Positions 1 to 64,000 of a stretch of DNA of 64,000 nucleotides are shown one piece after another. The DNA is from an uncultured bacterium (lineage in GTDB: Bacteria > CSSED10-310 > CAZUFC01). Under the pieces are notes generated by a model. The model had not been told where the DNA came from and did not search any database. It saw only the letters and a program-made list of their open reading frames with translations. Location of the stretch: positions 1-64,000 of the forward strand of contig CAZUFC010000025.1 in the NCBI GenBank assembly GCA_964619725.1, written 5' to 3'. The position numbers and the translations under genes were made by a program. Each line of letters begins with the position of its first letter. The first letter of the stretch is position 1.

Positions 1-287
1 TGCGAGGCAGGGGCGGCGCTTATACTTTGACTGAGCAAATCCGAAGACTGACGCATTATTCTGAAAAATTCGCCGTTTATGGACAAAAACTAAATAGGGC
101 GTGTTGATCAGGAGATGTTGAAGCATGTTGCGCGTGTGTAATTTAGGTCTTGAAAAAAAGCGTCAGACTTAATAAAATAAAATCAGGATCAATCCTTTGA
201 CAACGAGACAATTCCTGTGGTTTTTTTTTGTATATAATGGGGCGAAGATTTCGGATTATTTTAAGATTCAATGAAAGGGGAAAACTG

Positions 288-2453
288 ATGAAAGCCGGCA
301 GGTGCAGCAGTTGGAGTTTATTATTCACGGCGGTTTTTGCGATGTTGAGCAGCGTCGTGTGGTTAACTGGAGCATTCGGATCGACCGCCGTTGCGGATGG
401 CGCTGGAGATGATGCTTACAGTGAATCAGTTGGTTTTAATGGATTCAGTGATGACTATGATTTCTATTTGGAAGAAGGCGGCAGTATTAATATGGGCGAT
501 AATGATGAAGCAACGCCGACTCCTGTTGCGGGGGAGGCGGAAGCGAGCATGACGCCGCAGTTCAGGCGGTCGCCGACGCCTTCGGTAACGGCGGCGGTTC
601 CTGAATGTCCGGCGAACACATTGTTTGGTCAGGAACCCTGGGCGCCCGGATCGGCCATTTTCGATTTTATGGAAAGTGAGATTACGACGGGTTTCCAGGC
701 GTATGATAATTTCTGGGAAGTTCCGGTGGATATCTGCGACGTGCACTGGTGGGGATTCGAATGGGATTACGAGTTCTTTGAAGATTGCGAGAAGGATGTG
801 ACGTTCGACATACGTTTTTACGAGGATGATTCGGGACAGCCGGGGACATTGTATTTTGAGCAGACGGGATTGACGCCTGCAGAGACTGATACGGGATTGA
901 TCTATTATTATTATCAGGAAATCCCGATAGAGTTAAAATACTATGAAGTCGACCTGCCGGAGTGTTGCACGGGTTTGCCTAATGGTTGGATATCGATAGT
1001 TGCGGATGAGGACCCGCAACAGCCGACCTGCGTATTCGGGATGGGACCGAGCAGCGACGGAGATGGAATATGTTATGGCTGGTTTGGTGAAGTTTTTGAA
1101 TCGAGAGATTTTGACCTGAGTTTTTGTCTGACGGGAGCGACGCCGACTCCTGAACCGACTGATACGCCGACAGAAACGCCGACGCTGACTCCGACCGAAT
1201 CGCCGACTTTGACCTCGACGCCGACGGATACTCCGACATTAACGCCGACATCGACCCCGACGCGAACACCGACCAGGACGCCGACGGGCACTAGTTCACC
1301 GACATTCAGCCCGACGATGAGTCCGACGCGCACGCCGACATTGACGCCCACTCTGAGTCCGACGCTGAGTCCAACGGAAACGCCGACATCGACGCCGACA
1401 GAAACGTCCTCGGCTACTCCCACTGAGACCCCGACTATAATGCCGACGGCCCCGCCCACCTGCAGCGTATTGAAGATTTACGCTCATGAAATCATCTTTG
1501 ACCCGGAGGCGGCGAGTCCGGGACAGATCGTGACGATAACCGTTCCGGTGCATAATGAGGGATGGGTTGATGTCGATTATACTGAAGTTTATTTCGGATA
1601 CGAATTGACTCCCCTGGACCCTACAGATGATCCTAATCTGATGCTGATCGGGAATCCCGTACAATTGAATGATATTGAAGTCGGCGAAACGGAAAATGCC
1701 GTCACGCAATGGGACACGACAGGTCTGGATGCCATTTCTCATCGCGTGTATGTTTTTACCTACAACACCATACCGGAAGAGTGCATTTATGAATTGACCG
1801 TAACCGATTATATCGTGCCGGTTGAACTATACAGTTTTACGACGCATGCGCAGAATAACAGGGTCATTTTGAGCTGGACGACCGGGACTGAAATAAATAA
1901 TACCGGATTCCTGGTCTATCGTTCCGAACAGTTTGGGGGGTCTTATGAACGGATAAGCGAACAGATGATACCAGGGGCGGGAACGAGTTTTCAGAAGCAT
2001 GATTATTCGGCGACAGACATTAATGTGAAGAACGGAATTCCTTATTTCTATAAACTGGCAATGGTCGATCATCAGAACAGAAAAAGCTGGTCGGAAGTCG
2101 TCAGCGCCGTGCCTCACCGGAGCGCCGTCGATGTGCAATTCAATACTTTCAGCGACCGGAAGCTATATTCACAGGATCAGGTTATGAAATTGTCGGGCGT
2201 TCTGATGAATAACCATGATGATGCACTTGTGGATATCCGCATTGTACTGTTAGTCAACTCCGTTTACGCAGGCGACATTGTTCCGCCGACCCGGGTTAAG
2301 GTTGATTCGGATGCACGCTGCGCATTTGACTTGATGAATTATTCCTGGACAGGGCATGAACCGAAAGGCGATTACATTATAGCGGCTGTCATGAACGACG
2401 CAGACGAAGGAGAGCTCATTCACGCAGACGTTACGGACTTCCATTATTATTGA
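288..2453 (+). CDS. Secreted multidomain protein (signal peptide, beta-sandwich domain, Pro/Thr linker, CARDB-like Ig domain, PVEL-type FnIII-like domain, C-terminal Ig-like domain)
   Basis: ATG at 288 after AAGGGG; hydrophobic N-terminus; (TPT)n tract; ITVPVHNEG CARDB-like segment; VPVELYSF...W.T..E.NN.GF.VYRS motif. Confidence 0.75.
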   Translation: MKAGRCSSWSLLFTAVFAMLSSVVWLTGAFGSTAVADGAGDDAYSESVGFNGFSDDYDFYLEEGGSINMGDNDEATPTPVAGEAEASMTPQFRRSPTPSVTAAVPECPANTLFGQEPWAPGSAIFDFMESEITTGFQAYDNFWEVPVDICDVHWWGFEWDYEFFEDCEKDVTFDIRFYEDDSGQPGTLYFEQTGLTPAETDTGLIYYYYQEIPIELKYYEVDLPECCTGLPNGWISIVADEDPQQPTCVFGMGPSSDGDGICYGWFGEVFESRDFDLSFCLTGATPTPEPTDTPTETPTLTPTESPTLTSTPTDTPTLTPTSTPTRTPTRTPTGTSSPTFSPTMSPTRTPTLTPTLSPTLSPTETPTSTPTETSSATPTETPTIMPTAPPTCSVLKIYAHEIIFDPEAASPGQIVTITVPVHNEGWVDVDYTEVYFGYELTPLDPTDDPNLMLIGNPVQLNDIEVGETENAVTQWDTTGLDAISHRVYVFTYNTIPEECIYELTVTDYIVPVELYSFTTHAQNNRVILSWTTGTEINNTGFLVYRSEQFGGSYERISEQMIPGAGTSFQKHDYSATDINVKNGIPYFYKLAMVDHQNRKSWSEVVSAVPHRSAVDVQFNTFSDRKLYSQDQVMKLSGVLMNNHDDALVDIRIVLLVNSVYAGDIVPPTRVKVDSDARCAFDLMNYSWTGHEPKGDYIIAAVMNDADEGELIHADVTDFHYY
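1135..1460 (+). repeat. Pro/Thr-rich low-complexity coding repeat (TPT/SPT linker)
   Basis: Degenerate ACGCCGAC-type tandem units encoding TPTxTPT. Confidence 0.85.
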
Positions 2454-2694
2454 CAGGCGCTGACGAGTTTTTGTCCGAATATCTGAAGTCTTTTATGTAT
2501 CGAAGAAAACTTTTGGCATTTATCAAATATCGGTATTTTGAGGATACAATTCGACAGAAATTCACATCATTTTGTTTTGATTTCGATTGCGATATCGACC
2601 CCTATTACTTAAACAAACTGTCAAAAGTTTTCAAAGAAGCGTAACCCCGGTCTGATCAGTCCGCACTTTTCCGAATCAGCTTAAATCAGTGTTT

Positions 2695-3360
2695 CTATTC
2701 GTCTGTTTGTGATTTAAGTTTTTTATTGAGTCGTGATTCGGCTTTTGAGAGCATTTTTTTTAATTTTTTGATTTTTTTCAAATCTGCGGAGAGAGTTTTT
2801 TCATTTTGAGGGAGCGGATCATTGAGATTAACGCCCAGGAGTGTGAGGTGTTTTTTAATTCTATATTTTAAGTCGGCGAAATTATGGAGTAAATTGCCGT
2901 CGTCATTTGTTCCGTCTTTTACAATGTGTTCCAGTAGAAGCAGTTCATTGACTTTGATTCTGCTGAAGTCATGGACGCTTCTGTTTTCAGCTATTTCAAT
3001 GATTTTTCGGAAGTATTCGGGGAGGATGTCGATATGTCTTTTTCTGAATCTGTTAAGGCTGCCGCGATTAGGTTTAAGATTAGCGGAGAGGTAGATGTAT
3101 TTCATATCCCGTCGGCACAGTTCTTCGATTCTGGAGCTGGTTGTAATGCCTTCGGCGTATGCGAAGAACCACACGGCGAGCATGACTGCCGGGTCGAGAG
3201 CGGGAGCGCCGCGGGAAGCGTATTCTTCGTAGAAATCATTCAGATTCAGATGATTAATAATATCGACGATGATGCGGCATTTATCGTCCGGCGAGACGAA
3301 ATCGTCAAGGCAATAGCCGAATAGAGTCAATTGTTTTCGGTTATGAGTTTTAAATTCCAT
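2695..3360 (-). CDS. IS1182-family transposase-derived protein (DUF772-like N-terminal domain, no DDE domain)
   Basis: RKQLTLF..LDDFV..DD..R.I..I..L, GAPALDP.VML..W.FAY..G..SSRIE..C..D..Y.YL....P....LNRFRK pattern; about 221 aa ending in a coiled coil; ATG at 3360, 4 nt after the GGDEF/EAL stop. Confidence 0.65.
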   Translation of the reverse strand: MEFKTHNRKQLTLFGYCLDDFVSPDDKCRIIVDIINHLNLNDFYEEYASRGAPALDPAVMLAVWFFAYAEGITTSSRIEELCRRDMKYIYLSANLKPNRGSLNRFRKRHIDILPEYFRKIIEIAENRSVHDFSRIKVNELLLLEHIVKDGTNDDGNLLHNFADLKYRIKKHLTLLGVNLNDPLPQNEKTLSADLKKIKKLKKMLSKAESRLNKKLKSQTDE

Positions 3361-3364
3361 TGGA

Positions 3365-6300
3365 TTATAAGAAGTTTTCCAGTAAGTGTTCGACTTTTTC
3401 AAGCGACTGGGCGGGATAGAAAAAGATACCCTGTCCGAATTTACAGTTGAGAGATTTAAGCAGATCGACCTGTTCTTTGCTTTCGATGCCTTCGACGACC
3501 AGGCTGAGATTAAGGCTTTGAGCGAGTGAGACGATCATTTTAACGATTTCCCAGTTTTTATAATTTTGAGTGATGCGAGCGGTAAAGGCTTGGTCGATTT
3601 TAAGTCCGTCCAGCGGAAATTCGAGAATATTGCCTAATGAGGAGTATCCTGAGCCGAAATCGTCCAGATGAATCTGGACATCCAGCTTCTTCAGTTTTTG
3701 GAGTATTTTGAGGGCAGCGGCAGGATCGTCCATAATGACGCTTTCGGTAATTTCAATTCTGATTTTGTGGGGAGGGATACTATATTTATTGATAAAGGCG
3801 TGAATGGTTTCTTCGAATTGAGGATCGGAGAATTGTTTATTGGACAGATTAACGCTGAGGAATAAAGAGTCTGCTGCGTCGTATTTTTTTCGCCATTTGT
3901 CCATAGTGGAAAAGGCCTGGTCCAGGATGAGCTTTCCGACTGGTATGATGAGTTCGTTTTCTTCAGAAAAGGGGATGAACCGGGAAGGCATAATGATGCC
4001 TTTTTGAGGGTGCATCCATCTGGCGAGGGCTTCAAATCCGACTATTTTATTATCCTGGAGGGAAATGATGGGTTGATAGTAGACGGTGAACTGGTTGCTT
4101 TCTATGGCTTCCCTGAGGTCTTTTTCCAGGTTGAGTCGATTAAGGATGACGTCGTGCATACCGGGATGAAAGATGGAGTAGCAACTGCCTTTATTTTTCG
4201 CCTGGTACATGGCGATGTCGGCATTTCTGAGGATTTTTTCAGGCGAGCTGTCGGGTGCGTCATCAATAATGATACCGATACTGACTCCGATATAGATTGT
4301 TTGATCTTTTATCTGGAAAGGTTCGGTGATGGATTCGATAATACGGTCGGCGACTTTGACGGCATCGTATTTGTCGGCGACATTTTCCATGAGGACGGCG
4401 AATTCATCGCCGGCGAAACGAGAGAGAATATCGGCATCACGGAGACATTTTTTAAGTCTTTTGCCGACTTCGATGAGCAGTTTATCGCCCATTTGGTGTC
4501 CGAGGGTATCATTGACGTTTTTAAACCGGTCCAGATCGAGATAGAGGATGCCGATTTTCTTGTTGTTTTTATTGACTTTGCGCAGGATGGCGTTATTCAG
4601 TCTGTTAAGAAAGAGGTCTCTGTTGGGCAGGCCGGTAAGGCCGTCATGAAAGGCATCATGGAGCAGTTGCTGTTCATACCGTTTTCGATCAGTGATATCG
4701 GTTTGTGACCCTGCCATGCGAAGGGCTTTACCGTTATCGTCTCTGACGGCCTGGCCGCGGCAGAGCACCCATCTGAAAGCGCCGTCGGCGTGTTTCATTC
4801 GATATTCGCTGCTGAAATTGGATGCAACGCCACGTATGTGTGATTTGACGCGGGAACTGACTTTTTCTCTGTCGTCGGCGTGGATGAGGTCGAACCAGTC
4901 GTCGAGCGTATTGCCGATATCATGTTCATCGTATCCGAGCATTTCTTTCCATCTGGGAGAATAGTATACTTCACCGGTTTCGATATTCCAGTCCCACAAC
5001 CCGTCGTTGACGCCTCTGGCGGCCAGAGCGTAACGCTCTTCGCTTATCTTGAGTAAAGACTGCAGTCTGTTCTGTTGAATACCCATGGCCATCTGGTGAG
5101 CGAGGGAGGAAGCCGCTTCTACGTGCTCTGTGTCGAAAGCGCCGCATTTGGAGGAACCCAGGTTGAGAGACCCGATCAATTCGTTTCTGGAGAAGAGCGC
5201 AACCATCATGTAGGAACGGACGCCTTCTTCGAGGAGAACAAGGTCAGTTCTGGATTTATTTTTCAGCTTTCTGATATCTTTAACGATTGAATAGCGGCGC
5301 CACCGCAGTTCTTCAATTTTTCCGAAATCATCCAGCGGCATGGCGTTTTCAGAATCCAGCCGGGTTACGCCGATGTTGTTGGCCGCTATTATACGCACGA
5401 TTTTGTTTTCAAAATCAAAGAGGGCCACGCTGCTGCGATCGCTGGGGAGCAGAGACCCGATATTTTCCAGGGTGGCGACAGCGATATCCTTTGGCGAATC
5501 GGCGGCAAGGATGGCTTTATCTATGATCCGTTGAGTTTCCAGTCTCAGGGTATATTGCTTGATCACTTTTTCAGCTTTCTTCGTTTCTGTAATATCTTCG
5601 ACGGTTCCTTCATAATAGACGGTGTTTTCGTTTTTATCCCGGATAGCCCGCGCATTTTCCCTGACGTAAAGAATGCTTCCGTCCTTTCTATACCAGCCTG
5701 ATTCAAAACCGCTGACAGCGCCTTCTTTTTCAAGTTTCTTCTTGAATTTCATCCTGGCTTCTGCATCGACGTAACTCGAATTTTTTTCCAGATTTCTCTT
5801 CCTCAACTCATCAAAACTTGAAAAACCGAGCATTCGGATAAGAGCTGGATTAGCCATTAAGATTTTACCGTCAGGAGTCGTTTTATATAATCCGATGACT
5901 GCGTTTTCAAAAAGGTCCCGGTATCGCTGTTCGCTTTCAATCAGCGCTTTTTCAGCATCCCGGCGTTTTTTAATTTCTTCGGCGCGTTTCTCGTCTGTTT
6001 CAAGCTGTTCGTCATGCTTTTGCGTGTCGGCGGATGAGGGCTGCGCCTTGTCGGTATTAACTTTGTCCGCGGTTTCTGGAGAGCCGGCAGCATCGTTTTC
6101 GCAGGGATGTTCCGTTTGTTCAGCGGATTCCTCCACTGAAGCATCGTTTTCTGTTAGTCGATCGTCTGGTGGGGGCGGAGCGAAAATAATTTTTTTAACG
6201 AAGAAGAAAAGTAAGGATGTCCCCAGCATCAGAGGAAAAAGCGACACGAGGATAACAGAGAGGAAGCGCTGCTTCAGGGTTTCAGCCAGGGACCGAACCG

Positions 6301-6811
6301 GCAGGCCTAGTTTCAAGTAACCGAGAATACGGCGGGGCGCCTGTTTAAGGTGGACCGGCGGCGGATGGGGAGTGTCCGAACTTATGTCAGCAAAGATCGG
6401 CGTTAAAAGATCAAAATATATTTTTCCGGAATTTTCATCGATGACTTTTCGGATATAGAATTCCTGACGTTTCGCTTTTTTTCTTTCATCAGCGGATAAA
6501 GGGACAGGGGGAGCGCCTGATTCCGATTCGGCGATCACGGTTTTTCCTGCAGGATCGAATAATGAGATATAGCCTATTTTGTGGTCGGGGCTGTATTGTT
6601 TGATGGTTCTCTCCAGAAGTGTCTGGTCGTCGGTATGAAGGACGAATCTGAGTTTTCTGATGATTTCGTAAGCTTTTAATTTTCCTGAGTCGATAAAACG
6701 CTGATTGACGGCGATAATTTCAGAATTGATGATGAAGAGGGAATGAGCCATAGAGGCCAGGAATATAATTGATCCGAGGATCAGGAAGAATCGACTGGTA
6801 TTATTTTTCAT
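3365..6811 (-). CDS. Membrane-anchored PAS-GAF-PAS-GGDEF-EAL c-di-GMP enzyme
   Basis: Two N-terminal TM segments, PAS/PAC motifs, GAF, HDGLTGLPNR, AGDEF, FEALARW, DDFGSGYSS. Confidence 0.93.
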   Translation of the reverse strand: MKNNTSRFFLILGSIIFLASMAHSLFIINSEIIAVNQRFIDSGKLKAYEIIRKLRFVLHTDDQTLLERTIKQYSPDHKIGYISLFDPAGKTVIAESESGAPPVPLSADERKKAKRQEFYIRKVIDENSGKIYFDLLTPIFADISSDTPHPPPVHLKQAPRRILGYLKLGLPVRSLAETLKQRFLSVILVSLFPLMLGTSLLFFFVKKIIFAPPPPDDRLTENDASVEESAEQTEHPCENDAAGSPETADKVNTDKAQPSSADTQKHDEQLETDEKRAEEIKKRRDAEKALIESEQRYRDLFENAVIGLYKTTPDGKILMANPALIRMLGFSSFDELRKRNLEKNSSYVDAEARMKFKKKLEKEGAVSGFESGWYRKDGSILYVRENARAIRDKNENTVYYEGTVEDITETKKAEKVIKQYTLRLETQRIIDKAILAADSPKDIAVATLENIGSLLPSDRSSVALFDFENKIVRIIAANNIGVTRLDSENAMPLDDFGKIEELRWRRYSIVKDIRKLKNKSRTDLVLLEEGVRSYMMVALFSRNELIGSLNLGSSKCGAFDTEHVEAASSLAHQMAMGIQQNRLQSLLKISEERYALAARGVNDGLWDWNIETGEVYYSPRWKEMLGYDEHDIGNTLDDWFDLIHADDREKVSSRVKSHIRGVASNFSSEYRMKHADGAFRWVLCRGQAVRDDNGKALRMAGSQTDITDRKRYEQQLLHDAFHDGLTGLPNRDLFLNRLNNAILRKVNKNNKKIGILYLDLDRFKNVNDTLGHQMGDKLLIEVGKRLKKCLRDADILSRFAGDEFAVLMENVADKYDAVKVADRIIESITEPFQIKDQTIYIGVSIGIIIDDAPDSSPEKILRNADIAMYQAKNKGSCYSIFHPGMHDVILNRLNLEKDLREAIESNQFTVYYQPIISLQDNKIVGFEALARWMHPQKGIIMPSRFIPFSEENELIIPVGKLILDQAFSTMDKWRKKYDAADSLFLSVNLSNKQFSDPQFEETIHAFINKYSIPPHKIRIEITESVIMDDPAAALKILQKLKKLDVQIHLDDFGSGYSSLGNILEFPLDGLKIDQAFTARITQNYKNWEIVKMIVSLAQSLNLSLVVEGIESKEQVDLLKSLNCKFGQGIFFYPAQSLEKVEHLLENFL

Positions 6812-7072
6812 TTCCCCATTCAGTAATTTTCAAGTCGTTGAGGGATAATCCTTTAAAGCGTTCCTGCATAGTGCCTGTTAATCCCCGAATTTTTAAGATA
6901 TCGAAGAAGAGATGGAGAGCAGGCGATTCGGGCCGGTTATTCGGAAGCAGGAACCAATGAACCGTCGCCGTGTTGCAGACAGGCTAGAGGACCTGATCAG
7001 GCAACAGGATATTTATCCAGTAGGAATGTTATGACAAAATATAAAAAAAATCAATTGAAGGGAGTGAATCGG

Positions 7073-7113
7073 AATCCGCCGCCTGTTCAGAGGATGAAAT
7101 CAGGCGGCGGATT
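7073..7113. terminator. Inverted-repeat hairpin downstream of the peptidase gene
   Basis: AATCCGCCGCCTG (7073-7085) / CAGGCGGCGGATT (7101-7113), perfect 13-bp arms. Confidence 0.55.
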
Positions 7114-7136
7114 TTGCAATTATGCGAGATTACATG

Positions 7137-9515
7137 TCAGTTATTCTGTTTGCAGGGGCACCAGGGTGTTTCGACGGTAATGGGGTAGCAGTTGGAGGCT
7201 GGTCCGCGGCATTCATCATCCGTGCCGACGGCTTGAACGATGTAGTAATGGGTAATGCCTGGGGCGATTTCAGCGTCGTTCCAGGAAAGGGAGGTTGTGG
7301 AATGCATGGGAATCCATCCGTAATCGCATCCGATATCGTTTCTGAAGATGATGTATTCGTGGGCATTGACGACATTGTTCCATTTAAGGGTAACGGATGA
7401 GCCGTCGCAGCATCCGACGATTTGTGGAGCGTTGATAGAGGGGCAACTGCTGTAGCAATCGGGAGCTTCGTCATCGCAGGCGATTCCGTGAGCGTTAAAG
7501 TGTTCCCATAGTCTGCATCCGTGAGGCGTGCCGTTGGCGAGGTTACCGTCATCATCGTCGACGCCGAGGAAAACGGTATAGTAGTTATCAGCGGCGCAAC
7601 CGTCGACATCGGCGTTGGGATTGCATTGTCCGCCGTCGGTGAGCTGATAGGCGGCATCGATACTGGAGAGTCCTTCGTACCATATTCTGTCAGCCCACAG
7701 CCATCCTCCGTTGTTTCCAATTTCGTTTCTGACGGCGGCGACGGCATCCCACCAGGCCTGGGAGGCGATAAGGCTTTCGCAATGCCCTTCATAGCCCATG
7801 GGTCCCATATAGCCGGCATAGGGGCAGTTCCATCTGTCGCAATCGCCGGGAGCGTTTTCGATATTGGAAACGGTGACTTCATTTTGAGTATTGACGTCTC
7901 TGACGCCTGTGCAACCGGCATCGCAACCGTAGTTGCACGGCACGCCGATTTTGAAGTTGTGTCCTATGCAGGAGGTGTGGGTCATAAGAAAACCTGCGGT
8001 ATCTGCGTATGCTTCACCGGAACCTTTATCGATGGAGAATCCGTTGGCATCGTTGGAGTCTATTCCATGCGATGTTTCATGAAGTATTATGTCGGCGATT
8101 TCACCCGTGTTGCCGCAATCGTAATTGACCGTGGAATGGAATTGATAAAATTTTATGTATACTCCAGTCCAGTATGCGTTGCACCAGTCGTCGGTTCTGT
8201 TCACTGAGGCGAGAAGATTGTTGTCCAGCCAGCCTATGCCGGGCTGGTAATAACCGACTTTTTCCTTGAGCCAGTTTATGTGGTAGAAGGCTGTCCGAGC
8301 GGAGTGTGTATTGCCGTTTCCGCCGACGCCCGGGGTAGTGCAATCGGTTCCGGCGCTTGAGCCGAAATGAAGGTCGCCCGGAGCCGTATTCGAGGTCAAT
8401 TCGATATCGCCGCAGTTATCGCTGATTTCGGCGTAATCGCCGTCCAGGCTGCAGTCAGCGTCTCCGCCGCTGTAAGTGTAGTTGCCGCCTTTGTCGGTCT
8501 GCTTGTCGCCGTTGTTGACGACTTTAGCGAACGGCAGCGGCCGGACGACTTCCTGTTGGGTGTTGTTGTCGGAATATATGCCTCCGTCGACCACGCCGTA
8601 TTTTCGAAAATCCTCAAGCATGAGCAGGATTCCGTCATGGGCATCAACCAGAGCTCGCCAGACGTAAGGAGAGCCGGGACTTTCCATGATAATTTCAAAG
8701 ACCAGGCGATGACTGTATCCCGTATCGTTTTTCCCGGAAAAGGGCGTGCCGGCGGCATAATCGTCGCCTTCGGCTGCAACAGGGATTATCATCAGTTTAA
8801 TGGGAGAGGTTATGCCCAATTCGTCAGGAAGGTATCGGTTAACATGATCGGCAGCGACGCCGAAAGCTTCTTCAGCATCCAGTTTCGGAGCGGCTGAAAT
8901 AGTCACATTTTCGTAAAGATATGCGCCGAACTGTATGAGATTGCCGTTGTTGATCCGGAAGAACAGATGACTTTTCCAGACGGGGATGCCGTCGATTACC
9001 TGTTTGAATCTTACGACCGAATATCGCCGGCTGATAAAGGAACCTGCCTGATCAATCTCAAGTTGTTTTTGATCGACCCGGAACAAACTTGAATTTTCAG
9101 AGATGAAGTTGCGGGCTTTCATAGCCAGGAAATCGATTTTCAGGGGGGAATCGGGATTCAGTCCGTATTGTTCCAGATAATCGGCGCCCAGTTTATTCCC
9201 TCTGCCGGGAAACCACGGAATGCCCTCACCCTGGATGATGTTGGGCCTTCCGCTGCGATCGTCGAGAGTGATGCTCCATTGATTTCCATATTTCGCGTTG
9301 AATTGAATCCAGGCCGGATCGTTCAATTTCATGCTGTCCTCGTATGAATGATGTATCGCCAGGGAGCGCAGAGTGACTTCAGGCCGGAAAACCTGAACTT
9401 GTTCGATTATTTTTCTTTGGTTCTGTTCCAGGGTATCCATGGCGAACGTCAGCGGAAGGTTCAGGAACAGGAGACCGAGGATAAGAAGACCGGCAGTTTT
9501 TTTAATCGTTTTCAT
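7137..9515 (-). CDS. Secreted zinc metallopeptidase, M4/M36-like (FTP/PepSY propeptide, C-terminal FnIII-like domain)
   Basis: Signal peptide from ATG 9515 with GAAAGGA RBS; VRFKQVIDGIPV propeptide motif; CNAYW; LHETSHG (HExxH); GEAYAD third ligand. Confidence 0.8.
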   Translation of the reverse strand: MKTIKKTAGLLILGLLFLNLPLTFAMDTLEQNQRKIIEQVQVFRPEVTLRSLAIHHSYEDSMKLNDPAWIQFNAKYGNQWSITLDDRSGRPNIIQGEGIPWFPGRGNKLGADYLEQYGLNPDSPLKIDFLAMKARNFISENSSLFRVDQKQLEIDQAGSFISRRYSVVRFKQVIDGIPVWKSHLFFRINNGNLIQFGAYLYENVTISAAPKLDAEEAFGVAADHVNRYLPDELGITSPIKLMIIPVAAEGDDYAAGTPFSGKNDTGYSHRLVFEIIMESPGSPYVWRALVDAHDGILLMLEDFRKYGVVDGGIYSDNNTQQEVVRPLPFAKVVNNGDKQTDKGGNYTYSGGDADCSLDGDYAEISDNCGDIELTSNTAPGDLHFGSSAGTDCTTPGVGGNGNTHSARTAFYHINWLKEKVGYYQPGIGWLDNNLLASVNRTDDWCNAYWTGVYIKFYQFHSTVNYDCGNTGEIADIILHETSHGIDSNDANGFSIDKGSGEAYADTAGFLMTHTSCIGHNFKIGVPCNYGCDAGCTGVRDVNTQNEVTVSNIENAPGDCDRWNCPYAGYMGPMGYEGHCESLIASQAWWDAVAAVRNEIGNNGGWLWADRIWYEGLSSIDAAYQLTDGGQCNPNADVDGCAADNYYTVFLGVDDDDGNLANGTPHGCRLWEHFNAHGIACDDEAPDCYSSCPSINAPQIVGCCDGSSVTLKWNNVVNAHEYIIFRNDIGCDYGWIPMHSTTSLSWNDAEIAPGITHYYIVQAVGTDDECRGPASNCYPITVETPWCPCKQNN

Positions 9516-9565
9516 AGTCTTCCTTTCATAGAAGATACTGGTTCGTAAAGACTGCTGCTTCATCA

Positions 9566-11482
9566 TCAGAATCCGCCTATCCAGACGTCGATAAGGCCGC
9601 TGTGTCCTTCGAAGTTTTCCAGAGCTTTGCCGACCACGGCCCCGAGGACAGAGGCGTCTGCTCTTGCGGCATGCCCTTCCAGGTCGGAAGTGGTAAGCAT
9701 ATCGCCGGCTTCGATGTATCCTGTGACCTTGCATGGCACGCTTCCGGCCAGGGCGACGAAAGCGCCTGATTTGGTAACGGCCATTTTAACGGCCGGTTCT
9801 GTGGAGATGACGCCGGCGAGGCGGGTATCGTAAATCTGATTGCAGGGGGCGATGCCGTCCCGGGTAATGACGACGACAGTTCCCGGTTCGATTCCCGGAG
9901 TTTCGGATTGTTCGATGAATTCTGAAACGAGCGCGTCTTCCTGTGCAGATATGTGGTCGGGATGCACCGGCAGTTTTTCAGCCAAGTCTGCGCTGGGGCA
10001 GGCGTAACCCACGGATGCGTGGATAGTGCCTGAAACGTCTAGTTTATAGGCCGGGGAAGTCGTGCCGATGCCGACCTCTCCGAGGCTTTGCGTAGCGATA
10101 AGTACGTCTCCCGGAAGAGAGTAATGAGCTCCGCCGTCCAGGTACAAAGGAGCGCCGCCGAACGATCCTGCTGCAGTCGTAATATAGAGAGGATCGCCCA
10201 AAAGCAGGGGATAGGAGTAGGTCGTTCCGGTTGAAATAGTTTTTGAACCGCTTCCGCCGGAAAACTTGAGATCACCGTCTATTTCAAGTTGTTCTTCGGG
10301 AGAGTCCGTTCCTATTCCGACGTTACCGTTTTGGAGGACATATATTCCCGTATCGCAGCTCCCGCCGTCGGTACAACCGGTGATGCCGATAAAATTCTCG
10401 TCTGAATCGTTCTCATCGCCTCTTAAGTATCCGGCAGCATAACCGGAACCGTCGCCGAATTCCAGCTTCGTGTTACCGCCGGTCCAGAGCTCCAGCCAGG
10501 AATTGGAGTTGCCCGCACGAAAAGCATCCCCGTTGCTTACGACGTCAAGCTTGTACTGAGGTTGATTTGAACCTATACCGAGATTTCCGTCCGTATCCAG
10601 CACCATTCTCGTGTAGCAGGGATTGCATTTTCTGAAATAAAGAGCATGAGCAGGATAAACGCTGCCGTCGCCGTTAACGGTGATTTTCCAGATGCCTTCA
10701 GTCTCATCCGTGTTGCTGATATGCAGGCCCGTACTTGAGCCGCTTCCCGAAAGATGCAAGGGAATCGTGCCCCCGACGACCCGGATGTCATACGAACTTG
10801 TGGGCAGCGTTCCTATTCCGATATGTCCGTTTAATTTATCGTAATAGATTTCCGCCCCTGCCGCCGCATCGTTGTCATTATAAAGCAATTGCCGGTTCGA
10901 ACCCCCTACAGGGCCTGTCGGGCCGCTGGGCCCCTGCGATCCCGAAGGTCCCGAAGGCCCGCTCGGACCCTGCGATCCGGAAGGCCCCGAAGGCCCGGAC
11001 GGACCTGTTAACCCGGTCGGATCGCCGACCCATTCGCCGTATTCGTTGATGACCGTTCCGTATCCTGAAATGTCTACACTCGAGGGTGTAATGGCTTCCT
11101 CATGTACGTCCGATGCATTCAACGCCTGACCTGTTGAAGTCAATTCGAGTCTCGGCATCAACGTTTCTTCATTGACTTTGATCTGCAGCCAATATTGATC
11201 GTCGAAATCAAGATTCAGGGGATTGACCGTTCCCAATATCACGCTGAAATAACCCGCGGTTACTTCCACGCCGGCTTGTGTTTCCGTCCAAACAGGCATG
11301 CCGCCCGATGCAGTGAGATATATCCCGAATTCCAGCTCGTAGATGCCGCTTAACGGCTCACCCTCAGAATTCTCCAAATGCCCCTGATAATTGATGCGTT
11401 CAGGGACCATTCCCATTGAAGTTCCGTTAAGAACCGCCGCTACTGCCCCAAAAATAAAAATAATACAAAGTTGCTTTTTCAT
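9566..11482 (-). CDS. Secreted collagen-like / tail-fibre-like protein with C-terminal autocleaving-chaperone-like domain
   Basis: Signal peptide; [10 protein letters not shown]-terminal domain; (GPS)n collagen tract; repeated G(N)VGIGT motifs; ADLAE...GVIS..P...VALAG.VPCKV...GD.LTTS...VGKALE C-terminus. Confidence 0.7.
10905..11020 (-). repeat. Collagen Gly-X-Y coding repeat
   Basis: [34 protein letters not shown]. Confidence 0.85.
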
Positions 11483-11833
11483 CTTTGTCCTTTCAGACCG
11501 TTTAATCATTCTCGCAAAGCTCAACTTCATCAATCAGCTTTGCGGAAACGGCACGAATGAAATTAGGTAACTGCTTTCATGATGAAATTTTTTTGAACAT
11601 ATCCATGATAAATGTTCAAATTTTTTTCCTCTTTCATAAAAAGCACATTAGTGATCGAACTGCGTGAAGAATCAGCGTTTAAAAGAGGAGATTCAACAAT
11701 CGGTTTTTACTCATGCGTCAAGCGCCCTCCTTTCTAAAAATTGAAAGCGTTTTTAAATGATTGCCGCTAAGTTTTAAAAGAGTCAGCGAAGCCATCAAAT
11801 TGAATCGACATTCGGAAACAACCCTTACTCATT

Positions 11834-11861
11834 AATGTACTGAAAAATGATCATCAGTCAA
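11834..11861 (-). promoter_or_regulatory. Candidate sigma70 promoter for the collagen-like/peptidase genes
   Basis: Minus strand TTGACT-N16-TACATT. Confidence 0.4.
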
Positions 11862-11880
11862 GAAAAAGTCAAGGAAAGGG

Positions 11881-11909
11881 TTGACTTTCAATTTTGTTTG
11901 TTTTAGTTT
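11881..11909 (+). promoter_or_regulatory. Candidate sigma70 promoter for the hdrA' operon
   Basis: TTGACT-N17-TAGTTT, back-to-back with the minus-strand candidate. Confidence 0.4.
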
Positions 11910-12177
11910 GAGTTACGATAAAGAGTTTGATTCATTAACCCATCAATCTCGGGAAGCGATACTGGCCATGGTTTTAATCGAACGTTACGGCGACAGACTC
12001 TCGTTTCACTACATGAATTTTCTTTCCTTGAACATTTTGCATTTCTTTTAAAAGACCCAATTAAAAATCGAATAAGTCTTTTGACAGGAGAGGCGTCAAC
12101 ATGCCTGAAGAGGATTCAACCTATCGGCGATATCGTCATGACACAGTATCAAAAAAGGAGATAAAGGAGGGCGATCA

Positions 12178-15102
12178 GTGGCAGAAAGTTCAGTATTAGT
12201 GTATGGAACGAATCTGGCAGGGTATCGGGCGGCATATGCTTTATGCAAGAAGGGTCATCAGGTAATCCATTTGAACAGGGGTTCGTATATAGATGAGTAT
12301 AAGAATCAGGCATTGCAGCAACTTCCGCTTGATTTTTGCTGGGTTTGCGGACATATGCCTCAAAGGTTGTTCAAAGGAATGGGTTGTCTGAAGGACAATT
12401 ACAGCGTTGAGGTAACGGAAGTAACGGGAGAAGCGGGAGATTTCACGATCAAGTTCAGGAAGCAGGATCAGCTTGTGAACAATTTCATATGCTGCGAATG
12501 CGACAGGTGCATCGAGGCGTGTCCGGAGGAGAAGGACGGGAGAAAGGCGATATATGTATTGCCTCATGTAGCGTGGGAGAACATTTATTTAATAGACGAG
12601 GAGATGTGCACGCAATGCGGGCGGTGCGAGGATGCTTGTCCGACCGGGGCTTTAAAGTTGGAGCGTCCGGTGGAGGAGATGGAGGTGAAGGCGGGGGCGA
12701 TAGCTTTAGCGCTTGAGTATGAGAGTCCGACGGCGGAGGAGCTGGCGCAGTTTGGACTGGGTAAGAGCAGCCGGGTGCAGACTAATGCGGAGATAGGGCG
12801 CAGGTCGTCGTTGAGCAATTTTACGATAGATGCGTTAAGGACCCGAAGCGGTGAAGTCCCTGATGATTTTTCAATCATAGTGACTCCCCAGTTCAATGAG
12901 GCGATCGTGGAGCATGAAAATTACAATCTTTCTATAACAGCGATTTACAGGGCGCTGAAGATAAAGGAACTGATGCCGTCGGCGAAAGTAACCGTTTACC
13001 TGCAGCATTTCAAGGGATCGGGCGAGAATCATTACCGGTTTTATGAGAAGGCGAAATCGACGGGCGTGAAAATAGAGAAGGTTGATAAGTTGAGCGTATT
13101 TGTGGAGTCGGAAGAAGATGTGGTGATTCGATATGAGCAAGCGGGAGAGAGTCTGGAGCATAAGACAGGTATGGTGATTTTAGTAACGGGTCAGAAGCGT
13201 CCGTCCGTGATGGATGAGGTAACGAGCAAATTTAAAGTTGAAAGCGATGAAAGAGGATTTTGCAGGACGCAACCTTTTTCAGTGGGTGAGACGACTATTC
13301 CGGGAATATTCGCAGCAGGCGAATTTACCGGAGTGAAGGGGTTGCCGGAGATCGTGTGGGAAGGATGCGCCATGATGACGGAGATGCTGCCTTACCTGGG
13401 CGAGAAGAATTTTTCTCCGGCTCCGCCGCCGAGTTTACGTGATTTAAGCGTTGAGAGACCCAATGTCGGGGTTTTCATATGCAGTTGTTTTGGGACTTTT
13501 TCTGATAAAATGGACTTGGGATTGCTGAAAGAGAAGGTAAAGGGGCTGAAGGATGTCGGGCATGTTGAAATCATACAAGGTTGCTGCACTCCTTCGACGA
13601 TGACCGAGACTGCTGAAAAGATAAAGGCATCGGGCGTAAACAGGGTTATACTGGCGGTATGCACGCCGCTTCAGAAGCTGTTGAAGTATCGAAAAACGGT
13701 CATGATGGCGGGCGTTAATCCCTTGTTAAGCGAATTTTTAAGGCTGCGGGAAGACGTCATCAATGTTCACGGCGACAGGAAGAAGATGCTGGATAAAGCC
13801 TTGACGTTGATACGTTCAGGGGTAGAGAAAGTCAAAAGGTCGCATCAGGAACCCACGTTAATGACGGAATTTACCGACAGGGTTCTTGTAATCGGCGGAG
13901 GCGTATCCGGAATCATGGCGGCCTATGAGATCGGCAAAGCGGGTTACCCTGTGACAATTGCGGAGAAAAAAAGAGACCTGGGCGGTATGGCAGACAGGCT
14001 TAGCGAAGATCAGAGGAATTATGTCAACGATAAACTGGAAAAACTCGGCAAAATGGAGAATGTTGAGATACTCACCCGTTCTGAAGTCAAGAAAGTGACC
14101 GGACAAGCCGGCGATTTCACTGTAAAGATTGAGGGAGAAGAAGCTAAGGAAATTAAAGCAGGCGCGATAATGATCGCTGTCGGAGCCCGTGAAAGTATTC
14201 CCGAAGGTTGGCTTTACGGCGAGGATGAACGCGTGATGACTCAAAGCGAAGTAAAAGAAAAGTTAAGCCGGGACGCTGAACTGAAGGGCCGGATAGCGAT
14301 GATTCAGTGCGTGGGTTCAAAAGATGCCGATCATCCCTATTGTTCCAGAATTTGTTGCGCTCAAGCTTTGGAGAATGCCGTGTCCCTGAGAGAAAAGGGG
14401 GCGGAAGTATCAATTTATTATACTGATTTGAATCTTTATGATGAAGAGACGGAGCTTTATAAACAAGCGACCGGAAGAGATGTAAATTTCATCCGGGTGA
14501 AGGAGCGTCCCAAAGTTTTGAGAGAGAATGAGCGGTTATATGTGGACGATGGAAACAAGAAAGAGGAGTATGATTATATCGTTCTGAGCACGGGGATAGA
14601 ACCTGATTATGAGATGAACAAAGCGCTGTCTGAAATGTTGGATTATCCCCTGGGCAAAAACGGTTTTTTCGTCAACGACGTCAGCGGTTATCCTTACGAA
14701 GAGGTGATAAAGAAGCTGGTAAAACCGTTTGAACTGGGGTCCAATTTTATTTTTCCGATAGGGATGGCTCATTCGCCCCGTAATTTCGATCAAACGCTGT
14801 TGATTGCAAAGGATGCTGCAGGAAGGGCCATGGTAATGCTGGACAAGCCGAAGGTTCCGCCGCCCAACGCCATGTATGTTGCTGGTGTGGTAGAGTCAAT
14901 TTGCATGGGGTGCGGAGTCTGCATCGATGTATGTCCCTATTACGCCCGGTATCTGGACACATCGAAGAATATTGCGGCGGTGCGGCCGATGTTGTGCGAT
15001 TCATGCGGGACCTGCGTGGCTATATGCCCGAATAATGCCTCATATCTGAGGGATTTAAGGGGCGATCAGGTGATGGCTTCGCTGGATGAAGTCTTGATAT
15101 AG
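12178..15102 (+). CDS. hdrA: Large HdrA-like flavo-iron-sulfur protein (two FAD modules, ferredoxin domains)
   Basis: GTG start with AAGGAGG; inserted CxxCxxCxxxCP ferredoxin; internal GVFICSC HdrA N-domain; GGGVSG; IQCVGS..YCSRICC; C-terminal 2x[4Fe-4S]. Confidence 0.85.
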   Translation: MAESSVLVYGTNLAGYRAAYALCKKGHQVIHLNRGSYIDEYKNQALQQLPLDFCWVCGHMPQRLFKGMGCLKDNYSVEVTEVTGEAGDFTIKFRKQDQLVNNFICCECDRCIEACPEEKDGRKAIYVLPHVAWENIYLIDEEMCTQCGRCEDACPTGALKLERPVEEMEVKAGAIALALEYESPTAEELAQFGLGKSSRVQTNAEIGRRSSLSNFTIDALRTRSGEVPDDFSIIVTPQFNEAIVEHENYNLSITAIYRALKIKELMPSAKVTVYLQHFKGSGENHYRFYEKAKSTGVKIEKVDKLSVFVESEEDVVIRYEQAGESLEHKTGMVILVTGQKRPSVMDEVTSKFKVESDERGFCRTQPFSVGETTIPGIFAAGEFTGVKGLPEIVWEGCAMMTEMLPYLGEKNFSPAPPPSLRDLSVERPNVGVFICSCFGTFSDKMDLGLLKEKVKGLKDVGHVEIIQGCCTPSTMTETAEKIKASGVNRVILAVCTPLQKLLKYRKTVMMAGVNPLLSEFLRLREDVINVHGDRKKMLDKALTLIRSGVEKVKRSHQEPTLMTEFTDRVLVIGGGVSGIMAAYEIGKAGYPVTIAEKKRDLGGMADRLSEDQRNYVNDKLEKLGKMENVEILTRSEVKKVTGQAGDFTVKIEGEEAKEIKAGAIMIAVGARESIPEGWLYGEDERVMTQSEVKEKLSRDAELKGRIAMIQCVGSKDADHPYCSRICCAQALENAVSLREKGAEVSIYYTDLNLYDEETELYKQATGRDVNFIRVKERPKVLRENERLYVDDGNKKEEYDYIVLSTGIEPDYEMNKALSEMLDYPLGKNGFFVNDVSGYPYEEVIKKLVKPFELGSNFIFPIGMAHSPRNFDQTLLIAKDAAGRAMVMLDKPKVPPPNAMYVAGVVESICMGCGVCIDVCPYYARYLDTSKNIAAVRPMLCDSCGTCVAICPNNASYLRDLRGDQVMASLDEVLI

Positions 15103-15111
15103 GAGGTTATA

Positions 15112-15537
15112 ATGGACGAAAATTTTGAACCGAAGATAATATATTTCATGTGTTCCTGGTGCGGAACAGGAGGTTGTGAAACGGCTTCCGCTTATCATTA
15201 TTCCTATCCTGAAAACGTATTGCCGTTCAGGTATAACTGTACCGGCTCAATACCGACGGTTCATCTGTTGCGGTCGTTCCTGGAGGGAGCAGACGGCGTC
15301 GTCATCAGCGGATGTCATCCCGGCGACTGCCATTATAACGACGGCAATTTCAGGGCGAGAAGAAAAGTCGCTCTGGTCAAAAATTTAATGAATTCTTTCG
15401 GATTGGAATCGGACAGATTGTGGTTCAGATATGTGGCTCATGGGGAGGCCAGGAGATTCGCGGATACGGCAAACGAATTCGAGAGACATGTAAGAGAAAT
15501 GGGACGCAATCCGCTGAAAGCGAGGAAGGAAACATGA
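15112..15537 (+). CDS. mvhD: MvhD/FlpD [2Fe-2S] subunit (divergent)
   Basis: FEPKII.F.C.WC, CTG, GADGV...GCHPGDCHY. Confidence 0.88.
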   Translation: MDENFEPKIIYFMCSWCGTGGCETASAYHYSYPENVLPFRYNCTGSIPTVHLLRSFLEGADGVVISGCHPGDCHYNDGNFRARRKVALVKNLMNSFGLESDRLWFRYVAHGEARRFADTANEFERHVREMGRNPLKARKET

Positions 15538-16610
15538 GTTTATCGGAGGAAATAAAAAAAGTGATATCGCAGATGGTTCAGGGAGAGATGCTGGATGCCG
15601 TTATCGTTCCTATGAGAACGCCGGGTGGAGATTCTTACGCCTATGTTTTGACCGATAAGCAGGAACTGATCGAAAAATCGATCCCGGTCCCGCCGGCCAT
15701 GCCGCAGCAGGGCGGAAAAGCTTTGATGAGCCTGACAAGATGGGGAGAAACGAAGAAGAGGATCGGGGCTTTACTGCATCCTTGCGAAGTAAAGGCGGTA
15801 ATCGAGCTTTTCAAGTTAAAACAGACTCACTTGGAAAACATTTATCTGATGAGTTACGAATGCGAAGGCGTCTTTAAAACGCGGGAATATCAGAACAATG
15901 CGGATGAGGTGGAGCGTGAGTTCAACGAAGGCAAAATTGATGGAGAGCGACTGCGATTCGCCTGCAGCATTTGCGATGATTTTGCATCAGCGGATGCAGA
16001 TTTGTATTTCGGCATTTCCGGGGGGCAGATCGGGGTGATATCCTGCAGTGAAAAAGGACGGCAGCTTGCCGAGGGCGTTTCATTGCCTGTCGACGTCAAG
16101 AGCGATATGCCTGATCGATTGAGAGAAAAAAGAGGGGAGAGCAAGAGGGCATTTATCGATAAAATGAAAATCGAAGCGAGCGGAGCGGATAAATTTATCG
16201 AGGTGTTCAGTCAATGCATCAATTGCAGGAATTGCATGAGGGTGTGTCCGATATGCTATTGCCGGCAGTGTTTTTTTGATTCTTCTGCGGTGAAGATGTC
16301 GCCCGACAATTACATACGACGAGCGGAGAAGAGGGGAGCGTTGAGATTGCCGGCGGACACCATTCTTTTCCATCTGGGGCGAATGTCTCACATGATGCTG
16401 TCCTGTTCAAAATGCGGCGTATGCGAAGATGCCTGTCCTATGGACATACCGGTATCGCAGATGTTCATTTATGCTGCTGAGAATGCGCAGAAAGAATTTG
16501 ACTACAGTGCGGGAAGCGACCGCAATGAAGAATTGCCGCTTGTTGTTTATGAAGAGGAGGAATTTGAATCAATCGTTGCTCCTTATGCAGAAACATTTAA
16601 GGGAGAATAG
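15534..16610 (+). CDS. FdhB/FrhB-like 4Fe-4S dicluster protein
   Basis: ATGA overlap with mvhD; PCE motif, CINCRNCMRVCPICYC, FHLGR..H....CSKCGVCEDACP. Confidence 0.8.
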   Translation: MSLSEEIKKVISQMVQGEMLDAVIVPMRTPGGDSYAYVLTDKQELIEKSIPVPPAMPQQGGKALMSLTRWGETKKRIGALLHPCEVKAVIELFKLKQTHLENIYLMSYECEGVFKTREYQNNADEVEREFNEGKIDGERLRFACSICDDFASADADLYFGISGGQIGVISCSEKGRQLAEGVSLPVDVKSDMPDRLREKRGESKRAFIDKMKIEASGADKFIEVFSQCINCRNCMRVCPICYCRQCFFDSSAVKMSPDNYIRRAEKRGALRLPADTILFHLGRMSHMMLSCSKCGVCEDACPMDIPVSQMFIYAAENAQKEFDYSAGSDRNEELPLVVYEEEEFESIVAPYAETFKGE

Positions 16611-16611
16611 A

Positions 16612-17709
16612 ATGAAACGCACAGCGAGACTGAATAAAAAAGCGGAAGAGGGTTTGAAATCTCTGCTTGAATTTCTTGTCGAAGAAAAGAGAGTTGATGC
16701 TGTTTTTGCGCCGGCTGCGATAGGAGAGAAGGAAGAATACAATTATTTTCTTATAAAAGACAAGGAATTGATAAAAAACGTCAGTCCTTTTTATCCGTTC
16801 ATGCCGGGTAATGCGGGGAAGATACTGGCTCAACTGGTTTTGAACGATCCATTCGACAAGCCTTGCGCGGTCGTCGCGAAGCCCTGTGAGATTCGTGCTT
16901 TCGTCGAGATCGTCAAGCAGAACCAGGCCAATCCTGAGAACGTATATTTCATAAGCTATACTTGTCCGGGAGTATTTCCTTTGAGAACGTTCACAGAAAG
17001 CGGGGCATCGGAGAAGGTTCAGGATTTCCTGGATAATATCGGCGCAGAAGAAATTTCCGAAGATATACGGGAAACCTGCAAAGCCTGTGAGCATCCTGTG
17101 CCGGTGAATTCAGACATCACTTTCGTCCTTTTCGGCGAAGACGCCCGGAACGAATCGGTATTGATTGCGGAAAATGAGAAGGGGGCCGGATTGCTGGAGG
17201 GTTTCGGCGCAGAGTATATCGAGCGCAAGAAGAATTATGACCCTATATTGAAGAAGAGGAAAGCGGAGAAGGAACGATTAGTGAAAGAATATCAGGAAAA
17301 GTATCAGGGGCTTGAAAATTTGACCGGTCTGTTCGGTCGCTGCATATCCTGTCATGCCTGTAGCAGGGTTTGCCCCATATGTTCCTGCAATCTATGCGAT
17401 TTTGATTCTGCGCTTCATGAATTAAAGCCTGAGAAATACGAAAGTGAGATGGCGAAACGAGGAGGGATCAGGGTACCGACAAATGTATTGCTGTTTCATC
17501 TGGGCCGATTGGTCCATGCAGGCGTTTCCTGTGTGAATTGCGGGATGTGTACCGATGTATGTCCGTCCGATATACCGGTGGCTCAAATTTTTCTGAAAGT
17601 CGGAGGTGCAGTGCAGAAACTGTTTGATTACACGCCGGGCAAAGACTATGAGGAAGAATTGCCCATGAAGAAATATGAGCAGGAAGAATTAGTGGAGTTT
17701 GCTCTTTAG
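16612..17709 (+). CDS. Second FdhB/FrhB-like 4Fe-4S dicluster protein
   Basis: KPCE, CISCHACSRVCPICSC, FHLGR..H....CVNCGMCTDVCP; clear paralog of the upstream gene. Confidence 0.8.
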   Translation: MKRTARLNKKAEEGLKSLLEFLVEEKRVDAVFAPAAIGEKEEYNYFLIKDKELIKNVSPFYPFMPGNAGKILAQLVLNDPFDKPCAVVAKPCEIRAFVEIVKQNQANPENVYFISYTCPGVFPLRTFTESGASEKVQDFLDNIGAEEISEDIRETCKACEHPVPVNSDITFVLFGEDARNESVLIAENEKGAGLLEGFGAEYIERKKNYDPILKKRKAEKERLVKEYQEKYQGLENLTGLFGRCISCHACSRVCPICSCNLCDFDSALHELKPEKYESEMAKRGGIRVPTNVLLFHLGRLVHAGVSCVNCGMCTDVCPSDIPVAQIFLKVGGAVQKLFDYTPGKDYEEELPMKKYEQEELVEFAL

Positions 17710-17723
17710 GAGGTTGAATCAGT

Positions 17724-18152
17724 ATGGACAGGAATAATTTTTCTCCGAGAATAGTCGGATTCTTGTGTAAATGGTGTGCTTACAGCGGCGCTGACCTGGC
17801 CGGCGTAAGCCGTGAAAAATATCCGCCCAATATGTTTCCGATTCGTGTCATGTGTTCAGGAAGAGTCGATCCCCTCTTCCTGGTAAAAGCTCATCTTTAC
17901 GGCGCGGATTCTGTCATGATAGGCGGTTGCCATCCGGGTGATTGTCATTACAATTCAGGTAACCTGATGGCCCGAAGGCGTTTTGCTGTTTTGAAGGAAG
18001 TGCTGGAAAACACGGGGCTTGAAGCAGACAGACTGAAGCTTCATTGGATTGCGGCATCCGAAGGCAGCAAATACGCCAGAACGGTAGAAAAATTGACGGC
18101 GGAGACGAAGAAAAAAGGGCCTAATCCCATAGGAAAGGAAATATTTATTTAG
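17724..18152 (+). CDS. mvhD: MvhD/FlpD [2Fe-2S] subunit
   Basis: FLCKWCAYSGADLAG, RVMCSGRV, GCHPGDCHY. Confidence 0.92.
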   Translation: MDRNNFSPRIVGFLCKWCAYSGADLAGVSREKYPPNMFPIRVMCSGRVDPLFLVKAHLYGADSVMIGGCHPGDCHYNSGNLMARRRFAVLKEVLENTGLEADRLKLHWIAASEGSKYARTVEKLTAETKKKGPNPIGKEIFI

Positions 18153-18181
18153 GCGGATGCCGAATAACGGAAATTATAAAA

Positions 18182-18225
18182 CCGGCTGTCGAGCGATGCC
18201 TTCGTCCGACAGCCGGCGTTTTTTT
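18182..18225 (+). terminator. Intrinsic terminator between convergent operons
   Basis: CCGGCTGTCG / CGACAGCCGG arms followed by a T tract. Confidence 0.7.
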
Positions 18226-18271
18226 GATTGATGCCTGATGACCGATCCCGAAACGATTTTCCCGAATCGGA

Positions 18272-19657
18272 TCATCTGGTTTCCATGAGCGAGGCTACGA
18301 GGTCGGAAAGCTCCTCATTGATTTTCTCGTCGTCTTTCAAGTTGTCTGCAGCAGGAGGTTTCCAATATCCGCCCATTGATTTGAAGATAGAGCGCTTGGG
18401 TTTGAGTTTGACTCTTTTTCTGACTTTAGGAACAGTCATGCAAGCCGACGGCATGAAGAGAATTTTTTCACGGCCTTTTTGAGTCACAGCGGCATCCAAT
18501 GCTTCCTGCAGGGTCCTGAAGGGCTTCATGAATATGGACTTCATCAAACCGGGATCGATATCGGTCACGGCCCAAATTTGAGCCCAACGGGCTATTTCGG
18601 CGATTTTAGCTGCCTTGTGGTAGCCCAGGACGTATTCTTTTTCGATTTTATCGAGAGCGGCCTGGGGGTCTCTGGCGCTGGACAACAGTTTGACGAACGT
18701 ATCATGTCCGACGCCGCTGCGGCATTTTGATACGAGAATTAGGATGCCGTTGGGAGCCAGGGCATGTTTCGCGTTATCAATCGCCTTCTGGGACTGATAG
18801 AGATCAATATCCATGGGATAAGGCGCTACTGCGACGACGATTTCCGCTTTTTCCTTGATGTCGACCGCAAAGACCTGATGGGCCTTCTCTATGGCGGCAT
18901 TAAGCGATTCGCTGATATCGCCTGCAGTGGCGGCATAGATTCTCTCTTCACGATCCAGCACCGTCATAATGGTGAAGATATCTTTATCCTTGATGATTTG
19001 GATAGCGTCCTCCATATCTTCATGAACGGGATTGCCTTTCAACGCCAGCGATTGCGCGCTCATTTTAAGAGCGAGTTTATGATTCTGCTGAATCGTTTTG
19101 TAGGAGGCTATACCGGGAAGGAAAGCTTTTCTGCCGCCGGTGTATCCCGCGAAATAATGCGGTTCGACAGACCCGATGATAACTATTTTCTGTGCTTCTA
19201 CGCCCAGACGGTTCACCCACATTTCCGTCCCGTTTTTTGAGACGCCGATTTTGACCATATCCTCATCTTTTTTGGCATCGTGCACATGAATTCTATCCCT
19301 GTATTCGTCCAGCCGTTTTCCGAAGATGAACTGCAATTCGCCTTCGGTGGGACCTCGATGTACGCCCGTTGCGATGATGAAACGAACTTTTTTATCGGCA
19401 ATTCTGTCATGGATGATGTCGAGGACTTTGGCCGTAGGTGTAGGCCTCGTTCCGTCGTTGACGATAAAGAGTATATCGTCGGCATCATCAAGGAAATCAT
19501 CGAAGGATTTTGATGCGACAGGATTATTCAAAGCCTTGAATAAAGTTTCCTTTTCATCGGACCTGGGTACGGCGTTAGGATAGACGTAACCGCCGAAATT
19601 TTCGTCGTTGATAAAAGCTTCAACGATTTCACGGCCGTAAGGAATTTCAACTCTCAT
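18272..19657 (-). CDS. larA: LarA-family nickel-pincer 2-hydroxyacid racemase/epimerase
   Basis: ND.TRPTP, ATGVHR, PHYFAGYTGGRK..LPG, D..LYQ..K motifs; substrate not determinable. Confidence 0.88.
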   Translation of the reverse strand: MRVEIPYGREIVEAFINDENFGGYVYPNAVPRSDEKETLFKALNNPVASKSFDDFLDDADDILFIVNDGTRPTPTAKVLDIIHDRIADKKVRFIIATGVHRGPTEGELQFIFGKRLDEYRDRIHVHDAKKDEDMVKIGVSKNGTEMWVNRLGVEAQKIVIIGSVEPHYFAGYTGGRKAFLPGIASYKTIQQNHKLALKMSAQSLALKGNPVHEDMEDAIQIIKDKDIFTIMTVLDREERIYAATAGDISESLNAAIEKAHQVFAVDIKEKAEIVVAVAPYPMDIDLYQSQKAIDNAKHALAPNGILILVSKCRSGVGHDTFVKLLSSARDPQAALDKIEKEYVLGYHKAAKIAEIARWAQIWAVTDIDPGLMKSIFMKPFRTLQEALDAAVTQKGREKILFMPSACMTVPKVRKRVKLKPKRSIFKSMGGYWKPPAADNLKDDEKINEELSDLVASLMETR

Positions 19658-19690
19658 CAGCTAATCTGACCTTCTTTCTTTTTAATTTTC

Positions 19691-20626
19691 TCAGACAAGG
19701 GCCATTTCTTCCAGTTTTTCAATAACCTGTTTGACGCCGTAGGCAGAGTTGTTCAACGCTTCCTGCTCATCGTCATTAAGCGTCAGTTCAATGATTTTTT
19801 CAACGCCGCCTTTGCCGAGAATGATCGGAACGCCCACAAACAGCCCTTCAATGCTGTATTCGCCTCTCAGGTAGGCTGAACAGGGAAGAATTCTCTTTTT
19901 ATCCCTGATGATGCATTCGACCATTTCAGCGGCCGAAGCGGCGGGCGCCCAGAATGCGCTGCCGGTTTTAAGGTATGAAACGATTTCCGCTCCGCCTTTC
20001 CTGGTGCGTTCGACCAGTTTTTCAATTTTATCTTTTGTCATAATTTCCGGTAAAGGAATACCGCAAACGGTCGTGTAACGGGGCAGAGGCACCATGGCAT
20101 CTCCGTGACCGCCTAGGACCAGCGCGGTAGTATCTTTAACGCTGACGCCGAGTTCAGAAGCGATGAAGTATCTGAAGCGGGTCGAATCCAGTATTCCGGC
20201 CATTCCGACGACCCGTTTCAATGCGAAACCGGTGGTTTTAAGAGCCATGTAACTCATCACGTCCAAAGGATTCGCCACCATAACTATCGTGGAATCAGGC
20301 GCGTATCTCGCTATCTCCTGAGAAACGCTTTTATTGATTTTAGCGTTCACCTGGAGAAGATCGTCGCGTGACATGCCCGGCTTCCTGGCTACTCCAGCCG
20401 TCACAACCACCACGTCCGAATCTTTCATGGCCGAAAAATCTTCGGTTCCATAGATATCGGTGTCATATTTACGAATAGGGGCCGCCTGAATAGCGTCCAT
20501 CCCTCTTCCGCGGGCGAGCCCTTTAATGACGTCGATAAGAACTACGTCAGCAATTCTCTTTTCTGCAATATACAAAGCCGCTGTGGCGCCGACATTTCCG
20601 CTGCCGATTATAGACACTTTTGCCAT
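19691..20626 (-). CDS. mdh: LDH-like malate dehydrogenase (canonical)
   Basis: GSGNVG, TAGVARKPGMSRDDL, ANPLD, LDSTR, GGHGD. Confidence 0.93.
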   Translation of the reverse strand: MAKVSIIGSGNVGATAALYIAEKRIADVVLIDVIKGLARGRGMDAIQAAPIRKYDTDIYGTEDFSAMKDSDVVVVTAGVARKPGMSRDDLLQVNAKINKSVSQEIARYAPDSTIVMVANPLDVMSYMALKTTGFALKRVVGMAGILDSTRFRYFIASELGVSVKDTTALVLGGHGDAMVPLPRYTTVCGIPLPEIMTKDKIEKLVERTRKGGAEIVSYLKTGSAFWAPAASAAEMVECIIRDKKRILPCSAYLRGEYSIEGLFVGVPIILGKGGVEKIIELTLNDDEQEALNNSAYGVKQVIEKLEEMALV

Positions 20627-20628
20627 TT

Positions 20629-21576
20629 TTATTCCTCCTTCTCGTCGCTTTCAAGGTCCAAGGCTTTAATAGCATTCCTTACTACGGTAGCCGATTTGTC
20701 GAACGCTTCTTTTTCCTCCAGAGTCAAATCCAGTTCGATTATTCTTTCAATGCCTTTTTGACTTAGTTGAACGGGAACGCCCAGGCATATATCCTTGTGA
20801 CCATACTCGCCGTCAAGATAAACAGGAGCGCAAAGAATCCGCTTGGTATTTCGTATTATCGCTTCAACGGTGTCGGCTACTGCAGCGCCCGGCGCATAAG
20901 AAGCGCTTCCAGTCTGCAGATTTTTGACTATATCGTTTCCAGCTTTCCTGGTCATTCCAACGATCGTTTCGATTTTTTCAGGCGATAATATTTCCCCTAT
21001 GGGTATTCCTTCAACTCGGCAATACCGGGGAAGAATGACCATGTAATCATGATGTCCGCCCAGGATCAGGGCCGTCATATTAACGCTGGACAAATTCAAT
21101 TCGCGGGCGACGAATTCGCGCAACCGGGTCGAGTCCAGGTCTCCTGATACCCCCATAACCTTTTTGGAACTGAAACCGCCCTTTTTCACGAGATAGTATG
21201 AAGTGGTATCCACAGGTTCCGTCAGATTGATGATGACGGCTTCAGGCGCGTGTCTTTTGATCTCCTGAGTAATTTGATCGACAACGGGAATATTATGCTC
21301 CAGAAGGTCCAGACGCATCATTTCCGGTTTTCGCACTTTTCCTGCCGCAATCACGACGACTTTTGAACCGGCCATATCGCTGAAATTGTCAGAACCGTCG
21401 ACCATTACGTCGTATCCCCTTATCGGAGCCGCCTCCATTAGGTCGAGAGCTTTCCCCCTTGCGCGTCCTTGCTCGACATCAATCAGCAGGATGTCGGCGA
21501 TGTTTTTTTCCGCAAGGTAAAATGCGGCGGCCGTTCCAACATTACCGGCTCCCAGAATGGTAACTTTTTCCACCAT
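20629..21576 (-). CDS. mdh: LDH-like malate dehydrogenase paralog (divergent)
   Basis: GAGNVG, RKPEMMR, LDSTR, GGH retained; NP changed to EP and GGHGD to GGHHD. Confidence 0.8.
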   Translation of the reverse strand: MVEKVTILGAGNVGTAAAFYLAEKNIADILLIDVEQGRARGKALDLMEAAPIRGYDVMVDGSDNFSDMAGSKVVVIAAGKVRKPEMMRLDLLEHNIPVVDQITQEIKRHAPEAVIINLTEPVDTTSYYLVKKGGFSSKKVMGVSGDLDSTRLREFVARELNLSSVNMTALILGGHHDYMVILPRYCRVEGIPIGEILSPEKIETIVGMTRKAGNDIVKNLQTGSASYAPGAAVADTVEAIIRNTKRILCAPVYLDGEYGHKDICLGVPVQLSQKGIERIIELDLTLEEKEAFDKSATVVRNAIKALDLESDEKEE

Positions 21577-21776
21577 TTTCCTCCTTTAACGACAAATGTT
21601 ATCCTCACAAGTCACAAGTCTTAACATAAAAACTAATTAAACTAAAATCAAGACGTATTTGTAAGAAAGGGCAAAAAATCGAAAATATTCCGCGCTCTTC
21701 AGGCATGCTTCAGGCGGAGTATGAATCCTGAAGAGCCGTCGACCGACGTTTATCGGTCTGCATTTCCTGCGAATCA

Positions 21777-21804
21777 GGCGGATTCGTTTTGAAGCGAATC
21801 CGCC
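21777..21804. terminator. Hairpin downstream of frdA-like gene
   Basis: GGCGGATTCG / CGAATCCGCC 10-bp arms; a second inverted repeat (GCTCTTCAGG/CCTGAAGAGC) lies at about 21694-21736. Confidence 0.45.
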
Positions 21805-21905
21805 GTTAATTACATTGATGATTATAAAGCAAAAAGATGAGAAGGCGACTTCAGCCCTCCCAGAGAAACCGAAAGGGTAAGCGCTTGAGAATCACGTCCG
21901 TCGCA

Positions 21906-23567
21906 TCAAGAGATGTCGATCATGCGCGACAGGGCGGCTTTCCCTCGATATTCGGGCAGAAGTATGGGGGCTTTTCGTTTCGTTTCGATTCCCGCATCTC
22001 TCAGCATGCTGACGTATTTAGAAACGTGTTTGAGAGTCAATTGACCGTTTTTAAGTCCATCTTTGACCATTTTAGCAGCGCTGATGCCAGACCTTCTTCC
22101 GAAGACCATGGTATCGAGAGTGGAGTTGCCCATAAGTCTGTTTTTGCCGTGGACGCCGCCGGAAACTTCGCCGGCGACCCAAAGTCCTTCGAGACTCGTT
22201 TTACCCCAGGGATCGGTTTCCACGCCGCCGTTCTGGTAATGGAGGGTGGGGAAGACCAGGACGGGGTTTTTACTGATGTCGATGTCATGCCTGGCGAACA
22301 TTCTTTTCATGCCGGGAAAAGCTTTTTCGATATAGCCTTCGCCGTTTTTCAATTCAATGAGAGGGGTATCGAGCCAAACGCCGCGAAGACCCGTAGGCGT
22401 AGTGATGCCTTTATCATTGCCGTAGCATTCCCTGATGATGGCCGCGGCTTCGACGTCTCTGGGTTCCATGGGGAAGACGAAAGCTTCTCCGTCCCTGTTG
22501 ATGGGTTGAGCTCCGGAAGTTCTGAGTTTTTCAGTAAGGAGATAACCGATGATTTGCAAAGGATAGGCAGCCCCGGTAGGATGGTATTGAACAGTATCGA
22601 GGTCTTTGAGATTTGCGCCGGCTCTATAGGAGATGACCACTCCGTCGCAAGTGGCGCCGTAATGGTTCGTAGTGGGGAAACCCCTGATATGAAGCCTGCC
22701 GAAACCTCCCGTGGCTATAATGACGGCTTTGGCCCTGGCGACTTTGTATTCACTGGTCTCAATATTATAAAGCAAGGCGCCGCTGACTTTTCCGTCATAA
22801 TCCGTAAAAAGTTCGATAGCCGGGAAATGTTCGATGCATCCGATGCCGCGGCTTCTGAACTCATCCCTGATGACTCGGAATTCTTCAAGTCCCGTAAAAT
22901 CGCGGCAGGAATGCATACGTCTTATCGAAGTTCCTCCGCCGTATTTTTCGACGAAATCGCCGTTTTCTTCCCGGTCTATAAGTGCGCCGAGTTCCAGCAG
23001 CCAATGGATGATATAAGGAGCGTCTTCAACGAGGGCTCTTACGACGTCCGGTTTGTTGGCGTAGTGTCCTCCGCCGATAGTGTCGATGAAATGTCTGGTG
23101 ACGGAATCGACATCGCGGTCTGCAGCCTGAGTGCCTCCCTCGGCCATAATGGAATTGGCATCGCCGTGTCTGAGTTTATTGACCAGGAGAATCCGGTCAG
23201 CGGGTACGCCTTCCGTATTGGCCCAAATGGCTGCGCTCGTACCGGCCAGACCGCCTCCTATTATCATTACGTCAACATCATAATCTATTTTGCTTGCATC
23301 GATTTCCTCTTCTTCGACAAGAGGGTAAGCTTCCAGGAGGTCCGCTACCGGTTCAGGGGCCATGTCGCCCTTGTTGGGACCTATTTTTATTTCACGCTTG
23401 CCGCCGGTCACATAATCTGGATGAAACTGCGACAGCACTTCATTCTGCTGTTCCGGCGTCATTGCCGGGGGCGTGTAATGCAAACGCTCTTTTCTGGTCT
23501 TGTGGACCACCTGCATTAATTCATAAATATCCTGCGGATAACCTTCCATATATTTTGCTTCAGCCAT
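21906..23567 (-). CDS. Soluble fumarate reductase-type flavoprotein (TfrA/FrdA-like), lacking the covalent-FAD His
   Basis: GGGLAG, NSIMAEGG, QYHPT, TEKLR, PRDV, HYQNGG, HGKNRLMGNS. Confidence 0.85.
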   Translation of the reverse strand: MAEAKYMEGYPQDIYELMQVVHKTRKERLHYTPPAMTPEQQNEVLSQFHPDYVTGGKREIKIGPNKGDMAPEPVADLLEAYPLVEEEEIDASKIDYDVDVMIIGGGLAGTSAAIWANTEGVPADRILLVNKLRHGDANSIMAEGGTQAADRDVDSVTRHFIDTIGGGHYANKPDVVRALVEDAPYIIHWLLELGALIDREENGDFVEKYGGGTSIRRMHSCRDFTGLEEFRVIRDEFRSRGIGCIEHFPAIELFTDYDGKVSGALLYNIETSEYKVARAKAVIIATGGFGRLHIRGFPTTNHYGATCDGVVISYRAGANLKDLDTVQYHPTGAAYPLQIIGYLLTEKLRTSGAQPINRDGEAFVFPMEPRDVEAAAIIRECYGNDKGITTPTGLRGVWLDTPLIELKNGEGYIEKAFPGMKRMFARHDIDISKNPVLVFPTLHYQNGGVETDPWGKTSLEGLWVAGEVSGGVHGKNRLMGNSTLDTMVFGRRSGISAAKMVKDGLKNGQLTLKHVSKYVSMLRDAGIETKRKAPILLPEYRGKAALSRMIDIS

Positions 23568-23659
23568 TTATCATTTCCTCCGAAAAACCGAGACCGAATT
23601 TAATGAATAATTCCGGCGGAATATAGTCTTAATTCCACCCTTAAAAAATCTGAACTGCT

Positions 23660-24424
23660 TTATTCGGCTTCCGATTCGCGTTCACGCGATTCATAAAGTC
23701 TGGTCAATTCCTCTTTATCCAAAGCAGTGAGTTTTTCCATCTCTTCATCGAATTTACCCTGAGCCAATTCCTCCAATCTTCTCTTCAGGTGTTCCGGTTC
23801 AGGACAGCCGTATCTGCCGTACATCCTCCGGCCCAACTGCGCCACGTGATAATGAACGATTTCAGCAGGACACCTGATGGCGCATAAACCGCACTGAATG
23901 CAATCGAACGATATCTCCGCCACTTCCTCAAAATCTCCCCTCAATGCCGCCTGAATATAATCCATAACCTCCAGGTCCTGGGGACAGGCTTTTGTACAAG
24001 TATTACACGAAACGCAGCGGGCTATTTCGGGAAAATACTTCAGGAAAACGTTCGGATGATACTCCTCTTTCGAAATATCATAAGCGGGTTTTACTGCAGG
24101 AGAGAAAGGAATCTGAACCAGGTGCATCCCGTCTTCCACTCTTGTCTGGCAGGCCAGGTCCGTTTCGAGTTTATATTCACCCTGTCTCCGATAAACGGTG
24201 GAACAGGCTCCGCAGAAGCCCTGACGGCAGCCTACGGCCCTGACGAGTTTATAGCCGGCGTATTCCATAGCGTTAAGAATGGTCAAATCGGCGGGAACCT
24301 TATATCCTTTTCCCATGATGTAGATGGTGGCCCATTCTTTGATGTCCTTGTCATCAATCCCGGTAGTCACCGACGATGTGGCGTCGGCTATTTTTTGCAT
24401 AATGTCTATCTTTTCTTCAGCCAT
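23660..24424 (-). CDS. Fumarate reductase-type iron-sulfur subunit ([2Fe-2S] + 2x[4Fe-4S])
   Basis: GCRQGFCGAC...LAC; CVSCNTCTKACP; CIQCGLCAIRCP. Confidence 0.85.
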   Translation of the reverse strand: MAEEKIDIMQKIADATSSVTTGIDDKDIKEWATIYIMGKGYKVPADLTILNAMEYAGYKLVRAVGCRQGFCGACSTVYRRQGEYKLETDLACQTRVEDGMHLVQIPFSPAVKPAYDISKEEYHPNVFLKYFPEIARCVSCNTCTKACPQDLEVMDYIQAALRGDFEEVAEISFDCIQCGLCAIRCPAEIVHYHVAQLGRRMYGRYGCPEPEHLKRRLEELAQGKFDEEMEKLTALDKEELTRLYESRERESEAE

Positions 24425-24439
24425 TTTGTCGCTCTTCCT

Positions 24440-25333
24440 TCAGAGAATATTTTTTTGCTTTAACAAAGGCAGCGGATTGACGCGATTTAATTCGAATCCG
24501 CAAACATTTTCATTCAAGCCGAAAGCGCAAGCCATGAGTTGCGTGAAATACAAAACAGGCATTTGCTCGAAATCGGCATATTTTTCCGTTACTTCCTTCT
24601 GCCGGTCGTCAAGATTGAACATACACAGAGGACAGCTCGTAATCATAGCTTCGGCGCCGGCATCGCGGGCGTGAGAAATGATGTCGTAGGTCAGATCGAC
24701 AACCATTTCTTTGTTCGATACGGTCTGGTAGTTGCCGCAACATACGCTCCTGTAAGGATTCTCCACGACTTCAGCTCCCAGAGCTTCGAGCAGCATGTTG
24801 TAGATGAGAGGATTTTCAGGGTCGTCGATTCCACTTTCTTTGGGTCGCATCAGCATACAATCGTAATAAGGCGCGACTTTCAGCCCCTCAAGAGGTTTTA
24901 CCGTTTTTTCCTTCACTTTGTCGAAGCCTATTTCCTTTAATAATTCCAAGAAGTGAACGACCTCGACATTCCCCTCATAGTCCTGTTCAAGATAAGCCAG
25001 ACTATTGATTTTTTCCAAATCCTCCGCGTTTTCTTTCAGTCTTATGTTGGTCCTTTTCAACGTGTTGAAACACATGGAGCATAAAGTCACCAAGCGTCTT
25101 TCATTGTCTACGAGACCGTTTTGATTCATTTCCTGAACGCGAATGAATACGCGTGCCGGCGCTATATGATGCATCAGGTCGTCGGCCGCCAGAGAATATA
25201 CGGTCCCGCAACAATTCCAGCGGGGAAGTTCCACTAATTCCAAGCCCAGTACTTCAGCAGACGCCAGGGCTGAGCTTTCAAAACCCTTGGCGCTGGTTTT
25301 TAGAGAGCATCCTGGATAATACGGCAGTTTCAT
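24440..25333 (-). CDS. hdrB: Heterodisulfide reductase subunit B (two CCG domains)
   Basis: YYPGC, WNCCG, CSMC, YYDC, CCG, CPLC.FNLD. Confidence 0.93.
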   Translation of the reverse strand: MKLPYYPGCSLKTSAKGFESSALASAEVLGLELVELPRWNCCGTVYSLAADDLMHHIAPARVFIRVQEMNQNGLVDNERRLVTLCSMCFNTLKRTNIRLKENAEDLEKINSLAYLEQDYEGNVEVVHFLELLKEIGFDKVKEKTVKPLEGLKVAPYYDCMLMRPKESGIDDPENPLIYNMLLEALGAEVVENPYRSVCCGNYQTVSNKEMVVDLTYDIISHARDAGAEAMITSCPLCMFNLDDRQKEVTEKYADFEQMPVLYFTQLMACAFGLNENVCGFELNRVNPLPLLKQKNIL

Positions 25334-25348
25334 TTTGTTCCCACTTTT

Positions 25349-25753
25349 CTATCCTGTCATTTTACGGAAGCTGCTGACCAGTGCGATTTGCGGCAGCCTC
25401 TTGATCTCATCCTCAGGTATACATCTGATTTCGATATGATCCTTGGCTTTCCTCAGCGAAATTTGACGTAATGCCTCTGCAACTTTCGAAGGATCAAGGC
25501 CGCGAGGGCATCTGACGGTGCAGGTAAAACAAGAAGCGCAAATCCACATGGCTTTTGATTCGCAGACATCCTCCTGACCCAGTTGAACTTTACGCATCAT
25601 CTGGGATGGAGTGATATCCATTTCCGATACCATAGGGCAACTTCCCGAACAGGTCCCGCACTGTTCGCACAGCGTCACGACCTCGCCCGACAAAGTTTCC
25701 ACTTTTTCCACGAATTTCGTGTTTTTATCAGTCAATATTACTTTTTTAACCAT
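25349..25753 (-). CDS. hdrC: Heterodisulfide reductase subunit C
   Basis: CEQCGTCSGSCP, WICASCFTCTVRCP. Confidence 0.92.
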   Translation of the reverse strand: MVKKVILTDKNTKFVEKVETLSGEVVTLCEQCGTCSGSCPMVSEMDITPSQMMRKVQLGQEDVCESKAMWICASCFTCTVRCPRGLDPSKVAEALRQISLRKAKDHIEIRCIPEDEIKRLPQIALVSSFRKMTG

Positions 25754-25824
25754 AAGTTACTCCCAGCAAATACAAATTTGAAGAGCCAGTCGAAGAACCG
25801 GTCCCTTAAGGAATATCCTGAAAG

Positions 25825-26250
25825 TTAAGTTTTTTCTTTAACTTTCAGATTCAGGGGACCGAGTTTTTTAATATCTTCCGTGAATTCTTTAACGACTCGA
25901 CCGAATTTGACGCCCTCGGAGGCGGAAACCCAGTCAAGTCGAAGTCTTTCTGAATCAATGCCCAACTGTTCCAGCGTTTTTTTGAGCAGGATGGCCCTTC
26001 GTAGAGTTTTGTAATTGCCGTTGACATAATGGCAGTCGCCGAGGTGGCAACCGGCGATAAGGACTCCATCGGCGCCTTCATTAAAGGCGTTAAGGATATG
26101 AGAAGGTTCGACCCTGCTGGAACACATGACTCTGATAGGGATCATGTTGACGGGGTATTGAACTCTGGAGGTGCCTGCCAGATCGGCGCCGAGGTAAGAA
26201 CACCAGTTGCACAGAAAACCGATAATTTTAGGTTTAAATTCTTCTCCCAT
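25825..26250 (-). CDS. mvhD: MvhD/FlpD [2Fe-2S] subunit
   Basis: FLCNWCSYLGADLAG, RVMCSSRV, GCHLGDCHY. Confidence 0.93.
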   Translation of the reverse strand: MGEEFKPKIIGFLCNWCSYLGADLAGTSRVQYPVNMIPIRVMCSSRVEPSHILNAFNEGADGVLIAGCHLGDCHYVNGNYKTLRRAILLKKTLEQLGIDSERLRLDWVSASEGVKFGRVVKEFTEDIKKLGPLNLKVKEKT

Positions 26251-26256
26251 TTGAAT

Positions 26257-28197
26257 TTACTCCAATGCTTTTTCAACCATCGCTAAAATCTGGTTAGAAG
26301 TGAATCCTCTTTGTTCCATGGCCCCTGAGGGGCAAGTAGCCGCGCAATTTCCGCAGCATTTGCATAAAACGGTATTGACGTTCGAAATTCTTTTACCGTT
26401 TTTAACTTCGAGTGAAATAGCCGAGTAAGGACAGACTGCAACGCAAGCGCCGCATCCTGAACAAACATCCTCATCGACCAGTGATGTGTAGGGGTCCGCA
26501 ATGAATTTTCCCGGATTCATCAGAGTTATCGCTCTGGCAGCGGCGGCGCTGCCCTGTGCGACGCTGTCTGGAATGTCCTTGGGACCCTGGACGGTTCCCG
26601 CGACGAAGACGCCTTCGGATAGAGTATCGACCGGTCTGAATTTGGGATGCGCTTCTTTCAGAAAACCGTCATCCCCCTTGGCCAGCCTCAGAAGCTCCGC
26701 AACGATGCCGGTTCCCTCATGGGGTATCATGCCGACGGAAAGAATGACTGAATCGAATTCCGATTCGATAATATCTCTGGAGAGCGTATCTTCTGCTTTA
26801 AGAAGAATTCTTCCGTTATGCATGTTTTCCTGTAATTGAGCGACGCGTCCCCTGATAAATTTCACCCCTTCTCTCTGCGCTCTTTTATAGTATTCCTCGA
26901 ATCCTTTTCCGTAGGCTCTGAGGTCCGTATAGAAAATATAGACGTCTTTGGATTTGTCGGTTCTTTTCAGCAACTGGGCCAATTTGCTTGCGTACATGCA
27001 GCAGATTCTGGAGCAGTATTCGTTTCCGCACTGTTCGTCTCTGGAGCCGACGCATTGAATAAAGGCGATTCTTTTACCGAGGTCGGTGATGGGTTCGCCT
27101 TCGGTAGCGTGTGCAATAATTCTTTCCAGTTCCAAGGAAGTATAGACGTTATCGAATTTGCCGAAGCCGTAGACGGCCTTTTGCGTGGCGTCGAAAACCT
27201 GATAACCTGTTGAGACAATGATCGTATCGACGGTGAAAGTTAATTCCTGTGGTTTATCGTCGTAATTGATGGCGTTGGGTTCGCAAACTTCTGAGCATTT
27301 AGTGCAAGCCAGGGGGAAAAGGCCCAGGCATGATTCGGAGTCAAGGATGTAGGTGTGAGGAACAGCGATGGAGTTGGGCAGGTAGATGGCTCTTCGGGAG
27401 GTCAGTCCTTCGTCTTGTTCGTTGGGGACGACGACGGGGCAGACATCTTCGCATTTTTCACAGCAGGTGCAGAGCGACGGATCGACGAAGGTGGGTTTCT
27501 TTCTGACCGTAACCTGATAGTTACCCAGAAAACCGTCCACACTCAGCAATTCCGTGCTGGTCATCAGTTCGATGTTGGGATTTGCGGGAACGTCGGCCAT
27601 TTTGGGCGAAAGAATACAGGCGGCGCAGTCTTCCGTGGGGAAGGTCCTGGAGAGTTTAACCATGTGACCGCCTATGGATGGTTCTTTCTCAACAAGATAA
27701 ACCTTGAAGCCTGCATTGCCGAGGTCAAGAGCGGCCTGGATGCCGGCAATACCGCCGCCGACGACCAGGACTCTTTTGCCGACAGGCATTGACAATTTTT
27801 CCAGAGGTTCATCCAATCTTGCTTTTGTAATGGCCATATTGGTGAGCGATTTCGCTTTTTCGGTCGCTTCCTCTTTAAAGCTGAAGTGGGGCCAGGAGCA
27901 TTGTTCGCGAATATTGGCCATTTCAAAGACATAAGGGTTCAATCCAGCTTTTTCCACTGTGGTCATGAACGTCGCACCCTGGAACTGGGGTGAGCATGCC
28001 GCTATGACTACGCGATCCAGTTTGTGTTCCTTGATGTCATCAATGACCAATCTTTGACCGACCTCAGAACACATATGAGTGTGATCCTTAACCATAACGA
28101 CGTCACCCTGTTGTTCCGCAAATCGCACTACTTGATCAATATCAACGACTTCAGCGATGTTGCTTCCACAGTGACAAACATATACACCGATTCTCAT
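26257..28197 (-). CDS. hdrA: Heterodisulfide reductase subunit A (canonical, 646 aa)
   Basis: GVYVCHCG.NI, AACSP, NIREQCSW, GGGIAG, TFPTEDCAAC, QCVGSR..YCSRICC, R.YGK..EE, GPKDIP, C-terminal ferredoxin. Confidence 0.95.
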   Translation of the reverse strand: MRIGVYVCHCGSNIAEVVDIDQVVRFAEQQGDVVMVKDHTHMCSEVGQRLVIDDIKEHKLDRVVIAACSPQFQGATFMTTVEKAGLNPYVFEMANIREQCSWPHFSFKEEATEKAKSLTNMAITKARLDEPLEKLSMPVGKRVLVVGGGIAGIQAALDLGNAGFKVYLVEKEPSIGGHMVKLSRTFPTEDCAACILSPKMADVPANPNIELMTSTELLSVDGFLGNYQVTVRKKPTFVDPSLCTCCEKCEDVCPVVVPNEQDEGLTSRRAIYLPNSIAVPHTYILDSESCLGLFPLACTKCSEVCEPNAINYDDKPQELTFTVDTIIVSTGYQVFDATQKAVYGFGKFDNVYTSLELERIIAHATEGEPITDLGKRIAFIQCVGSRDEQCGNEYCSRICCMYASKLAQLLKRTDKSKDVYIFYTDLRAYGKGFEEYYKRAQREGVKFIRGRVAQLQENMHNGRILLKAEDTLSRDIIESEFDSVILSVGMIPHEGTGIVAELLRLAKGDDGFLKEAHPKFRPVDTLSEGVFVAGTVQGPKDIPDSVAQGSAAAARAITLMNPGKFIADPYTSLVDEDVCSGCGACVAVCPYSAISLEVKNGKRISNVNTVLCKCCGNCAATCPSGAMEQRGFTSNQILAMVEKALE

Positions 28198-28367
28198 GTT
28201 ATTGTATCCCTCTACTTTATGTTTTCCTAAACATTACCGTTGCGTTGAAGGCAGTCTGAGCGTCCCTGCCGCAAGGACCAATCGCCTGGAAACGAGCATT
28301 TTGCGTTCGATGAAGCGTTAAGTTTTCTGTGATCGGGCTCATACTGCCGAGATTAAAAATTCCGAAT

Positions 28368-29237
28368 TTATGGGATTAAAGAAGCCAGAGTTTTTCCGAT
28401 GTCAGCGGGACTTCCGGCCACGGCAGCTCCGGCCTTTTTCAGCGCCTCTATTTTCTCAGGCGCGGTTCCTTTGCCGCCAGAGATAATGGCGCCGGCATGC
28501 CCCATACGTTTTCCCGGAGGCGCTGTTCTGCCTGCGATAAACGCTGCCACAGGTTTTTTGACTTCCCCCTTGATGAATTCCGCCGCTTCCTCTTCCGCTG
28601 TTCCTCCTATTTCCCCGATAAGGACAATGGCGTCGGTATCCGGGTCTTCATTGAACAGTTTAAGGTAATCGATGAAATTCATTCCAAGTATGGGATCGCC
28701 GCCCATGCCGATGCATGTCGATTGTCCTATGTCCCTTTCAGAGAGCTGGTGTATGGCTTCGTAAGTGAGGGTTCCGCTGCGCGATATGACGCCGACGGCG
28801 CCGGGCTTATGAATATATCCCGGCATAATTCCTATTTTGCACTTTCCGGGAGAAATGACGCCCGGGCAGTTCGGCCCTATCAGTCGAACGTCCGTGTTCT
28901 CAATGATTCTTTTTACTTTCACCATATCCAGTACGGGAATGCCTTCGGTTATGCATACGATCAGTTTAATTCCAGCGTCGGCCGCTTCCAGTATCGCATC
29001 TGCGGCGAATGCCGGAGGTACGAAAATCATGGTCGCGTCAGCGCCGGTGGTTTCCCTGGCTTCCGATACGGTATCAAAGACTGGAATTCCTTCCACTTCC
29101 TCGCCGCCTTTTCCCGGCGTAACTCCGCCGACTACTTTCGTGCCGTATTCAAGACAACGGAGAGTATGGAAGGCGCCGGCCTTTCCGGTAATACCCTGAC
29201 AAATCATTTTGGTTTTTTCATCTGCTAGAATCGACAT
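28368..29237 (-). CDS. sucD: Succinyl-CoA synthetase alpha subunit
   Basis: [27 protein letters not shown]. Confidence 0.96.
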
Positions 29238-29252
29238 TTTGCTCGCCCTTAC

Positions 29253-30416
29253 TCAATTTTTGATATTGGAAATTGCTTTTACCGCCGCGTCGTTAAAGTC
29301 TGAGGCTGTAATGATTTTAATATTCGATCTTTCCAGGATCGCCTTTCCTTCCTTCATGTTTGTTCCTTCAAGTCTGACGATGAGAGGAACTTTCAGGTCG
29401 ACTTCCTTGAGAGCCGTCAGAATACCTTCGGCGATGACGTCGCATTTCATGATTCCGCCGAAAATATTGACCAGGACCGCTTTCACGTTAGGGTCCTGAG
29501 TAAGAATTTTAAAGGCTTCCGTAACTTGATCGGTACTTGCGCTCCCTCCTACGTCCAGGAAATTCGCCGGTTCCGCGCCGTGCAGTTTAATGATGTCCAT
29601 GGTAGCCATCGCCAGCCCCGCTCCATTGACCAGGCAGCCGATATTACCGTCAAGAGAAATATAACTCAGTCCGTTTTCCCTGGCAACTACCTCCTTCGGG
29701 TTCTCTTCGGTAACGTCTCTCAATTCAACGATATCAGCATGTCTGAACAATGAATTGTCGTCGAAATTCAGCTTGGCATCCAGCGCTAGCATATCGCCCT
29801 GTTTCGTGACGACCAGCGGGTTGATTTCCGCCAGCGAGCAATCATTGGCCAGGAATGCCCGGTAAAGGTTTGTGATCATCTTAAGGGCCGATTTGAATGT
29901 CTTTTTTTCTCGCAGGCCGAGTTTAAAAGCCATTCGTCTCGCCTGGTAGGACATCAATCCCACGGCCGGATCAACGAATTCCTTGTATATTTTTTCCGGG
30001 GTCTCAGCAGCGACCTTCTCTATTTCCATACCGCCTTCCGAGCTGCCCATTACGGCGACGCGATTAGTGCTTCTGTCGATGACCATTCCCAGATATAGTT
30101 CCCGGTCAATATCACAGGCTTGTTCTATTAAGACTTTGCGAACTTCTTTGCCCTCGGGGGCCTGATGCGTCTTAAGAAGCATTCCCAGAATGTTTCCGGC
30201 ATGAGAACGAACCTCCTGCTCCGATGAAGCCAGTTTGATGCCGCCCGCCTTTCCACGGCCCCCGGCATGCACCTGCGCTTTAACTACCCATTTGTCGCCT
30301 CCGATGCGGGAGGCCGCTTCCGCCGCTTCCTCGACTGAAGCCGCTACCGCTCCGGCAGGAACAGGAACATTGAATTTCCTCAGTATATCTTTTGCTTGAT
30401 ATTCGTGTACTTTCAT
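29253..30416 (-). CDS. sucC: Succinyl-CoA synthetase beta subunit
   Basis: [33 protein letters not shown]. Confidence 0.96.
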
Positions 30417-30427
30417 CCTATTTCTCG

Positions 30428-31012
30428 CTAGTATTTAATTTCAAGGATTCTTCCTGCCGCTTCAGAAGATTCTTGCTCCACCTTCCGATGCAAACTTTGC
30501 CCATACGAATCCATGGTTACGACTACGGGAAATCTTTCCACTTCCAGCACCCACAATGCTTCAGGAGTGCCGAATTCTTCCAGTTTAAAGACTTTTTTAA
30601 CTTTTTTTATGGATTCCGCCAGAACAACAGCCAGTCCGCCTATCGCATGGAAATATACCGCTCCGTATTCGCTGCACGCTTCCAGCGTCCGGTCTCCCAT
30701 GCCTCCTTTGCCTATGATCCCGACTACTCCATATTCCTTTATCACGTCCGCTTCATACGGTTCTTCGCGAATGCTGGTCGTCGGACCGGCTGCAACGACT
30801 TTCCAACCCTCGTCTGTCTTCTTCATTATAGGGCCGCAATGATAAATAACCGAACCCCGCAGGAAGTCTCTCAGTTCTTCCGGCTTTTCCTCCACCATGT
30901 ATTTATGAGCGGCGTCGCGGGCGGTAACGATCTGTCCGGTCAGCGCCGCTTCATCGCCTACTTTGAGTTCTCTGATTCTTTTTTCCGTGGTCGGTAATTC
31001 AATTTCAATCAT
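30428..31012 (-). CDS. Class I Fe-S fumarate hydratase beta subunit (FumA C-terminal / TtdB family)
   Basis: TARDAAH, YHCGP, GPTTS.R, IGKGG. Confidence 0.92.
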
Positions 31013-31868
31013 ACGTCACGCCACCTCCCGAATCGATAATCATTGTGCGGCGCCGGCAAGCCCAGCACATATAGGAAACGGATACGAAAAAACAGGCCGG
31101 GTGACGCACCATGGCGCCCAGTTTGACGCCGAGAACGGTGGTTTTTCCGCCGAAACCCATGGGGCCTATGCCCAGCGAATTCAATTCATCCGTCAATTTG
31201 GATTCCATTTTCGCCAGGGCCGCATTCTCGTTTTCATCGTCAAGCAATCTGAAAAACTGCTCCTTCGACAACCGATAAGAGGTCATCCTGTCGCCGCCTA
31301 TGCCTGCTCCTACCGTGCCCGGCGCGCATCCTTTGCCCTGAGCGGACACGATTGCATCGATAATGCATTTTCTGACTCCCTCAAGGTCCCGGCCGGCATT
31401 CAGCCTGCTGTCCGGCAATTTGTATTGAACGCCTACATTCTCGCTTCCCCCGCCTTTCAACATAAGACGGATTCGCAAGTCCTCCCTCTCCCACTGCTTG
31501 AAAGATATGTAAGGCGCTCCGGTTCCTGTGCCGTCGCCCACATTCTTCCCGCTTATCACGTCCACCGTGTTCGGCCTTAAATAACACTTCGCCGTTGCCT
31601 CCCTGACGGCTTCCGTGATCAGCTCTTTCAATCCATTCTGCTTTCGCGATACGGGATGATCAACATAAAATAACGTAGTCCCCGTATCCTGGCACATCGG
31701 GACGGATTGTTCTCGAGCAAGCTCTATATTTTCCAGTATCCTGTTTAGCGTACTGCGAGCCAGACTCCCTTCCTGCTCCTCCGATGCCGCCGTCCTTATC
31801 CGATTCTCAACATCAACGGGCAAATCCGTCGATGTCCTCCTGATTAGTTCGACAATTTCTTCCTTCAT
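31005..31868 (-). CDS. Class I Fe-S fumarate hydratase alpha subunit (FumA N-terminal / TtdA family)
   Basis: PMCQDTG, KGGGSEN, GIGPMGFGG, HPA, CWA.R. Confidence 0.92.
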   Translation of the reverse strand: MKEEIVELIRRTSTDLPVDVENRIRTAASEEQEGSLARSTLNRILENIELAREQSVPMCQDTGTTLFYVDHPVSRKQNGLKELITEAVREATAKCYLRPNTVDVISGKNVGDGTGTGAPYISFKQWEREDLRIRLMLKGGGSENVGVQYKLPDSRLNAGRDLEGVRKCIIDAIVSAQGKGCAPGTVGAGIGGDRMTSYRLSKEQFFRLLDDENENAALAKMESKLTDELNSLGIGPMGFGGKTTVLGVKLGAMVRHPACFFVSVSYMCWACRRRTMIIDSGGGVTYD

Positions 31869-32006
31869 GATGCATAACTGCTTCCTGAGGCGTTAAAATT
31901 TCTCGCTCCTACGTCCTCCTTGATAAAAACCGCAGGATTACTAAACTCTTCGATTAAGCGTCATCCGTAATCGACGACAATGGGGATTACGGATGATGCG
32001 GACGGT

Positions 32007-32035
32007 AACATAAAGATGAATACTTGTAAAGTGAA
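32007..32035 (-). promoter_or_regulatory. Candidate promoter of the fum-sucCD operon
   Basis: Minus strand TTCACT-N17-TATGTT; a 15-bp inverted repeat (31958-31999) lies just downstream. Confidence 0.3.
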
Positions 32036-32534
32036 AAAACCTGAGAATACTCTATTTTTTTAAGCGAGTTCAATTTTTCCGACGAAACCGGTCTGTTTCT
32101 TCATCAAAGTAAAACGGGAAATTATCTTTATCAGGTTTTATGACTATTCAGCGCCTGTGGGCAGTTGTCCTAACAGTCGCCCGATTATTCGCATCTATCG
32201 GGAAAATCGTTCCAACTTCTGGAAGAGCTGCTGACGGTATAGCGTTAAGAAGCATTTCCGGTTTTTTAGACTTGAATAACATCCTGTTCGCAACAGAGAG
32301 AATTTTTTGCAGAATGAGCAAAAGGATGGCTGGTTCGGGACTGAGTTCCGGTTTTAAAATGGAGGAGTACAGCAAGCAGGCGACATGATTTGAATATATC
32401 TGAGTAGCCTTTAAATTATAGATTTTAAATAGGAAACTGAGTCAAAAGGCTGGAGAAGAGGTATTATTTTTGTCCGGCGGCGGCGAGAAAGCAAAAAAAC
32501 TTTGAATTAGAGGAGAATTTAACAAAAATAAGTG

Positions 32535-32564
32535 TTGATATGAAGGTGAGGAATTTGCTATGTT
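32535..32564 (+). promoter_or_regulatory. Candidate promoter of the hydrogenase operon
   Basis: TTGATA-N18-TATGTT with TGn extended -10. Confidence 0.4.
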
Positions 32565-32772
32565 GCGTATGGTCCCGATTTCCGAAGAGGGACTGCCGGT
32601 TAAGAAATTTTGGCGCAAATCCGTTTTCTGTCTGGTGCGTTATTTAGGATTTAAGGAGGAATGAGAGACAAGGCGAAAGGTAGGAATAGAAGAGTGAAGG
32701 GAAAGTTTACGCCAAATTTTCATAAAATTTTTTATTTTTTTCAGGAGAAGAACTAATTAAAGGAGGTTGCGC

Positions 32773-33765
32773 ATGGCGAAACCAAAGGTAGGCTTTTACT
32801 GGTGCGCATCGTGCGGAGGGTGTGAGGAAGCGGTAGTAGACCTGGCGGAGGACATCCTGACGGTCGTGGATGCGGTAGACATAGTCTTTTGGCCTGTGGC
32901 GATGGATTTCAAGAAGAAGGACGTGGAGGCGATGGCCGACGGCGAGCTGGCAGTAAGTTTCATCAATGGAGGAGTTCGGAACGACGAGCACGAGGAGATG
33001 GTTAAGTTACTGAGGCGGAAGAGCGGATTAGTGGTAGCATTCGGGGCCTGTGCGCATTTAGGAGGCATTCCGGGGTTAGCCAATTTTTCGAATCGCGAGC
33101 TGGTGTTTGAGCGAGCGTATAAGAAGACGGCATCGACGCATAATCCGGATTACGTAACGCCACAGACGAAGAGCAGCGTGAACGGCAAGGAGTTGGAGCT
33201 TCCATTGTTTTGGGACACGTTGCATCCCTTGGATCATATAATCGATGTAGATTACTATTTGCCGGGATGTGCGCCGCCGCCGGATTTAATAATGGATGCA
33301 GTGACGGCCATATTAAAGGGAGAGCTTCCGGAGAAGGGAGCGGTATTGTCGCCGAACAAGTCTTTATGCGATACGTGTCCGCGTTCGGAGAGCAAGCCTG
33401 ATAAGCTGATGATGAAGGACATCAAGCGTCCTTATGAGGTCATTTTAGACCCAGAGAAATGTTTTCTTGAGCAAGGTGTGATATGTTTAGGAATATCGAC
33501 GAGGACGGGATGCGGGGAGCGCTGCATCAACGCGAACATGCCGTGTCGAGGATGTTTCGGGCCGTTGGACGGAATCCAGGACCATGGGGCCAAGACATTG
33601 TCGGCCATAGCGTCTTTAGTGGGTATAGAAGGTGAGGAGAGCATGAGCGAGGAAGAGGTGCAGACGCAGATAGAAAAGATCAAGGACCCTGCAGGACTGT
33701 TCTATATGTATGGGTTGGCATCTTCTTTACTCGGAAGGAAACGCATTAAAGGAGGAAAAGCATAA
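32773..33765 (+). CDS. mvhG: Group 3c [NiFe]-hydrogenase small subunit
   Basis: WCASCGGCE, GACAHLGGIPGL, PGCAP, CFLEQG..CLG..TR.GC...C.....PCRGC. Confidence 0.92.
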   Translation: MAKPKVGFYWCASCGGCEEAVVDLAEDILTVVDAVDIVFWPVAMDFKKKDVEAMADGELAVSFINGGVRNDEHEEMVKLLRRKSGLVVAFGACAHLGGIPGLANFSNRELVFERAYKKTASTHNPDYVTPQTKSSVNGKELELPLFWDTLHPLDHIIDVDYYLPGCAPPPDLIMDAVTAILKGELPEKGAVLSPNKSLCDTCPRSESKPDKLMMKDIKRPYEVILDPEKCFLEQGVICLGISTRTGCGERCINANMPCRGCFGPLDGIQDHGAKTLSAIASLVGIEGEESMSEEEVQTQIEKIKDPAGLFYMYGLASSLLGRKRIKGGKA

Positions 33766-35222
33766 TGAAAAGGGTAACCATAGACCCGATCACCAGGCTG
33801 GAGGGCCACGGCAAGATAGAGATATTTCTTGATGATACGGGCAATGTGGACAAGGCATTTCTGCAGATACCCGAATTAAGGGGATTTGAGGAATTTTCAG
33901 TGGGCCGTATGGCGGAAGAGATGCCCCGGATTACGCCCAAGATATGCGGGGTATGTCCGACGACGCATCACATGGCTTCAGGAAAAACGCTGGACGACCT
34001 GTTTAACGTGGACCCGCCTGCAGCGGCCAAGAAGATTCGCGAGTTGATAAACTGTGCGTTCATGGCTGAGGATCACATACTGCATTTTTATTTTCTGGGC
34101 GGACCTGATTTCGTGGTAGGTCCGGATGCTCCGGCTGCGGAACGCAATATTCTCGGCGTGATCAGCAAGGCGGGAATAGAGGCCGGCAAGAAGGTCATCG
34201 ACATAAGGAAGAAGCTTCGCAACATAATAACGAAGCAGGGCGGTCGTGTGATTCATCCCGTATGCAATCTGCCCGGCGGCGTATCCAAGGGAGTGACGCG
34301 TGAGGACCGGGAGGAGTACATAGCCATAGGGAAGGAAGCGATAGAGTTTGCGCAGTTTTCGTTGAAGCTTTTCGACGACATAGTGTTGAAGAATCAGAGT
34401 TACGTTGATACGATCGTGGGCGATGTTTACAAGCACAACACCTATTACATGGGTCTGGTCGACGGGAACAACAAGGTGAATTTTTACGACGGCGACATCC
34501 GCGTGGTTGACCCTGAAGGAACGGAATACGTCAAGTTCAAGCCGAGCGAGTATCTGGAACACATTGAAGAGCATGTGGAGCCGTGGAGTTATATCAAGTT
34601 TCCATATTTAAAGAATATTGGCTGGAAAGGATTCGTGGACGGCAAGGAGAGCGGAGTTTACCGCGTAGCGCCGCTGGCGCGATTGAATGCTGCAGACGGT
34701 ATGGCGACGCCTCTGGCGCAGGCTGAATACGACAAGATGTACGAAGTTCTGGGCGGCAAACCGGCTCATAATACTCTGGCTTATCATTGGGCCCGGCTGG
34801 TGGAAGTCCTCTATGCAGCCGAGAGATTGCTGGAATTGGCGGAAGATGAAGAAATACTTGATCCGACGGTGAGGAAGATACCGGAATCAGAGCCGAATGA
34901 AGGAATAGGAGTGGTGGAAGCGCCGCGGGGCACGCTTTTTCACCATTACAAGTCGGACAAGGACGGCATACTGACGGATGTAAATTTAATTGTAGCGACA
35001 GTCAACAATTCTGCAGCATTGTGCATGTCTGTAGCCAAAGCCGCTTCAGGCGTCATCAAAAACGGCGAAGTGACGGACGGCGCTCTCAACATGGTCGAAA
35101 TGGCCTTCCGCGCTTATGATCCGTGTATGGCGTGCGCGACGCATTCGCTGCCTGGCCAGACGCCGTTGGAAGTGAAGATACGCGATCCCAGGGGAAGAAC
35201 GCTCAAAACTTTGCGACGTTAG
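33765..35222 (+). CDS. mvhA: Group 3c [NiFe]-hydrogenase large subunit (all-Cys active site)
   Basis: DPITRLEGHG, RGFE, ICGVCP, EAPRG, RAYDPCMACATH followed by a cleavable extension. Confidence 0.95.
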   Translation: MKRVTIDPITRLEGHGKIEIFLDDTGNVDKAFLQIPELRGFEEFSVGRMAEEMPRITPKICGVCPTTHHMASGKTLDDLFNVDPPAAAKKIRELINCAFMAEDHILHFYFLGGPDFVVGPDAPAAERNILGVISKAGIEAGKKVIDIRKKLRNIITKQGGRVIHPVCNLPGGVSKGVTREDREEYIAIGKEAIEFAQFSLKLFDDIVLKNQSYVDTIVGDVYKHNTYYMGLVDGNNKVNFYDGDIRVVDPEGTEYVKFKPSEYLEHIEEHVEPWSYIKFPYLKNIGWKGFVDGKESGVYRVAPLARLNAADGMATPLAQAEYDKMYEVLGGKPAHNTLAYHWARLVEVLYAAERLLELAEDEEILDPTVRKIPESEPNEGIGVVEAPRGTLFHHYKSDKDGILTDVNLIVATVNNSAALCMSVAKAASGVIKNGEVTDGALNMVEMAFRAYDPCMACATHSLPGQTPLEVKIRDPRGRTLKTLRR

Positions 35223-35256
35223 CATTTCCGAAAGGGGAAATTATCATCTCGATATT

Positions 35257-35712
35257 ATGAGAACGTTAGTATTGGGTTTGGGCAATCCGATTTTATCGGA
35301 TGATTCTGTGGGAATAAAAGTGGCGCAGATGCTCAAAAAGGCGGACCCGCCTTTAAAAGCGGAGATAAAAGAGGCGTGTGCGGGGGGGCTTACTATCCTG
35401 GACGAACTGGACGGTTTCGACCGGGTGATACTGGTGGACTCGATAAAGACGGGTAAAGCTTCCCCGGGAACGATTTACAGGCTGAAAGAGGAGGATTTCA
35501 ACAGCACGACGCAGTTGTCCGATTCCCATGGCATTGATTTTTTCACAGCGATTGAGATGGGGCGGATATATGGTTGTAAAATGCCGGAGTTAATCGACAT
35601 TTTCGCTGTTGAGGTGGAAGATAACGTTACCTTTAGCGAAGACTGCACTGACAAGGTGATGGAGAGTATCCCCATATTAGTGCGTCAGATAACGGAGGAG
35701 GTAAGCCGTTAA
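35257..35712 (+). CDS. Hydrogenase maturation protease
   Basis: LGLGNPILSDDSVG, VILVD, SH motif. Confidence 0.92.
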   Translation: MRTLVLGLGNPILSDDSVGIKVAQMLKKADPPLKAEIKEACAGGLTILDELDGFDRVILVDSIKTGKASPGTIYRLKEEDFNSTTQLSDSHGIDFFTAIEMGRIYGCKMPELIDIFAVEVEDNVTFSEDCTDKVMESIPILVRQITEEVSR

Positions 35713-37157
35713 TGGAAATAGATTTTGATCGATTAGAAAAAATTGTCGGACCGCAGAACGTGAGAAAGGACCCTGTGGATTTGTACATTTATGGAACGGA
35801 TTCTTCAGTGCACGGGGTTCCTGCGAGCGTAGTGGTAAGGCCTGAAAGCACAGAGCAAGTGCAGGAAGTGCTGCGTTACGCTAATTCCGCGGTCATTCCG
35901 GTTACGGCTCGCGGGGGCGGTTCCGGCATGTCGGGCCAGGCGATTCCGATGCGCGGCGGAATAGTGTTGGATTTAAAGCGGATGAACCGCATTCTTGATA
36001 TAAGACCGGCCGATACGTTATGCGTCGTTGAAGCCGGGGTTGTGGACGACGACCTTAACCGCGCTCTGAAGCCTTACGGGGTTTTCTGGCCTGCGGCTCC
36101 CGCTTCGAGTCGCGTGGCGACTATCGGCGGCGAGATCGTCAACAACGCCAGCGGATTGCGTTCCGTCAAATACGGGGCGACAAGAGATTCTGTATTGGGA
36201 ATGAAGGTCGTTATGGCCAACGGCGATTTGATTAAATTGGGAGCAAACACGCGAGTAGAAGCTTCAGGGTATCAGCTTGACAGACTCATGGTCGGGTCGG
36301 AGGGCACCCTCGGCATCGTCGTAGAAGCCACCCTCAAAATAGTGCCCCTGCCGAAATTCAGATGCATGGGGGTTTCCTATTTCAAGGAACTGGAGCATGC
36401 AGGTGACGCTATTACGGACATTATTTCAAAGGGATGTCAGCCGTCGGTCCTGGAACTGATGGACGACGTAGCCATCGTTGCGGTGAATCGCGCCCTGGAT
36501 ATGGGCTTGCCGGAAGTTGAAGCTCTGCTCTTTTTTGAAGCGGACGGCATGGTTAAAGAAGTAGTGGATTATGAAATGGACAGAATGAAGACTCTATGTG
36601 AAGAAAAGGGCGGCTTCGGCATTCATATGAGTTACGATGCCAAGGAAAGAACCAAAATTTTCTCTTCGCGGAAGAAACTTTTCCCTGCATTATCTCAGTA
36701 TAGAGACGATCTGGCGTGCACATCTCTGGCCGATGATATGGCCGTCCCTTATTCTCGTATGGCGGAACTGGCCCGGAAAATACATGAAATTGCGGATAAA
36801 AATAACGTGGTGATGACGGCATACGGCCACTGCGGTTCAGGTTGCATGCATACCAAGATATTGATGGACCCGACCAAGGAATCGCAATGGGACGATGCCA
36901 GAAGAGCTGTCCAGGAAACTTATGATTATGTTTATTCCCTGGGCGGAACTACTTCAGCAGAACATGGGATCGGGCTGTCCAAAGCTCCTTCCTTCAAGAA
37001 AGAAAAGGCGGATTCGCTGGCCGTAATGAAGGCCGTCAAGAAGGCGCTTGACCCTAATAACATTCTGAACCCTGACAAGATGCAGGATGCCCCTGATGAT
37101 TGGGTTACGGCGACCAAGCTTCGTTATAACGTGTGCGGATGCTCCGGTTACTATTAG
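35712..37157 (+). CDS. FAD-linked 2-hydroxyacid dehydrogenase, GlcD/D-lactate dehydrogenase family
   Basis: ARGGGSGMSG, ATIGG...NASG...KYG, GSEGTLGI, GH.G.G..H, SAEHGIG, LDP.NILNP.K. Confidence 0.9.
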   Translation: MEIDFDRLEKIVGPQNVRKDPVDLYIYGTDSSVHGVPASVVVRPESTEQVQEVLRYANSAVIPVTARGGGSGMSGQAIPMRGGIVLDLKRMNRILDIRPADTLCVVEAGVVDDDLNRALKPYGVFWPAAPASSRVATIGGEIVNNASGLRSVKYGATRDSVLGMKVVMANGDLIKLGANTRVEASGYQLDRLMVGSEGTLGIVVEATLKIVPLPKFRCMGVSYFKELEHAGDAITDIISKGCQPSVLELMDDVAIVAVNRALDMGLPEVEALLFFEADGMVKEVVDYEMDRMKTLCEEKGGFGIHMSYDAKERTKIFSSRKKLFPALSQYRDDLACTSLADDMAVPYSRMAELARKIHEIADKNNVVMTAYGHCGSGCMHTKILMDPTKESQWDDARRAVQETYDYVYSLGGTTSAEHGIGLSKAPSFKKEKADSLAVMKAVKKALDPNNILNPDKMQDAPDDWVTATKLRYNVCGCSGYY

Positions 37158-37181
37158 GGGATTGAGGATAGAGGAGGAACA

Positions 37182-37730
37182 ATGGAATTCAAGAATTCGG
37201 AAAAATGGAGATGCAAATTAAATGCGTGCATCAGGTGCGGGTATTGCTATGAAAATTGTCATTTGTTCCGCGTAAGCGGATGGGAAACGGATACGTCGCG
37301 GTCCAAGTTGGTGATGCTGCACGGTATAATGGAGGGCGACCTGGAACCGACGGAATATGCTGTCGAGAAGTTCTTCCAATGTTACATGTGCAAGCGGTGC
37401 GATACTACATGTTCCGCCAAGGTCCCCGTTACGGATATTTTCAAGGATGCGCGGGCTGATTTCATTGAAGCCGGCTTTGATCCGGTAGGAACCATATCTC
37501 AAACGGATGAAGATGTCTGCTGCAGGTGTCAGATATGCATTTCCGTCTGCAAGCATGAAGCTCGTTCCTATGACAAGGAAAACGATAAAATCGTGGTGGA
37601 CAAGGTTAAATGTGAAAGTTGCGGCTGTTGCGTCGCGGCATGCCCTTCGGGAGCTGCCTATAGTCCGGAGGGTTTTGGCGTCAGTCAAAAAGAATTGCGA
37701 GAACAGGTTGTTGTTTTTCTGGGAGGATAA
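37182..37730 (+). CDS. Chimeric Fe-S protein: GlcF/HdrD-type N-terminal dicluster plus HdrA-type C-terminal ferredoxin
   Basis: CIRCGYC...C...ETDTSRSK and CYMCKRC...C (GlcF-like); DEDVCCRCQICISVC and CESCGCCVAACPSGA (HdrA C-terminus-like); no CCG domain. Confidence 0.8.
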   Translation: MEFKNSEKWRCKLNACIRCGYCYENCHLFRVSGWETDTSRSKLVMLHGIMEGDLEPTEYAVEKFFQCYMCKRCDTTCSAKVPVTDIFKDARADFIEAGFDPVGTISQTDEDVCCRCQICISVCKHEARSYDKENDKIVVDKVKCESCGCCVAACPSGAAYSPEGFGVSQKELREQVVVFLGG

Positions 37731-37735
37731 TTAAT

Positions 37736-38128
37736 ATGAGCGACCGAAAAACCATTATTTTCTTTTGTGAGTGGTCATCGCATCCCGGTCTGAAACTGTC
37801 GCGTTATGCCGAAGAGGAATCCGGCAAGGAACAAAAAATGATCGTCAGCATGTGCCAGGGAAGGGTTTCCCCGGAATTGATCCTGGAAGCCTTCGGAAAG
37901 GGCGCCTGGGGCGTCATGCTGGCCAGTTGCCCGCCGGATGAATGCGAACATGATGCTAATTACAAGGCGCGCCGCAGAATTCTGTTGACGCAAAAAGTCC
38001 TGGAACAATTCGGTATAGAAAAGGATCGGCTTCAAATGGAGTGGATCAGCAAGGGAGACGCCGCCGCTTTCGATAAAGCAGTTCTCAACTTCGAAAGTCA
38101 CATCACTGAACTGGGGCCGCCGCTTTGA
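37736..38128 (+). CDS. mvhD: Divergent MvhD/FlpD subunit
   Basis: FFCEW, MCQGRV, GA.GV...SCPPDECEH, N.KARRR, GIEKDRL..EWIS. Confidence 0.85.
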   Translation: MSDRKTIIFFCEWSSHPGLKLSRYAEEESGKEQKMIVSMCQGRVSPELILEAFGKGAWGVMLASCPPDECEHDANYKARRRILLTQKVLEQFGIEKDRLQMEWISKGDAAAFDKAVLNFESHITELGPPL

Positions 38129-38188
38129 TTAATCTTATGACTTGAAGGGAAAAGGTTCTGCTGCCGCTTCCTGATTCTGAAAGTTATC

Positions 38189-38227
38189 AAATGCCGGAAG
38201 TCTGGTCGAACCAGGCTTCCGGCATTT
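38189..38227. terminator. Bidirectional intrinsic terminator
   Basis: AAATGCCGGAAG / CTTCCGGCATTT arms with additional inner pairing, between convergent genes. Confidence 0.75.
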
Positions 38228-39604
38228 TTAGTCGGAAATCCAAACAGTCTTGATATTGACGAATTCTCGTATGCCCTCTTCGGAAAGCTCTCTCCCGTAA
38301 CCGGATTCTTTTATGCCGCCGAAGGGAAGCCGTGGGTCCGATTTAACCATTCCGTTGACGAATATGCAGCCGGCATTTATTTTTGAGGCCAGCCCGGCGC
38401 CCAGTTTCGTATCGGCGGTCCAGACGGAAGCGCCCAATCCGTAAGGGGTATGATTGGCCAGTCTGACGGCATCTTCAGTATCCCTGGCTTCAATAACCGC
38501 TGCAACCGGACCGAAAGTTTCTTCATCAGCCGCCGGCATACCGGGCGCGACGCGGGTCAGCATCGTCGCAGGATAGAAATACCCTTTGCCTTCAGGAACT
38601 TTTCCGCCCAGCACAACCTCAGCCCCCTTCTCAACAGACTCCGTTACCTGCCTGTGCAATTTATTCCTCAGGTCTTCACGAGCGAGAGGTCCGATATCAG
38701 CGTCATCCTGCAGAGGATCGCCCATTTTGAGTCTGGCGAGTCCTTTTTTCATAAGGTCGCAAAATTCTTCCCAAACCTCTTTGACAACAATAAAACGCTT
38801 CGCCGCAATGCAACTCTGCCCGGAATTCAACGCCCTGGATTGAACTCCGGTCTCAGCCGCTCGTTTCAAATCAGCATCCTTGAGGACGATAAAAGGGTCG
38901 CTGCCTCCCAATTCCATTACTGTCTTTTTCAGCGCACGACCCGCTGTAGAAGCAACGCTTCGGCCTGCCCTGTCGCTTCCCGTTAAAGTGACGGCGCTGA
39001 CGGCGTTATGACTTATAATATCGCCTACATCCTCTTCTGAAACGAAAAGATTTACAAAAACGCCTTCAGGAAAACCGGCCTCACGGAAAATCCCTTCAAT
39101 GGCCTGGGCGCACTGGGGAACGTTCGGCGCATGCTTCAACAAAGCAGCGTTGCCCGCCGTCAGCGCCGGCGCCGCAAATCGGAATACCTGCCAGAATGGA
39201 AAATTCCAGGGCATTATCGCCAGTATCACTCCCAGAGGATCGTAACGAACGTAACTCTCTTTCGCATCAGAACTCTTGCGGCGGCTCAACAGAAATTCTT
39301 CCGCATTATCCGCGAAATAACGGCATACCCAGGCGCATTTCGCCGCTTCACCCTGCGCTTCCTTTATAGGCTTGCCCATCTCGACCGTCATCAGCTCACC
39401 CAATCGTCTCTTCTCGTCCTCAAGCAGGTCCGCCGCCTTGTGCAGAAGCTCGGTTCTTTTTTTCAAAGGCGTTTCTCGCCACGAATCGAAAGCTCTTGAC
39501 GCAGTTCCCAATAATACCTTCGTCTCCTCTTTGCTTATACATTCAAACTCTTTTAATACCTCGCCGCTTGATGGATTTCGTGAGATAAAATTCCTTGCGC
39601 TCAT
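38228..39604 (-). CDS. NAD(P)-dependent succinate-semialdehyde dehydrogenase (Sad/GabD1-like)
   Basis: IMPWNFPFWQ, LTGS, ELGGSDP, GQSCIAAKR, EETFGP, PFGG.K.SG.GRE. Confidence 0.88.
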   Translation of the reverse strand: MSARNFISRNPSSGEVLKEFECISKEETKVLLGTASRAFDSWRETPLKKRTELLHKAADLLEDEKRRLGELMTVEMGKPIKEAQGEAAKCAWVCRYFADNAEEFLLSRRKSSDAKESYVRYDPLGVILAIMPWNFPFWQVFRFAAPALTAGNAALLKHAPNVPQCAQAIEGIFREAGFPEGVFVNLFVSEEDVGDIISHNAVSAVTLTGSDRAGRSVASTAGRALKKTVMELGGSDPFIVLKDADLKRAAETGVQSRALNSGQSCIAAKRFIVVKEVWEEFCDLMKKGLARLKMGDPLQDDADIGPLAREDLRNKLHRQVTESVEKGAEVVLGGKVPEGKGYFYPATMLTRVAPGMPAADEETFGPVAAVIEARDTEDAVRLANHTPYGLGASVWTADTKLGAGLASKINAGCIFVNGMVKSDPRLPFGGIKESGYGRELSEEGIREFVNIKTVWISD

Positions 39605-40097
39605 TGCTTGATTCTCCTGATAATTAACTAATCATTGAACAACAGGACCGCCGCTTCCTTTTCCCATTCATTCTCTTTCCTTGCCCGCAATACTTGAAAT
39701 AACTCATCATCAACTGCGGATCGGCCCCGCGGAACTCCTTCGACTGATGTCCTTTTATTGGATTCCCGTTAACTTATTGCTGCGAAAACTTTTACCGCTG
39801 ATTCACCGATTTGCGCCACTGGCGTTCGAGGCTCACTGTCACGGTACGAACAGCCCCGGACGGGAATGTTTATATTAATATAATGAAATAATGCTGTAAA
39901 GGAGCAGGACATCGTGAGGATGTGCAAACGGCATCTGAAAATAATTTTGCTGCTGCAGGGGGAATGATTTTTTGGAATTTTTTTTATTTATCGCAAAAAA
40001 GACTTGACTTGACTTGATTCTTGGAGTAATTATTAGAACTTAGTCTAGGTCATTGACCATGAATTTCTAGTCAAGGATTTCAACAGAAACCAAAACA

Positions 40098-41285
40098 ATG
40101 AATAAAACATCAGAAAAAATTTCAATCAACGAAGGTCGACTGAGTGGAAGTCAAGCATGCGTCGAGGGCGCCTTTGCGGCAGGATGCCGTTTTTACAGCG
40201 GTTATCCGATAGAGCCTGCATTGGATGTAATGAATTATTTTTTAAAGCGGGCGCCTCATTTTGATGCCACGTTCATTCAAATGGAAGATGAGATATCGGC
40301 TCTGGCGGCATTGCTGGGAGCGGTATGGACGGGCAAGCGAGGATTAACGGCGACGTCCGGACCGGGTTTTTCGCTCATGATGGAGCATCTGGGACTGGGC
40401 ATCATGCTTGAGACTCCATGCGTAATTGTGGATGTGCAGAGGGCCGGTTTATCGACGGGGATACCGGAGATGGCTGGTCAGGGAGACGTGATGCAGGCCC
40501 GGTGGGGGTCACACGGAGATTACGAATTAGTAACGTTATGTCCGAGTTCTCCACAGGAAATGTTTAATTTCACGTTTGAGGCGTTCAATCTGGCGGAGAG
40601 GTACAGGATACCAGTGGTAGTATTGACGGATGAGTATGTAGCGCACATGGAGGGTGAGGTAACGGCGCCGGACAGGGTAGAGATTGAGCCGCGCCGGTAT
40701 TTTACGGGTCCGAAGGATCAGTATTTTCCGTTCAAGCGGGACAGGGACCTGATTCCCCGCATGGTGGACATAGGACAGGGTTACAGGTTTCATGTGACAG
40801 GACTGACGCACGATGACCGGGGTTACCCCATTATGAACGAGGAATGCCAGGAGTATAACGTTCATCCTCTGGTCTGGAAGATACGGAGGAACGAGGACAA
40901 GTTAACGCGGGTGAAGGAGACCAGGACGGAGGATGCTGAGGTTATCATCGTTTCATACGGAGCGACGGTGAAATTTGCTCTTCGTGCGGTAGAGGAGGCG
41001 CGAAAGGCGGGAATAAAGGCGGGTCATATGCAAATAGAGGTGATCTGGCCGTTTCCCGACAAGCATATAGCTAAAGCGGCCAAGAACGTGAAGGCTTTCG
41101 TAGTGCCTGAGATGAATCACGGTCAGGCAGTTTACGAGGTTCAGAGGAGCAGCTACGGCGGAGCCAACGTTGTATTCGTGCATCATGGAGAGGATGGAAT
41201 CGAGAACATAGATGCGATGCTTTCCGCTATGGAAAACGCCATAAAAGAACCGGGTATCAAAGAGGGGATACTCGAATACCGTTAG
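40098..41285 (+). CDS. korA: 2-oxoacid:ferredoxin oxidoreductase alpha subunit, copy 1 (variant YPIEP)
   Basis: GYPIEP, QMEDE, TSGPGFSLM.E, QRAGLSTG, PEMN.GQ. Confidence 0.88.
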   Translation: MNKTSEKISINEGRLSGSQACVEGAFAAGCRFYSGYPIEPALDVMNYFLKRAPHFDATFIQMEDEISALAALLGAVWTGKRGLTATSGPGFSLMMEHLGLGIMLETPCVIVDVQRAGLSTGIPEMAGQGDVMQARWGSHGDYELVTLCPSSPQEMFNFTFEAFNLAERYRIPVVVLTDEYVAHMEGEVTAPDRVEIEPRRYFTGPKDQYFPFKRDRDLIPRMVDIGQGYRFHVTGLTHDDRGYPIMNEECQEYNVHPLVWKIRRNEDKLTRVKETRTEDAEVIIVSYGATVKFALRAVEEARKAGIKAGHMQIEVIWPFPDKHIAKAAKNVKAFVVPEMNHGQAVYEVQRSSYGGANVVFVHHGEDGIENIDAMLSAMENAIKEPGIKEGILEYR

Positions 41286-41295
41286 GGAGCTATTA

Positions 41296-42159
41296 ATGGA
41301 AGTAACTGAAGAAAAAAAGATTCAAGCGAGTGAAAACGAACATCCGTTGGAGGACCTGCTCCGAATGGACAGGATTCCTCATATCTGGTGTCCCAGTTGC
41401 GGCATAGGCTTGGGGGTGACGGCTTTTGCCGATGCTTTGAACCGTGCCGAGGTTGATCTGGACAATCTGGCGATTGTTTCAGGTATCGGGTGCACCGGAA
41501 GGGTGGCGGGATATACGAAGCTGGATTCTTTTCATACGACGCATGGAAGGCCAATCGCTTTTGCGACGGGCATCAAGGTGGGCAATCCCAAGTTGAAGGT
41601 GGTGGTTTTTTCCGGCGACGGCGATTTGATATCGATCGGCGGGAACCATTTCATTCATGCTGCGAGAAGAAACATAGACATGCTGGTGATATGCGTGAAC
41701 AATTTCATATACGCCATGACGGGCGGTCAGGTCGCTCCGACGACGCCGCTGGGCGCATATGCGACGACTTCGCCGTACGGATGCTGCGAAGCGCCGTTTA
41801 ACGTTCCCTATATAGCGGATTCGGCGGGCGCTGTTTATGTAGCCAGGTGGACCGCATTGCATATCAGGAGGTTGACCAATTCCATCGTCGAGGCGTTGAA
41901 CAAGAATGGGTTATCGGTCATTGAGGTGATATCGCCTTGCGCAATGTATTATTCCAGGATCAATAAGCTGGGCGACGGTTTGGACATGATGAGGTTCTAT
42001 CATGAGAATTCGGAAGTGAGGAACGGCGAGGATACGAAGAACGTTGATTTATCATTTCAGTCAAAAATCGTCGTCGGGAAATTTGTAGATAGAGAGAGAC
42101 CGAGTTACACGGATTTGTATAAGAAGTGGGCAGATGAAGTCAAAGGAAAGAAAGAATGA
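41296..42159 (+). CDS. korB: 2-oxoacid:ferredoxin oxidoreductase beta subunit, copy 1 (canonical)
   Basis: WCPSCG, SGIGC, HGR, GDGD...IGGNH, NN..Y.MTGGQ..PTT, SPC. Confidence 0.92.
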   Translation: MEVTEEKKIQASENEHPLEDLLRMDRIPHIWCPSCGIGLGVTAFADALNRAEVDLDNLAIVSGIGCTGRVAGYTKLDSFHTTHGRPIAFATGIKVGNPKLKVVVFSGDGDLISIGGNHFIHAARRNIDMLVICVNNFIYAMTGGQVAPTTPLGAYATTSPYGCCEAPFNVPYIADSAGAVYVARWTALHIRRLTNSIVEALNKNGLSVIEVISPCAMYYSRINKLGDGLDMMRFYHENSEVRNGEDTKNVDLSFQSKIVVGKFVDRERPSYTDLYKKWADEVKGKKE

Positions 42160-43397
42160 AGGCAGACCCTAAAAATGTAAAGACAGGCATATATTGCATG
42201 GACGGGGATGTTGCAGCGGGATATGGAGCGTTGGCTGCCGGTTGCGGTTTCATTGCGGGTTATCCGATTACTCCGTCGACTGAAGCAGCGGAGGCGTTCG
42301 CAAAGATTGCGCCTACGGCAGGCGCCCTGTTTATTCAGATGGAAGATGAGCTGGCATCCATTGCCGCCATCATGGGGGCAGTCTGGGCCGGCGTTAAAGC
42401 CATGACTATAACGTCAGGACCGGGATTCTCGCTCATGATGGAAACCATCGGTTTGGGCGCTATGATCGAAGCTCCGTTCGTCCTGCTGAACATCCAGAGG
42501 GGAGGACCGTCGACGGGAGTTCCCACGAAGACGGGCCAGGCGGACATGATGCAGTCCCGCTGGGGATCGCAAGGCGATTATGAGGTTATCGCGTTATCGC
42601 CGGATTCGCCGCAGGAAATGTTCAATTATACGATAAAGGCGTTTAATCTTGCTGAAAAATACCGATGTCCGGTTATGATTATGTCGGATGAATGCGTCGG
42701 GCACATGACCGAGAAGGTCGTCGTGCCGGAAGCCGACGAGATTGAAATTGTTCCGAGGCGTTTTTATTCGGGACCGAGAGAAGAATACAAGCCCTTCAAG
42801 CCCGATCAGGATATGGTTCCCCCCATGGTCAGGATAGGCGACGGTTACAATCTCTGCATCTCCAGCATGATCCATGACGAAATGGGCCATCCCATTGATA
42901 AGGAGCATTACAGGTCGAAATATACGAGACGCCTGGTCGACAAAATAAGGCGTAATAAAAACGACATCATCGAGTTGTCGGAAGACGGCATCGAGGATGC
43001 CGAAGTTGTCGTGGTTTCTTACGGCATTTCTTACAGAGTGGCGGTGAGAGGTATCGAGAAGGCCAGGGAGAGAGGGATAAAGGTCGGAAATTTAAGACTT
43101 ATAACAGTATTTCCCTTTCCCGATGAAAAAATTGCTGAATTGTCTCACAGGGTTAAAGCGTTCGTTGTTCCTGAGATTAACTATGGCCAGATCGTATACG
43201 AAGTGGAAAGGTGTTCGCATGGCAATGCCAACGTGGTTCTGGTTCCTCACGGAGGAGCGGGAGTTCAGCATCCGGACGATATAGCCGATGCTATTGAGTA
43301 TGCAGCGAAAGAAGAACGCAGGATAGAGGGCTTTATCGAACATCAAACAAAACTTGAAAAACTGGTTTTTTCAGAAGGTTACGTAGTAAAAGAATGA
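42156..43397 (+). CDS. korA: 2-oxoacid:ferredoxin oxidoreductase alpha subunit, copy 2 (canonical)
   Basis: GYPITPSTE, QMEDE, TSGPGFSLM.E, QRGGPSTG. Confidence 0.92.
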   Translation: MKADPKNVKTGIYCMDGDVAAGYGALAAGCGFIAGYPITPSTEAAEAFAKIAPTAGALFIQMEDELASIAAIMGAVWAGVKAMTITSGPGFSLMMETIGLGAMIEAPFVLLNIQRGGPSTGVPTKTGQADMMQSRWGSQGDYEVIALSPDSPQEMFNYTIKAFNLAEKYRCPVMIMSDECVGHMTEKVVVPEADEIEIVPRRFYSGPREEYKPFKPDQDMVPPMVRIGDGYNLCISSMIHDEMGHPIDKEHYRSKYTRRLVDKIRRNKNDIIELSEDGIEDAEVVVVSYGISYRVAVRGIEKARERGIKVGNLRLITVFPFPDEKIAELSHRVKAFVVPEINYGQIVYEVERCSHGNANVVLVPHGGAGVQHPDDIADAIEYAAKEERRIEGFIEHQTKLEKLVFSEGYVVKE

Positions 43398-44158
43398 ATC
43401 CGTTAATCAAAGCAATAGAAAAAGGAATCGAAAAATCGGGATTTGCGCCCTGCAATGTCTGCATTGCTTCGGATATCCCGTTTAAACCGGAAACAGTGAA
43501 GAATCTGGGGGTCGATTTTTTTCATGTTATTCGAGGGCGTACCGTCGCCTTCGGGACGGGAATTAAATTGGCTAATCCTATGTTGAAAGTTGTTCCTGTG
43601 GTCGGAGACCTGATGACGCTCGGAGGAAACCACGTGGTTCATGCGGGCAGAAGAAACATGGAACTTCATGTGATATGCGTAAACACCTTCATATATGATA
43701 GAATAGCCGGAAAAAAGGCGCCGTCTGCCGACACCCGCTTCGCAAACTATTCTACATTCGAGAGTCCCTTTAATGTACCTCATGTCGCCAATTCCTGCGG
43801 AGCGGTATTTACAGCGCGATGGACGGCATTGCATACGAATGAGATAGCCGATTCGATAGCTGCGTCCTTTGAGAAGAGCGGTTTTACAGTTGTGGAAGTT
43901 TTATGCCCGGGGCCAAATTTTTATTCGGACATTGATCATATCAACGAGGAACTGCTTTCTTTTTACCATGAGAATTCGGATGTGAGAAACGGCGAGGAAC
44001 CGAGGAGCGCAGAGATCGACCCGGAGGAAAAAATTGCAGTGGGCAATTTCACTGATATTGAGAGACCGACGTTTTTAGACGTCTACAACATTCAACTACC
44101 AAAAAGATTGGGTGACAAGTTTACCCCGTATTGTGGATGTGGTGAGCAAAATGGCTGA
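43394..44158 (+). CDS. Degenerate 2-oxoacid:ferredoxin oxidoreductase beta subunit, copy 2
   Basis: Colinear with korB copy 1 (GIKLANP.LKV, GGNH..HA.RRN, ARWTALH) but lacks CPxCG, GIGC, GDGD and MTGGQ. Confidence 0.82.
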   Translation: MNPLIKAIEKGIEKSGFAPCNVCIASDIPFKPETVKNLGVDFFHVIRGRTVAFGTGIKLANPMLKVVPVVGDLMTLGGNHVVHAGRRNMELHVICVNTFIYDRIAGKKAPSADTRFANYSTFESPFNVPHVANSCGAVFTARWTALHTNEIADSIAASFEKSGFTVVEVLCPGPNFYSDIDHINEELLSFYHENSDVRNGEEPRSAEIDPEEKIAVGNFTDIERPTFLDVYNIQLPKRLGDKFTPYCGCGEQNG

Positions 44159-44693
44159 GATTCGCTTTGCAGGTTATGGAGGTCAGGGCATAATAAGGTC
44201 GGGAATTATTGTAGCGAAAGGCGCATCGATTCACGACGACAAATTCGCAACCATGAACCAATCCTTTGGGCCGGAAGCGAGAGGCGGGGCCTGCAGCGCG
44301 CAGCTCGTTATGTCGGACAAAAAGGTGCTTTACCCTTATGTGGAGAGGTCAGATGTTCTTCTGGCCTTGTCGCAACCGGGCTATGACAAATTCAAGGATG
44401 AACTGTCTGAAGCCGGGACGCTTGTATATGATGAAGACCTTGTAACGCCCGATAAATCCCAGGAAAGCGTCAAAGCCTACGGCATTCCTTCCACCAGGCT
44501 GGCCGAAGAACTGGGGCATCGCATTATGGCTAATGTGGTTATGCTGGGATTCTTCACGGCAGTAACGAAACTGGTTTCGAAAGAAGGAATGAGAAAGGCC
44601 GTGGCGGATTCTGTGCCCCCGGGCTTTGTAGAGCTTAATTTGAAAGCTTTCGACAAGGGTTATGATTACCTGGAACAATCAAGAGAAGGTTAA
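44151..44693 (+). CDS. korC: 2-oxoacid:ferredoxin oxidoreductase gamma subunit
   Basis: EIRFAGYGGQG, QSFGPEARGG, N.VMLG, N.KAF..G. Confidence 0.92.
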   Translation: MAEIRFAGYGGQGIIRSGIIVAKGASIHDDKFATMNQSFGPEARGGACSAQLVMSDKKVLYPYVERSDVLLALSQPGYDKFKDELSEAGTLVYDEDLVTPDKSQESVKAYGIPSTRLAEELGHRIMANVVMLGFFTAVTKLVSKEGMRKAVADSVPPGFVELNLKAFDKGYDYLEQSREG

Positions 44694-44696
44694 GCA

Positions 44697-44996
44697 ATGG
44701 CAAATAAGAGATATTGGCGAAAACCTTTCGATTTGAACAGACGTGAACGTCCGCTGGGCAAGATTCACATCATCAAGGAAAGATGCAAGGGCTGCGGTTT
44801 TTGCGTTCAATACTGCCCCTGCGGCGTTCTGGAATTGTCAAAAGAATTTAATACGAAAGGTTATCATCCGCCTTATGTGAAGAATCCGGACGATTGCGTC
44901 AATTGCGGATTGTGTGAAATGTTGTGTCCGGAATTCGCCATCTGGTCGACGCTGGATAAAATGATCAGCGGCGAAAAAGTTTTAAAGAAACGGTAA
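44697..44996 (+). CDS. korD: 2-oxoacid:ferredoxin oxidoreductase delta (ferredoxin) subunit
   Basis: CKGCGFCVQYCP, N.KGYH, CVNCGLCEMLCPEFAI. Confidence 0.9.
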   Translation: MANKRYWRKPFDLNRRERPLGKIHIIKERCKGCGFCVQYCPCGVLELSKEFNTKGYHPPYVKNPDDCVNCGLCEMLCPEFAIWSTLDKMISGEKVLKKR

Positions 44997-45327
44997 GGCT
45001 TTTGACAGGACGCTGAGTCCTTTTTCCGTATATATTTCTCCGGCGTATATGTTGATTCGCCGACAGTAGCCGGGTATATGCGTCTGGAAGGACTCAGGAT
45101 AGTAATTCATGATGTGCTTATGCTGAGTCCCCGACTTCGTCGCGTTTCAGCATAAGCGCATTGATTTTTGGGGACTGATCAAACACGGTTTGCTCAGACT
45201 CCAAAATTTGTATATGGGAGAGCGATATGCTAAAGGTAGGGATGTGACTGGAATTTCTTGGACAGCGAATGAGGGAAGAGACATTTTTTCGGGATATGTA
45301 ACAAGGAGAAAATGGGAGGGTAGGGTT

Positions 45328-47787
45328 ATGAAGCAATTTGCTTCTGTGTTTTTTTCTGTTTTTTACGTTTTGTTTGTTTTGATTCCCTGTATTCAGGCAG
45401 CTTACGGGACGGGTGATTACGTTGAGGATTTGTGTTTGCCGGATGCTTACGGCAACACGGTTTGTTTTTCCGATTATCCCAATCATGTAATAATATTAAA
45501 TTGGTGGCGAGACGGGTGAAGCGGTTGCGATGTGGAGGCTCCGCATCTTCAGGACGTATACGAGGATTACCAGGATACTAACGTAATAGTGATGGCAATC
45601 GGCAATGAGATGAATCAATCGGAGTGTCAGCAGTGGATATCGGAGCACGGGTTGACGCATCCGGTGCTTTCGGACATGGATTATATCAGTTATCCGTTGT
45701 TCGGCAACGGATGGATACCTTTCAATGCGATTATCGATTATGACATGCTTTTAACCTGGTCGGATTCAGGATTTGACGAAGACGATATGAGAGCGCGAAT
45801 CGATACGCAGATAGCCAGGAATCCCCGCATTTATTTCACTCCGCTACCGGATTCAGAAGATGACGCAGAGCCCTATCCTGTTTCGGCGAGAGCGGCGTCG
45901 ATAGTGGATTTAATTGAGAACAGCGTTATTCTTTATTGGAATACGACAGGCGCGCCTCCATTTGCTGAGATAACGCTTCAGCTTCAGGATTCAAGAGTTG
46001 AGGACGGCATATTTGCAGGAGAAATCCCGGCTCAGGACCTGGGCACGGGCGTTTACTATTATATAGGCGCTTCGGATACGGCGGGGAGGACGAAAACGCA
46101 TCCTTCAGATGCGCCGCTTCACGTGCATGAATTTTACGTCGGACCTGATACGACGCCGCCGGAGATAGAACATGAACCTCATCCCGATTGGCCGGAAACT
46201 TTATGGCCCGCGACTATAGGCGCTCATATTACAGACAACATAGGCGTTCAGGAAGCGATTCTGGAATTTATGATAGACTGGGGAGCCCCGGAAACGGTCG
46301 TAATGACAGATATGGGTGATGATTATTATACGGCCGAATTATTCGGCAGCGTGATCGTCGGTTCTGTAGTCCAGTATAAAATCGAGGCAGTCGATTCATC
46401 TGCAGGGCAGAATGCAGCATATGAGCCGCAGTCGGGTTACCACGCGTTTCAGATCATCGACAAGTTGCCGGTATTTATTTATAATGCGGACGAAAACAAC
46501 AACAGTGCTCCGGTTATAAGCGACATGCTGAACGAATTGGGAATAGCCTGGGAGAGCGATACGGCGATGCCGGATAATTTGAATATTTACGAATCGGTTT
46601 TCGTATGCCTGGGCATTTTTTCCAATAACCATGTACTGACGGAAGAGGAAGGGGCTCAACTGGCTTCATTTCTGGAACAGGGCGGCAGGATTTACATGGA
46701 AGGCGGCGACACCTGGTATTATGACGACGAAACGCCTGTTCACGCTTATTTCAAAATAGACGGGATAAGCGACGGAACCGGAGATGCCGGACCGATAAAC
46801 GGGGTCGCCGGTACATGGACTTCGGGCCTGTCTTACACCTATTCCGGGGACAATAGTTGGATCGATCATCTGGGACCCCTCAACGATGCTTATACGATAT
46901 TGAGGAACGGTTCGCCGGATTACGACAACGGCATCGCCTATAACTCAGGGAGCTATAAGACGATCGGAGCGAGCATCGAATTCGGCGGTTTGGAAGAGGG
47001 TTCGTCTGGCTCCAGGCTGGAACTTATGCAACGCATTCTGGAATTTTTCGATATCATAGCGGCAAACACGCCGACTCCCGCTCCGCCGACTCACACTCCC
47101 ACAGTAACCCCAACTTCACCGCCGACTTTTAGTCCCACTGTGACTCCATCTCTCCCGCCGACTGAAACCCCGACAAATACTCCTACGGCTCCTCCTTCTT
47201 ACACGCCGACAAGAACACCCACATCAACATCGACCATGACCCCGACCGCAACGCTGCCCTTTACCTGGACGCCTACCGCCACTCTTTCGCCCACCAATAC
47301 TCATACGCAGGTTCCAACAGCAACGCCCACACGCACGCCGACTTCAACTTATTTCCCAACCAACCCGCCCACAGAAACTGCTCCTCCGACTTATACATTC
47401 GCGCCGCCGACCGTATCCCCATCTGCAACTCCTTTCTGCAGCGAATTCGAGTATTATCTGATTTTGAATCAGGATGTTTTTCGAGCGAACGACGACTTCA
47501 TACTTGGTTTTCAATGGTGTAATCCCGCAGATCAATTTACCGCCTGGCTTTACGTAATCCTGGATATCTACGGCTCTTACTGGTTCCATCCGAGCTGGAG
47601 CAAAGAGGCCGATTGGGAAAATGTTCTTTTTTCCGCATTAAAGGTTCACGAAAGGGTAATCCTGGAATTCACATGGCCGGAAAATGCCGGAAGTATGGAG
47701 GGTTTAAAATTCTGGACAGGCGTTCTGGACCCTGATTCCCAGGAAATACTAGGTGAGATTCACTGGGTGGATTGGGGATTCGAATAA
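45328..47787 (+). CDS. Secreted multidomain selenoprotein (819 aa): redoxin domain with UxxC, Ig-like domains, Pro/Thr linker, C-terminal domain
   Basis: ORFs 45190-45519 and 45532-47787 are in the same frame, separated only by TGA 45517-45519; readthrough gives LPD..G..V..SDY...VIILNWWRDG-U-SGCDVEAP.L; signal peptide after ATG 45328; SECIS-like hairpin. Confidence 0.85.
45517..45547 (+). promoter_or_regulatory. UGA plus bacterial SECIS-like hairpin
   Basis: Stem GATGTGGA (45529-45536) / TCCGCATC (45540-45547), loop GGC starting at +18. Confidence 0.7.
47066..47432 (+). repeat. Pro/Thr-rich linker coding repeat
   Basis: TPTPAPPTHTPT... tract. Confidence 0.8.
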
Positions 47788-47896
47788 TCTCGCATACACT
47801 GATTTTACGATCATACCCTTGCGATACCGAAGCCGATTCCGATACCGATCTGAGAATGACCGGTCTGATATGTCGTCTGCTATTGATCGTCGAATA

Positions 47897-50800
47897 CTAT
47901 TCCGTCCCGGTGATATCCGCGCAATGGAAAGTAAAAGCGCCGTTCCCTGTCTTGAAGAATGCAATATCGTCAACCAGATTGGTCAGTACAAGACGGCTTT
48001 TCGACCGGGTGTCCTCCCGGTTCTGAATAACCTTGAATTGGAGAACGGCGATATTTTGATTTGCATGCGTTGGATTCACAGGTTCCAGGTTGAAAGCGCC
48101 GATTCTCAGGTTTCCGGGAGTCAGTTCATTGTATTCGAAGAAACAAAAATGTTGAAGGTCGGCGCCTTTCCGGCACTTCATCAGTTCAAGCTTATCACGG
48201 TCAAATTGAAGGTCCAGTCCGATGGAATAAACTGATTGACCGGCGCTGTTCAAAGTGATGAAACATTCGATTACGTCGTCTGTGCAGCCCCACGAATCGG
48301 ATATTTCTACGCTGCCCATTCCGTCGGCAGATGACCGGGTTGCATGATCAGTCATGCCGTAAGAGCTTTTGAAGGTCTGAACGGGATCAACGCAACTGCA
48401 ATCGAGATGCACGTAGTTTTCCAGTATGCATTGAGCGTCCGCCGGGGTGACCTGATCGTATCCGTTACAGTCAGCCGAGCATACTTCTTCATACGTGGGA
48501 TAGGGAATGTATTCCAGGTAGATGGCGAAGCTCATCAGTCCGTCGGAAGGAGAGATTTGTCCGTTGTTGTCGACGTCTCCGTCATTGCGGCATGATGAAG
48601 GACAAGGCTCGCCTTCAGGCACGGAGAGCCAGGGTTCATAAAGGACGTTTCCCCATACTTCATCGCCGCTTCCTATTCCCCAGCCGGAAGGACCGTCGGG
48701 AGCTCCCCAATAATTGAAGTCAGCGCGAAATGCTGCGTCGGAGGCATTATCGTCTACCAGCAATCCGTATTCCGAATTATTTTGTATATTATTGTAAGCG
48801 GCGTAACCTCCCGGAACACCATAAGGACCGCCGCATGCTCCGCCCCCTCCGAAAATGAAGATGCCGCGTGCGTTATCTGTAAAATCGTTGCACATGCAGG
48901 TTAAGTTAACGATATCCCAGAGTCTCAGCGCTTGCGCCTGTAGGCTTTCGCCGGACGCAACGTATGTGAAAAGGTTATCCTGAATATCGACGGCTACCGC
49001 ATGATTCAGTTCCAATCCGGCCTGGTGATTGCCCGGATAGCCCTGGTTCCCGCCTATATGACTCCAGGTATTGTCGGATACCTCAACCATTTCCGTGGGA
49101 TAAGAATGATTTCCCCTGATCGCTGTGGAGCCGTTGCAATGGTGTATATAATTTGATAAGAAGCTGACGGAAACGAGGGGCAATTCATTTTCACCTTCCA
49201 GTCCGGGCGCTGAGACATCCATATCCAGTACGACGGGACCCAGGATATTTTTGAATTCCGAGTTCAGGACGGAGAAGTTCTGTCCGAGTTTGTTTCCGGG
49301 AATGCCGTTGCGGTTTTCTGTATTTTGGCCGTCAAAGGTGCAATGGTCTATGGTTAAATCATAAATCGCTCCGGAATTATTCATGGCGACGAGAGCCTGT
49401 CCGCCGGCATCGCCTTTTACGACGAGATATTCCAGCGTCAAGCCGCTGATTGCATTAACATTCTGGAAGAGAATACCGCCTGTGATGACGGGGGGATATT
49501 CGATTTCACCGGAGAGAGTCAAGCCGTCTTTATAGAATAAGGCGTCGAATTCGACTGTTTCGGGATATGTCCCGGCATGAATGTGAACGATGCTGCCGGG
49601 TGAGGTTACATCAACGCCGTCCTGGATATTGTCGAAAGCATCGAATCCGAAGACATGTCCGTCGACTATATCTCCGGGTTGAGAACCCGCCCAGTCGTCG
49701 TCTACCCAGACTTCTGTGGGGAGCGGCGTAGGCGATGGAGTGCTCGTTGGCGAATGAGTCGGAGTTGGCGAGCGTGTGGGAGTTTTAGTCACGGTAAGGG
49801 TCGGTGAAAGCGTTACGGTGGGAGAGCGCGTAGGGGTTCTGGTGACGGTAGCGGTAGGCGAAAGCGTTCGGGTCGGGGACCTGGTGGGCGTTCTTGTCAC
49901 GGTGGGAGTAGGCGAAAGCGTTCGAGTCGGAGTTCGGGTCGGTGTGGAACTGGGCGCCGGGGTCGGGGTTATGGTGAAAGTGGCCGTGGGCGAAGAAGCA
50001 GGCTCCTGGGTCGGCGTAGCGATGGGACCCGTCAGCCAGTTAGTGTAATTAACATCCTCAGAAACGTCGTCCCCGGGATCGTTGTCATTCATTGAATTTA
50101 CGCAATCGTCCGTTTCATCGACATCATCATCCGGGCCCGCTCCGTCTCCCCACCAGTTGTACCGGGCATTGATACAGGTCGCCGAATCCGTATTGATCGC
50201 TCCATAAATGTCGTTGCCCTCGATATTGTTGCCGTTTGACGCTGAGCCCCCGATAACCGGAAGGGAACCGTTTTCTGCCATGACGCCGCGGGGTTGGTTT
50301 TCAATCACGCACGCCCGTACGGCGGGATTCGATCCGGCGCCGTAACAATATATCCCGGCATAGGTATTGTCGTGAATATGACAGGAATAAATGCTGGGCG
50401 ATGATCCGTTCAAACATTGGATGCCTATTCCATTGCCGTTTTTGATTTCAGTGTGTCTGATCGCAGGGGACGCTGCATCGCAGGTTATTGATGAGTAAAT
50501 TGCAGCGTGATAACCCGCATACTCCATTACCAGGTTCCTTATGACGCAATTCGCATCAGAAGCGGAGTCGTTGAAGTAAATTCCGTACCATTCTCCGGAC
50601 TCAGAAGGCGGATAATAATCGTGATTATACGTGAATGTGACCTTGTGCGCGGGCGATCCATTGATCATAAGGCCGCCTTGTTCAGAGGAGGTCGGACCGC
50701 CGATTTCCAATTGAGTATACCTCTGCCACTGGGCTTCCACACCGGGTTCCACGTTCAGGATAGAGGTGGCTTTTGCCGTGCCGCGAACCAGGACGTGACC

Positions 50801-53800
50801 GACTATCAGGTAAGGAATGGAGTGATAATGCCATGTGCAGTGGTTATTCAGCGTATCGCCGTAAACGTATATTCTTTGATATTTATTGCCGTTGAATGTA
50901 TTTCCGTAAATCTTATCGAGATGACGAGCGCTGCAAACCAGCGGGTCGCTGTCGTTTTCAACAAAAGAGTTGTTGTTGACTGTCGGACTCGATTCCGTAT
51001 CCTCAATATAAAGGCCGTGACTGCCGTTCAGACGCAGAGCGCTGTTCGATACGCCGGGCGTACCCGCTCCTGTAATGTAAACGCCGTATGTACCGTTGTG
51101 TTCGATTGTACATTGGTCTATCTGGGGAGAAGAGATATCGCTCTGAATGCCGTGAGTACCGTTATGATTGCAGTTGCAATGAGTGACCGCAGGATTAGCG
51201 TCAAGATAGCAGTAGAGACCGATGGAGCTGCTGTATCTGATTTCGGTGTAAGTTATTAAAGGAGAACTTGAATTGCAGTAAACCGATGTTCCCCAGCTAT
51301 ATCCCGCATCTTCGACTATGCAGTGAGTGAGTCTGGAAATGCCGTCCGCAGCCTGATCAGCGAAATAGAGACCGTACCAGAATCCAGGTGATGAGACGCC
51401 GCCTGTGTCGCCGGTGAAAACTATTTTATTGCCCGCAGTTCCGACTGCCTTGAGCGCACCTGTTTTCAAGGGATCGGCATCATCTCCCACATAAACCGCT
51501 AATTGAGGTCTCATCAGAACTTCGACTCCGGGTTCTACGCTGAGCGTCGTAACGTTATCGCTGCCGTCCCGGCCTTCAATGAACAAGTGTCCCGTGAGGA
51601 GGTAGGGAATTCCCGGGTCTTCCCAACGAGCATCCTGGCTGATGGTATCGCCGTAAACATAGAACTGCTGATAAAAATTATTCTGATAGGAGTTGTTCTG
51701 GAATCCGTTTACGTGACGGGCATAAGCGACGACGGGATGATTGTCGTTGTCGTCGAAAAGGCAACCGGTGACTAACGGCATACATGTCGTATCCTGGACC
51801 CAGACGCCGTGGTCATCGTTTTCGATGAAATCGCATCCGGTAATCTGAGGGCAGCAGGAATCCTTGAGAGTAAGTCCGCTGGGATAATTATCGCTTATAA
51901 GACAAGAATCGATTACGGGCGAAGAATTCAATTCAAGATAGACCCCATAATTATCATTTGAGCTGAATTCACATAAAGTAACTTCAGGAGAAGCCCCATC
52001 GTAGCAGTAGAGTCCTATTCCCGAAGAGAACTTCGATATAACCCGGCTTAGGAAAGGCGCTTTATGATTGCAATAAATGTTTGTTCCCCAACTGTAACCT
52101 CCGGAATCAATATGACAGTGTTCGAGTCTGCAGGCAGGTTCGTGTGCGTAATAAGCAAAATAAAGTCCGTACCAATATCCGGGATTCGGTTGTCCAGCAT
52201 CCGAAGTGAAGCAAACAGGATCGTTTTCCGTTCCGACGGCATGCAACCCGCCGGGCAGCTCTTCGTCGGCATCATCGCCGATCATGATGGTCGTATGAAC
52301 TGACATCATCATCGTAACGCCGGGTTCAAGCGTCAGAGTCGCTGTATTATCGGCGCCGTCCTGGCCTGTGACGTACAGATGGCCCATGATCAAATAGGGA
52401 ATACCGTCATTGACCCAGGTGGAGTCCTGGGAGAGAGTGTCGCCGGCGACGTATATCTGCTGATAGAGGTTATCCGTATAGGAATTGCCGGTGAAATAGC
52501 GGATGTGTCTGGCTGCTGCGTCTATGGGATAACTGTCGTTGTCTATGAAGTCGCAACCGGTTATCGCAGGCGAGCAATCGACTGAGTTTACGGATAATCC
52601 GCCGGCTCCGTTTTCGATGAAAGAGCAACCGGAAAAGGACGGGGTGCACAGGTCCGTCATCCTGACGCCGCAGGAACCGTTGCCGGCAATAATGCTGCCT
52701 GATATCTGTCCTGAGCCTTCGTCGTCGAATTCCATGCCATAGGTTCCATTGTCCTGAAATTCACAATCGTCTATATCTGGAGCGGCCTCATCGTATACAT
52801 ACAAGCCGATGCCTGACGAATATCGGCAAACCGTGTTGGAAATTTCGGGAGAGCATGTGTCGAGATATATATTCGTCCCGTAAGAATAGCCCCCGTATTC
52901 GACTATGCAATGGTCCAGTAAAGAAGCGTCGGAGGCGTAGTTATCGAAATAAATTCCGAACCAGGCGCCGGGAGATTCAGAATCGGCCGTAAATTTAATC
53001 CGGCCTTCTCCCGTCTGACCGTCCGCGACCAGTTTGCCGGGATAAGAAGCGTTTGTCGCGTGACCGATGAACAACCCGATATTATTGGCGAATCTGAGCT
53101 CCACACCCGGATCGACGGTGAGTGTCGTCATGTTGTCCCCTCCATGTCGTCCCTGAACATAAAGGTGTCCGGCGATATAGTAGGGTAATTCATTATCACT
53201 CCAGGTTCCGTCTAAAGAAATAGTATCTCCGCTGACATAAATGGCTTCATATCCTGAACGAATTTGAGTGAAAGAGCTTCCCGTGACGTTGGGAACTTCA
53301 TGAGGGTGTTCGATGACCAGGGGCCATCCGTTAAGATATTGGAAATCGTTTCCGTTTAAAACGGGGAAACATGTGGATTCGATATATACTCCAGATTCGC
53401 TGTCTGCGAAAAGGGTATTGGAAATTGTTGGTGATGAGTTCAGTTCACAATAGAGAGTATTGCTGCCGCAGTTCGCGATGATGCAGTTGTTGAATTCAGG
53501 AGCTGCGCCGTCGTAGCAGTAAATTCCATAGTTAGAGGCCATATCGATAACGCAGGAGGAAAAGGAGGGTGATGATGCTTCGCAGTAAATGTTGGCTGAG
53601 GTGTATGCGCCGGCGTATTCTATAGTGCAGTAATTCATGTAACCGTTGTCGTTGGCCGATGGCCGGAAATGGACTCCGGCGTAATAGCCGACGGACTTGT
53701 CTTTTTCATCCGATGTGAAGAGTATGCCGTTGTTTGAATTTCCGGCGGCGTTCAGCCTGCCCATGTCATTAGCGCCGGAACCCCCGATGTAGAGTCTCTT

Positions 53801-56800
53801 ACCCGATGCGAATTGCACTTTGACTCCGGCCTGGATGGTCAATGTCGCGTTATTTCTGACGGTAACGTCGTCGACAACCCAGTAAATGCCGCTGCAGGAA
53901 GGAGAGCTGAGTCCCCAGGTTGTATTGGAGGTTATTTCTCCGGAAACGCTGTATGGAGTGCATGTGAAATTTTGAGTAGGCGTTCGCGTGGGTGTGGGTG
54001 AGTGTGTGTATGTTCTGGTAGGAGTGAATGTGCGAGTGGGCGTATGCGTAGGCGAACAGGTTGCTGTGTTCGCTGCCGGAGGAGTAGGAGTTCGCGTGGG
54101 CGATAATGTCGGTGAGGAAGTGGCTGTCGGGCTTCTGGTCGGCGTCAGGGTCGGCGTGCGCGTAGCCGTATTCGCCGGCGCCTGGGTCGGCGTATAGTTG
54201 GCTGATGTCATCCAGTTGGAATAATCCACGTCCTCGCTGACGGGATCGCCGGCATTATTGTCGTGTGCTCCGTTCATGCAACCGTCTTCATCGTCTATAT
54301 CGTCGTCAGGGCCGCCCCCGTGACCCCACCAGTTGTATCGCGCATTCACGCAGGTTGTGGAATCATGATTATATACTCCATATGTCGTCTGGTTGATGAA
54401 GCTGTTGGCGTTTTCAGGAGAACCTCCGATTACCGGTAATGAACCGGCGGCGACGTATACGCCGTATAATTGCGTATCAAAACGGCATTTGCGGATGACC
54501 GGATCGGTTCCTGTATGGTGACAATATATTCCGTCGCTGGTGTTGTTATGCATCCGGCACGAGAATATCGTCGGGTCAGCCCCTTGCAGACAGTGAATCC
54601 CGCTGCCGTAACAGTGGTGTATTTCACAATGGTCCAGAGTCGGCGCTGAAGCGCTGATGTATATGCCGCTCGCATCGCTGTATCCGGCATATTCAATCTC
54701 TGCGTTCTTCATTACGCAATAATCATCGTCGGCATAATCGTTGAAATATATGCCGTACCATTCTCCATTGGGACTCGGCGTATAATCCTTGTTATAGGTA
54801 AATTCCACTTTATCGCTCACCGTTCCGTTGACCATCAGGCCGCCCTTGTTCAGGACGCTCGTCGAACCGATATCAAGATAGGTGTAGCGCTCCCACTGCA
54901 TTATGACCCCGGGATCGATGGTCAATACCGCCGTATTCCCGTCCGTCCCCTTTACGATGACGTGACCGGACATCAGATACGGGATGGTCTGTCGCGGCCA
55001 TACTGTGCTCTCCGTCAACGTATCGCCGGATACTTCTATTTTCTGAATTGAGTTGCCGGAAAAAGCGTTATTGGATATCCCGGACAAATGCCTGGCGTAA
55101 CATCCGATGGGATAGTAACCGTTTGAATTGATCGAGTTTTTCGTTATCAGCGGATTCGTGTCGGTCGTATCGACGAAAATTCCATATGAAAGATTTGAGT
55201 TTATCGTGCAGGAGTGAATCGAAGGGGATGAGCCCGACGAGACTTGAATGCCGCAATTACTGTTGTATCTTATTGTGTTGAAAGAGACACTCGGCGAGGA
55301 AACGGAACAACTGAGCCCGTTATATGAGTTATGATGAATATTGGAGTCCACCATTGTTGGGGCGGCGCCTGCTGTGCAGTATATGCCGTCGCCGTTTCCA
55401 TATCTGACTTCTGTGCCCTGGATAAGCGGAGAGCTGCCGTAACAGTATATCTGCGTGCCCCAGGAGTAACCGGCATATTCGATCGTGCACTGATCGAGTT
55501 TGCATAAGAAATCGTTCGAGTAGACGCCGAAATATATGCCGTACCAGAATCCCGGTCCGGGCGAGTCTGAATCTGCAGTAAAAATGACTTTATCGCTGGA
55601 TAGACCTTCGACGGACAGCGCCCCCGGAACGTCAGGATCGGTATCGCTTGCTATAGATATGTAGGTTTGAGGACTCATCAGCAGCGTGACGCCTTGTTTT
55701 AAGGTCAGCGTCGCCGTATCGTCCGGACCTGATTGTCCCTCGACAATGATGCTTCCAGTAATTTTATAGGGGATGCCGGGATCGATCCATACGCTGTCCC
55801 TGTCAATCGTGTCGCCGTACACGTAAAATTCCTGTATGCCGTTATTCACGTAAGTATTGCCGGTGAATCCGCCGGCCTGCCCGGCATGCACCACCGCCGG
55901 ATAATCGTCGTTGCCGTTAAAAGTGCAGCTCATTACTTCGGGCCGGCTCGACGCGTCCGAACAATGGATTCCATGGTAGTAGTTGTAGTTAAGCGAACAG
56001 GAAAAGATCAGGGGGGTTGAATCGGTCGATGCGATTACGCCGATATTGTCGTTGTAGGAAATATCAGAGGAGATAATGATCGGCGATGATTCATAATCCA
56101 TGTTGATTCCTTCTGTCGCGTTGTATTTGAATGAGCAGGCTATGACGAAGGGATCGATGCTGCGGGTGAAATATACGCCGATTCCTGAAGACCAGCTTGA
56201 CTCGGTGTATGTTATGACCGGAGCCGCGCTGTTGCAATAAATGTTCGTCCCCCAACTGTATCCGGCGTATTTCACTATGCAATGTGTCAGTTCGCAGAGG
56301 GAATCATCGGAATAGTCTGAAAAATAAATGCCGTACCAATAACCGGGACCTGGAGAGTCCGTGTCGGGAATGAAGCTGATTTTCTCAGCGCTGTTGCCGA
56401 CCGCGCTTAAACCTCCCGGCAGATCAGGATCGGTATCGGAGCCGACTGAAATATAGGTGCGGTAGGCCATTTCCAGGGTCGTTCCCGGCATGAGCGTCAA
56501 AGTCGTCACGCCGTCCGGTCCGTCCTGCCCCATAACGTTTAATGAGCCGGTCATGTAATAAGGAACCGGTTCATCTTCCCACGTCGCATCACGGGTTATG
56601 GTGTCTTCCATCACATAAATGAATTGATACGCGTTCGAAGCATAGGAATTGCCTTTCATTTTATCGATTTGTCCTGCATAAGCGACTAAAGGGTAATCAT
56701 CGCTGTACCGGATAGTACAATCGTATACCGACGGCGAACAATCAGCGTCCTCGACATACACTCCGCAGTAGTTGCGGTCCAGAGTATTCGCCAGCAGCAC

Positions 56801-58177
56801 GGGAGAGCTCTCATTTAATATGTAGACTCCGTATGATCCGTTGTCGGAGATCGTACTTCCGGATATGATCGGAGACGAGCCTGCTCCTATGTATGCCCCG
56901 TAGCTCGGATTGTCGGTCAATTCGCAATTCGTAACCGTCGGAGAGGAACCGGAGCTGCACTCCAGCCCGATAGCGTTTCCATACCGTGAAATGACGTTGG
57001 CGATACTCGGGGATGAAGAGATAAGCGTTATATTTGAATATCCCGCATAACCCGCATATTCCAGGGTGCAGTATTCAAGGATGGAAGCATCGTCGGAATA
57101 ATCGGAAAAATAGAGGCACATCCAGTTATAACCGGCGCTCCATTGAGTAAAGGTGATGCGCTGGGAACTCGTTCCCTGGGCTATCAGGCGTCCCGGAAGA
57201 TTGGGATTTGTATCTGAGCCGATGGTTATGCAGACAGTATAGTCCAGTTTTACCGTTACGCCTGGTTCAAGTCGCCAGGTCGTTACGCCGTCAGGACCGT
57301 CCTGACCCATCACTTCAACATGATTCGAAATATAATAGGGAATGCCCTGTTCATCCCAGGCGGCATCCCTGTCGATAAGCCCTCCTGTAACATGAATGCC
57401 GTTATAATCCGCCGGAGTCGAAATAAAAGCATTGTCAAAGATGGAGCCGATTTTGTCCGCGGACGCATAAACAGGCCACCAGCCATTTGAGCGAAAAGTA
57501 CTGTTTTTGACGACTGGATAACAATCGGAGTCGATATAAATGCCGCCGCCGGCGTTGTTGCGAATTTCCGTTCCTGATACGACTGGCGATGAATGATCTT
57601 CAAGGTATATCCCCCAGTCGGCATTGTAATTTGAATGACAATTGATTATCTCTGGAAAGGCATAGCGATAACAATAAATTCCATAACCCGATGAATGAAT
57701 GAAATGGCATTCCGTGAAACTCGGCGATGAAGAATAACAATATACGCTGACTCCGTTCGAATACCCCGCATAGTCCACCGTGCAATAATTCATAAAACTC
57801 GTATCATCCGCCGCATCCTCAAAAGTTATCCCGGGAAAATATCCCGGTGATACGGTTCCGTTCGGCCTGAAAGTTATCGGATTCGCCGATGTCCCCTGGG
57901 CTTTCAGTTTTCCCCTGTCTGATTCGGTCGAACCTCCGATGTAAAGACCATAACCATAATCATGACGTACGGTGACTCCTCCTTCAATGGTTAATGTCGC
58001 TCCATCCCTTACCGTAACGTGGTCCGTCAGAATATACACGCCCTGAGGGTCTGGAGAAGTCCTGCCCCAGGTCGTATCAACGGTTATTTCGCCCCAGACG
58101 TCCGTCGCTGCATTTGCTGAAGCGGCCCAGACCGAACCGAACAGAAACATTAAAAAAATCGCCTTTTTAACGTTCAT
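47897..58177 (-). CDS. Giant secreted protein (3426 aa) with right-handed beta-helix repeats, two Pro/Thr linkers, dockerin-like and cohesin-like C-terminal domains
   Basis: ATG 58177 with GAGGAGG and signal peptide; repeated N..YGIY....S.P.I..C motifs; DGDVDNNG.I...D / ADCNG...VT..DA dockerin-like pair; terminal cohesin-like beta-sandwich. Confidence 0.85.
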
Positions 58178-58262
58178 AAAATTCCTCCTCATAAGCGTCG
58201 CGCCGGATGACACGTTTTTTTCTGAATCATGATCGTCATCAAGCTTTCGATATTATGTAAAC

Positions 58263-58291
58263 ATTTTATGCCCTGTCTGATTCAAAAGCAA
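58263..58291 (-). promoter_or_regulatory. Candidate sigma70 promoter for the giant protein gene
   Basis: Minus strand TTGCTT-N17-TAAAAT. Confidence 0.5.
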
Positions 58292-58587
58292 GTCTTTTTA
58301 GCCGATTAGCGAAAAAAACGCGACGAGGGCTTCGATGCCTTAAAAAGGTTTTTCAATCGTTGTGCTTGCTTTAAGACGCCTTCTTTTGATAGTGTTTTAT
58401 ATGATGTTCCTGATCGTAACGCCGGCGAAACGGGAGTGAATCCGTGATCCCGGCAGATGTCTAAACGGCTGATGTTTCAGGACTGTTAAGGAGCATTTTA
58501 TTTCGACGGTTAAGCCATATTAAGAGGACTGCTTATTGAAGCGCGCAGGGCGCATAATGGAATAAACGCCCTGGAAAGGAGAGCAAA

Positions 58588-59313
58588 ATGAGCGACAAAG
58601 AAGCGGTAGGCTGCGCCCGGCCCACGGGAGGACCTGTAGGCGAGTCGAATGAAGACTCGAAGAAACGGGAAAGCCCGGTCGCTGAGTCAAAGGAGGTAAA
58701 AACTATGATAAAAGTAGGCAAGAAGGCGCCTGATTTTACGTCACCCGCCTATCACAAAGGCGAGTTTACTTCAGTAAAATTATCGGATTTTTTAGGAAAG
58801 TGGGTTTTGTTGTGTTTCTATCCGGGTGATTTCACATTTGTCTGAGCGACGGAAGTCTCGGCGGTCGCCGAGAAATTCCCGGAATTGCAGCGGTTGGGAG
58901 TTGAAGTGCTTTCGATGAGCGTGGATAGTGTTTTCGTTCATAAGATGTGGAACGACAACGAGCTGTCCAAGATGGTGGAAGGCGGCATTCCTTTCCCGAT
59001 GTTGTCCGACGCAGGGGGAAAAGTGGGAACGGTTTACGGCATTTATGACGAAGATGCCGGCGTGGAAACGCGTGGCAGATTCATCATAGACCCTGACGGC
59101 GTAGTACAAGGGTTTGAAGTATTGACTCCGCCGGTGGGAAGGAACGTTTCCGAAACGCTGCGGCAGGTCCAGGCGTTTCAGAAAGTCAGGGAAAGCAAAG
59201 GCTCAGAAGCTACTCCATCCGGCTGGCGGCCTGGAAAGATGACCTTGAAACCGGGTCCTGAGCTTGTCGGCAATGTATGGAAAGTCTGGAAAACGGAGAT
59301 GGCGTCCGATTAG
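58588..59313 (+). CDS. prxU: Selenocysteine-containing peroxiredoxin (AhpC/Prx1 family)
   Basis: ORFs 58588-58845 and 58885-59313 are in frame across TGA 58843-58845: [13 protein letters not shown], with Sec at the peroxidatic position; [17 protein letters not shown]. Confidence 0.93.
58843..58879 (+). promoter_or_regulatory. UGA plus bacterial SECIS-like hairpin
   Basis: Stem TCTCGGC (58856-58862) / GCCGAGA (58867-58873), loop GGTC starting at +18, lower GGAA/TTCC pairing. Confidence 0.8.
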
Positions 59314-59356
59314 CATGCAAAAGGTTTAACCGTTTGAAGACGGCTGGAAGAATACG

Positions 59357-59398
59357 CCGGCGCATAATTTATAATGATTATGCGCCGGTGTTTTTTTT
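59357..59398 (+). terminator. Intrinsic terminator after prxU
   Basis: CCGGCGCATAAT / ATTATGCGCCGG followed by a T tract. Confidence 0.75.
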
Positions 59399-59591
59399 CA
59401 GCGGATATTCATGTTGCCGGCAGAGGACAGTCGAATCGCCTTTGATTATGACTTCGCTTCTTTTCAGTCAGGTAGTTTTTTCATGTCTACATTGTCTTTT
59501 GCCGGGTCGCCTGACCGCCCTTGCTTGGCGCCGTCAGCACAAGCCGTCAGCGTATCGCCCAAAGAACTGAAGATTTGAACGCCAAAGGATA

Positions 59592-59948
59592 TCAGGGAGA
59601 GGAACGATCCTTCAAGTAATTCAATTCATAAAGCCGGTCGGTTTCTTTTACTTTCAAAATGAGGAAATAGATAAGGACGATGAGACAAATCCACATCCAG
59701 CCGAGGAATACAGGCACTCCGATTTTTTCTCTTATGTCAGTCGGCCCTGCTTCAATTTCTTCAGCCGTTTGTTCCGCTTGCGCATCGGTCTTTTTTTGCG
59801 GTTCTTGTTGAATCAGGGCTTTGGATGCGGCATCGAGAATTTCTTTTTCCTGGTGTATCTTTTGAGCGAGTCCCTTTACTGGTGTGAATAATAGAAAAAG
59901 AAGGCATGCGAATGAAATTGTGTGGAGGATGTATTTTCCTTTTTTCAT
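59592..59948 (-). CDS. Small membrane protein of unknown function, last gene of the sdh-Rieske-cytb operon
   Basis: ATGA overlap with cytochrome b stop; signal peptide and one C-terminal TM helix; no CxxCH. Confidence 0.7.
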   Translation of the reverse strand: MKKGKYILHTISFACLLFLLFTPVKGLAQKIHQEKEILDAASKALIQQEPQKKTDAQAEQTAEEIEAGPTDIREKIGVPVFLGWMWICLIVLIYFLILKVKETDRLYELNYLKDRSSP

Positions 59949-61036
59949 AGGAGACTCCACAGGGTCATGACGAAGGCGTATGCCAGAAAAGCATAGGCGC
60001 TGTATGTTATGATGCGGCCTTTTTTGCCCATTGGGTCGCTATCGATGACGGGGAGCAGAAAAAAGAGGAATCCGCCCAGGAGGATAAGCATTATTGAGAC
60101 GGTTTCTCCGGAAACGATGAGCATATCGGCGGGGAAGAGTTTCAAGGTTTGGAATATAAAAAGGAAATACCATTCCGGTTTGATGCCTTCGGGCGCCGGC
60201 GCCATTAAATCGGCCTGTTTGCCGAGTGAGGGCGGTAAAATTACGGCCAGTGTGATCAGTATACCGAAGAGCGCAGCCCATACTGCGGCTTCCCGGTAAA
60301 TGAAATTGGGCCAGAAGGGCAGTGTTTTGACTTTCTTTTTTTCATGTTCGGCATCCAGGGGATAACTTATACCATGCCGCTGGATCAAAAAAAGGTGCAG
60401 ACCGATGACTGCCAGTATAGCGAGTGGAATCATCGATACATGAGCGCCGAAAAAGCGGCTGAGAGTATCCCCGGTAACGTCGTCACCGCCTCTCAGCAGT
60501 TGCGTGATCCAGGTTCCTACCACGGGAATGCTCCGGGGAAAATCCGTACCGACCTTCGTCGCAGCCAGCGATAACGTATCCCAGGGAAGAAGATATCCTG
60601 TGAAACCGAATGAAAGCGAAAGAACAAGCAAGGCGACTCCCGTCATCCAGGTCGGTTCTCTTGGTTTTCGGTAAGCTTTTGTGATCCAGATGCCCATCAT
60701 GTGAAGAACAACAAAAATTACCATGAAAGAAGCGCCCCAGTGATGAACGGAACGTATGATCCATCCCAGGGGTAATTCCGTCATGATCCTGGCCACGCTT
60801 TCATTCGCCTGTTCAAGAGTCGGCTTGTAATAACACATCAGCATGAAACCTGTGACGACCTGGATACCGAAAAACAGCAGGATCAGGCTGCCCGTATAAT
60901 ATAAAATTGTGTGCCTGGTCTGAGGTATCTCCTTGTTTCTTAAAAAAGTTAATATGTCGAATATTCCGAGACGTTCATCAAGCTCTTTTACGATTTTGTC
61001 CATCAAGTTCTTAATGTTCGTCATATTCCTCATCAT
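59945..61036 (-). CDS. Cytochrome b of a Rieske/cytb complex (b6-like plus fused subunit IV)
   Basis: RSVHHWGAS...LH, FTGYLLPWD, H-x14-H spacing in helix D, PEWY; start could be 61024. Confidence 0.93.
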   Translation of the reverse strand: MMRNMTNIKNLMDKIVKELDERLGIFDILTFLRNKEIPQTRHTILYYTGSLILLFFGIQVVTGFMLMCYYKPTLEQANESVARIMTELPLGWIIRSVHHWGASFMVIFVVLHMMGIWITKAYRKPREPTWMTGVALLVLSLSFGFTGYLLPWDTLSLAATKVGTDFPRSIPVVGTWITQLLRGGDDVTGDTLSRFFGAHVSMIPLAILAVIGLHLFLIQRHGISYPLDAEHEKKKVKTLPFWPNFIYREAAVWAALFGILITLAVILPPSLGKQADLMAPAPEGIKPEWYFLFIFQTLKLFPADMLIVSGETVSIMLILLGGFLFFLLPVIDSDPMGKKGRIITYSAYAFLAYAFVMTLWSLL

Positions 61037-61503
61037 TATGCCGTTCCGTCTTCTTCCTCTCTCTCTTCTCTCCTTATGATGAGATTCTCACCTTCTATGT
61101 AGATGAATAGGGTGCGGAGAGGTTTGGGCGGAGGACCTTTAATATTGATTCCGTTTTCATCGTACCAGCCGTCGTGGCAGGCGCAGAAAAATTTTCGTTT
61201 ATCCGGCAGGTATTTGACGTTGCAGTCAAGATGAGTGCATACGGCTACGAAAGCGGTTAAAGAGCCGTCGTCGTTTCTTTTCAACAGTCCGGGCTTGGCC
61301 CCCCAGGGGAAAACTTTCGTCGAATTGACAGGTATCTCTTTGTAATCCGCAAAAGGCAGAATGACTTCTTCCGGTTCCCGGTAAGGAGGAAAAACGAAGC
61401 GGGCAACGGGATAAGTCAGGAATCCCAGGAGCGCGGCCAGCCATCCGCCCAGCATACTGTTTAAAAATTCTCTTCTCGAAAACAGTGAAGATTTTAATTT
61501 CAT
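61036..61503 (-). CDS. Rieske [2Fe-2S] protein
   Basis: SRREFL Tat-like motif with TM helix, CTHLDC and CACHDG boxes, GPPPKPL. Confidence 0.93.
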   Translation of the reverse strand: MKLKSSLFSRREFLNSMLGGWLAALLGFLTYPVARFVFPPYREPEEVILPFADYKEIPVNSTKVFPWGAKPGLLKRNDDGSLTAFVAVCTHLDCNVKYLPDKRKFFCACHDGWYDENGINIKGPPPKPLRTLFIYIEGENLIIRREEREEEDGTA

Positions 61504-62225
61504 CGTTTCAGCCTGAAAATTCTTTTAAATTTCTCAAAAACAAGTTTTCTTCTCAGCGCTTCAATGCCGTCCGCAGGCCTTACCTCTTTGGGACAGACCT
61601 CGTTGCACCGAAAAATAGTGTCGCAACCCCAGGCCGCATTTTCCGTGTTGACTTCGAATAGCTCTTCATAAGACCTTTTATCGCGAGGGTCTGCGACAAG
61701 ACGGTAGAGTTTCGCCAGGGCCGCCGGTCCGTAATAACTTTGATCTCTCGAAACCACGGGACATGCCGCATAACAGCAGCCGCACATAATGCAGGTGATG
61801 TACTGCTGGATTTTTTCCATTTCGCTCTCTTCAATACGGTAACCATCACCTGCCGGATGCTCGTTGGAATGAACATAGGGCCTGATCTTGTCCAGCGCTT
61901 CCCAGAACGGCTGCATATCCACTATCAGGTCCTTCAGTATCTCGAAATTGGGCATGGGTTCTATGACGACGAGTTTTGAGCCGAGCGACTCCAGGAGGGT
62001 ACGGCAGGCCAACACTATTTCTCCGTTGACCACCATGCCGCAGGAACCGCAGACAGCCTCACGGCAACTGTACCTGAATGCCAGCCCCTCATCCTGTTCG
62101 TTGCGTATCTCCATCAAGGCGTCCAGAATAGCATTTTTTTCATTCGTTTCGACAGTATAGTCCTGAAAATAGGGCATTTCATCCTGTTCAGGGTTGTATC
62201 TGAGAATCCGGAAAAGATACTCCAT
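61500..62225 (-). CDS. sdhB: Succinate dehydrogenase/fumarate reductase iron-sulfur subunit
   Basis: SCREAVCGSC..LAC, DLIVD, CIMCGCCYAACP, CDTIFRCNEVCP ([3Fe-4S]-type). Confidence 0.93.
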   Translation of the reverse strand: MEYLFRILRYNPEQDEMPYFQDYTVETNEKNAILDALMEIRNEQDEGLAFRYSCREAVCGSCGMVVNGEIVLACRTLLESLGSKLVVIEPMPNFEILKDLIVDMQPFWEALDKIRPYVHSNEHPAGDGYRIEESEMEKIQQYITCIMCGCCYAACPVVSRDQSYYGPAALAKLYRLVADPRDKRSYEELFEVNTENAAWGCDTIFRCNEVCPKEVRPADGIEALRRKLVFEKFKRIFRLKR

Positions 62226-62226
62226 A

Positions 62227-63930
62227 TCAGTAACTTCGCTCTGCAGGTTTATGTTTTTCGATATTGACCTCTTTATAGCTGATCTTAACATCGCCGGTAT
62301 CCAGGCGGGTTATCAGCGTGTGCTTCAGCCATTCCTCATCATTGCGCTTTGGAAATTCCAGACGATAATGAGAACCCCGGGTCTCTTCACGGTTAATCGC
62401 TCCCCTGACGATCACATCGGCCAGATGAAGCATGGACTCAAATTCGATGAAGTTCACAAGCGCCTGACAATATCGCAACGTATCGCTGTTGATGAAAACG
62501 TTTTCGGCCCTTTCCTGAAGCTCGTGGATTTTTTGTAAAGCCCCGGAAAGTTCGCTTTTCTTTCTGAATATTCCGGCCTTGTCCATCATGGTGTCTTTCA
62601 ATTCAGCCATCAGATGATGTATTTTTTCTCCGGAATGCCGGTTCTTCAGTCGCTGGAGTTTACGTTCAAGCTCTTCAGCGGCTGAATTTATGTGCTTTTC
62701 GTCGTGTGAGCGGCTTTCGCGACCTTTGAAAAATTGAGTGGCCTGTTCACCGGCGATTTTACCGAAAACCACGGTTTCCAGAAGCGAGTTGCCTCCGAGC
62801 CGGTTGGCGCCGTGAACGCTGACGCAGGCGCACTCGCCTGCAGCGTACAGGCCATCCGCTTCAGCGGCGCGGCAGTTGCCGTCTACGTCGATGCCCCCCA
62901 TGGAATAGTGTTGGGCCGGTTGAACGGGAATGGGCGTTTCTATGGGGTCGAGTCCGCCGAATTTCATGCAAATTTCCCTGATGCTGGGGAGACGTTTTTT
63001 GATTTTTTCAGCGCCCAGGTGTCTCAGGTCAAGGTGAACGCAGCATTCGTCAAAACCGTTCCCCTGGTCGATCTCCGTCTGGATCGCCCGGGACACAACG
63101 TCCCGTGATGCCAGCTCCATCGCATTGGGGGCATAATTCCGCATGAAACGCTCGCCTTTGTTATTGAGCAGGTATCCCCCTTCGCCGCGGGCTCCTTCCG
63201 TAATAAGAATATTCTTGCCCACCAGGGATGTGGGATGGAATTGGACGAATTCCATATCTTTCAGAGGTAATCCGGACCTGTATGCGATCGATATTCCGCT
63301 GCCGTGATTGATGAAAGCGTTCGTCGTTTTTTTATACACCCGGCCGTACCCGCCTGTGGCGAAAATTATCGTATCAGCCTGAATGGGTACAATCTCGCCC
63401 GACGACAGATCAATCGCCAGTATCCCGATTACTCGCTCGCCCTGACGTATTAAACGGGTCATTAAAAATTCTTCGTAAAATTTTATGCCCCTTCGAATCA
63501 GATGATCGAAAAGCGTATGAAGGATAACATGTCCGGTACGGTCAGCAGCATAACACGTTCGCGGGAAACCCGCTCCGCCGAAAGGTCGCTGAGCGATAAC
63601 GCCGCCGGGAAAACGGCTGAAAGGCACACCCAGAAATTCCAAATCGTAAATCGCAGGTACAGCCTCGCGACACATCAGTTCTACTGAATCCTGGTCCGCC
63701 AGATAATCGCTGCCTTTGATCGTGTCAAAAGCATGCCTTTCGGTACTGTCCTCTTTTCCTTCCGGATTGTTGCCCAATGCCGCATTTATCCCGCCCTGGG
63801 CAGCTATGGAATGAGACCTGAGCGGGTGAACCTTTGAAACCACGGCGACAGATATGTCCCGGTCACTTGCCAGGGCCGCCGCCAGACCCGTCAGTCCACC
63901 CCCCACTATCAGGATGTCATGACTGATCAT
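62227..63930 (-). CDS. sdhA: Succinate dehydrogenase/fumarate reductase flavoprotein with covalent-FAD His
   Basis: [51 protein letters not shown]. Confidence 0.95.
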
Positions 63931-63999
63931 TTAATAATTCCTGGTAAAATAAACCGCCAGAAGCATCACGCTCAAACATATACTGCAGATCGTGAATAT
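63931..63999 (-). CDS. 3' end of an upstream membrane protein, probably an Sdh membrane anchor (partial)
   Basis: Open frame IFTICSICLSVMLLAVYFTRNY-stop directly abutting the sdhA ATG. Confidence 0.5.
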   Translation of the reverse strand: MFTICSICLSVMLLAVYFTRNY

Positions 64000-64000
64000 C

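Follow-up and report, generated by a model that had tools for sequence, protein, structure and literature searches.

This locus raises the question of how a fumarate reductase-like enzyme encoded beside hdr genes, rather than beside a membrane anchor, obtains its electrons and where else those electrons might go. We analysed a 64-kb window (the whole stretch of DNA under study) from a 9.2 Mb MAG that is 90.9 % complete; the gene functions given are predictions from sequence. Ten genes, fumA-fumB-sucC-sucD-hdrA-mvhD-hdrC-hdrB-frdB-frdA, run head to tail on the minus strand from 31868 to 21906. The first-pass annotation had described hdrA to frdA as consecutive and downstream of fumarase and sucCD, and the open reading frames lie at exactly the positions it gave and match the expected Pfam and NCBIfam families. 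The cluster and its neighbours are as follows.

31005..31868, minus strand: fumA, class I Fe-S fumarate hydratase alpha subunit (Pfam Fumerase, 259 bits)
30428..31012, minus strand: fumB, fumarate hydratase beta subunit (Pfam Fumerase_C, 173.8 bits)
29253..30416, minus strand: sucC, succinyl-CoA synthetase beta subunit (NCBIfam NF001913, 569.8 bits, cut-off 370)
28368..29237, minus strand: sucD, succinyl-CoA synthetase alpha subunit (NCBIfam TIGR01019, 468.4 bits, cut-off 353)
26257..28197, minus strand: hdrA, full-length flavoprotein of the solved methanogen Hdr type, 646 aa, 30 Cys (723 bits to 5odc_A)
25825..26250, minus strand: mvhD, iron-sulfur adaptor between hydrogenase and HdrA (Pfam FlpD, 180.9 bits; HdrA2 model positions 646-774)
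25349..25753, minus strand: hdrC-like, short (134 aa), two [4Fe-4S] motifs (TIGR03290, 72.6 bits)
24440..25333, minus strand: hdrB-like, two complete CCG motifs (145.5 bits to solved HdrB 9sfi_C over 1-293)
23660..24424, minus strand: frdB-like, one [2Fe-2S] motif and two four-Cys [4Fe-4S] motifs, without a CCG domain (Pfam Fer2 and 4Fe-4S dicluster families)
21906..23567, minus strand: frdA-like flavoprotein (Pfam FAD_binding_2, 203.6 bits, residues 99-482)
21838..21862, minus strand: terminator-like hairpin then T run, 9-pair stem, 44 nt 3' of the frdA stop (consensus scan)
19691..21576, minus strand: tandem malate dehydrogenase genes (20629-21576 and 19691-20626; NF004863, 365.6 and 442.8 bits, cut-off 283)
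32767..35712, plus strand: Mvh/Vhu-type [NiFe] hydrogenase small and large subunits and maturation protease (VhuG 212.7 and VhuA 418.6 bits, both under their cut-offs; Pfam Oxidored_q6, NiFeSe_Hases; HycI)
40098..44693, plus strand: 2-oxoacid:ferredoxin oxidoreductase, two alpha/beta pairs and a gamma subunit (NF006412, 473 and 508 bits, cut-off 411; Pfam POR_N, TPP_enzyme_C, POR)

The fumA and fumB genes overlap by 8 nt, sucD and hdrA are 170 nt apart, and the gaps from hdrA through frdA are 6, 71, 15, 15 and 92 nt, with a further 329 nt between frdA and the malate dehydrogenase pair. We count the contiguity of the six genes (gaps of at most 92 nt) and the terminator-like site after frdA in favour of a joint function – though the hairpin is weak alone, the region having 13 such sites against 17.7 expected from shuffles. 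Consistent with the earlier claim that a membrane anchor is absent, no 19-residue window in the 13 cluster proteins has a Kyte-Doolittle mean above 1.6, and thus no anchor is predicted. The hydrogenase genes are divergent from the hdr-frd cluster, lie outside its operon and lack an mvhD of their own. On the opposite flank, a second, HdrA-like/FrhB-like cluster (12178-18152) could serve as electron donor instead of the Mvh-type hydrogenase.

We examined whether the FrdA-like protein has the features of a fumarate reductase. Every motif of the first reading is present in the translation: QYHPT (327-331), TE (345-346), PRD (369-371), HY (443-444) and NRL (476-478) are kept, and NSIMAEGG (138-145) replaces SHxxxAQGG. 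An alignment of seven sequences, E. coli FrdA, SdhA and NadB among them, shows no variation at H329, T331, E346, R349, R370, H443 and R477, and Asn138 aligns with the 'RSHT' histidine of E. coli FrdA and SdhA – which we take to be the covalent-FAD residue, His44 in E. coli FrdA. Without the covalent FAD bond the flavin potential is lower, and succinate oxidation is lost while fumarate reduction is retained. The AF2 model (pLDDT 92.5) has E. coli FrdA as its top Foldseek match (1kf6_A, E 6e-35, TM 0.69); fold and catalytic residues are common to this protein and complex II (E. coli FrdABCD). Unlike complex II, the system lacks the membrane anchor, the covalent-FAD histidine and the C-terminal helical domain, and its flavoprotein carries a 95-residue N-terminal extension.

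The first-pass annotation had named grouping with NadB as a result that would count against its reading. In our tree the protein does not group in this way: it branches outside a clade that unites NadB, canonical Frd/Sdh and TfrA-like sequences, forming a separate, widespread lineage of ~552-residue proteins. It passes none of the curated NCBIfam family cut-offs; the best-scoring model is TfrA, at 292.6 bits far under the cut-off of 718, and this model scores the canonical SdhA paralogue higher (494.9 bits). Based on the low score and the placement outside the TfrA-like clade, we rejected the protein as a TfrA member.

The deep lineage, none of whose members has been characterised, and the position outside every curated family would be consistent with a different substrate, for instance aspartate or a 2-enoate dicarboxylate other than fumarate, as would the missing C-terminal domain, the novel N-terminal extension, and an 'LLTE.LR..GA' stretch and small insertion common to this protein and NadB. 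We consider this very unlikely, however, since the protein keeps all seven residues invariant across E. coli FrdA, SdhA and NadB, has a Tyr at the position of a Glu in the NadB sequences compared (presumably the NadB-typical Glu121), and has an iron-sulfur partner and a location between the fumarase/succinyl-CoA synthetase and malate dehydrogenase genes. A comparable 'succinate operon' reported in the cultured succinate producer Pseudoclostridium thermosuccinogenes (Koendjbiharie et al. 2020, PMC7282089) and likened by its published description also argues for fumarate.

The iron-sulfur partner likewise departs from complex II, having two four-Cys motifs and passing no SdhB/FrdB model (TIGR00384, 28.3 bits, cut-off 88; TfrB, 32.4 bits); its PDB sequence search gave 80 matches, and none of the 60 listed is an SdhB or FrdB. 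All 12 of its Cys are invariant in 13 orthologues. HdrA aligns end to end with solved HdrA (residues 2-642) and scores 831 bits against NCBIfam HdrA2, under the cut-off of 1100. Residues 27-104 of the HdrC-like protein cover positions 2-80 of the 144 in TIGR03290, leaving a C-terminal tail unmatched by the HdrC model, and C29/32/35/39 and C72/75/78/82 are invariant in eight orthologues. The HdrB-like protein keeps all ten Cys of the disulfide-reducing site (C9/41/42/85/88 and C159/198/199/234/237, invariant in nine orthologues). Full-length HdrA, two CCG motifs in HdrB, two [4Fe-4S] motifs in HdrC, MvhD and the adjacent Mvh/Vhu-like hydrogenase liken the module to MvhAGD-HdrABC of hydrogenotrophic methanogens (PDB 5odc). 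It differs in that HdrC is shorter with a different C-terminal tail, FrdBA is attached, ComA (a CoM biosynthesis marker) was not found in the genome, and the proposed acceptor is fumarate rather than CoM-S-S-CoB.

This likeness bears on whether electrons might reach fumarate through a thiol shuttle as in methanogens, in which Mvh-HdrABC would reduce a bacterial disulfide and ferredoxin, and the resulting thiols would be oxidised again by fumarate through FrdAB and a CCG module, much as in thiol:fumarate reductase. Such a scheme was drawn for Cloacimonadota by Williams et al. 2021 (PMC8542988), and the TfrA model, however low its score, is FrdA's best. Both complete CCG motifs are kept; the ten retained HdrB Cys would also be expected if thiol chemistry persisted, which would count against direct wiring. 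The system also resembles Methanothermobacter TfrAB in being soluble and combining an FrdA-like flavoprotein, an FrdB-like iron-sulfur part and CCG domains, with fumarate reduction predicted here. FrdB (19-82), HdrC (127-222) and HdrB (346-478) each cover a different piece of the TfrB model; by these matches TfrB is one fused protein, whereas the three are separate here. A shuttle needs two CCG proteins, for disulfide reduction and thiol oxidation, but the cluster has one, and the only other HdrB-like gene found genome-wide (31 % identity, contig C5) sits in a different cluster. A search for CoM and DsrC carriers, which the first-pass annotation had suggested as a check, found neither ComA nor DsrC in the 90.9 % complete genome.

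We modelled HdrB, HdrC and FrdB together and obtained an ipSAE of 0.77 (median of three runs) against 0.00 for the best control – a score that is the model's own confidence, from shallow input alignments (8-13 rows) and for three chains, unlike the calibration set, in which the mark was reached by 58/80 solved complexes and 2/110 mismatched pairs. Contact agreement between runs was at least 95 % and partner pLDDT at least 76. The predicted interface places FrdB 135-145 (C137, C140, C143) against HdrB 9 and 38-41 (C9, C41), and the HdrC tail (109-134) contacts FrdB. Because FrdB is docked straight onto HdrB and the HdrC tail, the model favours direct HdrBC-FrdB wiring over the thiol shuttle, which we regard as quite unlikely. 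Of the two routes previously envisaged, the direct one thus gains support from the model, while the thiol route gains none, with TfrA membership rejected and no ComA or DsrC hit in the genome.

A survey of 25 related loci from many phyla, of the kind the first reading had called for, revealed that the linkage recurs. An frdB-like gene precedes frdA in all 21 loci having upstream DNA, and in 11 of the 16 loci whose sequence extends 1 kb or more upstream of frdB, hdr genes are found in cis. The hdr-linked loci show at least three distinct gene orders and include one from a Bathyarchaeia archaeon. Among the five loci without hdr in cis, three genomes carry a 53 % identical HdrB elsewhere; a search with HdrB from the analysed locus found none in the other two. 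At L006, a locus from a Cloacimonadota MAG, FrdA is 76 % identical to the one studied here and mdh-mdh-larA follow downstream as they do in this window, and the FrdA-like gene is absent from 13/13 same-phylum genomes searched. The hdrA gene itself is in cis in 10 of the 11 hdr-bearing loci. The exception, a WOR-3 locus (mvhA-protease-(244-aa ORF)-hdrC-hdrB-frdB-frdA), has no hdrA match, suggesting that bifurcation may not be universal in the family.

The analysis shows the gene order, the domain content, the conserved ligands and catalytic residues, the recurring linkage and an FrdB-HdrBC interface supported by modelling; from here we infer substrate, donor, electron path and bifurcation as follows. 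On balance, we lean towards HdrA, MvhD, HdrC, HdrB, FrdB and FrdA forming one soluble complex that, with the adjacent Mvh-type hydrogenase, bifurcates H2 electrons to fumarate and ferredoxin with no thiol carrier. The overall reaction would be 2 H2 + fumarate + oxidised ferredoxin -> succinate + reduced ferredoxin, with the HdrA flavin as the site of flavin-based electron bifurcation. High-potential electrons would pass from HdrA through the HdrC clusters, the HdrB CCG clusters and the FrdB clusters to the non-covalent FAD of FrdA, which would hand them to fumarate; no free thiol/disulfide carrier would take part.

The potential of H2 is -414 mV and that of ferredoxin about -500 mV. With a fumarate/succinate potential of +33 mV (PMC5861303), we estimate a reaction energy of ~-70 kJ/mol and count this in favour of the proposed complex. 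The reaction is strongly exergonic, and ferredoxin coupling is therefore not thermodynamically required – leaving room for a non-bifurcating, soluble H2- or NAD(P)H-dependent fumarate reductase in which the Hdr subunits are an electron wire and ferredoxin is not reduced. In 2008, Miura et al. reportedly described a soluble NADH-dependent FrdABCDE from Hydrogenobacter thermophilus, two extra subunits of which are said to resemble Hdr subunits. This five-subunit enzyme, which we liken by description, is soluble, belongs to a reductive citric-acid cycle and has extra subunits in place of a membrane anchor (PMC13147460); unlike the complex proposed here it uses NADH and is not reported to bifurcate. 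The WOR-3 locus fits such an enzyme too. Nevertheless, HdrA is full length and very close to that of the solved Hdr complex, hdrA is in cis in nearly all hdr-bearing loci, and ferredoxin-using 2-oxoacid:ferredoxin oxidoreductase genes lie in the neighbourhood, leading us to view a non-bifurcating enzyme as unlikely.

Highly improbable, in our estimate, is the reverse reaction (confurcation), in which reduced ferredoxin would drive succinate oxidation to H2 and aid syntrophic propionate/succinate oxidation. It is estimated to need H2 below about 0.1 Pa, the covalent-FAD histidine, whose absence disfavours succinate oxidation, is missing, and a canonical SdhAB that retains it is encoded in the same window. 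In its favour, published accounts describe succinate oxidation as the difficult step in the methylmalonyl-CoA pathway (PMC10579422) and discuss Cloacimonadota, which carry the module at L006, as possible propionate oxidisers (PMC12590816).

The bifurcating reading has precedents: Hdr-linked soluble fumarate reduction was published as a genome-based proposal from 2019 to 2024, and the idea is not new. Ca. Celaenobacter (Cloacimonadota) has a hydrogenase-linked TFR/OGOR/fumarase/succinyl-CoA-synthetase/Mvh/Hdr cluster (Williams et al. 2021), and in tubeworm symbionts and Thioflavicoccus mobilis (Rubin-Blum et al. 2019, PMC6315080; Mitchell et al. 2024, PMC11636981) the tfrAB genes are interspersed with flxABCD-hdrABC and korABCD. 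The 'succinate operon' of P. thermosuccinogenes is a further system for which the idea has been proposed. Our locus shares with the proposed systems an anchor-less frdBA beside hdrABC and mvhD, with fumarase, succinyl-CoA synthetase and 2-oxoacid:ferredoxin oxidoreductase, and the same mechanism is proposed; the Endoriftia, T. mobilis and P. thermosuccinogenes systems are likened by published descriptions of their genes. As in Ca. Celaenobacter, an Mvh-type hydrogenase lies in the cluster neighbourhood, whereas the Flx-linked proposals differ from the divergently transcribed Mvh donor module here. All proposed Hdr-linked soluble fumarate reductases are still hypotheses, and we found no report of a purified one.

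A split of H2 electrons between fumarate and ferredoxin, already published as a hypothesis, is the best-supported and most likely reading. The first-pass annotation had arrived at the same split; its agreement with published hypotheses holds, with bifurcation and fumarate reduction remaining predicted. Low-potential electrons would pass to ferredoxin and on to the 2-oxoacid:ferredoxin oxidoreductases 12 kb away, the likely consumers of reduced ferredoxin. The genome also encodes ATP-citrate-lyase-like beta and alpha subunits on another contig (C133). Together with malate dehydrogenase, fumarase, succinyl-CoA synthetase and this ATP-citrate-lyase-like enzyme, the complex would support an H2-driven reductive citric-acid branch or cycle.

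The first-pass annotation had described the genes below fumarase and sucCD as a contiguous hdrA-mvhD-hdrC-hdrB-frdB-frdA series lacking a membrane anchor, and open reading frames, family assignments and hydrophobicity all agree with this description. Named by Pfam and NCBIfam, the genes are arranged as follows, with a hairpin at the 3' end.

31005-31868, minus strand: fumA
30428-31012, minus strand: fumB
29253-30416, minus strand: sucC
28368-29237, minus strand: sucD
26257-28197, minus strand: hdrA
25825-26250, minus strand: mvhD
25349-25753, minus strand: hdrC-like gene
24440-25333, minus strand: hdrB-like gene
23660-24424, minus strand: frdB-like gene
21906-23567, minus strand: frdA-like gene
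21862-21838, minus strand: terminator-like hairpin just 3' of the frdA stop

The intergenic gaps from hdrA to frdA are 6, 71, 15, 15 and 92 nt, and 170 nt separate sucD from hdrA. The hairpin carries little weight by itself because the region's site count is no higher than in shuffled sequence, and a promoter scan was uninformative (11 sites versus 16.5 expected). Across the 13 proteins encoded from fumA through a LarA-like gene, no 19-residue hydrophobic window exceeds 1.6, and thus no membrane anchor is predicted. Pfam and NCBIfam identified no gene in the operon for a GltD-like, NADH-binding subunit of the kind associated with Hydrogenobacter-type NADH fumarate reductase FrdABCDE.

We examined whether FrdA belongs to a characterized flavoprotein family. 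FrdA contains an FAD_binding_2 domain (Pfam; residues 99-482), and every motif that the annotation had quoted for it was recovered in the translation. It reaches no curated NCBIfam cut-off: the best model is TfrA of the methanogen thiol:fumarate reductase (NF004900; 292.6 bits versus 718), and the NadB model TIGR00551 is likewise missed (252 bits, cut-off 453). Aligned with E. coli FrdA, SdhA and NadB, the canonical SdhA encoded in the window and a pair of orthologues, FrdA shows seven residues that never vary (H329, T331, E346, R349, R370, H443 and R477); the dicarboxylate-binding and catalytic residues of complex II are common to the window's FrdA. The alignment column with the 'RSHT' histidine of E. 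coli FrdA and SdhA, the site of covalent FAD attachment (His44 in E. coli FrdA), is occupied by Asn138. The FrdA family also carries an N-terminal extension of 95 residues, retained even by a Bathyarchaeia orthologue, and stops ~45 residues past the FAD domain; it thus lacks the helical domain found at the C terminus of FrdA, SdhA and NadB. AlphaFold2 modeling on a 36-row alignment gave a confident structure (pLDDT 92.5, pTM 0.91), the extension included, which Foldseek matches best to E. coli FrdA (1kf6_A; E 6e-35, TM 0.69).

We rejected canonical complex II as an identity for this enzyme, given Asn138 in place of the covalent-FAD histidine, the lack of an anchor and the presence of a separate canonical pair in the window:

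59945-63930, minus strand: canonical sdhA and sdhB beside Rieske and cytochrome b genes

This sdhA scores 754 bits on TIGR01812, over its cut-off, and keeps the covalent-FAD histidine, and neither sdhC nor sdhD was seen inside the window. The separate pair makes the Hdr-linked enzyme a second, distinct fumarate/succinate enzyme.

A full-library HMMER search with FrdA retrieved 15603 representatives at E <= 0.001. We built a quick IQ-TREE phylogeny (LG+G4; SH-aLRT supports only, effectively unrooted, no bootstrap values) of 103 rows: the query with four locus orthologues, three E. coli references, three same-genome paralogues and the 92 representatives of 395-700 residues among 150 listed, 58 fragments or long fusions being left out. 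The FrdA-like family forms an 8-row clade (support 99), split by a support-100 branch from a 71-row clade. Within the latter, a Frd/Sdh group (35 rows, support 99) includes E. coli FrdA and SdhA and the paralogues from contigs C25 and C29, and a NadB group (35 rows, SH-aLRT 100) includes E. coli NadB and the genome's own paralogue from contig C173. The NadB clade excludes the FrdA-like family, and on this tree a NadB identity is ruled out; grouping with NadB, named beforehand as an outcome that would refute the bifurcating fumarate reductase reading, did not appear.

Representatives with TfrA as their best NCBIfam model served as the TfrA-like members of the tree, which contains no authentic methanogen TfrA. 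TfrA is the best model for 4 of 5 proteins sampled from a 24-row Frd/Sdh subclade (458-625 bits, all below 718), which places TfrA-like proteins inside Frd/Sdh and apart from the FrdA-like family. Membership in TfrA was likewise rejected for FrdA: it falls outside the 71-row clade holding these representatives, and its score on NF004900 is exceeded by that of a canonical SdhA paralogue (494.9 bits). The phylogenetic position of FrdA, on this tree outside the NadB, canonical Frd/Sdh and TfrA-like clade, is one contribution of this analysis.

The remaining subunits retain their cofactor ligands. FrdB (254 aa) has one plant-type [2Fe-2S] motif (C66, C71, C74, C92) and two four-Cys motifs (C137/140/143/147 and C175/178/181/185), with all 12 cysteines invariant in 13 orthologues. 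It passed none of the NCBIfam SdhB/FrdB models, and no SdhB or FrdB appeared among the best 60 of 80 PDB sequence matches. It has no CCG domain (the cysteine-rich motif type of HdrB); whereas TfrB fuses a FrdB-like part with CCG domains, here these lie in the separate HdrB. HdrB matches a solved methanogen HdrB from end to end (145.5 bits) and keeps all ten cysteines of its two CCG motifs in 9 orthologues, scoring 168 bits on an NCBIfam model with a cut-off of 345. HdrC is short, with the eight cysteines of two [4Fe-4S] motifs invariant, 72.6 bits against a cut-off of 160, and its last 30 residues outside the HdrC model. HdrA matches 5odc_A, the HdrA of a solved complex (723 bits, residues 2-642 on 5-647) with all domains present, and falls below NCBIfam equivalog cut-offs (831 versus 1100 bits). 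A full-length HdrA, a two-CCG HdrB and a two-[4Fe-4S] HdrC are thus shared with MvhAGD-HdrABC, a system from which the window's genome differs in that ComA was not found.

Electrons could pass from HdrB to FrdB within one complex or by way of a thiol shuttle. We modeled HdrB and HdrC with FrdB as partner, three chains on alignments of our own, and obtained an ipSAE of 0.77 (median of three runs) versus 0.00 for the best control, the runs agreeing in at least 95 % of contacts with a partner pLDDT of at least 76. In calibration 58 of 80 solved complexes reached this mark, as did 2 of 110 mismatched pairs, rates that apply only approximately to the present model. The modeled interface sets FrdB 135-145 (C137, C140, C143) against HdrB 9 and 38-41 (C9, C41), and brings in HdrC residues 109-134, the tail that canonical HdrC models leave unmatched. 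As for carriers, searches of the 90.9 % complete genome found neither DsrC nor the ComA family, and a control search recovered ComA in M. jannaschii; the ComA result in this incomplete genome speaks against CoM-S-S-CoB as the substrate. Only one other HdrB-like gene was found in the genome, at 31 % identity (contig C5). This gene inventory disfavors a CoM- or DsrC-type carrier. Together, the complex model and the HdrB, DsrC and ComA inventory favor a single complex with direct electron transfer, as indications rather than proof, although an intact CCG site would be equally expected of a thiol-using enzyme. In C5 (32732-38477) the HdrB-like gene adjoins an HdrA-like open frame of 1503 residues, in which four separate stretches match HdrA.

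The mechanism that we propose for direct transfer is tentative, and we would place it just short of probable. Throughout this widespread module the HdrB CCG clusters would have lost disulfide cleavage and would act as a relay, passing electrons straight to docked FrdB. In many 'heterodisulfide reductases' of bacteria and archaea, the true high-potential acceptor would then be fumarate. In the present organism, one complex fed by hydrogen would use fumarate reduction to meet the cost of the ferredoxin for the 2-oxoglutarate synthase step, and two reductive citric-acid cycle steps would thereby be coupled.

The surrounding genes bear on the electron input and metabolic setting of such a complex.

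32767-35712, divergent from fumA: Mvh/Vhu-like hydrogenase (small subunit, large subunit, protease)
40098-44693: 2-oxoacid:ferredoxin oxidoreductase genes, two kor-like sets
18272-21576, minus strand, downstream of frdA: two tandem malate dehydrogenase genes, then the LarA-like gene
12178-18152, plus strand: second Hdr-type cluster (HdrA-like, MvhD, two FrhB/FdhB-like, second MvhD)

The hydrogenase operon lacks its own mvhD, and the nearest mvhD adjoins hdrA. Within the window, fumAB, sucCD, two mdh and two kor-like sets are clustered, and ATP-citrate-lyase-like beta and alpha genes lie on contig C133. The LarA-like protein best matches a nickel-dependent malate racemase model (390 bits, below the cut-off of 500). 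In the second Hdr-type cluster, the HdrA-like protein (974 residues) has extra N-terminal 4Fe-4S and pyridine-nucleotide-disulfide-oxidoreductase parts, and the two FrhB/FdhB-like iron-sulfur proteins have no NCBIfam match. This cluster may be an alternative, Flx-like electron input for the Hdr-Frd complex; FrhB-like hits fall between hdrA-mvhD and frdBA in four of the related loci (L012 and L015-L017). With the generally used potentials of hydrogen and ferredoxin, we estimate about -70 kJ/mol for the bifurcating reaction, the reverse being feasible only below ~0.1 Pa hydrogen. For fumarate/succinate the estimate takes +33 mV, as stated in the cited portion of PMC5861303.

Two further features of the region were observed. 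The hydrogenase protease gene is followed on the plus strand (35712-37730) by genes for an FAD-linked oxidase resembling GlcD, which at 370 bits stays under the GlcD cut-off, and for a protein of 182 residues carrying two 4Fe-4S dicluster domains, a pair that may be a 2-hydroxyacid dehydrogenase within the hydrogenase operon. A 3438-residue open reading frame occupies 47897-58213 on the minus strand.

The FrdA family is large, with all 7999 scored candidates significant. Among the 119 matches listed (query excluded), identity is 69-77 % over proteins of 539-567 residues, and source names range from Aminicenantes, Fermentibacteria, WOR-3, Phycisphaerae and 'Deltaproteobacteria' to Thermoplasmatota. 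We surveyed synteny at 25 loci in species-representative genomes, using the window's proteins as tblastn queries. At all 21 loci with upstream DNA, frdA is immediately preceded by frdB; the other 4 begin inside frdA. Where 1 kb or more was available upstream of frdB (16 loci), 11 carry hdr genes in cis. At least three orders were seen: hdrA-(mvhD)-hdrC-hdrB-frdB-frdA, hdrC-hdrB...hdrA-frdB-frdA and, in a Bathyarchaeia archaeon, hdrC-hdrB-frdB-frdA-hdrA.

hdrA is among the hits at 10 of these 11 hdr-bearing loci. At a WOR-3 MAG locus (L008 1-6018), mvhA, a maturation protease and a 244-residue ORF precede, in that order, hdrC-hdrB-frdB-frdA, with sucCD downstream; hdrA was not found there, and the ORF has no Pfam match. 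This locus may represent a non-bifurcating hydrogen:fumarate variant. Where hdr is absent in cis (5 loci), searching the whole genomes with the window's HdrB recovered a 53 % identical HdrB elsewhere in 3 of them and none in the other 2. One of the latter, from Stahlbacteria (L018), has frdBA after hydrogenase maturation genes.

FrdA is 76 % identical to its counterpart in a Cloacimonadota MAG (L006), where the mdh-mdh-larA trio also lies downstream of frdA (19191-21652). No FrdA-like gene was found in 13 same-phylum genomes at E <= 1e-100. Taken with the 69-77 % identity across phyla, this suggests from sequence comparison that the gene has spread laterally. The same pattern may instead reflect mis-binning of contig C25; the genome is a 9.17 Mb MAG, 90.9 % complete with 6.5 % contamination, and the nearest genomes compared share only its phylum.

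Similar arrangements have been described. The window shares with proposed Hdr-linked soluble fumarate reductases an anchor-less frdB-frdA joined to hdrA, hdrB, hdrC and mvhD. In the cited sections of Rubin-Blum et al. 2019 (PMC6315080), tfrAB and korABCD are interleaved with flxABCD-hdrABC, and a complex feeding both enzymes directly is proposed. An excerpt of Mitchell et al. 2024 (PMC11636981) reports coexpression of the flxABCD-hdrABC/kor cluster, tfrAB excepted, and repeats the direct-transfer model while adding a DsrC-like alternative. The Ca. Celaenobacter cluster, as outlined in part of Williams et al. 2021 (PMC8542988), comprises TFR, OGOR, fumarase, succinyl-CoA synthetase, Mvh and Hdr – essentially the arrangement of the window. 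Passages of Koendjbiharie et al. 2020 (PMC7282089) describe the 'succinate operon' of Pseudoclostridium thermosuccinogenes, a cultured succinate producer, and those drawn from a 2026 survey (PMC13147460) still treat the idea as a suggestion. We found no report of a purified enzyme in a literature search that covered mostly open-access journals. Bifurcation to fumarate and ferredoxin, already proposed in print for other organisms, is the best available interpretation of this locus, and an unproven one.

The locus thus adds one more example, in hydrogenase-linked form, to an idea already in print, and does not settle the question. New here are a specific, testable predicted interface (FrdB 135-145 against the first HdrB CCG motif and the HdrC tail), the inventory of carrier genes and the 0 of 13 same-phylum distribution of the FrdA-like gene. 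If true, bifurcation to fumarate would extend flavin-based electron bifurcation by a new class and would make the reductive citric-acid cycle less costly in energy than it is now rated; for a large group of uncultured anaerobes, an Hdr complex that reduces fumarate and generates reduced ferredoxin would answer the long-standing question of what Hdr-type complexes reduce in non-methanogens.

Follow-up and report, generated by a model that had tools for sequence, protein, structure and literature searches.

We read, with moderate confidence, a six-gene operon of an uncultured bacterium as encoding a soluble, non-bifurcating H2:2-oxoacid (oxaloacetate or pyruvate)/D-2-hydroxyacid oxidoreductase, in which a [NiFe]-hydrogenase would be connected to a flavin-dependent dehydrogenase via an iron-sulfur adaptor and an MvhD protein. 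The core of this system, the GlcD-adaptor-MvhD triad, is well supported; we infer its wiring to MvhAG, including a contact between MvhD and MvhG, as well as the substrate of the complex and the direction of the reaction.

Operon architecture and genomic setting

The tightly packed operon occupies positions 32773-38128 (+ strand) of the window, the entire 64,000-nucleotide stretch of DNA that was analyzed. Its genes, separated by anything from an overlap to 35 nt, are arranged in the order mvhG, mvhA, maturation protease, GlcD/LctD-type FAD dehydrogenase, Fe-S adaptor and mvhD (Table 1); hdrA and CCG genes are absent inside it. Pfam and NCBIfam domain mapping of the six genes upheld the content and order given in an earlier sequence-only reading, whose statement that there is no hdrA or CCG protein holds for the operon itself. 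A hdrA-mvhD-hdrC-hdrB set is located in the divergent neighbouring operon, 4.6 kb from mvhG.

Table 1. Features of the operon and its surroundings.
Feature	Position	Strand	Basis
Divergent 13-gene string	18272..31868	-	Pfam, NCBIfam
LarA homologue, closest to malate racemase	18272-19657	-	within 13-gene string
tfrA/frdA-like	21906-23567	-	within 13-gene string
hdrA-mvhD-hdrC-hdrB set	24440-28197	-	within 13-gene string
Intergenic region between two divergent operons	31869..32772	.	sequence read
mvhG, group-3c-type [NiFe]-hydrogenase small subunit	32773..33765	+	PF01058, 1.8e-22
mvhA, hydrogenase large subunit	33765..35222	+	PF00374
Hydrogenase maturation endopeptidase, HycI/HybD type	35257..35712	+	TIGR00072, 93.8 bits (> 47.45 cut-off); PF01750
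GlcD/LctD-type FAD-dependent D-2-hydroxyacid dehydrogenase	35712..37157	+	PF01565 + PF02913
Four-[4Fe-4S] adaptor, 182 aa	37182..37730	+	Fer4_17/Fer4_8 residues 13-81; Fer4_7 113-158
mvhD, adaptor-linked clade, [2Fe-2S]	37736..38128	+	PF02662, 115.9 bits
Convergent aldehyde dehydrogenase, succinate-semialdehyde-dehydrogenase-like	38228..39604	-	PF00171, 465 bits; NF006915, 588.7 (< 730 cut-off)
Two 2-oxoacid:ferredoxin oxidoreductase alpha/beta sets + gamma + ferredoxin	40098..44996	+	PF02775, PF01558, Fer4

The ATG start codon of mvhG is preceded, at a spacing of 6 nt, by the ribosome-binding site AGGAGG. Promoters are presumed in the intergenic region, where a promoter-like site is present at 32535-32564 (+); such sites are no commoner there than in shuffled sequences (6 found, 6.5 expected). 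The top NCBIfam match of MvhG is VhuG (212.7 bits, under the cut-off of 450), and MvhA matches VhuA with 418.6 bits (under the cut-off of 800). Both Ni-Fe ligand motifs of MvhA were found, the N-terminal CGVC (CGVCPTTHH) and the C-terminal DPCMAC (DPCMACATH), the latter ahead of a C-terminal processing extension. This MvhA is the sole one of its type in the 9.17-Mb genome, and it counts against our main reading that the single MvhGA could serve the neighbouring hdrA-mvhD-hdrCB set in textbook fashion; this HdrABC-MvhD set could be the partner of the hydrogenase instead of, or besides, the adaptor-MvhD pair.

The divergent string includes the genes for both fumarase subunits (alpha and beta), sucC, sucD, hdrA, mvhD, hdrC and hdrB, and also frdB-like and tfrA/frdA-like genes, two malate dehydrogenases and a LarA homologue. 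The convergent aldehyde dehydrogenase is probably not a member of the system, since a homologue was present in a single one of 80 related loci (L070). The two 2-oxoacid:ferredoxin oxidoreductase sets score above the NF006412 cut-off (473 and 508 bits versus 411), and homologues of the alpha subunit are found upstream of sucCD-glcD in loci L014, L022, L023 and L025.

A chimeric iron-sulfur adaptor and its dedicated MvhD

The adaptor is a previously undescribed four-cluster iron-sulfur connector. It possesses 16 Cys residues, invariant in two alignments and corresponding to four [4Fe-4S] clusters, and its AF2 model has a pLDDT of 91.5. The N-domain (residues 1-100) is of the GlcF/HdrC type: over 99 residues, it shares 45% identity with the GlcF-like CCG protein that this genome encodes. 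The C-domain (residues ~105-170) is an HdrA C-terminal-type ferredoxin domain. Adaptor residues 106-169 align with residues 572-636 of the window's HdrA (44% identity over 66 residues, E 2e-11), and HdrA proteins rank first among the single-stretch PDB matches of this domain and fill the first seven places in Foldseek. In line with a docking role for such a domain, a passage in one paper places the contacts of hydrogenase or Fdh modules at the N- and C-terminal regions of HdrA and a VhuD helix. HMM mapping of the adaptor gene yielded Fer4_17/Fer4_8 and Fer4_7 domains, and this domain search found no CCG domain. The chimeric nature proposed by the sequence-only reading is therefore borne out for both halves, and the motif comparison with HdrA on which it drew is genuine.

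In the operon's MvhD, residues C11, C40, C65 and C70 are invariant in the alignment. A tree of 121 MvhD proteins places all 78 post-adaptor copies on one side of a branch with an SH-aLRT value of 100, separate from the 43 others, and the MvhD of the neighbouring hdrA-mvhD-hdrCB set belongs to the canonical clade. Judged by this phylogenetic position, the operon MvhD is a dedicated, adaptor-linked MvhD. Adaptor and MvhD are fused in one ORF at 45 of the 80 loci; such fusions make up 17 of 92 near-length homologues and all 71 longer ones. They keep the domain order of the HdrA2-MvhD fusion from the Methanosarcina HdrA2B2C2 system (NF040770, a 777-position model), in which positions 571-623 and 649-773 are collinear with adaptor residues 105-159 and MvhD residues 5-128; in the adaptor, however, a 100-residue GlcF/HdrC-type domain replaces everything N-terminal of the ferredoxin domain.

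The N-domain links the adaptor to GlcDEF and to the GlcD plus GlcF/HdrD-type D-lactate dehydrogenases (archaeal Dld-HdrD) that are discussed in PMC9723677 and PMC10667645. These systems likewise combine a GlcD-type subunit with a partner whose N-terminal dicluster is homologous to the adaptor N-domain, and the genome itself encodes such a pair, GlcD2 (64% identity to the operon GlcD) and a GlcF-like protein (45% identity to the adaptor N-domain). In contrast to them, the adaptor is devoid of CCG domains and GlcE is missing; the CCG half has been swapped for an HdrA-type ferredoxin domain and MvhD, an exchange that would redirect electrons from a disulfide/quinone-type site to an MvhD-docking partner.

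The dehydrogenase and its predicted contact with the adaptor

The closest PDB entries of the operon GlcD are 9qgz, annotated as 'glycolate oxidase' (1e-75), and LctD (7qh2_C; 3.3e-72) from the LctBCD (Ldh-EtfAB) complex of Acetobacterium woodii (PDB 7QH2). Residues R320, H373, H380, E417 and H418 align to Arg328, His377, His384, Glu422 and His423 of LctD and are invariant among 25 orthologues; this conserved set comprises the metal-binding His, His and Glu together with the catalytic His and the Arg that binds the carboxylate. Lys382 is invariant as well, and Tyr386 is the LctD pocket residue at the equivalent place, a difference that bears on the choice of substrate. With 370.5 bits, the protein stays under the GlcD equivalog cut-off of 567.9, and the family is functionally broad, including alkyl-DHAP synthase and cresol methylhydroxylase. 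The enzyme might hence catalyze another VAO/PCMH-family reaction and be inactive towards 2-hydroxyacids, so that the chemistry of the entire system would be different. We deem this highly improbable in view of the invariant LctD-type residues, of the nearest solved relatives, all of which are 2-hydroxyacid enzymes, and of the commonest neighbour, a 2-hydroxyacid racemase homologue. As in LctBCD, the flavoenzyme would pass electrons to a dedicated protein partner; that of LctD is EtfAB with its bifurcating FAD and NAD+, whereas in the window, whose operon contains no etf genes, it would be the Fe-S adaptor, MvhD and the hydrogenase. The lct operon also includes a LarA-type racemase.

Complex modelling predicts that GlcD sits on the adaptor N-domain, in keeping with the arrangement that the sequence-only reading had envisaged. 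Scored against adaptor plus MvhD, GlcD reached an ipSAE of 0.90 (three runs; best of three controls, 0.00), with at least 91% of contacts shared between runs and a partner pLDDT of 90; in the tool's calibration, this ipSAE mark was attained by 58 of the 80 solved complexes, compared with 2 of the 110 mismatched pairs. The predicted interface brings adaptor residues 11-80, Cys-motif residues included, to the GlcD FAD-domain loops 69-71 and 132-135. A sequence search turned up no solved GlcD-GlcF-type complex.

Conservation of the triad and its relation to the hydrogenase

Numerous anaerobic archaea and bacteria carry this gene set. Among the 80 related loci, which cover at least 14 named phylum-level groups, MvhD comes after the adaptor in 78 of the 79 cases that could be assessed, and GlcD is found upstream of the adaptor in 65 of 73. 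Of the 80 loci, 32 contain MvhG or MvhA (>45% identity), arranged in no fewer than six gene orders; among the 38 loci with at least 6 kb on both flanks, the number is 15. Seven of the eight assessable loci without GlcD carry MvhGA. The conserved synteny anticipated by the sequence-only reading thus exists for the triad, and in these 32 loci with MvhGA. An adaptor::MvhD fusion is inserted between mvhG and mvhA in L061, and adaptor-MvhD is joined directly to mvhGA in L057 and L059, with hdrA absent from the fetched stretch. A GlcF-like CCG protein is part of the cluster in 15 of the 80 loci.

Counted against our main reading is that 48 of the 80 loci are without Mvh in the fetched stretch. In favour of a link to the hydrogenase, 36 of the corresponding genomes encode, outside the locus, an MvhA that matches at 54% identity or more (33 near full length, three split or partial), compared with 3 of 40 adaptor-less genomes in a rough, phylogenetically unmatched control. 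A close MvhA was not found in the other 12 genomes, which may be incomplete (41-43%, 39% or 31% identity, or no match); the triad consequently does not strictly need this hydrogenase.

The triad could instead act on its own as a D-2-hydroxyacid:ferredoxin (or other soluble carrier) oxidoreductase, only co-regulated with a hydrogenase whose MvhAG partners HdrA-MvhD-HdrBC exclusively. In support of this proposal, many genomes have the triad accompanied by LarA alone (LarA comes right after MvhD in 29 loci, in most of which Mvh is absent from the locus), and the clostridial-type C-domain is similar to many ferredoxin-interacting modules. We nevertheless regard it as improbable: MvhD is nearly always kept and often fused, mvhGA adjacency takes at least six arrangements, one of them an insertion between mvhG and mvhA, and MvhA co-occurs far more often than in the control. 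MvhD is not known to have a role besides bridging modules.

A more serious competitor, although in our estimate still unlikely, is that the triad is an electron input/output module of an HdrA hub and not of the hydrogenase itself. Its MvhD would be the point of docking on HdrA(BC), which in this genome is associated with Frd-like proteins, and the module would couple D-hydroxyacid oxidation or oxoacid reduction to flavin-based bifurcation or confurcation, e.g., hydroxyacid plus reduced ferredoxin to H2 via MvhAG, or hydroxyacid to fumarate; MvhGA would neighbour the triad only through feeding the same hub. HdrA or HdrA-like genes occur in 23 and HdrBC in 18 of the 80 loci, the window's divergent operon carries hdrA-mvhD-hdrCB-frdBA, and in loci of the Thermoplasmatota type a separate, canonical MvhD belonging to the hydrogenase precedes GlcD-adaptor::MvhD. 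The 12 genomes lacking a close MvhA fit this proposal too, and known MvhD proteins accompany HdrA. By analogy with LctBCD, confurcation would make a flow from hydroxyacid to H2 feasible. The adaptor, however, already possesses the HdrA-type ferredoxin domain that is MvhD's neighbour in HdrA-MvhD fusions, and therefore looks like a replacement of HdrA rather than its ligand. Moreover, neither Mvh nor HdrA is nearby in 19 of the 38 full-flank loci, and no hdrA lies in the fetched stretches of L057 and L059.

On balance, the claim of an H2:2-oxoacid oxidoreductase stands in part: the chimera, the synteny and the GlcD interface favour it, while the Mvh-less loci and the HdrABC-MvhD set next door weigh against it.

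Proposed electron path and substrate

In the oxidoreductase that we favour, electrons would move reversibly between the [NiFe] site of MvhA, the three [4Fe-4S] clusters of MvhG, the [2Fe-2S] cluster of the dedicated MvhD, the two [4Fe-4S] clusters of the HdrA-like C-domain, the two of the GlcF/HdrC-like N-domain, the FAD of the GlcD/LctD-type enzyme and the substrate, giving H2 + 2-oxoacid <-> D-2-hydroxyacid. The textbook potentials (H+/H2, -414 mV; oxaloacetate/malate, about -170 mV; pyruvate/lactate, -190 mV) make H2 oxidation the thermodynamically favoured direction, absent further coupling. The methanogen H2:heterodisulfide oxidoreductase MvhADG-HdrABC (PDB 5ODC family) has MvhA, MvhG and MvhD homologues in common with this operon, and there, too, an HdrA-C-terminal-type 2x[4Fe-4S] ferredoxin domain adjoins MvhD, with an HdrC-like dicluster further down the wire. 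The window operon differs in the absence of the HdrA flavoprotein core, and hence of a bifurcating FAD, in the lack of HdrB or a CCG active site, the terminal enzyme being a GlcD-type flavoenzyme, and in an MvhD from a separate clade. We found no description of such a hydrogenase-GlcD-adaptor-MvhD system in the literature.

Oxaloacetate/D-malate would be the likeliest substrate pair, followed by pyruvate/D-lactate. Malate-racemase-like LarA proteins occur in 35 of the 80 loci, immediately after MvhD in 29; their best match is the LarA-superfamily malate racemase Mar2 (PDB 6D6Z; 1.9e-75), ahead of the LarA entry 5huq (2.6e-49), and they score 390-398 bits on NF052593 but 289-291 bits on the lactate racemase model. 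The window also contains fumarase, SucCD, Hdr-linked fumarate-reductase-like genes and hdrA-mvhD-hdrCB, and genes of these kinds repeatedly accompany the triad in other phyla. With LarA, fumarase, SucCD and Frd-like proteins as neighbours, the case for D-malate/oxaloacetate is at least as strong as that for lactate. Against malate count the LarA scores, which stay under the 500-bit malate-racemase equivalog cut-off, and the nearest solved relatives of GlcD, which use glycolate or lactate; a D-malate route also looks redundant, since two NAD-type malate dehydrogenases are encoded nearby. COG0277 and COG0247 oxidoreductases near several LarA groups are mentioned by Desguin et al. 2020 (PMC7583248), and the available parts of this and a second malate racemase paper (PMC11770544) contained no link of LarA to MvhD or hydrogenase; the words 'hydrogenase' and 'heterodisulfide' occur zero times in a search of the latter.

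The LarA-type racemase would join the D-acid to the L-acid. From there, L-malate could enter reactions catalyzed by enzymes whose genes surround the operon: fumarase, an Hdr-linked enzyme resembling fumarate reductase, SucCD and a 2-oxoacid:ferredoxin oxidoreductase. If our reading is true, H2 may directly reduce, or be formed from, organic acids such as malate and lactate.

The operon and its hydrogenase

The six genes at positions 32773-38128 of the forward strand are tightly packed and encode a hydrogenase of the MvhGA type, which occurs as a single copy in the window's genome, a maturation protease and a triad made up of a GlcD-like FAD enzyme, a 182-aa iron-sulfur protein (the adaptor) and MvhD. 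The ATG at 32773 sits 6 nt after an AGGAGG sequence; scans of the interval 31700-38500 for promoter-like sites (6 against 6.5 expected) and terminator-like sites (2 against 7.6 expected) were uninformative. The sequencing runs listed are four DNA runs from a single microbial-mat study, with no RNA among them. The operon had been read from the sequence as containing neither hdrA nor a gene for a CCG-domain protein, and this was borne out: PF02754 is absent from all six proteins.

The group 3c Ni-Fe ligand motifs CGVCPTTHH (N-terminal CxxC) and DPCMACATH (C-terminal DPCxxC) are present in MvhA, and the [2Fe-2S] subunit MvhD, with four Cys invariant in the alignment, is encoded together with the hydrogenase. 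MvhG scores above the PF01058 cut-off. Since MvhA reaches 418.6 bits against VhuA (equivalog cut-off 800) and MvhG 212.7 bits against VhuG (cut-off 450), scores that lie under the NCBI equivalog cut-offs, the hydrogenase subunits are, as judged by sequence, related to the Vhu/Mvh proteins of methanogens without being their equivalogs. Among Acidobacteriota-type genomes of the comparison set (G041, G079, G084, G085, G081), several MvhA homologues contain exactly one in-frame TGA and may be selenocysteine-containing large subunits.

Features discussed in the text (positions in the window unless another contig or locus is named)
Feature	Position	Strand	Remarks
MvhG	32773-33765	+	PF01058; VhuG is the top NCBIfam model
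MvhA	33765-35222	+	PF00374; VhuA is the top NCBIfam model; both Ni-Fe ligand motifs readable
Maturation protease, HycI/HybD-type	35257-35712	+
GlcD-like FAD enzyme	35712-37157	+	PF01565 and PF02913
Adaptor, 182-aa Fe-S protein	37182-37730	+
MvhD	37736-38128	+	PF02662, 115.9 bits
LarA homologue	18272-19657	-	Part of the divergent string
TfrA-like (frdA/tfrA-like) gene	21906-23567	-	Part of the divergent string
560-aa ORF, rejected	21837-23519	+	No Pfam match; antisense shadow of the frdA/tfrA-like gene
HdrA-like/MvhD/FrhB-like unit	12178-18152	+	974-aa HdrA-like protein and MvhD, then two FrhB-like Fe-S proteins and another MvhD
Transposase fragment and signalling protein	2695-6811	-	DUF772 fragment; 1148-aa PAS-GAF-GGDEF-EAL protein
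Giant ORF, 3438 aa	47897-58213	-	Right-handed beta-helix/NosD repeats; 11 Beta_helix stretches
Cytochrome b	59945-61036	-	One string, 59945-63930
Rieske protein	61036-61503	-	Same string
SdhB-like protein	61500-62291	-	Same string
SdhA/FrdA	62227-63930	-	Same string
GlcD2 and GlcF-like CCG protein	C34:55900-58792	-	C34, another contig of the window's genome
GlcD orthologue, Thermoplasmatota	L046:6509-7930		Single in-frame TGA at codon 333

A chimeric adaptor

The sequence-only reading had described the adaptor as a chimera, and the Pfam split, the GlcF-like N-half and the HdrA-like C-half all agree with that description. Residues 13-81 form an HdrC/GlcF-type dicluster (Fer4_17, Fer4_8) and residues 113-158 a clostridial dicluster (Fer4_7). 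Over 99 residues, the N-half shares 45% identity with the N-terminal part of a GlcF-like CCG protein (351 aa). This protein is encoded on C34, directly after GlcD2 (64% identical to the window's GlcD), and the two form a paralogous pair; a homologue of this GlcF-like protein carries Fer4_8 and a CCG domain. This identity between the two N-domains suggests a GlcF-like gene as the ancestor of the adaptor. The adaptor itself has no PF02754, and its match to GlcF is confined to residues 13-86.

The C-half aligns with residues 572-636 of the window's HdrA (44% identity over 66 residues, E 2e-11), and the motif quoted earlier from the HdrA encoded at 26257 lies within this alignment, as claimed. The top single-stretch PDB matches of the adaptor family profile are HdrA C-terminal ferredoxin domains (9sfi_A, 1.4e-17; 8rvu_a, 1.9e-17; 5odc_A, 6.5e-14), polyferredoxins outranking HdrA overall only through several matches each. 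The AlphaFold2 model of the adaptor (pLDDT 91.5, pTM 0.85) retrieved HdrA chains as all of its top seven Foldseek matches, and positions 571-623 and 649-773 of an HdrA2-MvhD model are collinear with adaptor residues 105-159 and MvhD residues 5-128, respectively. The adaptor covers only residues ~565-641 of HdrA and showed no Pyr_redox domain; the flavoprotein core of HdrA, with its thioredoxin-reductase fold and FAD, is thus absent. All 16 Cys residues of the adaptor are invariant in two alignments, a pattern that fits four [4Fe-4S] clusters.

In a large protein collection, 92 near-length homologues were found at 46-75% identity, 17 of them with a C-terminal MvhD domain, and the 71 longer ones, of 320-345 aa, are without exception adaptor::MvhD fusions; fusions of the adaptor to GlcD or MvhG were not present among these 71. 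With its FliG_C and GNAT domains, the 561-aa protein P0098 appears to be a mis-joined gene call. Roughly four representatives cover the full-length family at 50% identity, and the family is therefore compact in sequence terms. Scanning one genome for each GTDB species yielded at most 293 candidate loci, an upper bound because the search patterns fall in the N-domain, which is common to GlcF-like proteins; the best 80 of the 293 were verified as full-length adaptors, and our comparisons rest on these 80. According to their record titles, they derive from Cloacimonadota, Marinimicrobia, KSB1, WOR-3, Armatimonadota, Chloroflexota/Dehalococcoidia, Acidobacteriota, Desulfobacterales, Gemmatimonadota, Pirellulaceae, Spirochaetia, Coatesbacteria, Thermoplasmatota and Woesearchaeota. 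A full-length adaptor was found in none of the 13 same-phylum genomes searched; hence, the window's lineage probably acquired the module horizontally.

The dehydrogenase and its predicted interface with the adaptor

The closest solved relatives of the GlcD-like enzyme are 9qgz, a 'glycolate oxidase' (1e-75), and LctD of the A. woodii Ldh-EtfAB complex (3.3e-72), followed by mitochondrial D-lactate dehydrogenase (1e-58) and D-2-hydroxyglutarate dehydrogenase (1.9e-46). The Ldh-EtfAB paper (PMC9232219) assigns Arg328, His377, His384, Glu422 and His423 of LctD as carboxylate ligand, metal ligands and catalytic base. These residues align with R320, H373, H380, E417 and H418 of the window's enzyme, all five of which are invariant in 25 bacterial and archaeal orthologues (63-73% identity). 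The protein thus combines FAD_binding_4, FAD-oxidase_C and the active-site residues, the features of VAO/PCMH-fold D-2-hydroxyacid dehydrogenases (LctD, LDHD, D2HGDH), and it scores below the GlcD equivalog cut-offs (TIGR00387, 370.5 bits vs 567.9; PRK11230, 269.5 vs 897). Lys382, which could bind a second carboxylate, as we infer from its position, is invariant in the GlcD family of the triad; the LctD pocket residue at this place is Tyr386, that of 9qgz Leu and that of LDHD Ile. One Thermoplasmatota orthologue (locus L046) has an in-frame TGA that is lacking in the other copies examined and could reflect a sequencing error, a pseudogene or recoding; the GlcD of locus L047 was used in its place.

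The adaptor, MvhD and GlcD were modelled as a complex, each with a 25-row alignment and with GlcD as the scored partner. Each of the three runs gave an ipSAE of 0.90, compared with 0.00 for the best of three controls; at least 91% of the contacts are shared between runs, and the pLDDT of the partner is 90. In the calibration of the tool, which is approximate for user-supplied alignments, 58 of 80 solved complexes reached this mark, as did 2 of 110 mismatched pairs. The predicted interface involves residues 11-80 of the adaptor, which belong to the GlcF-like N-domain and include parts of both Cys motifs, residues 17-25 of MvhD, and residues 18-32, 69-71, 87-96, 109-118, 132-135 and 324-338 of GlcD together with its conserved tail (469-473). 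It is unlikely that this interface merely recalls a known structure, since a sequence search retrieved no solved GlcD-GlcF-type complex. The model supports, and does not prove, the binding of GlcD to the adaptor, and we regard a GlcD-adaptor-MvhD core complex as very probable.

Conservation of the triad and its co-occurrence with hydrogenase

To count synteny, the proteins of the window were compared by local tblastn with the 80 loci, which stem from related genomes and are not independent samples. MvhD lies directly downstream of the adaptor in 78 of 79 assessable loci, both being encoded by a single ORF in 45 of the 80, and GlcD lies upstream in 65 of 73. In a tree of 121 MvhD proteins, the 78 copies that follow an adaptor, including the window's, occupy one side of a branch (SH-aLRT 100); the 43 on the other side follow HdrA, protease, FrhB-like genes or another MvhD. 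GlcD orthologues (64-73% identity) are encoded elsewhere in all ten genomes that were checked for lack of GlcD beside the adaptor, namely the eight assessable ones and two with too little upstream sequence. Of these distant copies, four are accompanied by a GlcF-like protein and three by LarA; two stand next to a further copy of the adaptor. MvhGA is found in the locus in seven of the eight assessable cases without GlcD.

MvhG or MvhA (>45% identity) is encoded within 32 of the 80 loci, and within 15 of the 38 with flanks of at least 6 kb on both sides. The triad and mvhGA occur in at least six arrangements: the window's order mvhGA-(protease)-glcD-adaptor-mvhD, also found in locus L027 and probably in L026 (only mvhG lies inside the fetched stretch); glcD-adaptor-mvhD-mvhGA; either of these orders interrupted by a GlcF-like gene; mvhGA-protease-mvhD-glcD-adaptor::mvhD-mvhD, seen chiefly in Thermoplasmatota; adaptor-mvhD and mvhGA joined, without glcD; and mvhG-adaptor::mvhD-mvhA (L061). 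That the triad and the hydrogenase are merely co-regulated, with no physical link between them, strikes us as very improbable. In the other 48 loci, the stretch that was fetched contains no Mvh. For 36 of these, MvhA at 54% identity or more is encoded elsewhere in the genome (33 matches near full length, 3 split or partial), and the remaining 12 genomes, which may be incomplete, gave matches of 31-43% identity or none. A rough control without phylogenetic matching gave MvhA at this level in 3 of 40 genomes that lack the adaptor.

A neighbourhood suggestive of C4-dicarboxylates

A LarA homologue is encoded in 35 of the 80 loci, directly after MvhD in 29. Its best PDB match is the malate racemase Mar2 (6d6z, 1.9e-75, vs 2.6e-49 for the LarA entry 5huq), and NF052593 (LarAH6 malate racemase) is the best-scoring model for the LarA proteins of the window (390.4 bits) and locus L060 (397.6 bits), both below the equivalog cut-off of 500. 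Other neighbours are HdrA (23 loci), HdrBC (18), SucCD (16), fumarase (16), FrdA/B-like proteins (15) and GlcF-like proteins (15); the window has them all apart from the GlcF-like gene, located on C34. Its 13-gene reverse-strand string, divergent from mvhG, includes genes for fumarase alpha and beta, sucCD, hdrA, mvhD, hdrC, hdrB, FrdB-like and TfrA-like proteins, two malate dehydrogenases and the LarA homologue, and two 2-oxoacid:ferredoxin oxidoreductase sets lie downstream of the operon. Taken together, the neighbouring genes point to C4-dicarboxylates. Desguin et al. (2020, PMC7583248) note that oxidoreductases of COG0277 and COG0247 lie close to several of the LarA groups, and a 2024 follow-up describes malate racemases as the largest group of the LarA superfamily.

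Two further observations concern redox genes of the window. The HdrA-like/MvhD/FrhB-like unit also stands beside the triad in loci from other phyla (L013, L017, L019, L022, L024, L028, L033, L034, L072) and may be another MvhD-plugged module. The pairing of succinate dehydrogenase genes with Rieske and cytochrome b genes at the far end of the window is unusual.

Proposed electron route and relation to known systems

We somewhat favour a linear, non-bifurcating wire from the hydrogenase to GlcD that would catalyze H2 + 2-oxoacid <-> D-2-hydroxyacid, its substrate and direction being deduced. Electrons would pass from the [NiFe] site via MvhG, MvhD, the adaptor C-domain and the adaptor N-domain to the FAD of GlcD, with oxaloacetate/D-malate as the first and pyruvate/D-lactate as the second candidate pair. 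Judged by textbook potentials, electron flow from H2 to the oxoacid runs downhill; flow in the opposite sense would require either very low H2 or a coupling with reduced ferredoxin. Vhu or FdhAB dock via the N- and C-terminal regions of HdrA and a VhuD helix (PMC13518236, 2026 Nature), and by analogy the adaptor C-domain with MvhD fits a partial reproduction of this docking platform.

The main alternative is that the triad plugs into an HdrA hub, for example the neighbouring HdrABC-MvhD with its Frd-like proteins, and bifurcation or confurcation would then be possible. The recurrence of HdrA and HdrBC beside the triad speaks for this arrangement, which we consider unlikely; the window's hdrA-mvhD-hdrCB genes, with a canonical mvhD at 25825-26250, lie in the divergent operon, outside the mvh operon.

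The architecture behind the favoured linear wire is a variation on two known kinds of system, the modular Mvh complexes and the GlcD-plus-Fe-S dehydrogenases. With group 3c MvhADG/VhuADG, the window shares the MvhA motifs and an encoded MvhD, but this MvhD belongs to a separate adaptor-linked clade. Unlike HdrABC, the operon has neither the HdrA flavoprotein core nor the HdrB/CCG non-cubane cluster site, and unlike GlcDEF it lacks GlcE (there is no second PF01565 gene) and a two-CCG GlcF. LctBCD relies on EtfAB as a partner; a scan of the operon's six genes and of neighbouring genes detected no Etf domain. HdrA modules were reportedly surveyed by Appel et al. in 2021 (BBA). No description of a GlcD-adaptor-MvhD or Mvh-GlcD complex was found in full-text searches of the main texts of openly accessible papers. 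The nearest published idea, from archaeal (Asgard, Korarchaeia) MAG papers, is a Dld-HdrD that feeds thiols to Hdr-Mvh; a survey of Cloacimonadota annotated MvhADG-HdrABC and did not note GlcD.

Biological implications

The adaptor and MvhD illustrate the recombination of Hdr, Glc and Mvh modules, here an HdrC/GlcF-type dicluster, an HdrA C-terminal ferredoxin domain and MvhD. Annotation pipelines label the adaptor 'ferredoxin' or 'hydrogenase iron-sulfur subunit', and metabolic reconstructions therefore currently miss it. Compact as it is, the family extends to uncultured lineages that are dominant in anoxic sediments, in mats and in digesters.

In its broadest form, which we put forward as a doubtful and speculative reading, the triad would belong to a class of 'MvhD-plugged' D-2-hydroxyacid dehydrogenases that is widespread and has so far gone undescribed, and would serve group-3c hydrogenases as a second, non-bifurcating outlet that drives an H2-powered C4-C5 branch. 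H2 would reduce oxaloacetate to D-malate, which a nickel-pincer malate racemase would convert into L-malate; fumarase, an HdrABC-MvhD-linked TfrA-like fumarate reductase that might bifurcate to ferredoxin, SucCD and 2-oxoglutarate:ferredoxin oxidoreductase would follow, and the resulting reductive branch would be powered by H2 and free of pyridine nucleotides. If true, this would supply the missing physiological role of malate racemases, the purpose of which the link to LarA may explain. Group-3c hydrogenases are known for feeding electrons into bifurcating complexes built on HdrA; a wire that bypasses the flavin and leads directly to a substrate-level dehydrogenase would, if true, be a new output for them and a new coupling of H2 and organic-acid redox chemistry in anaerobes that involves neither NAD(P)H nor free ferredoxin.
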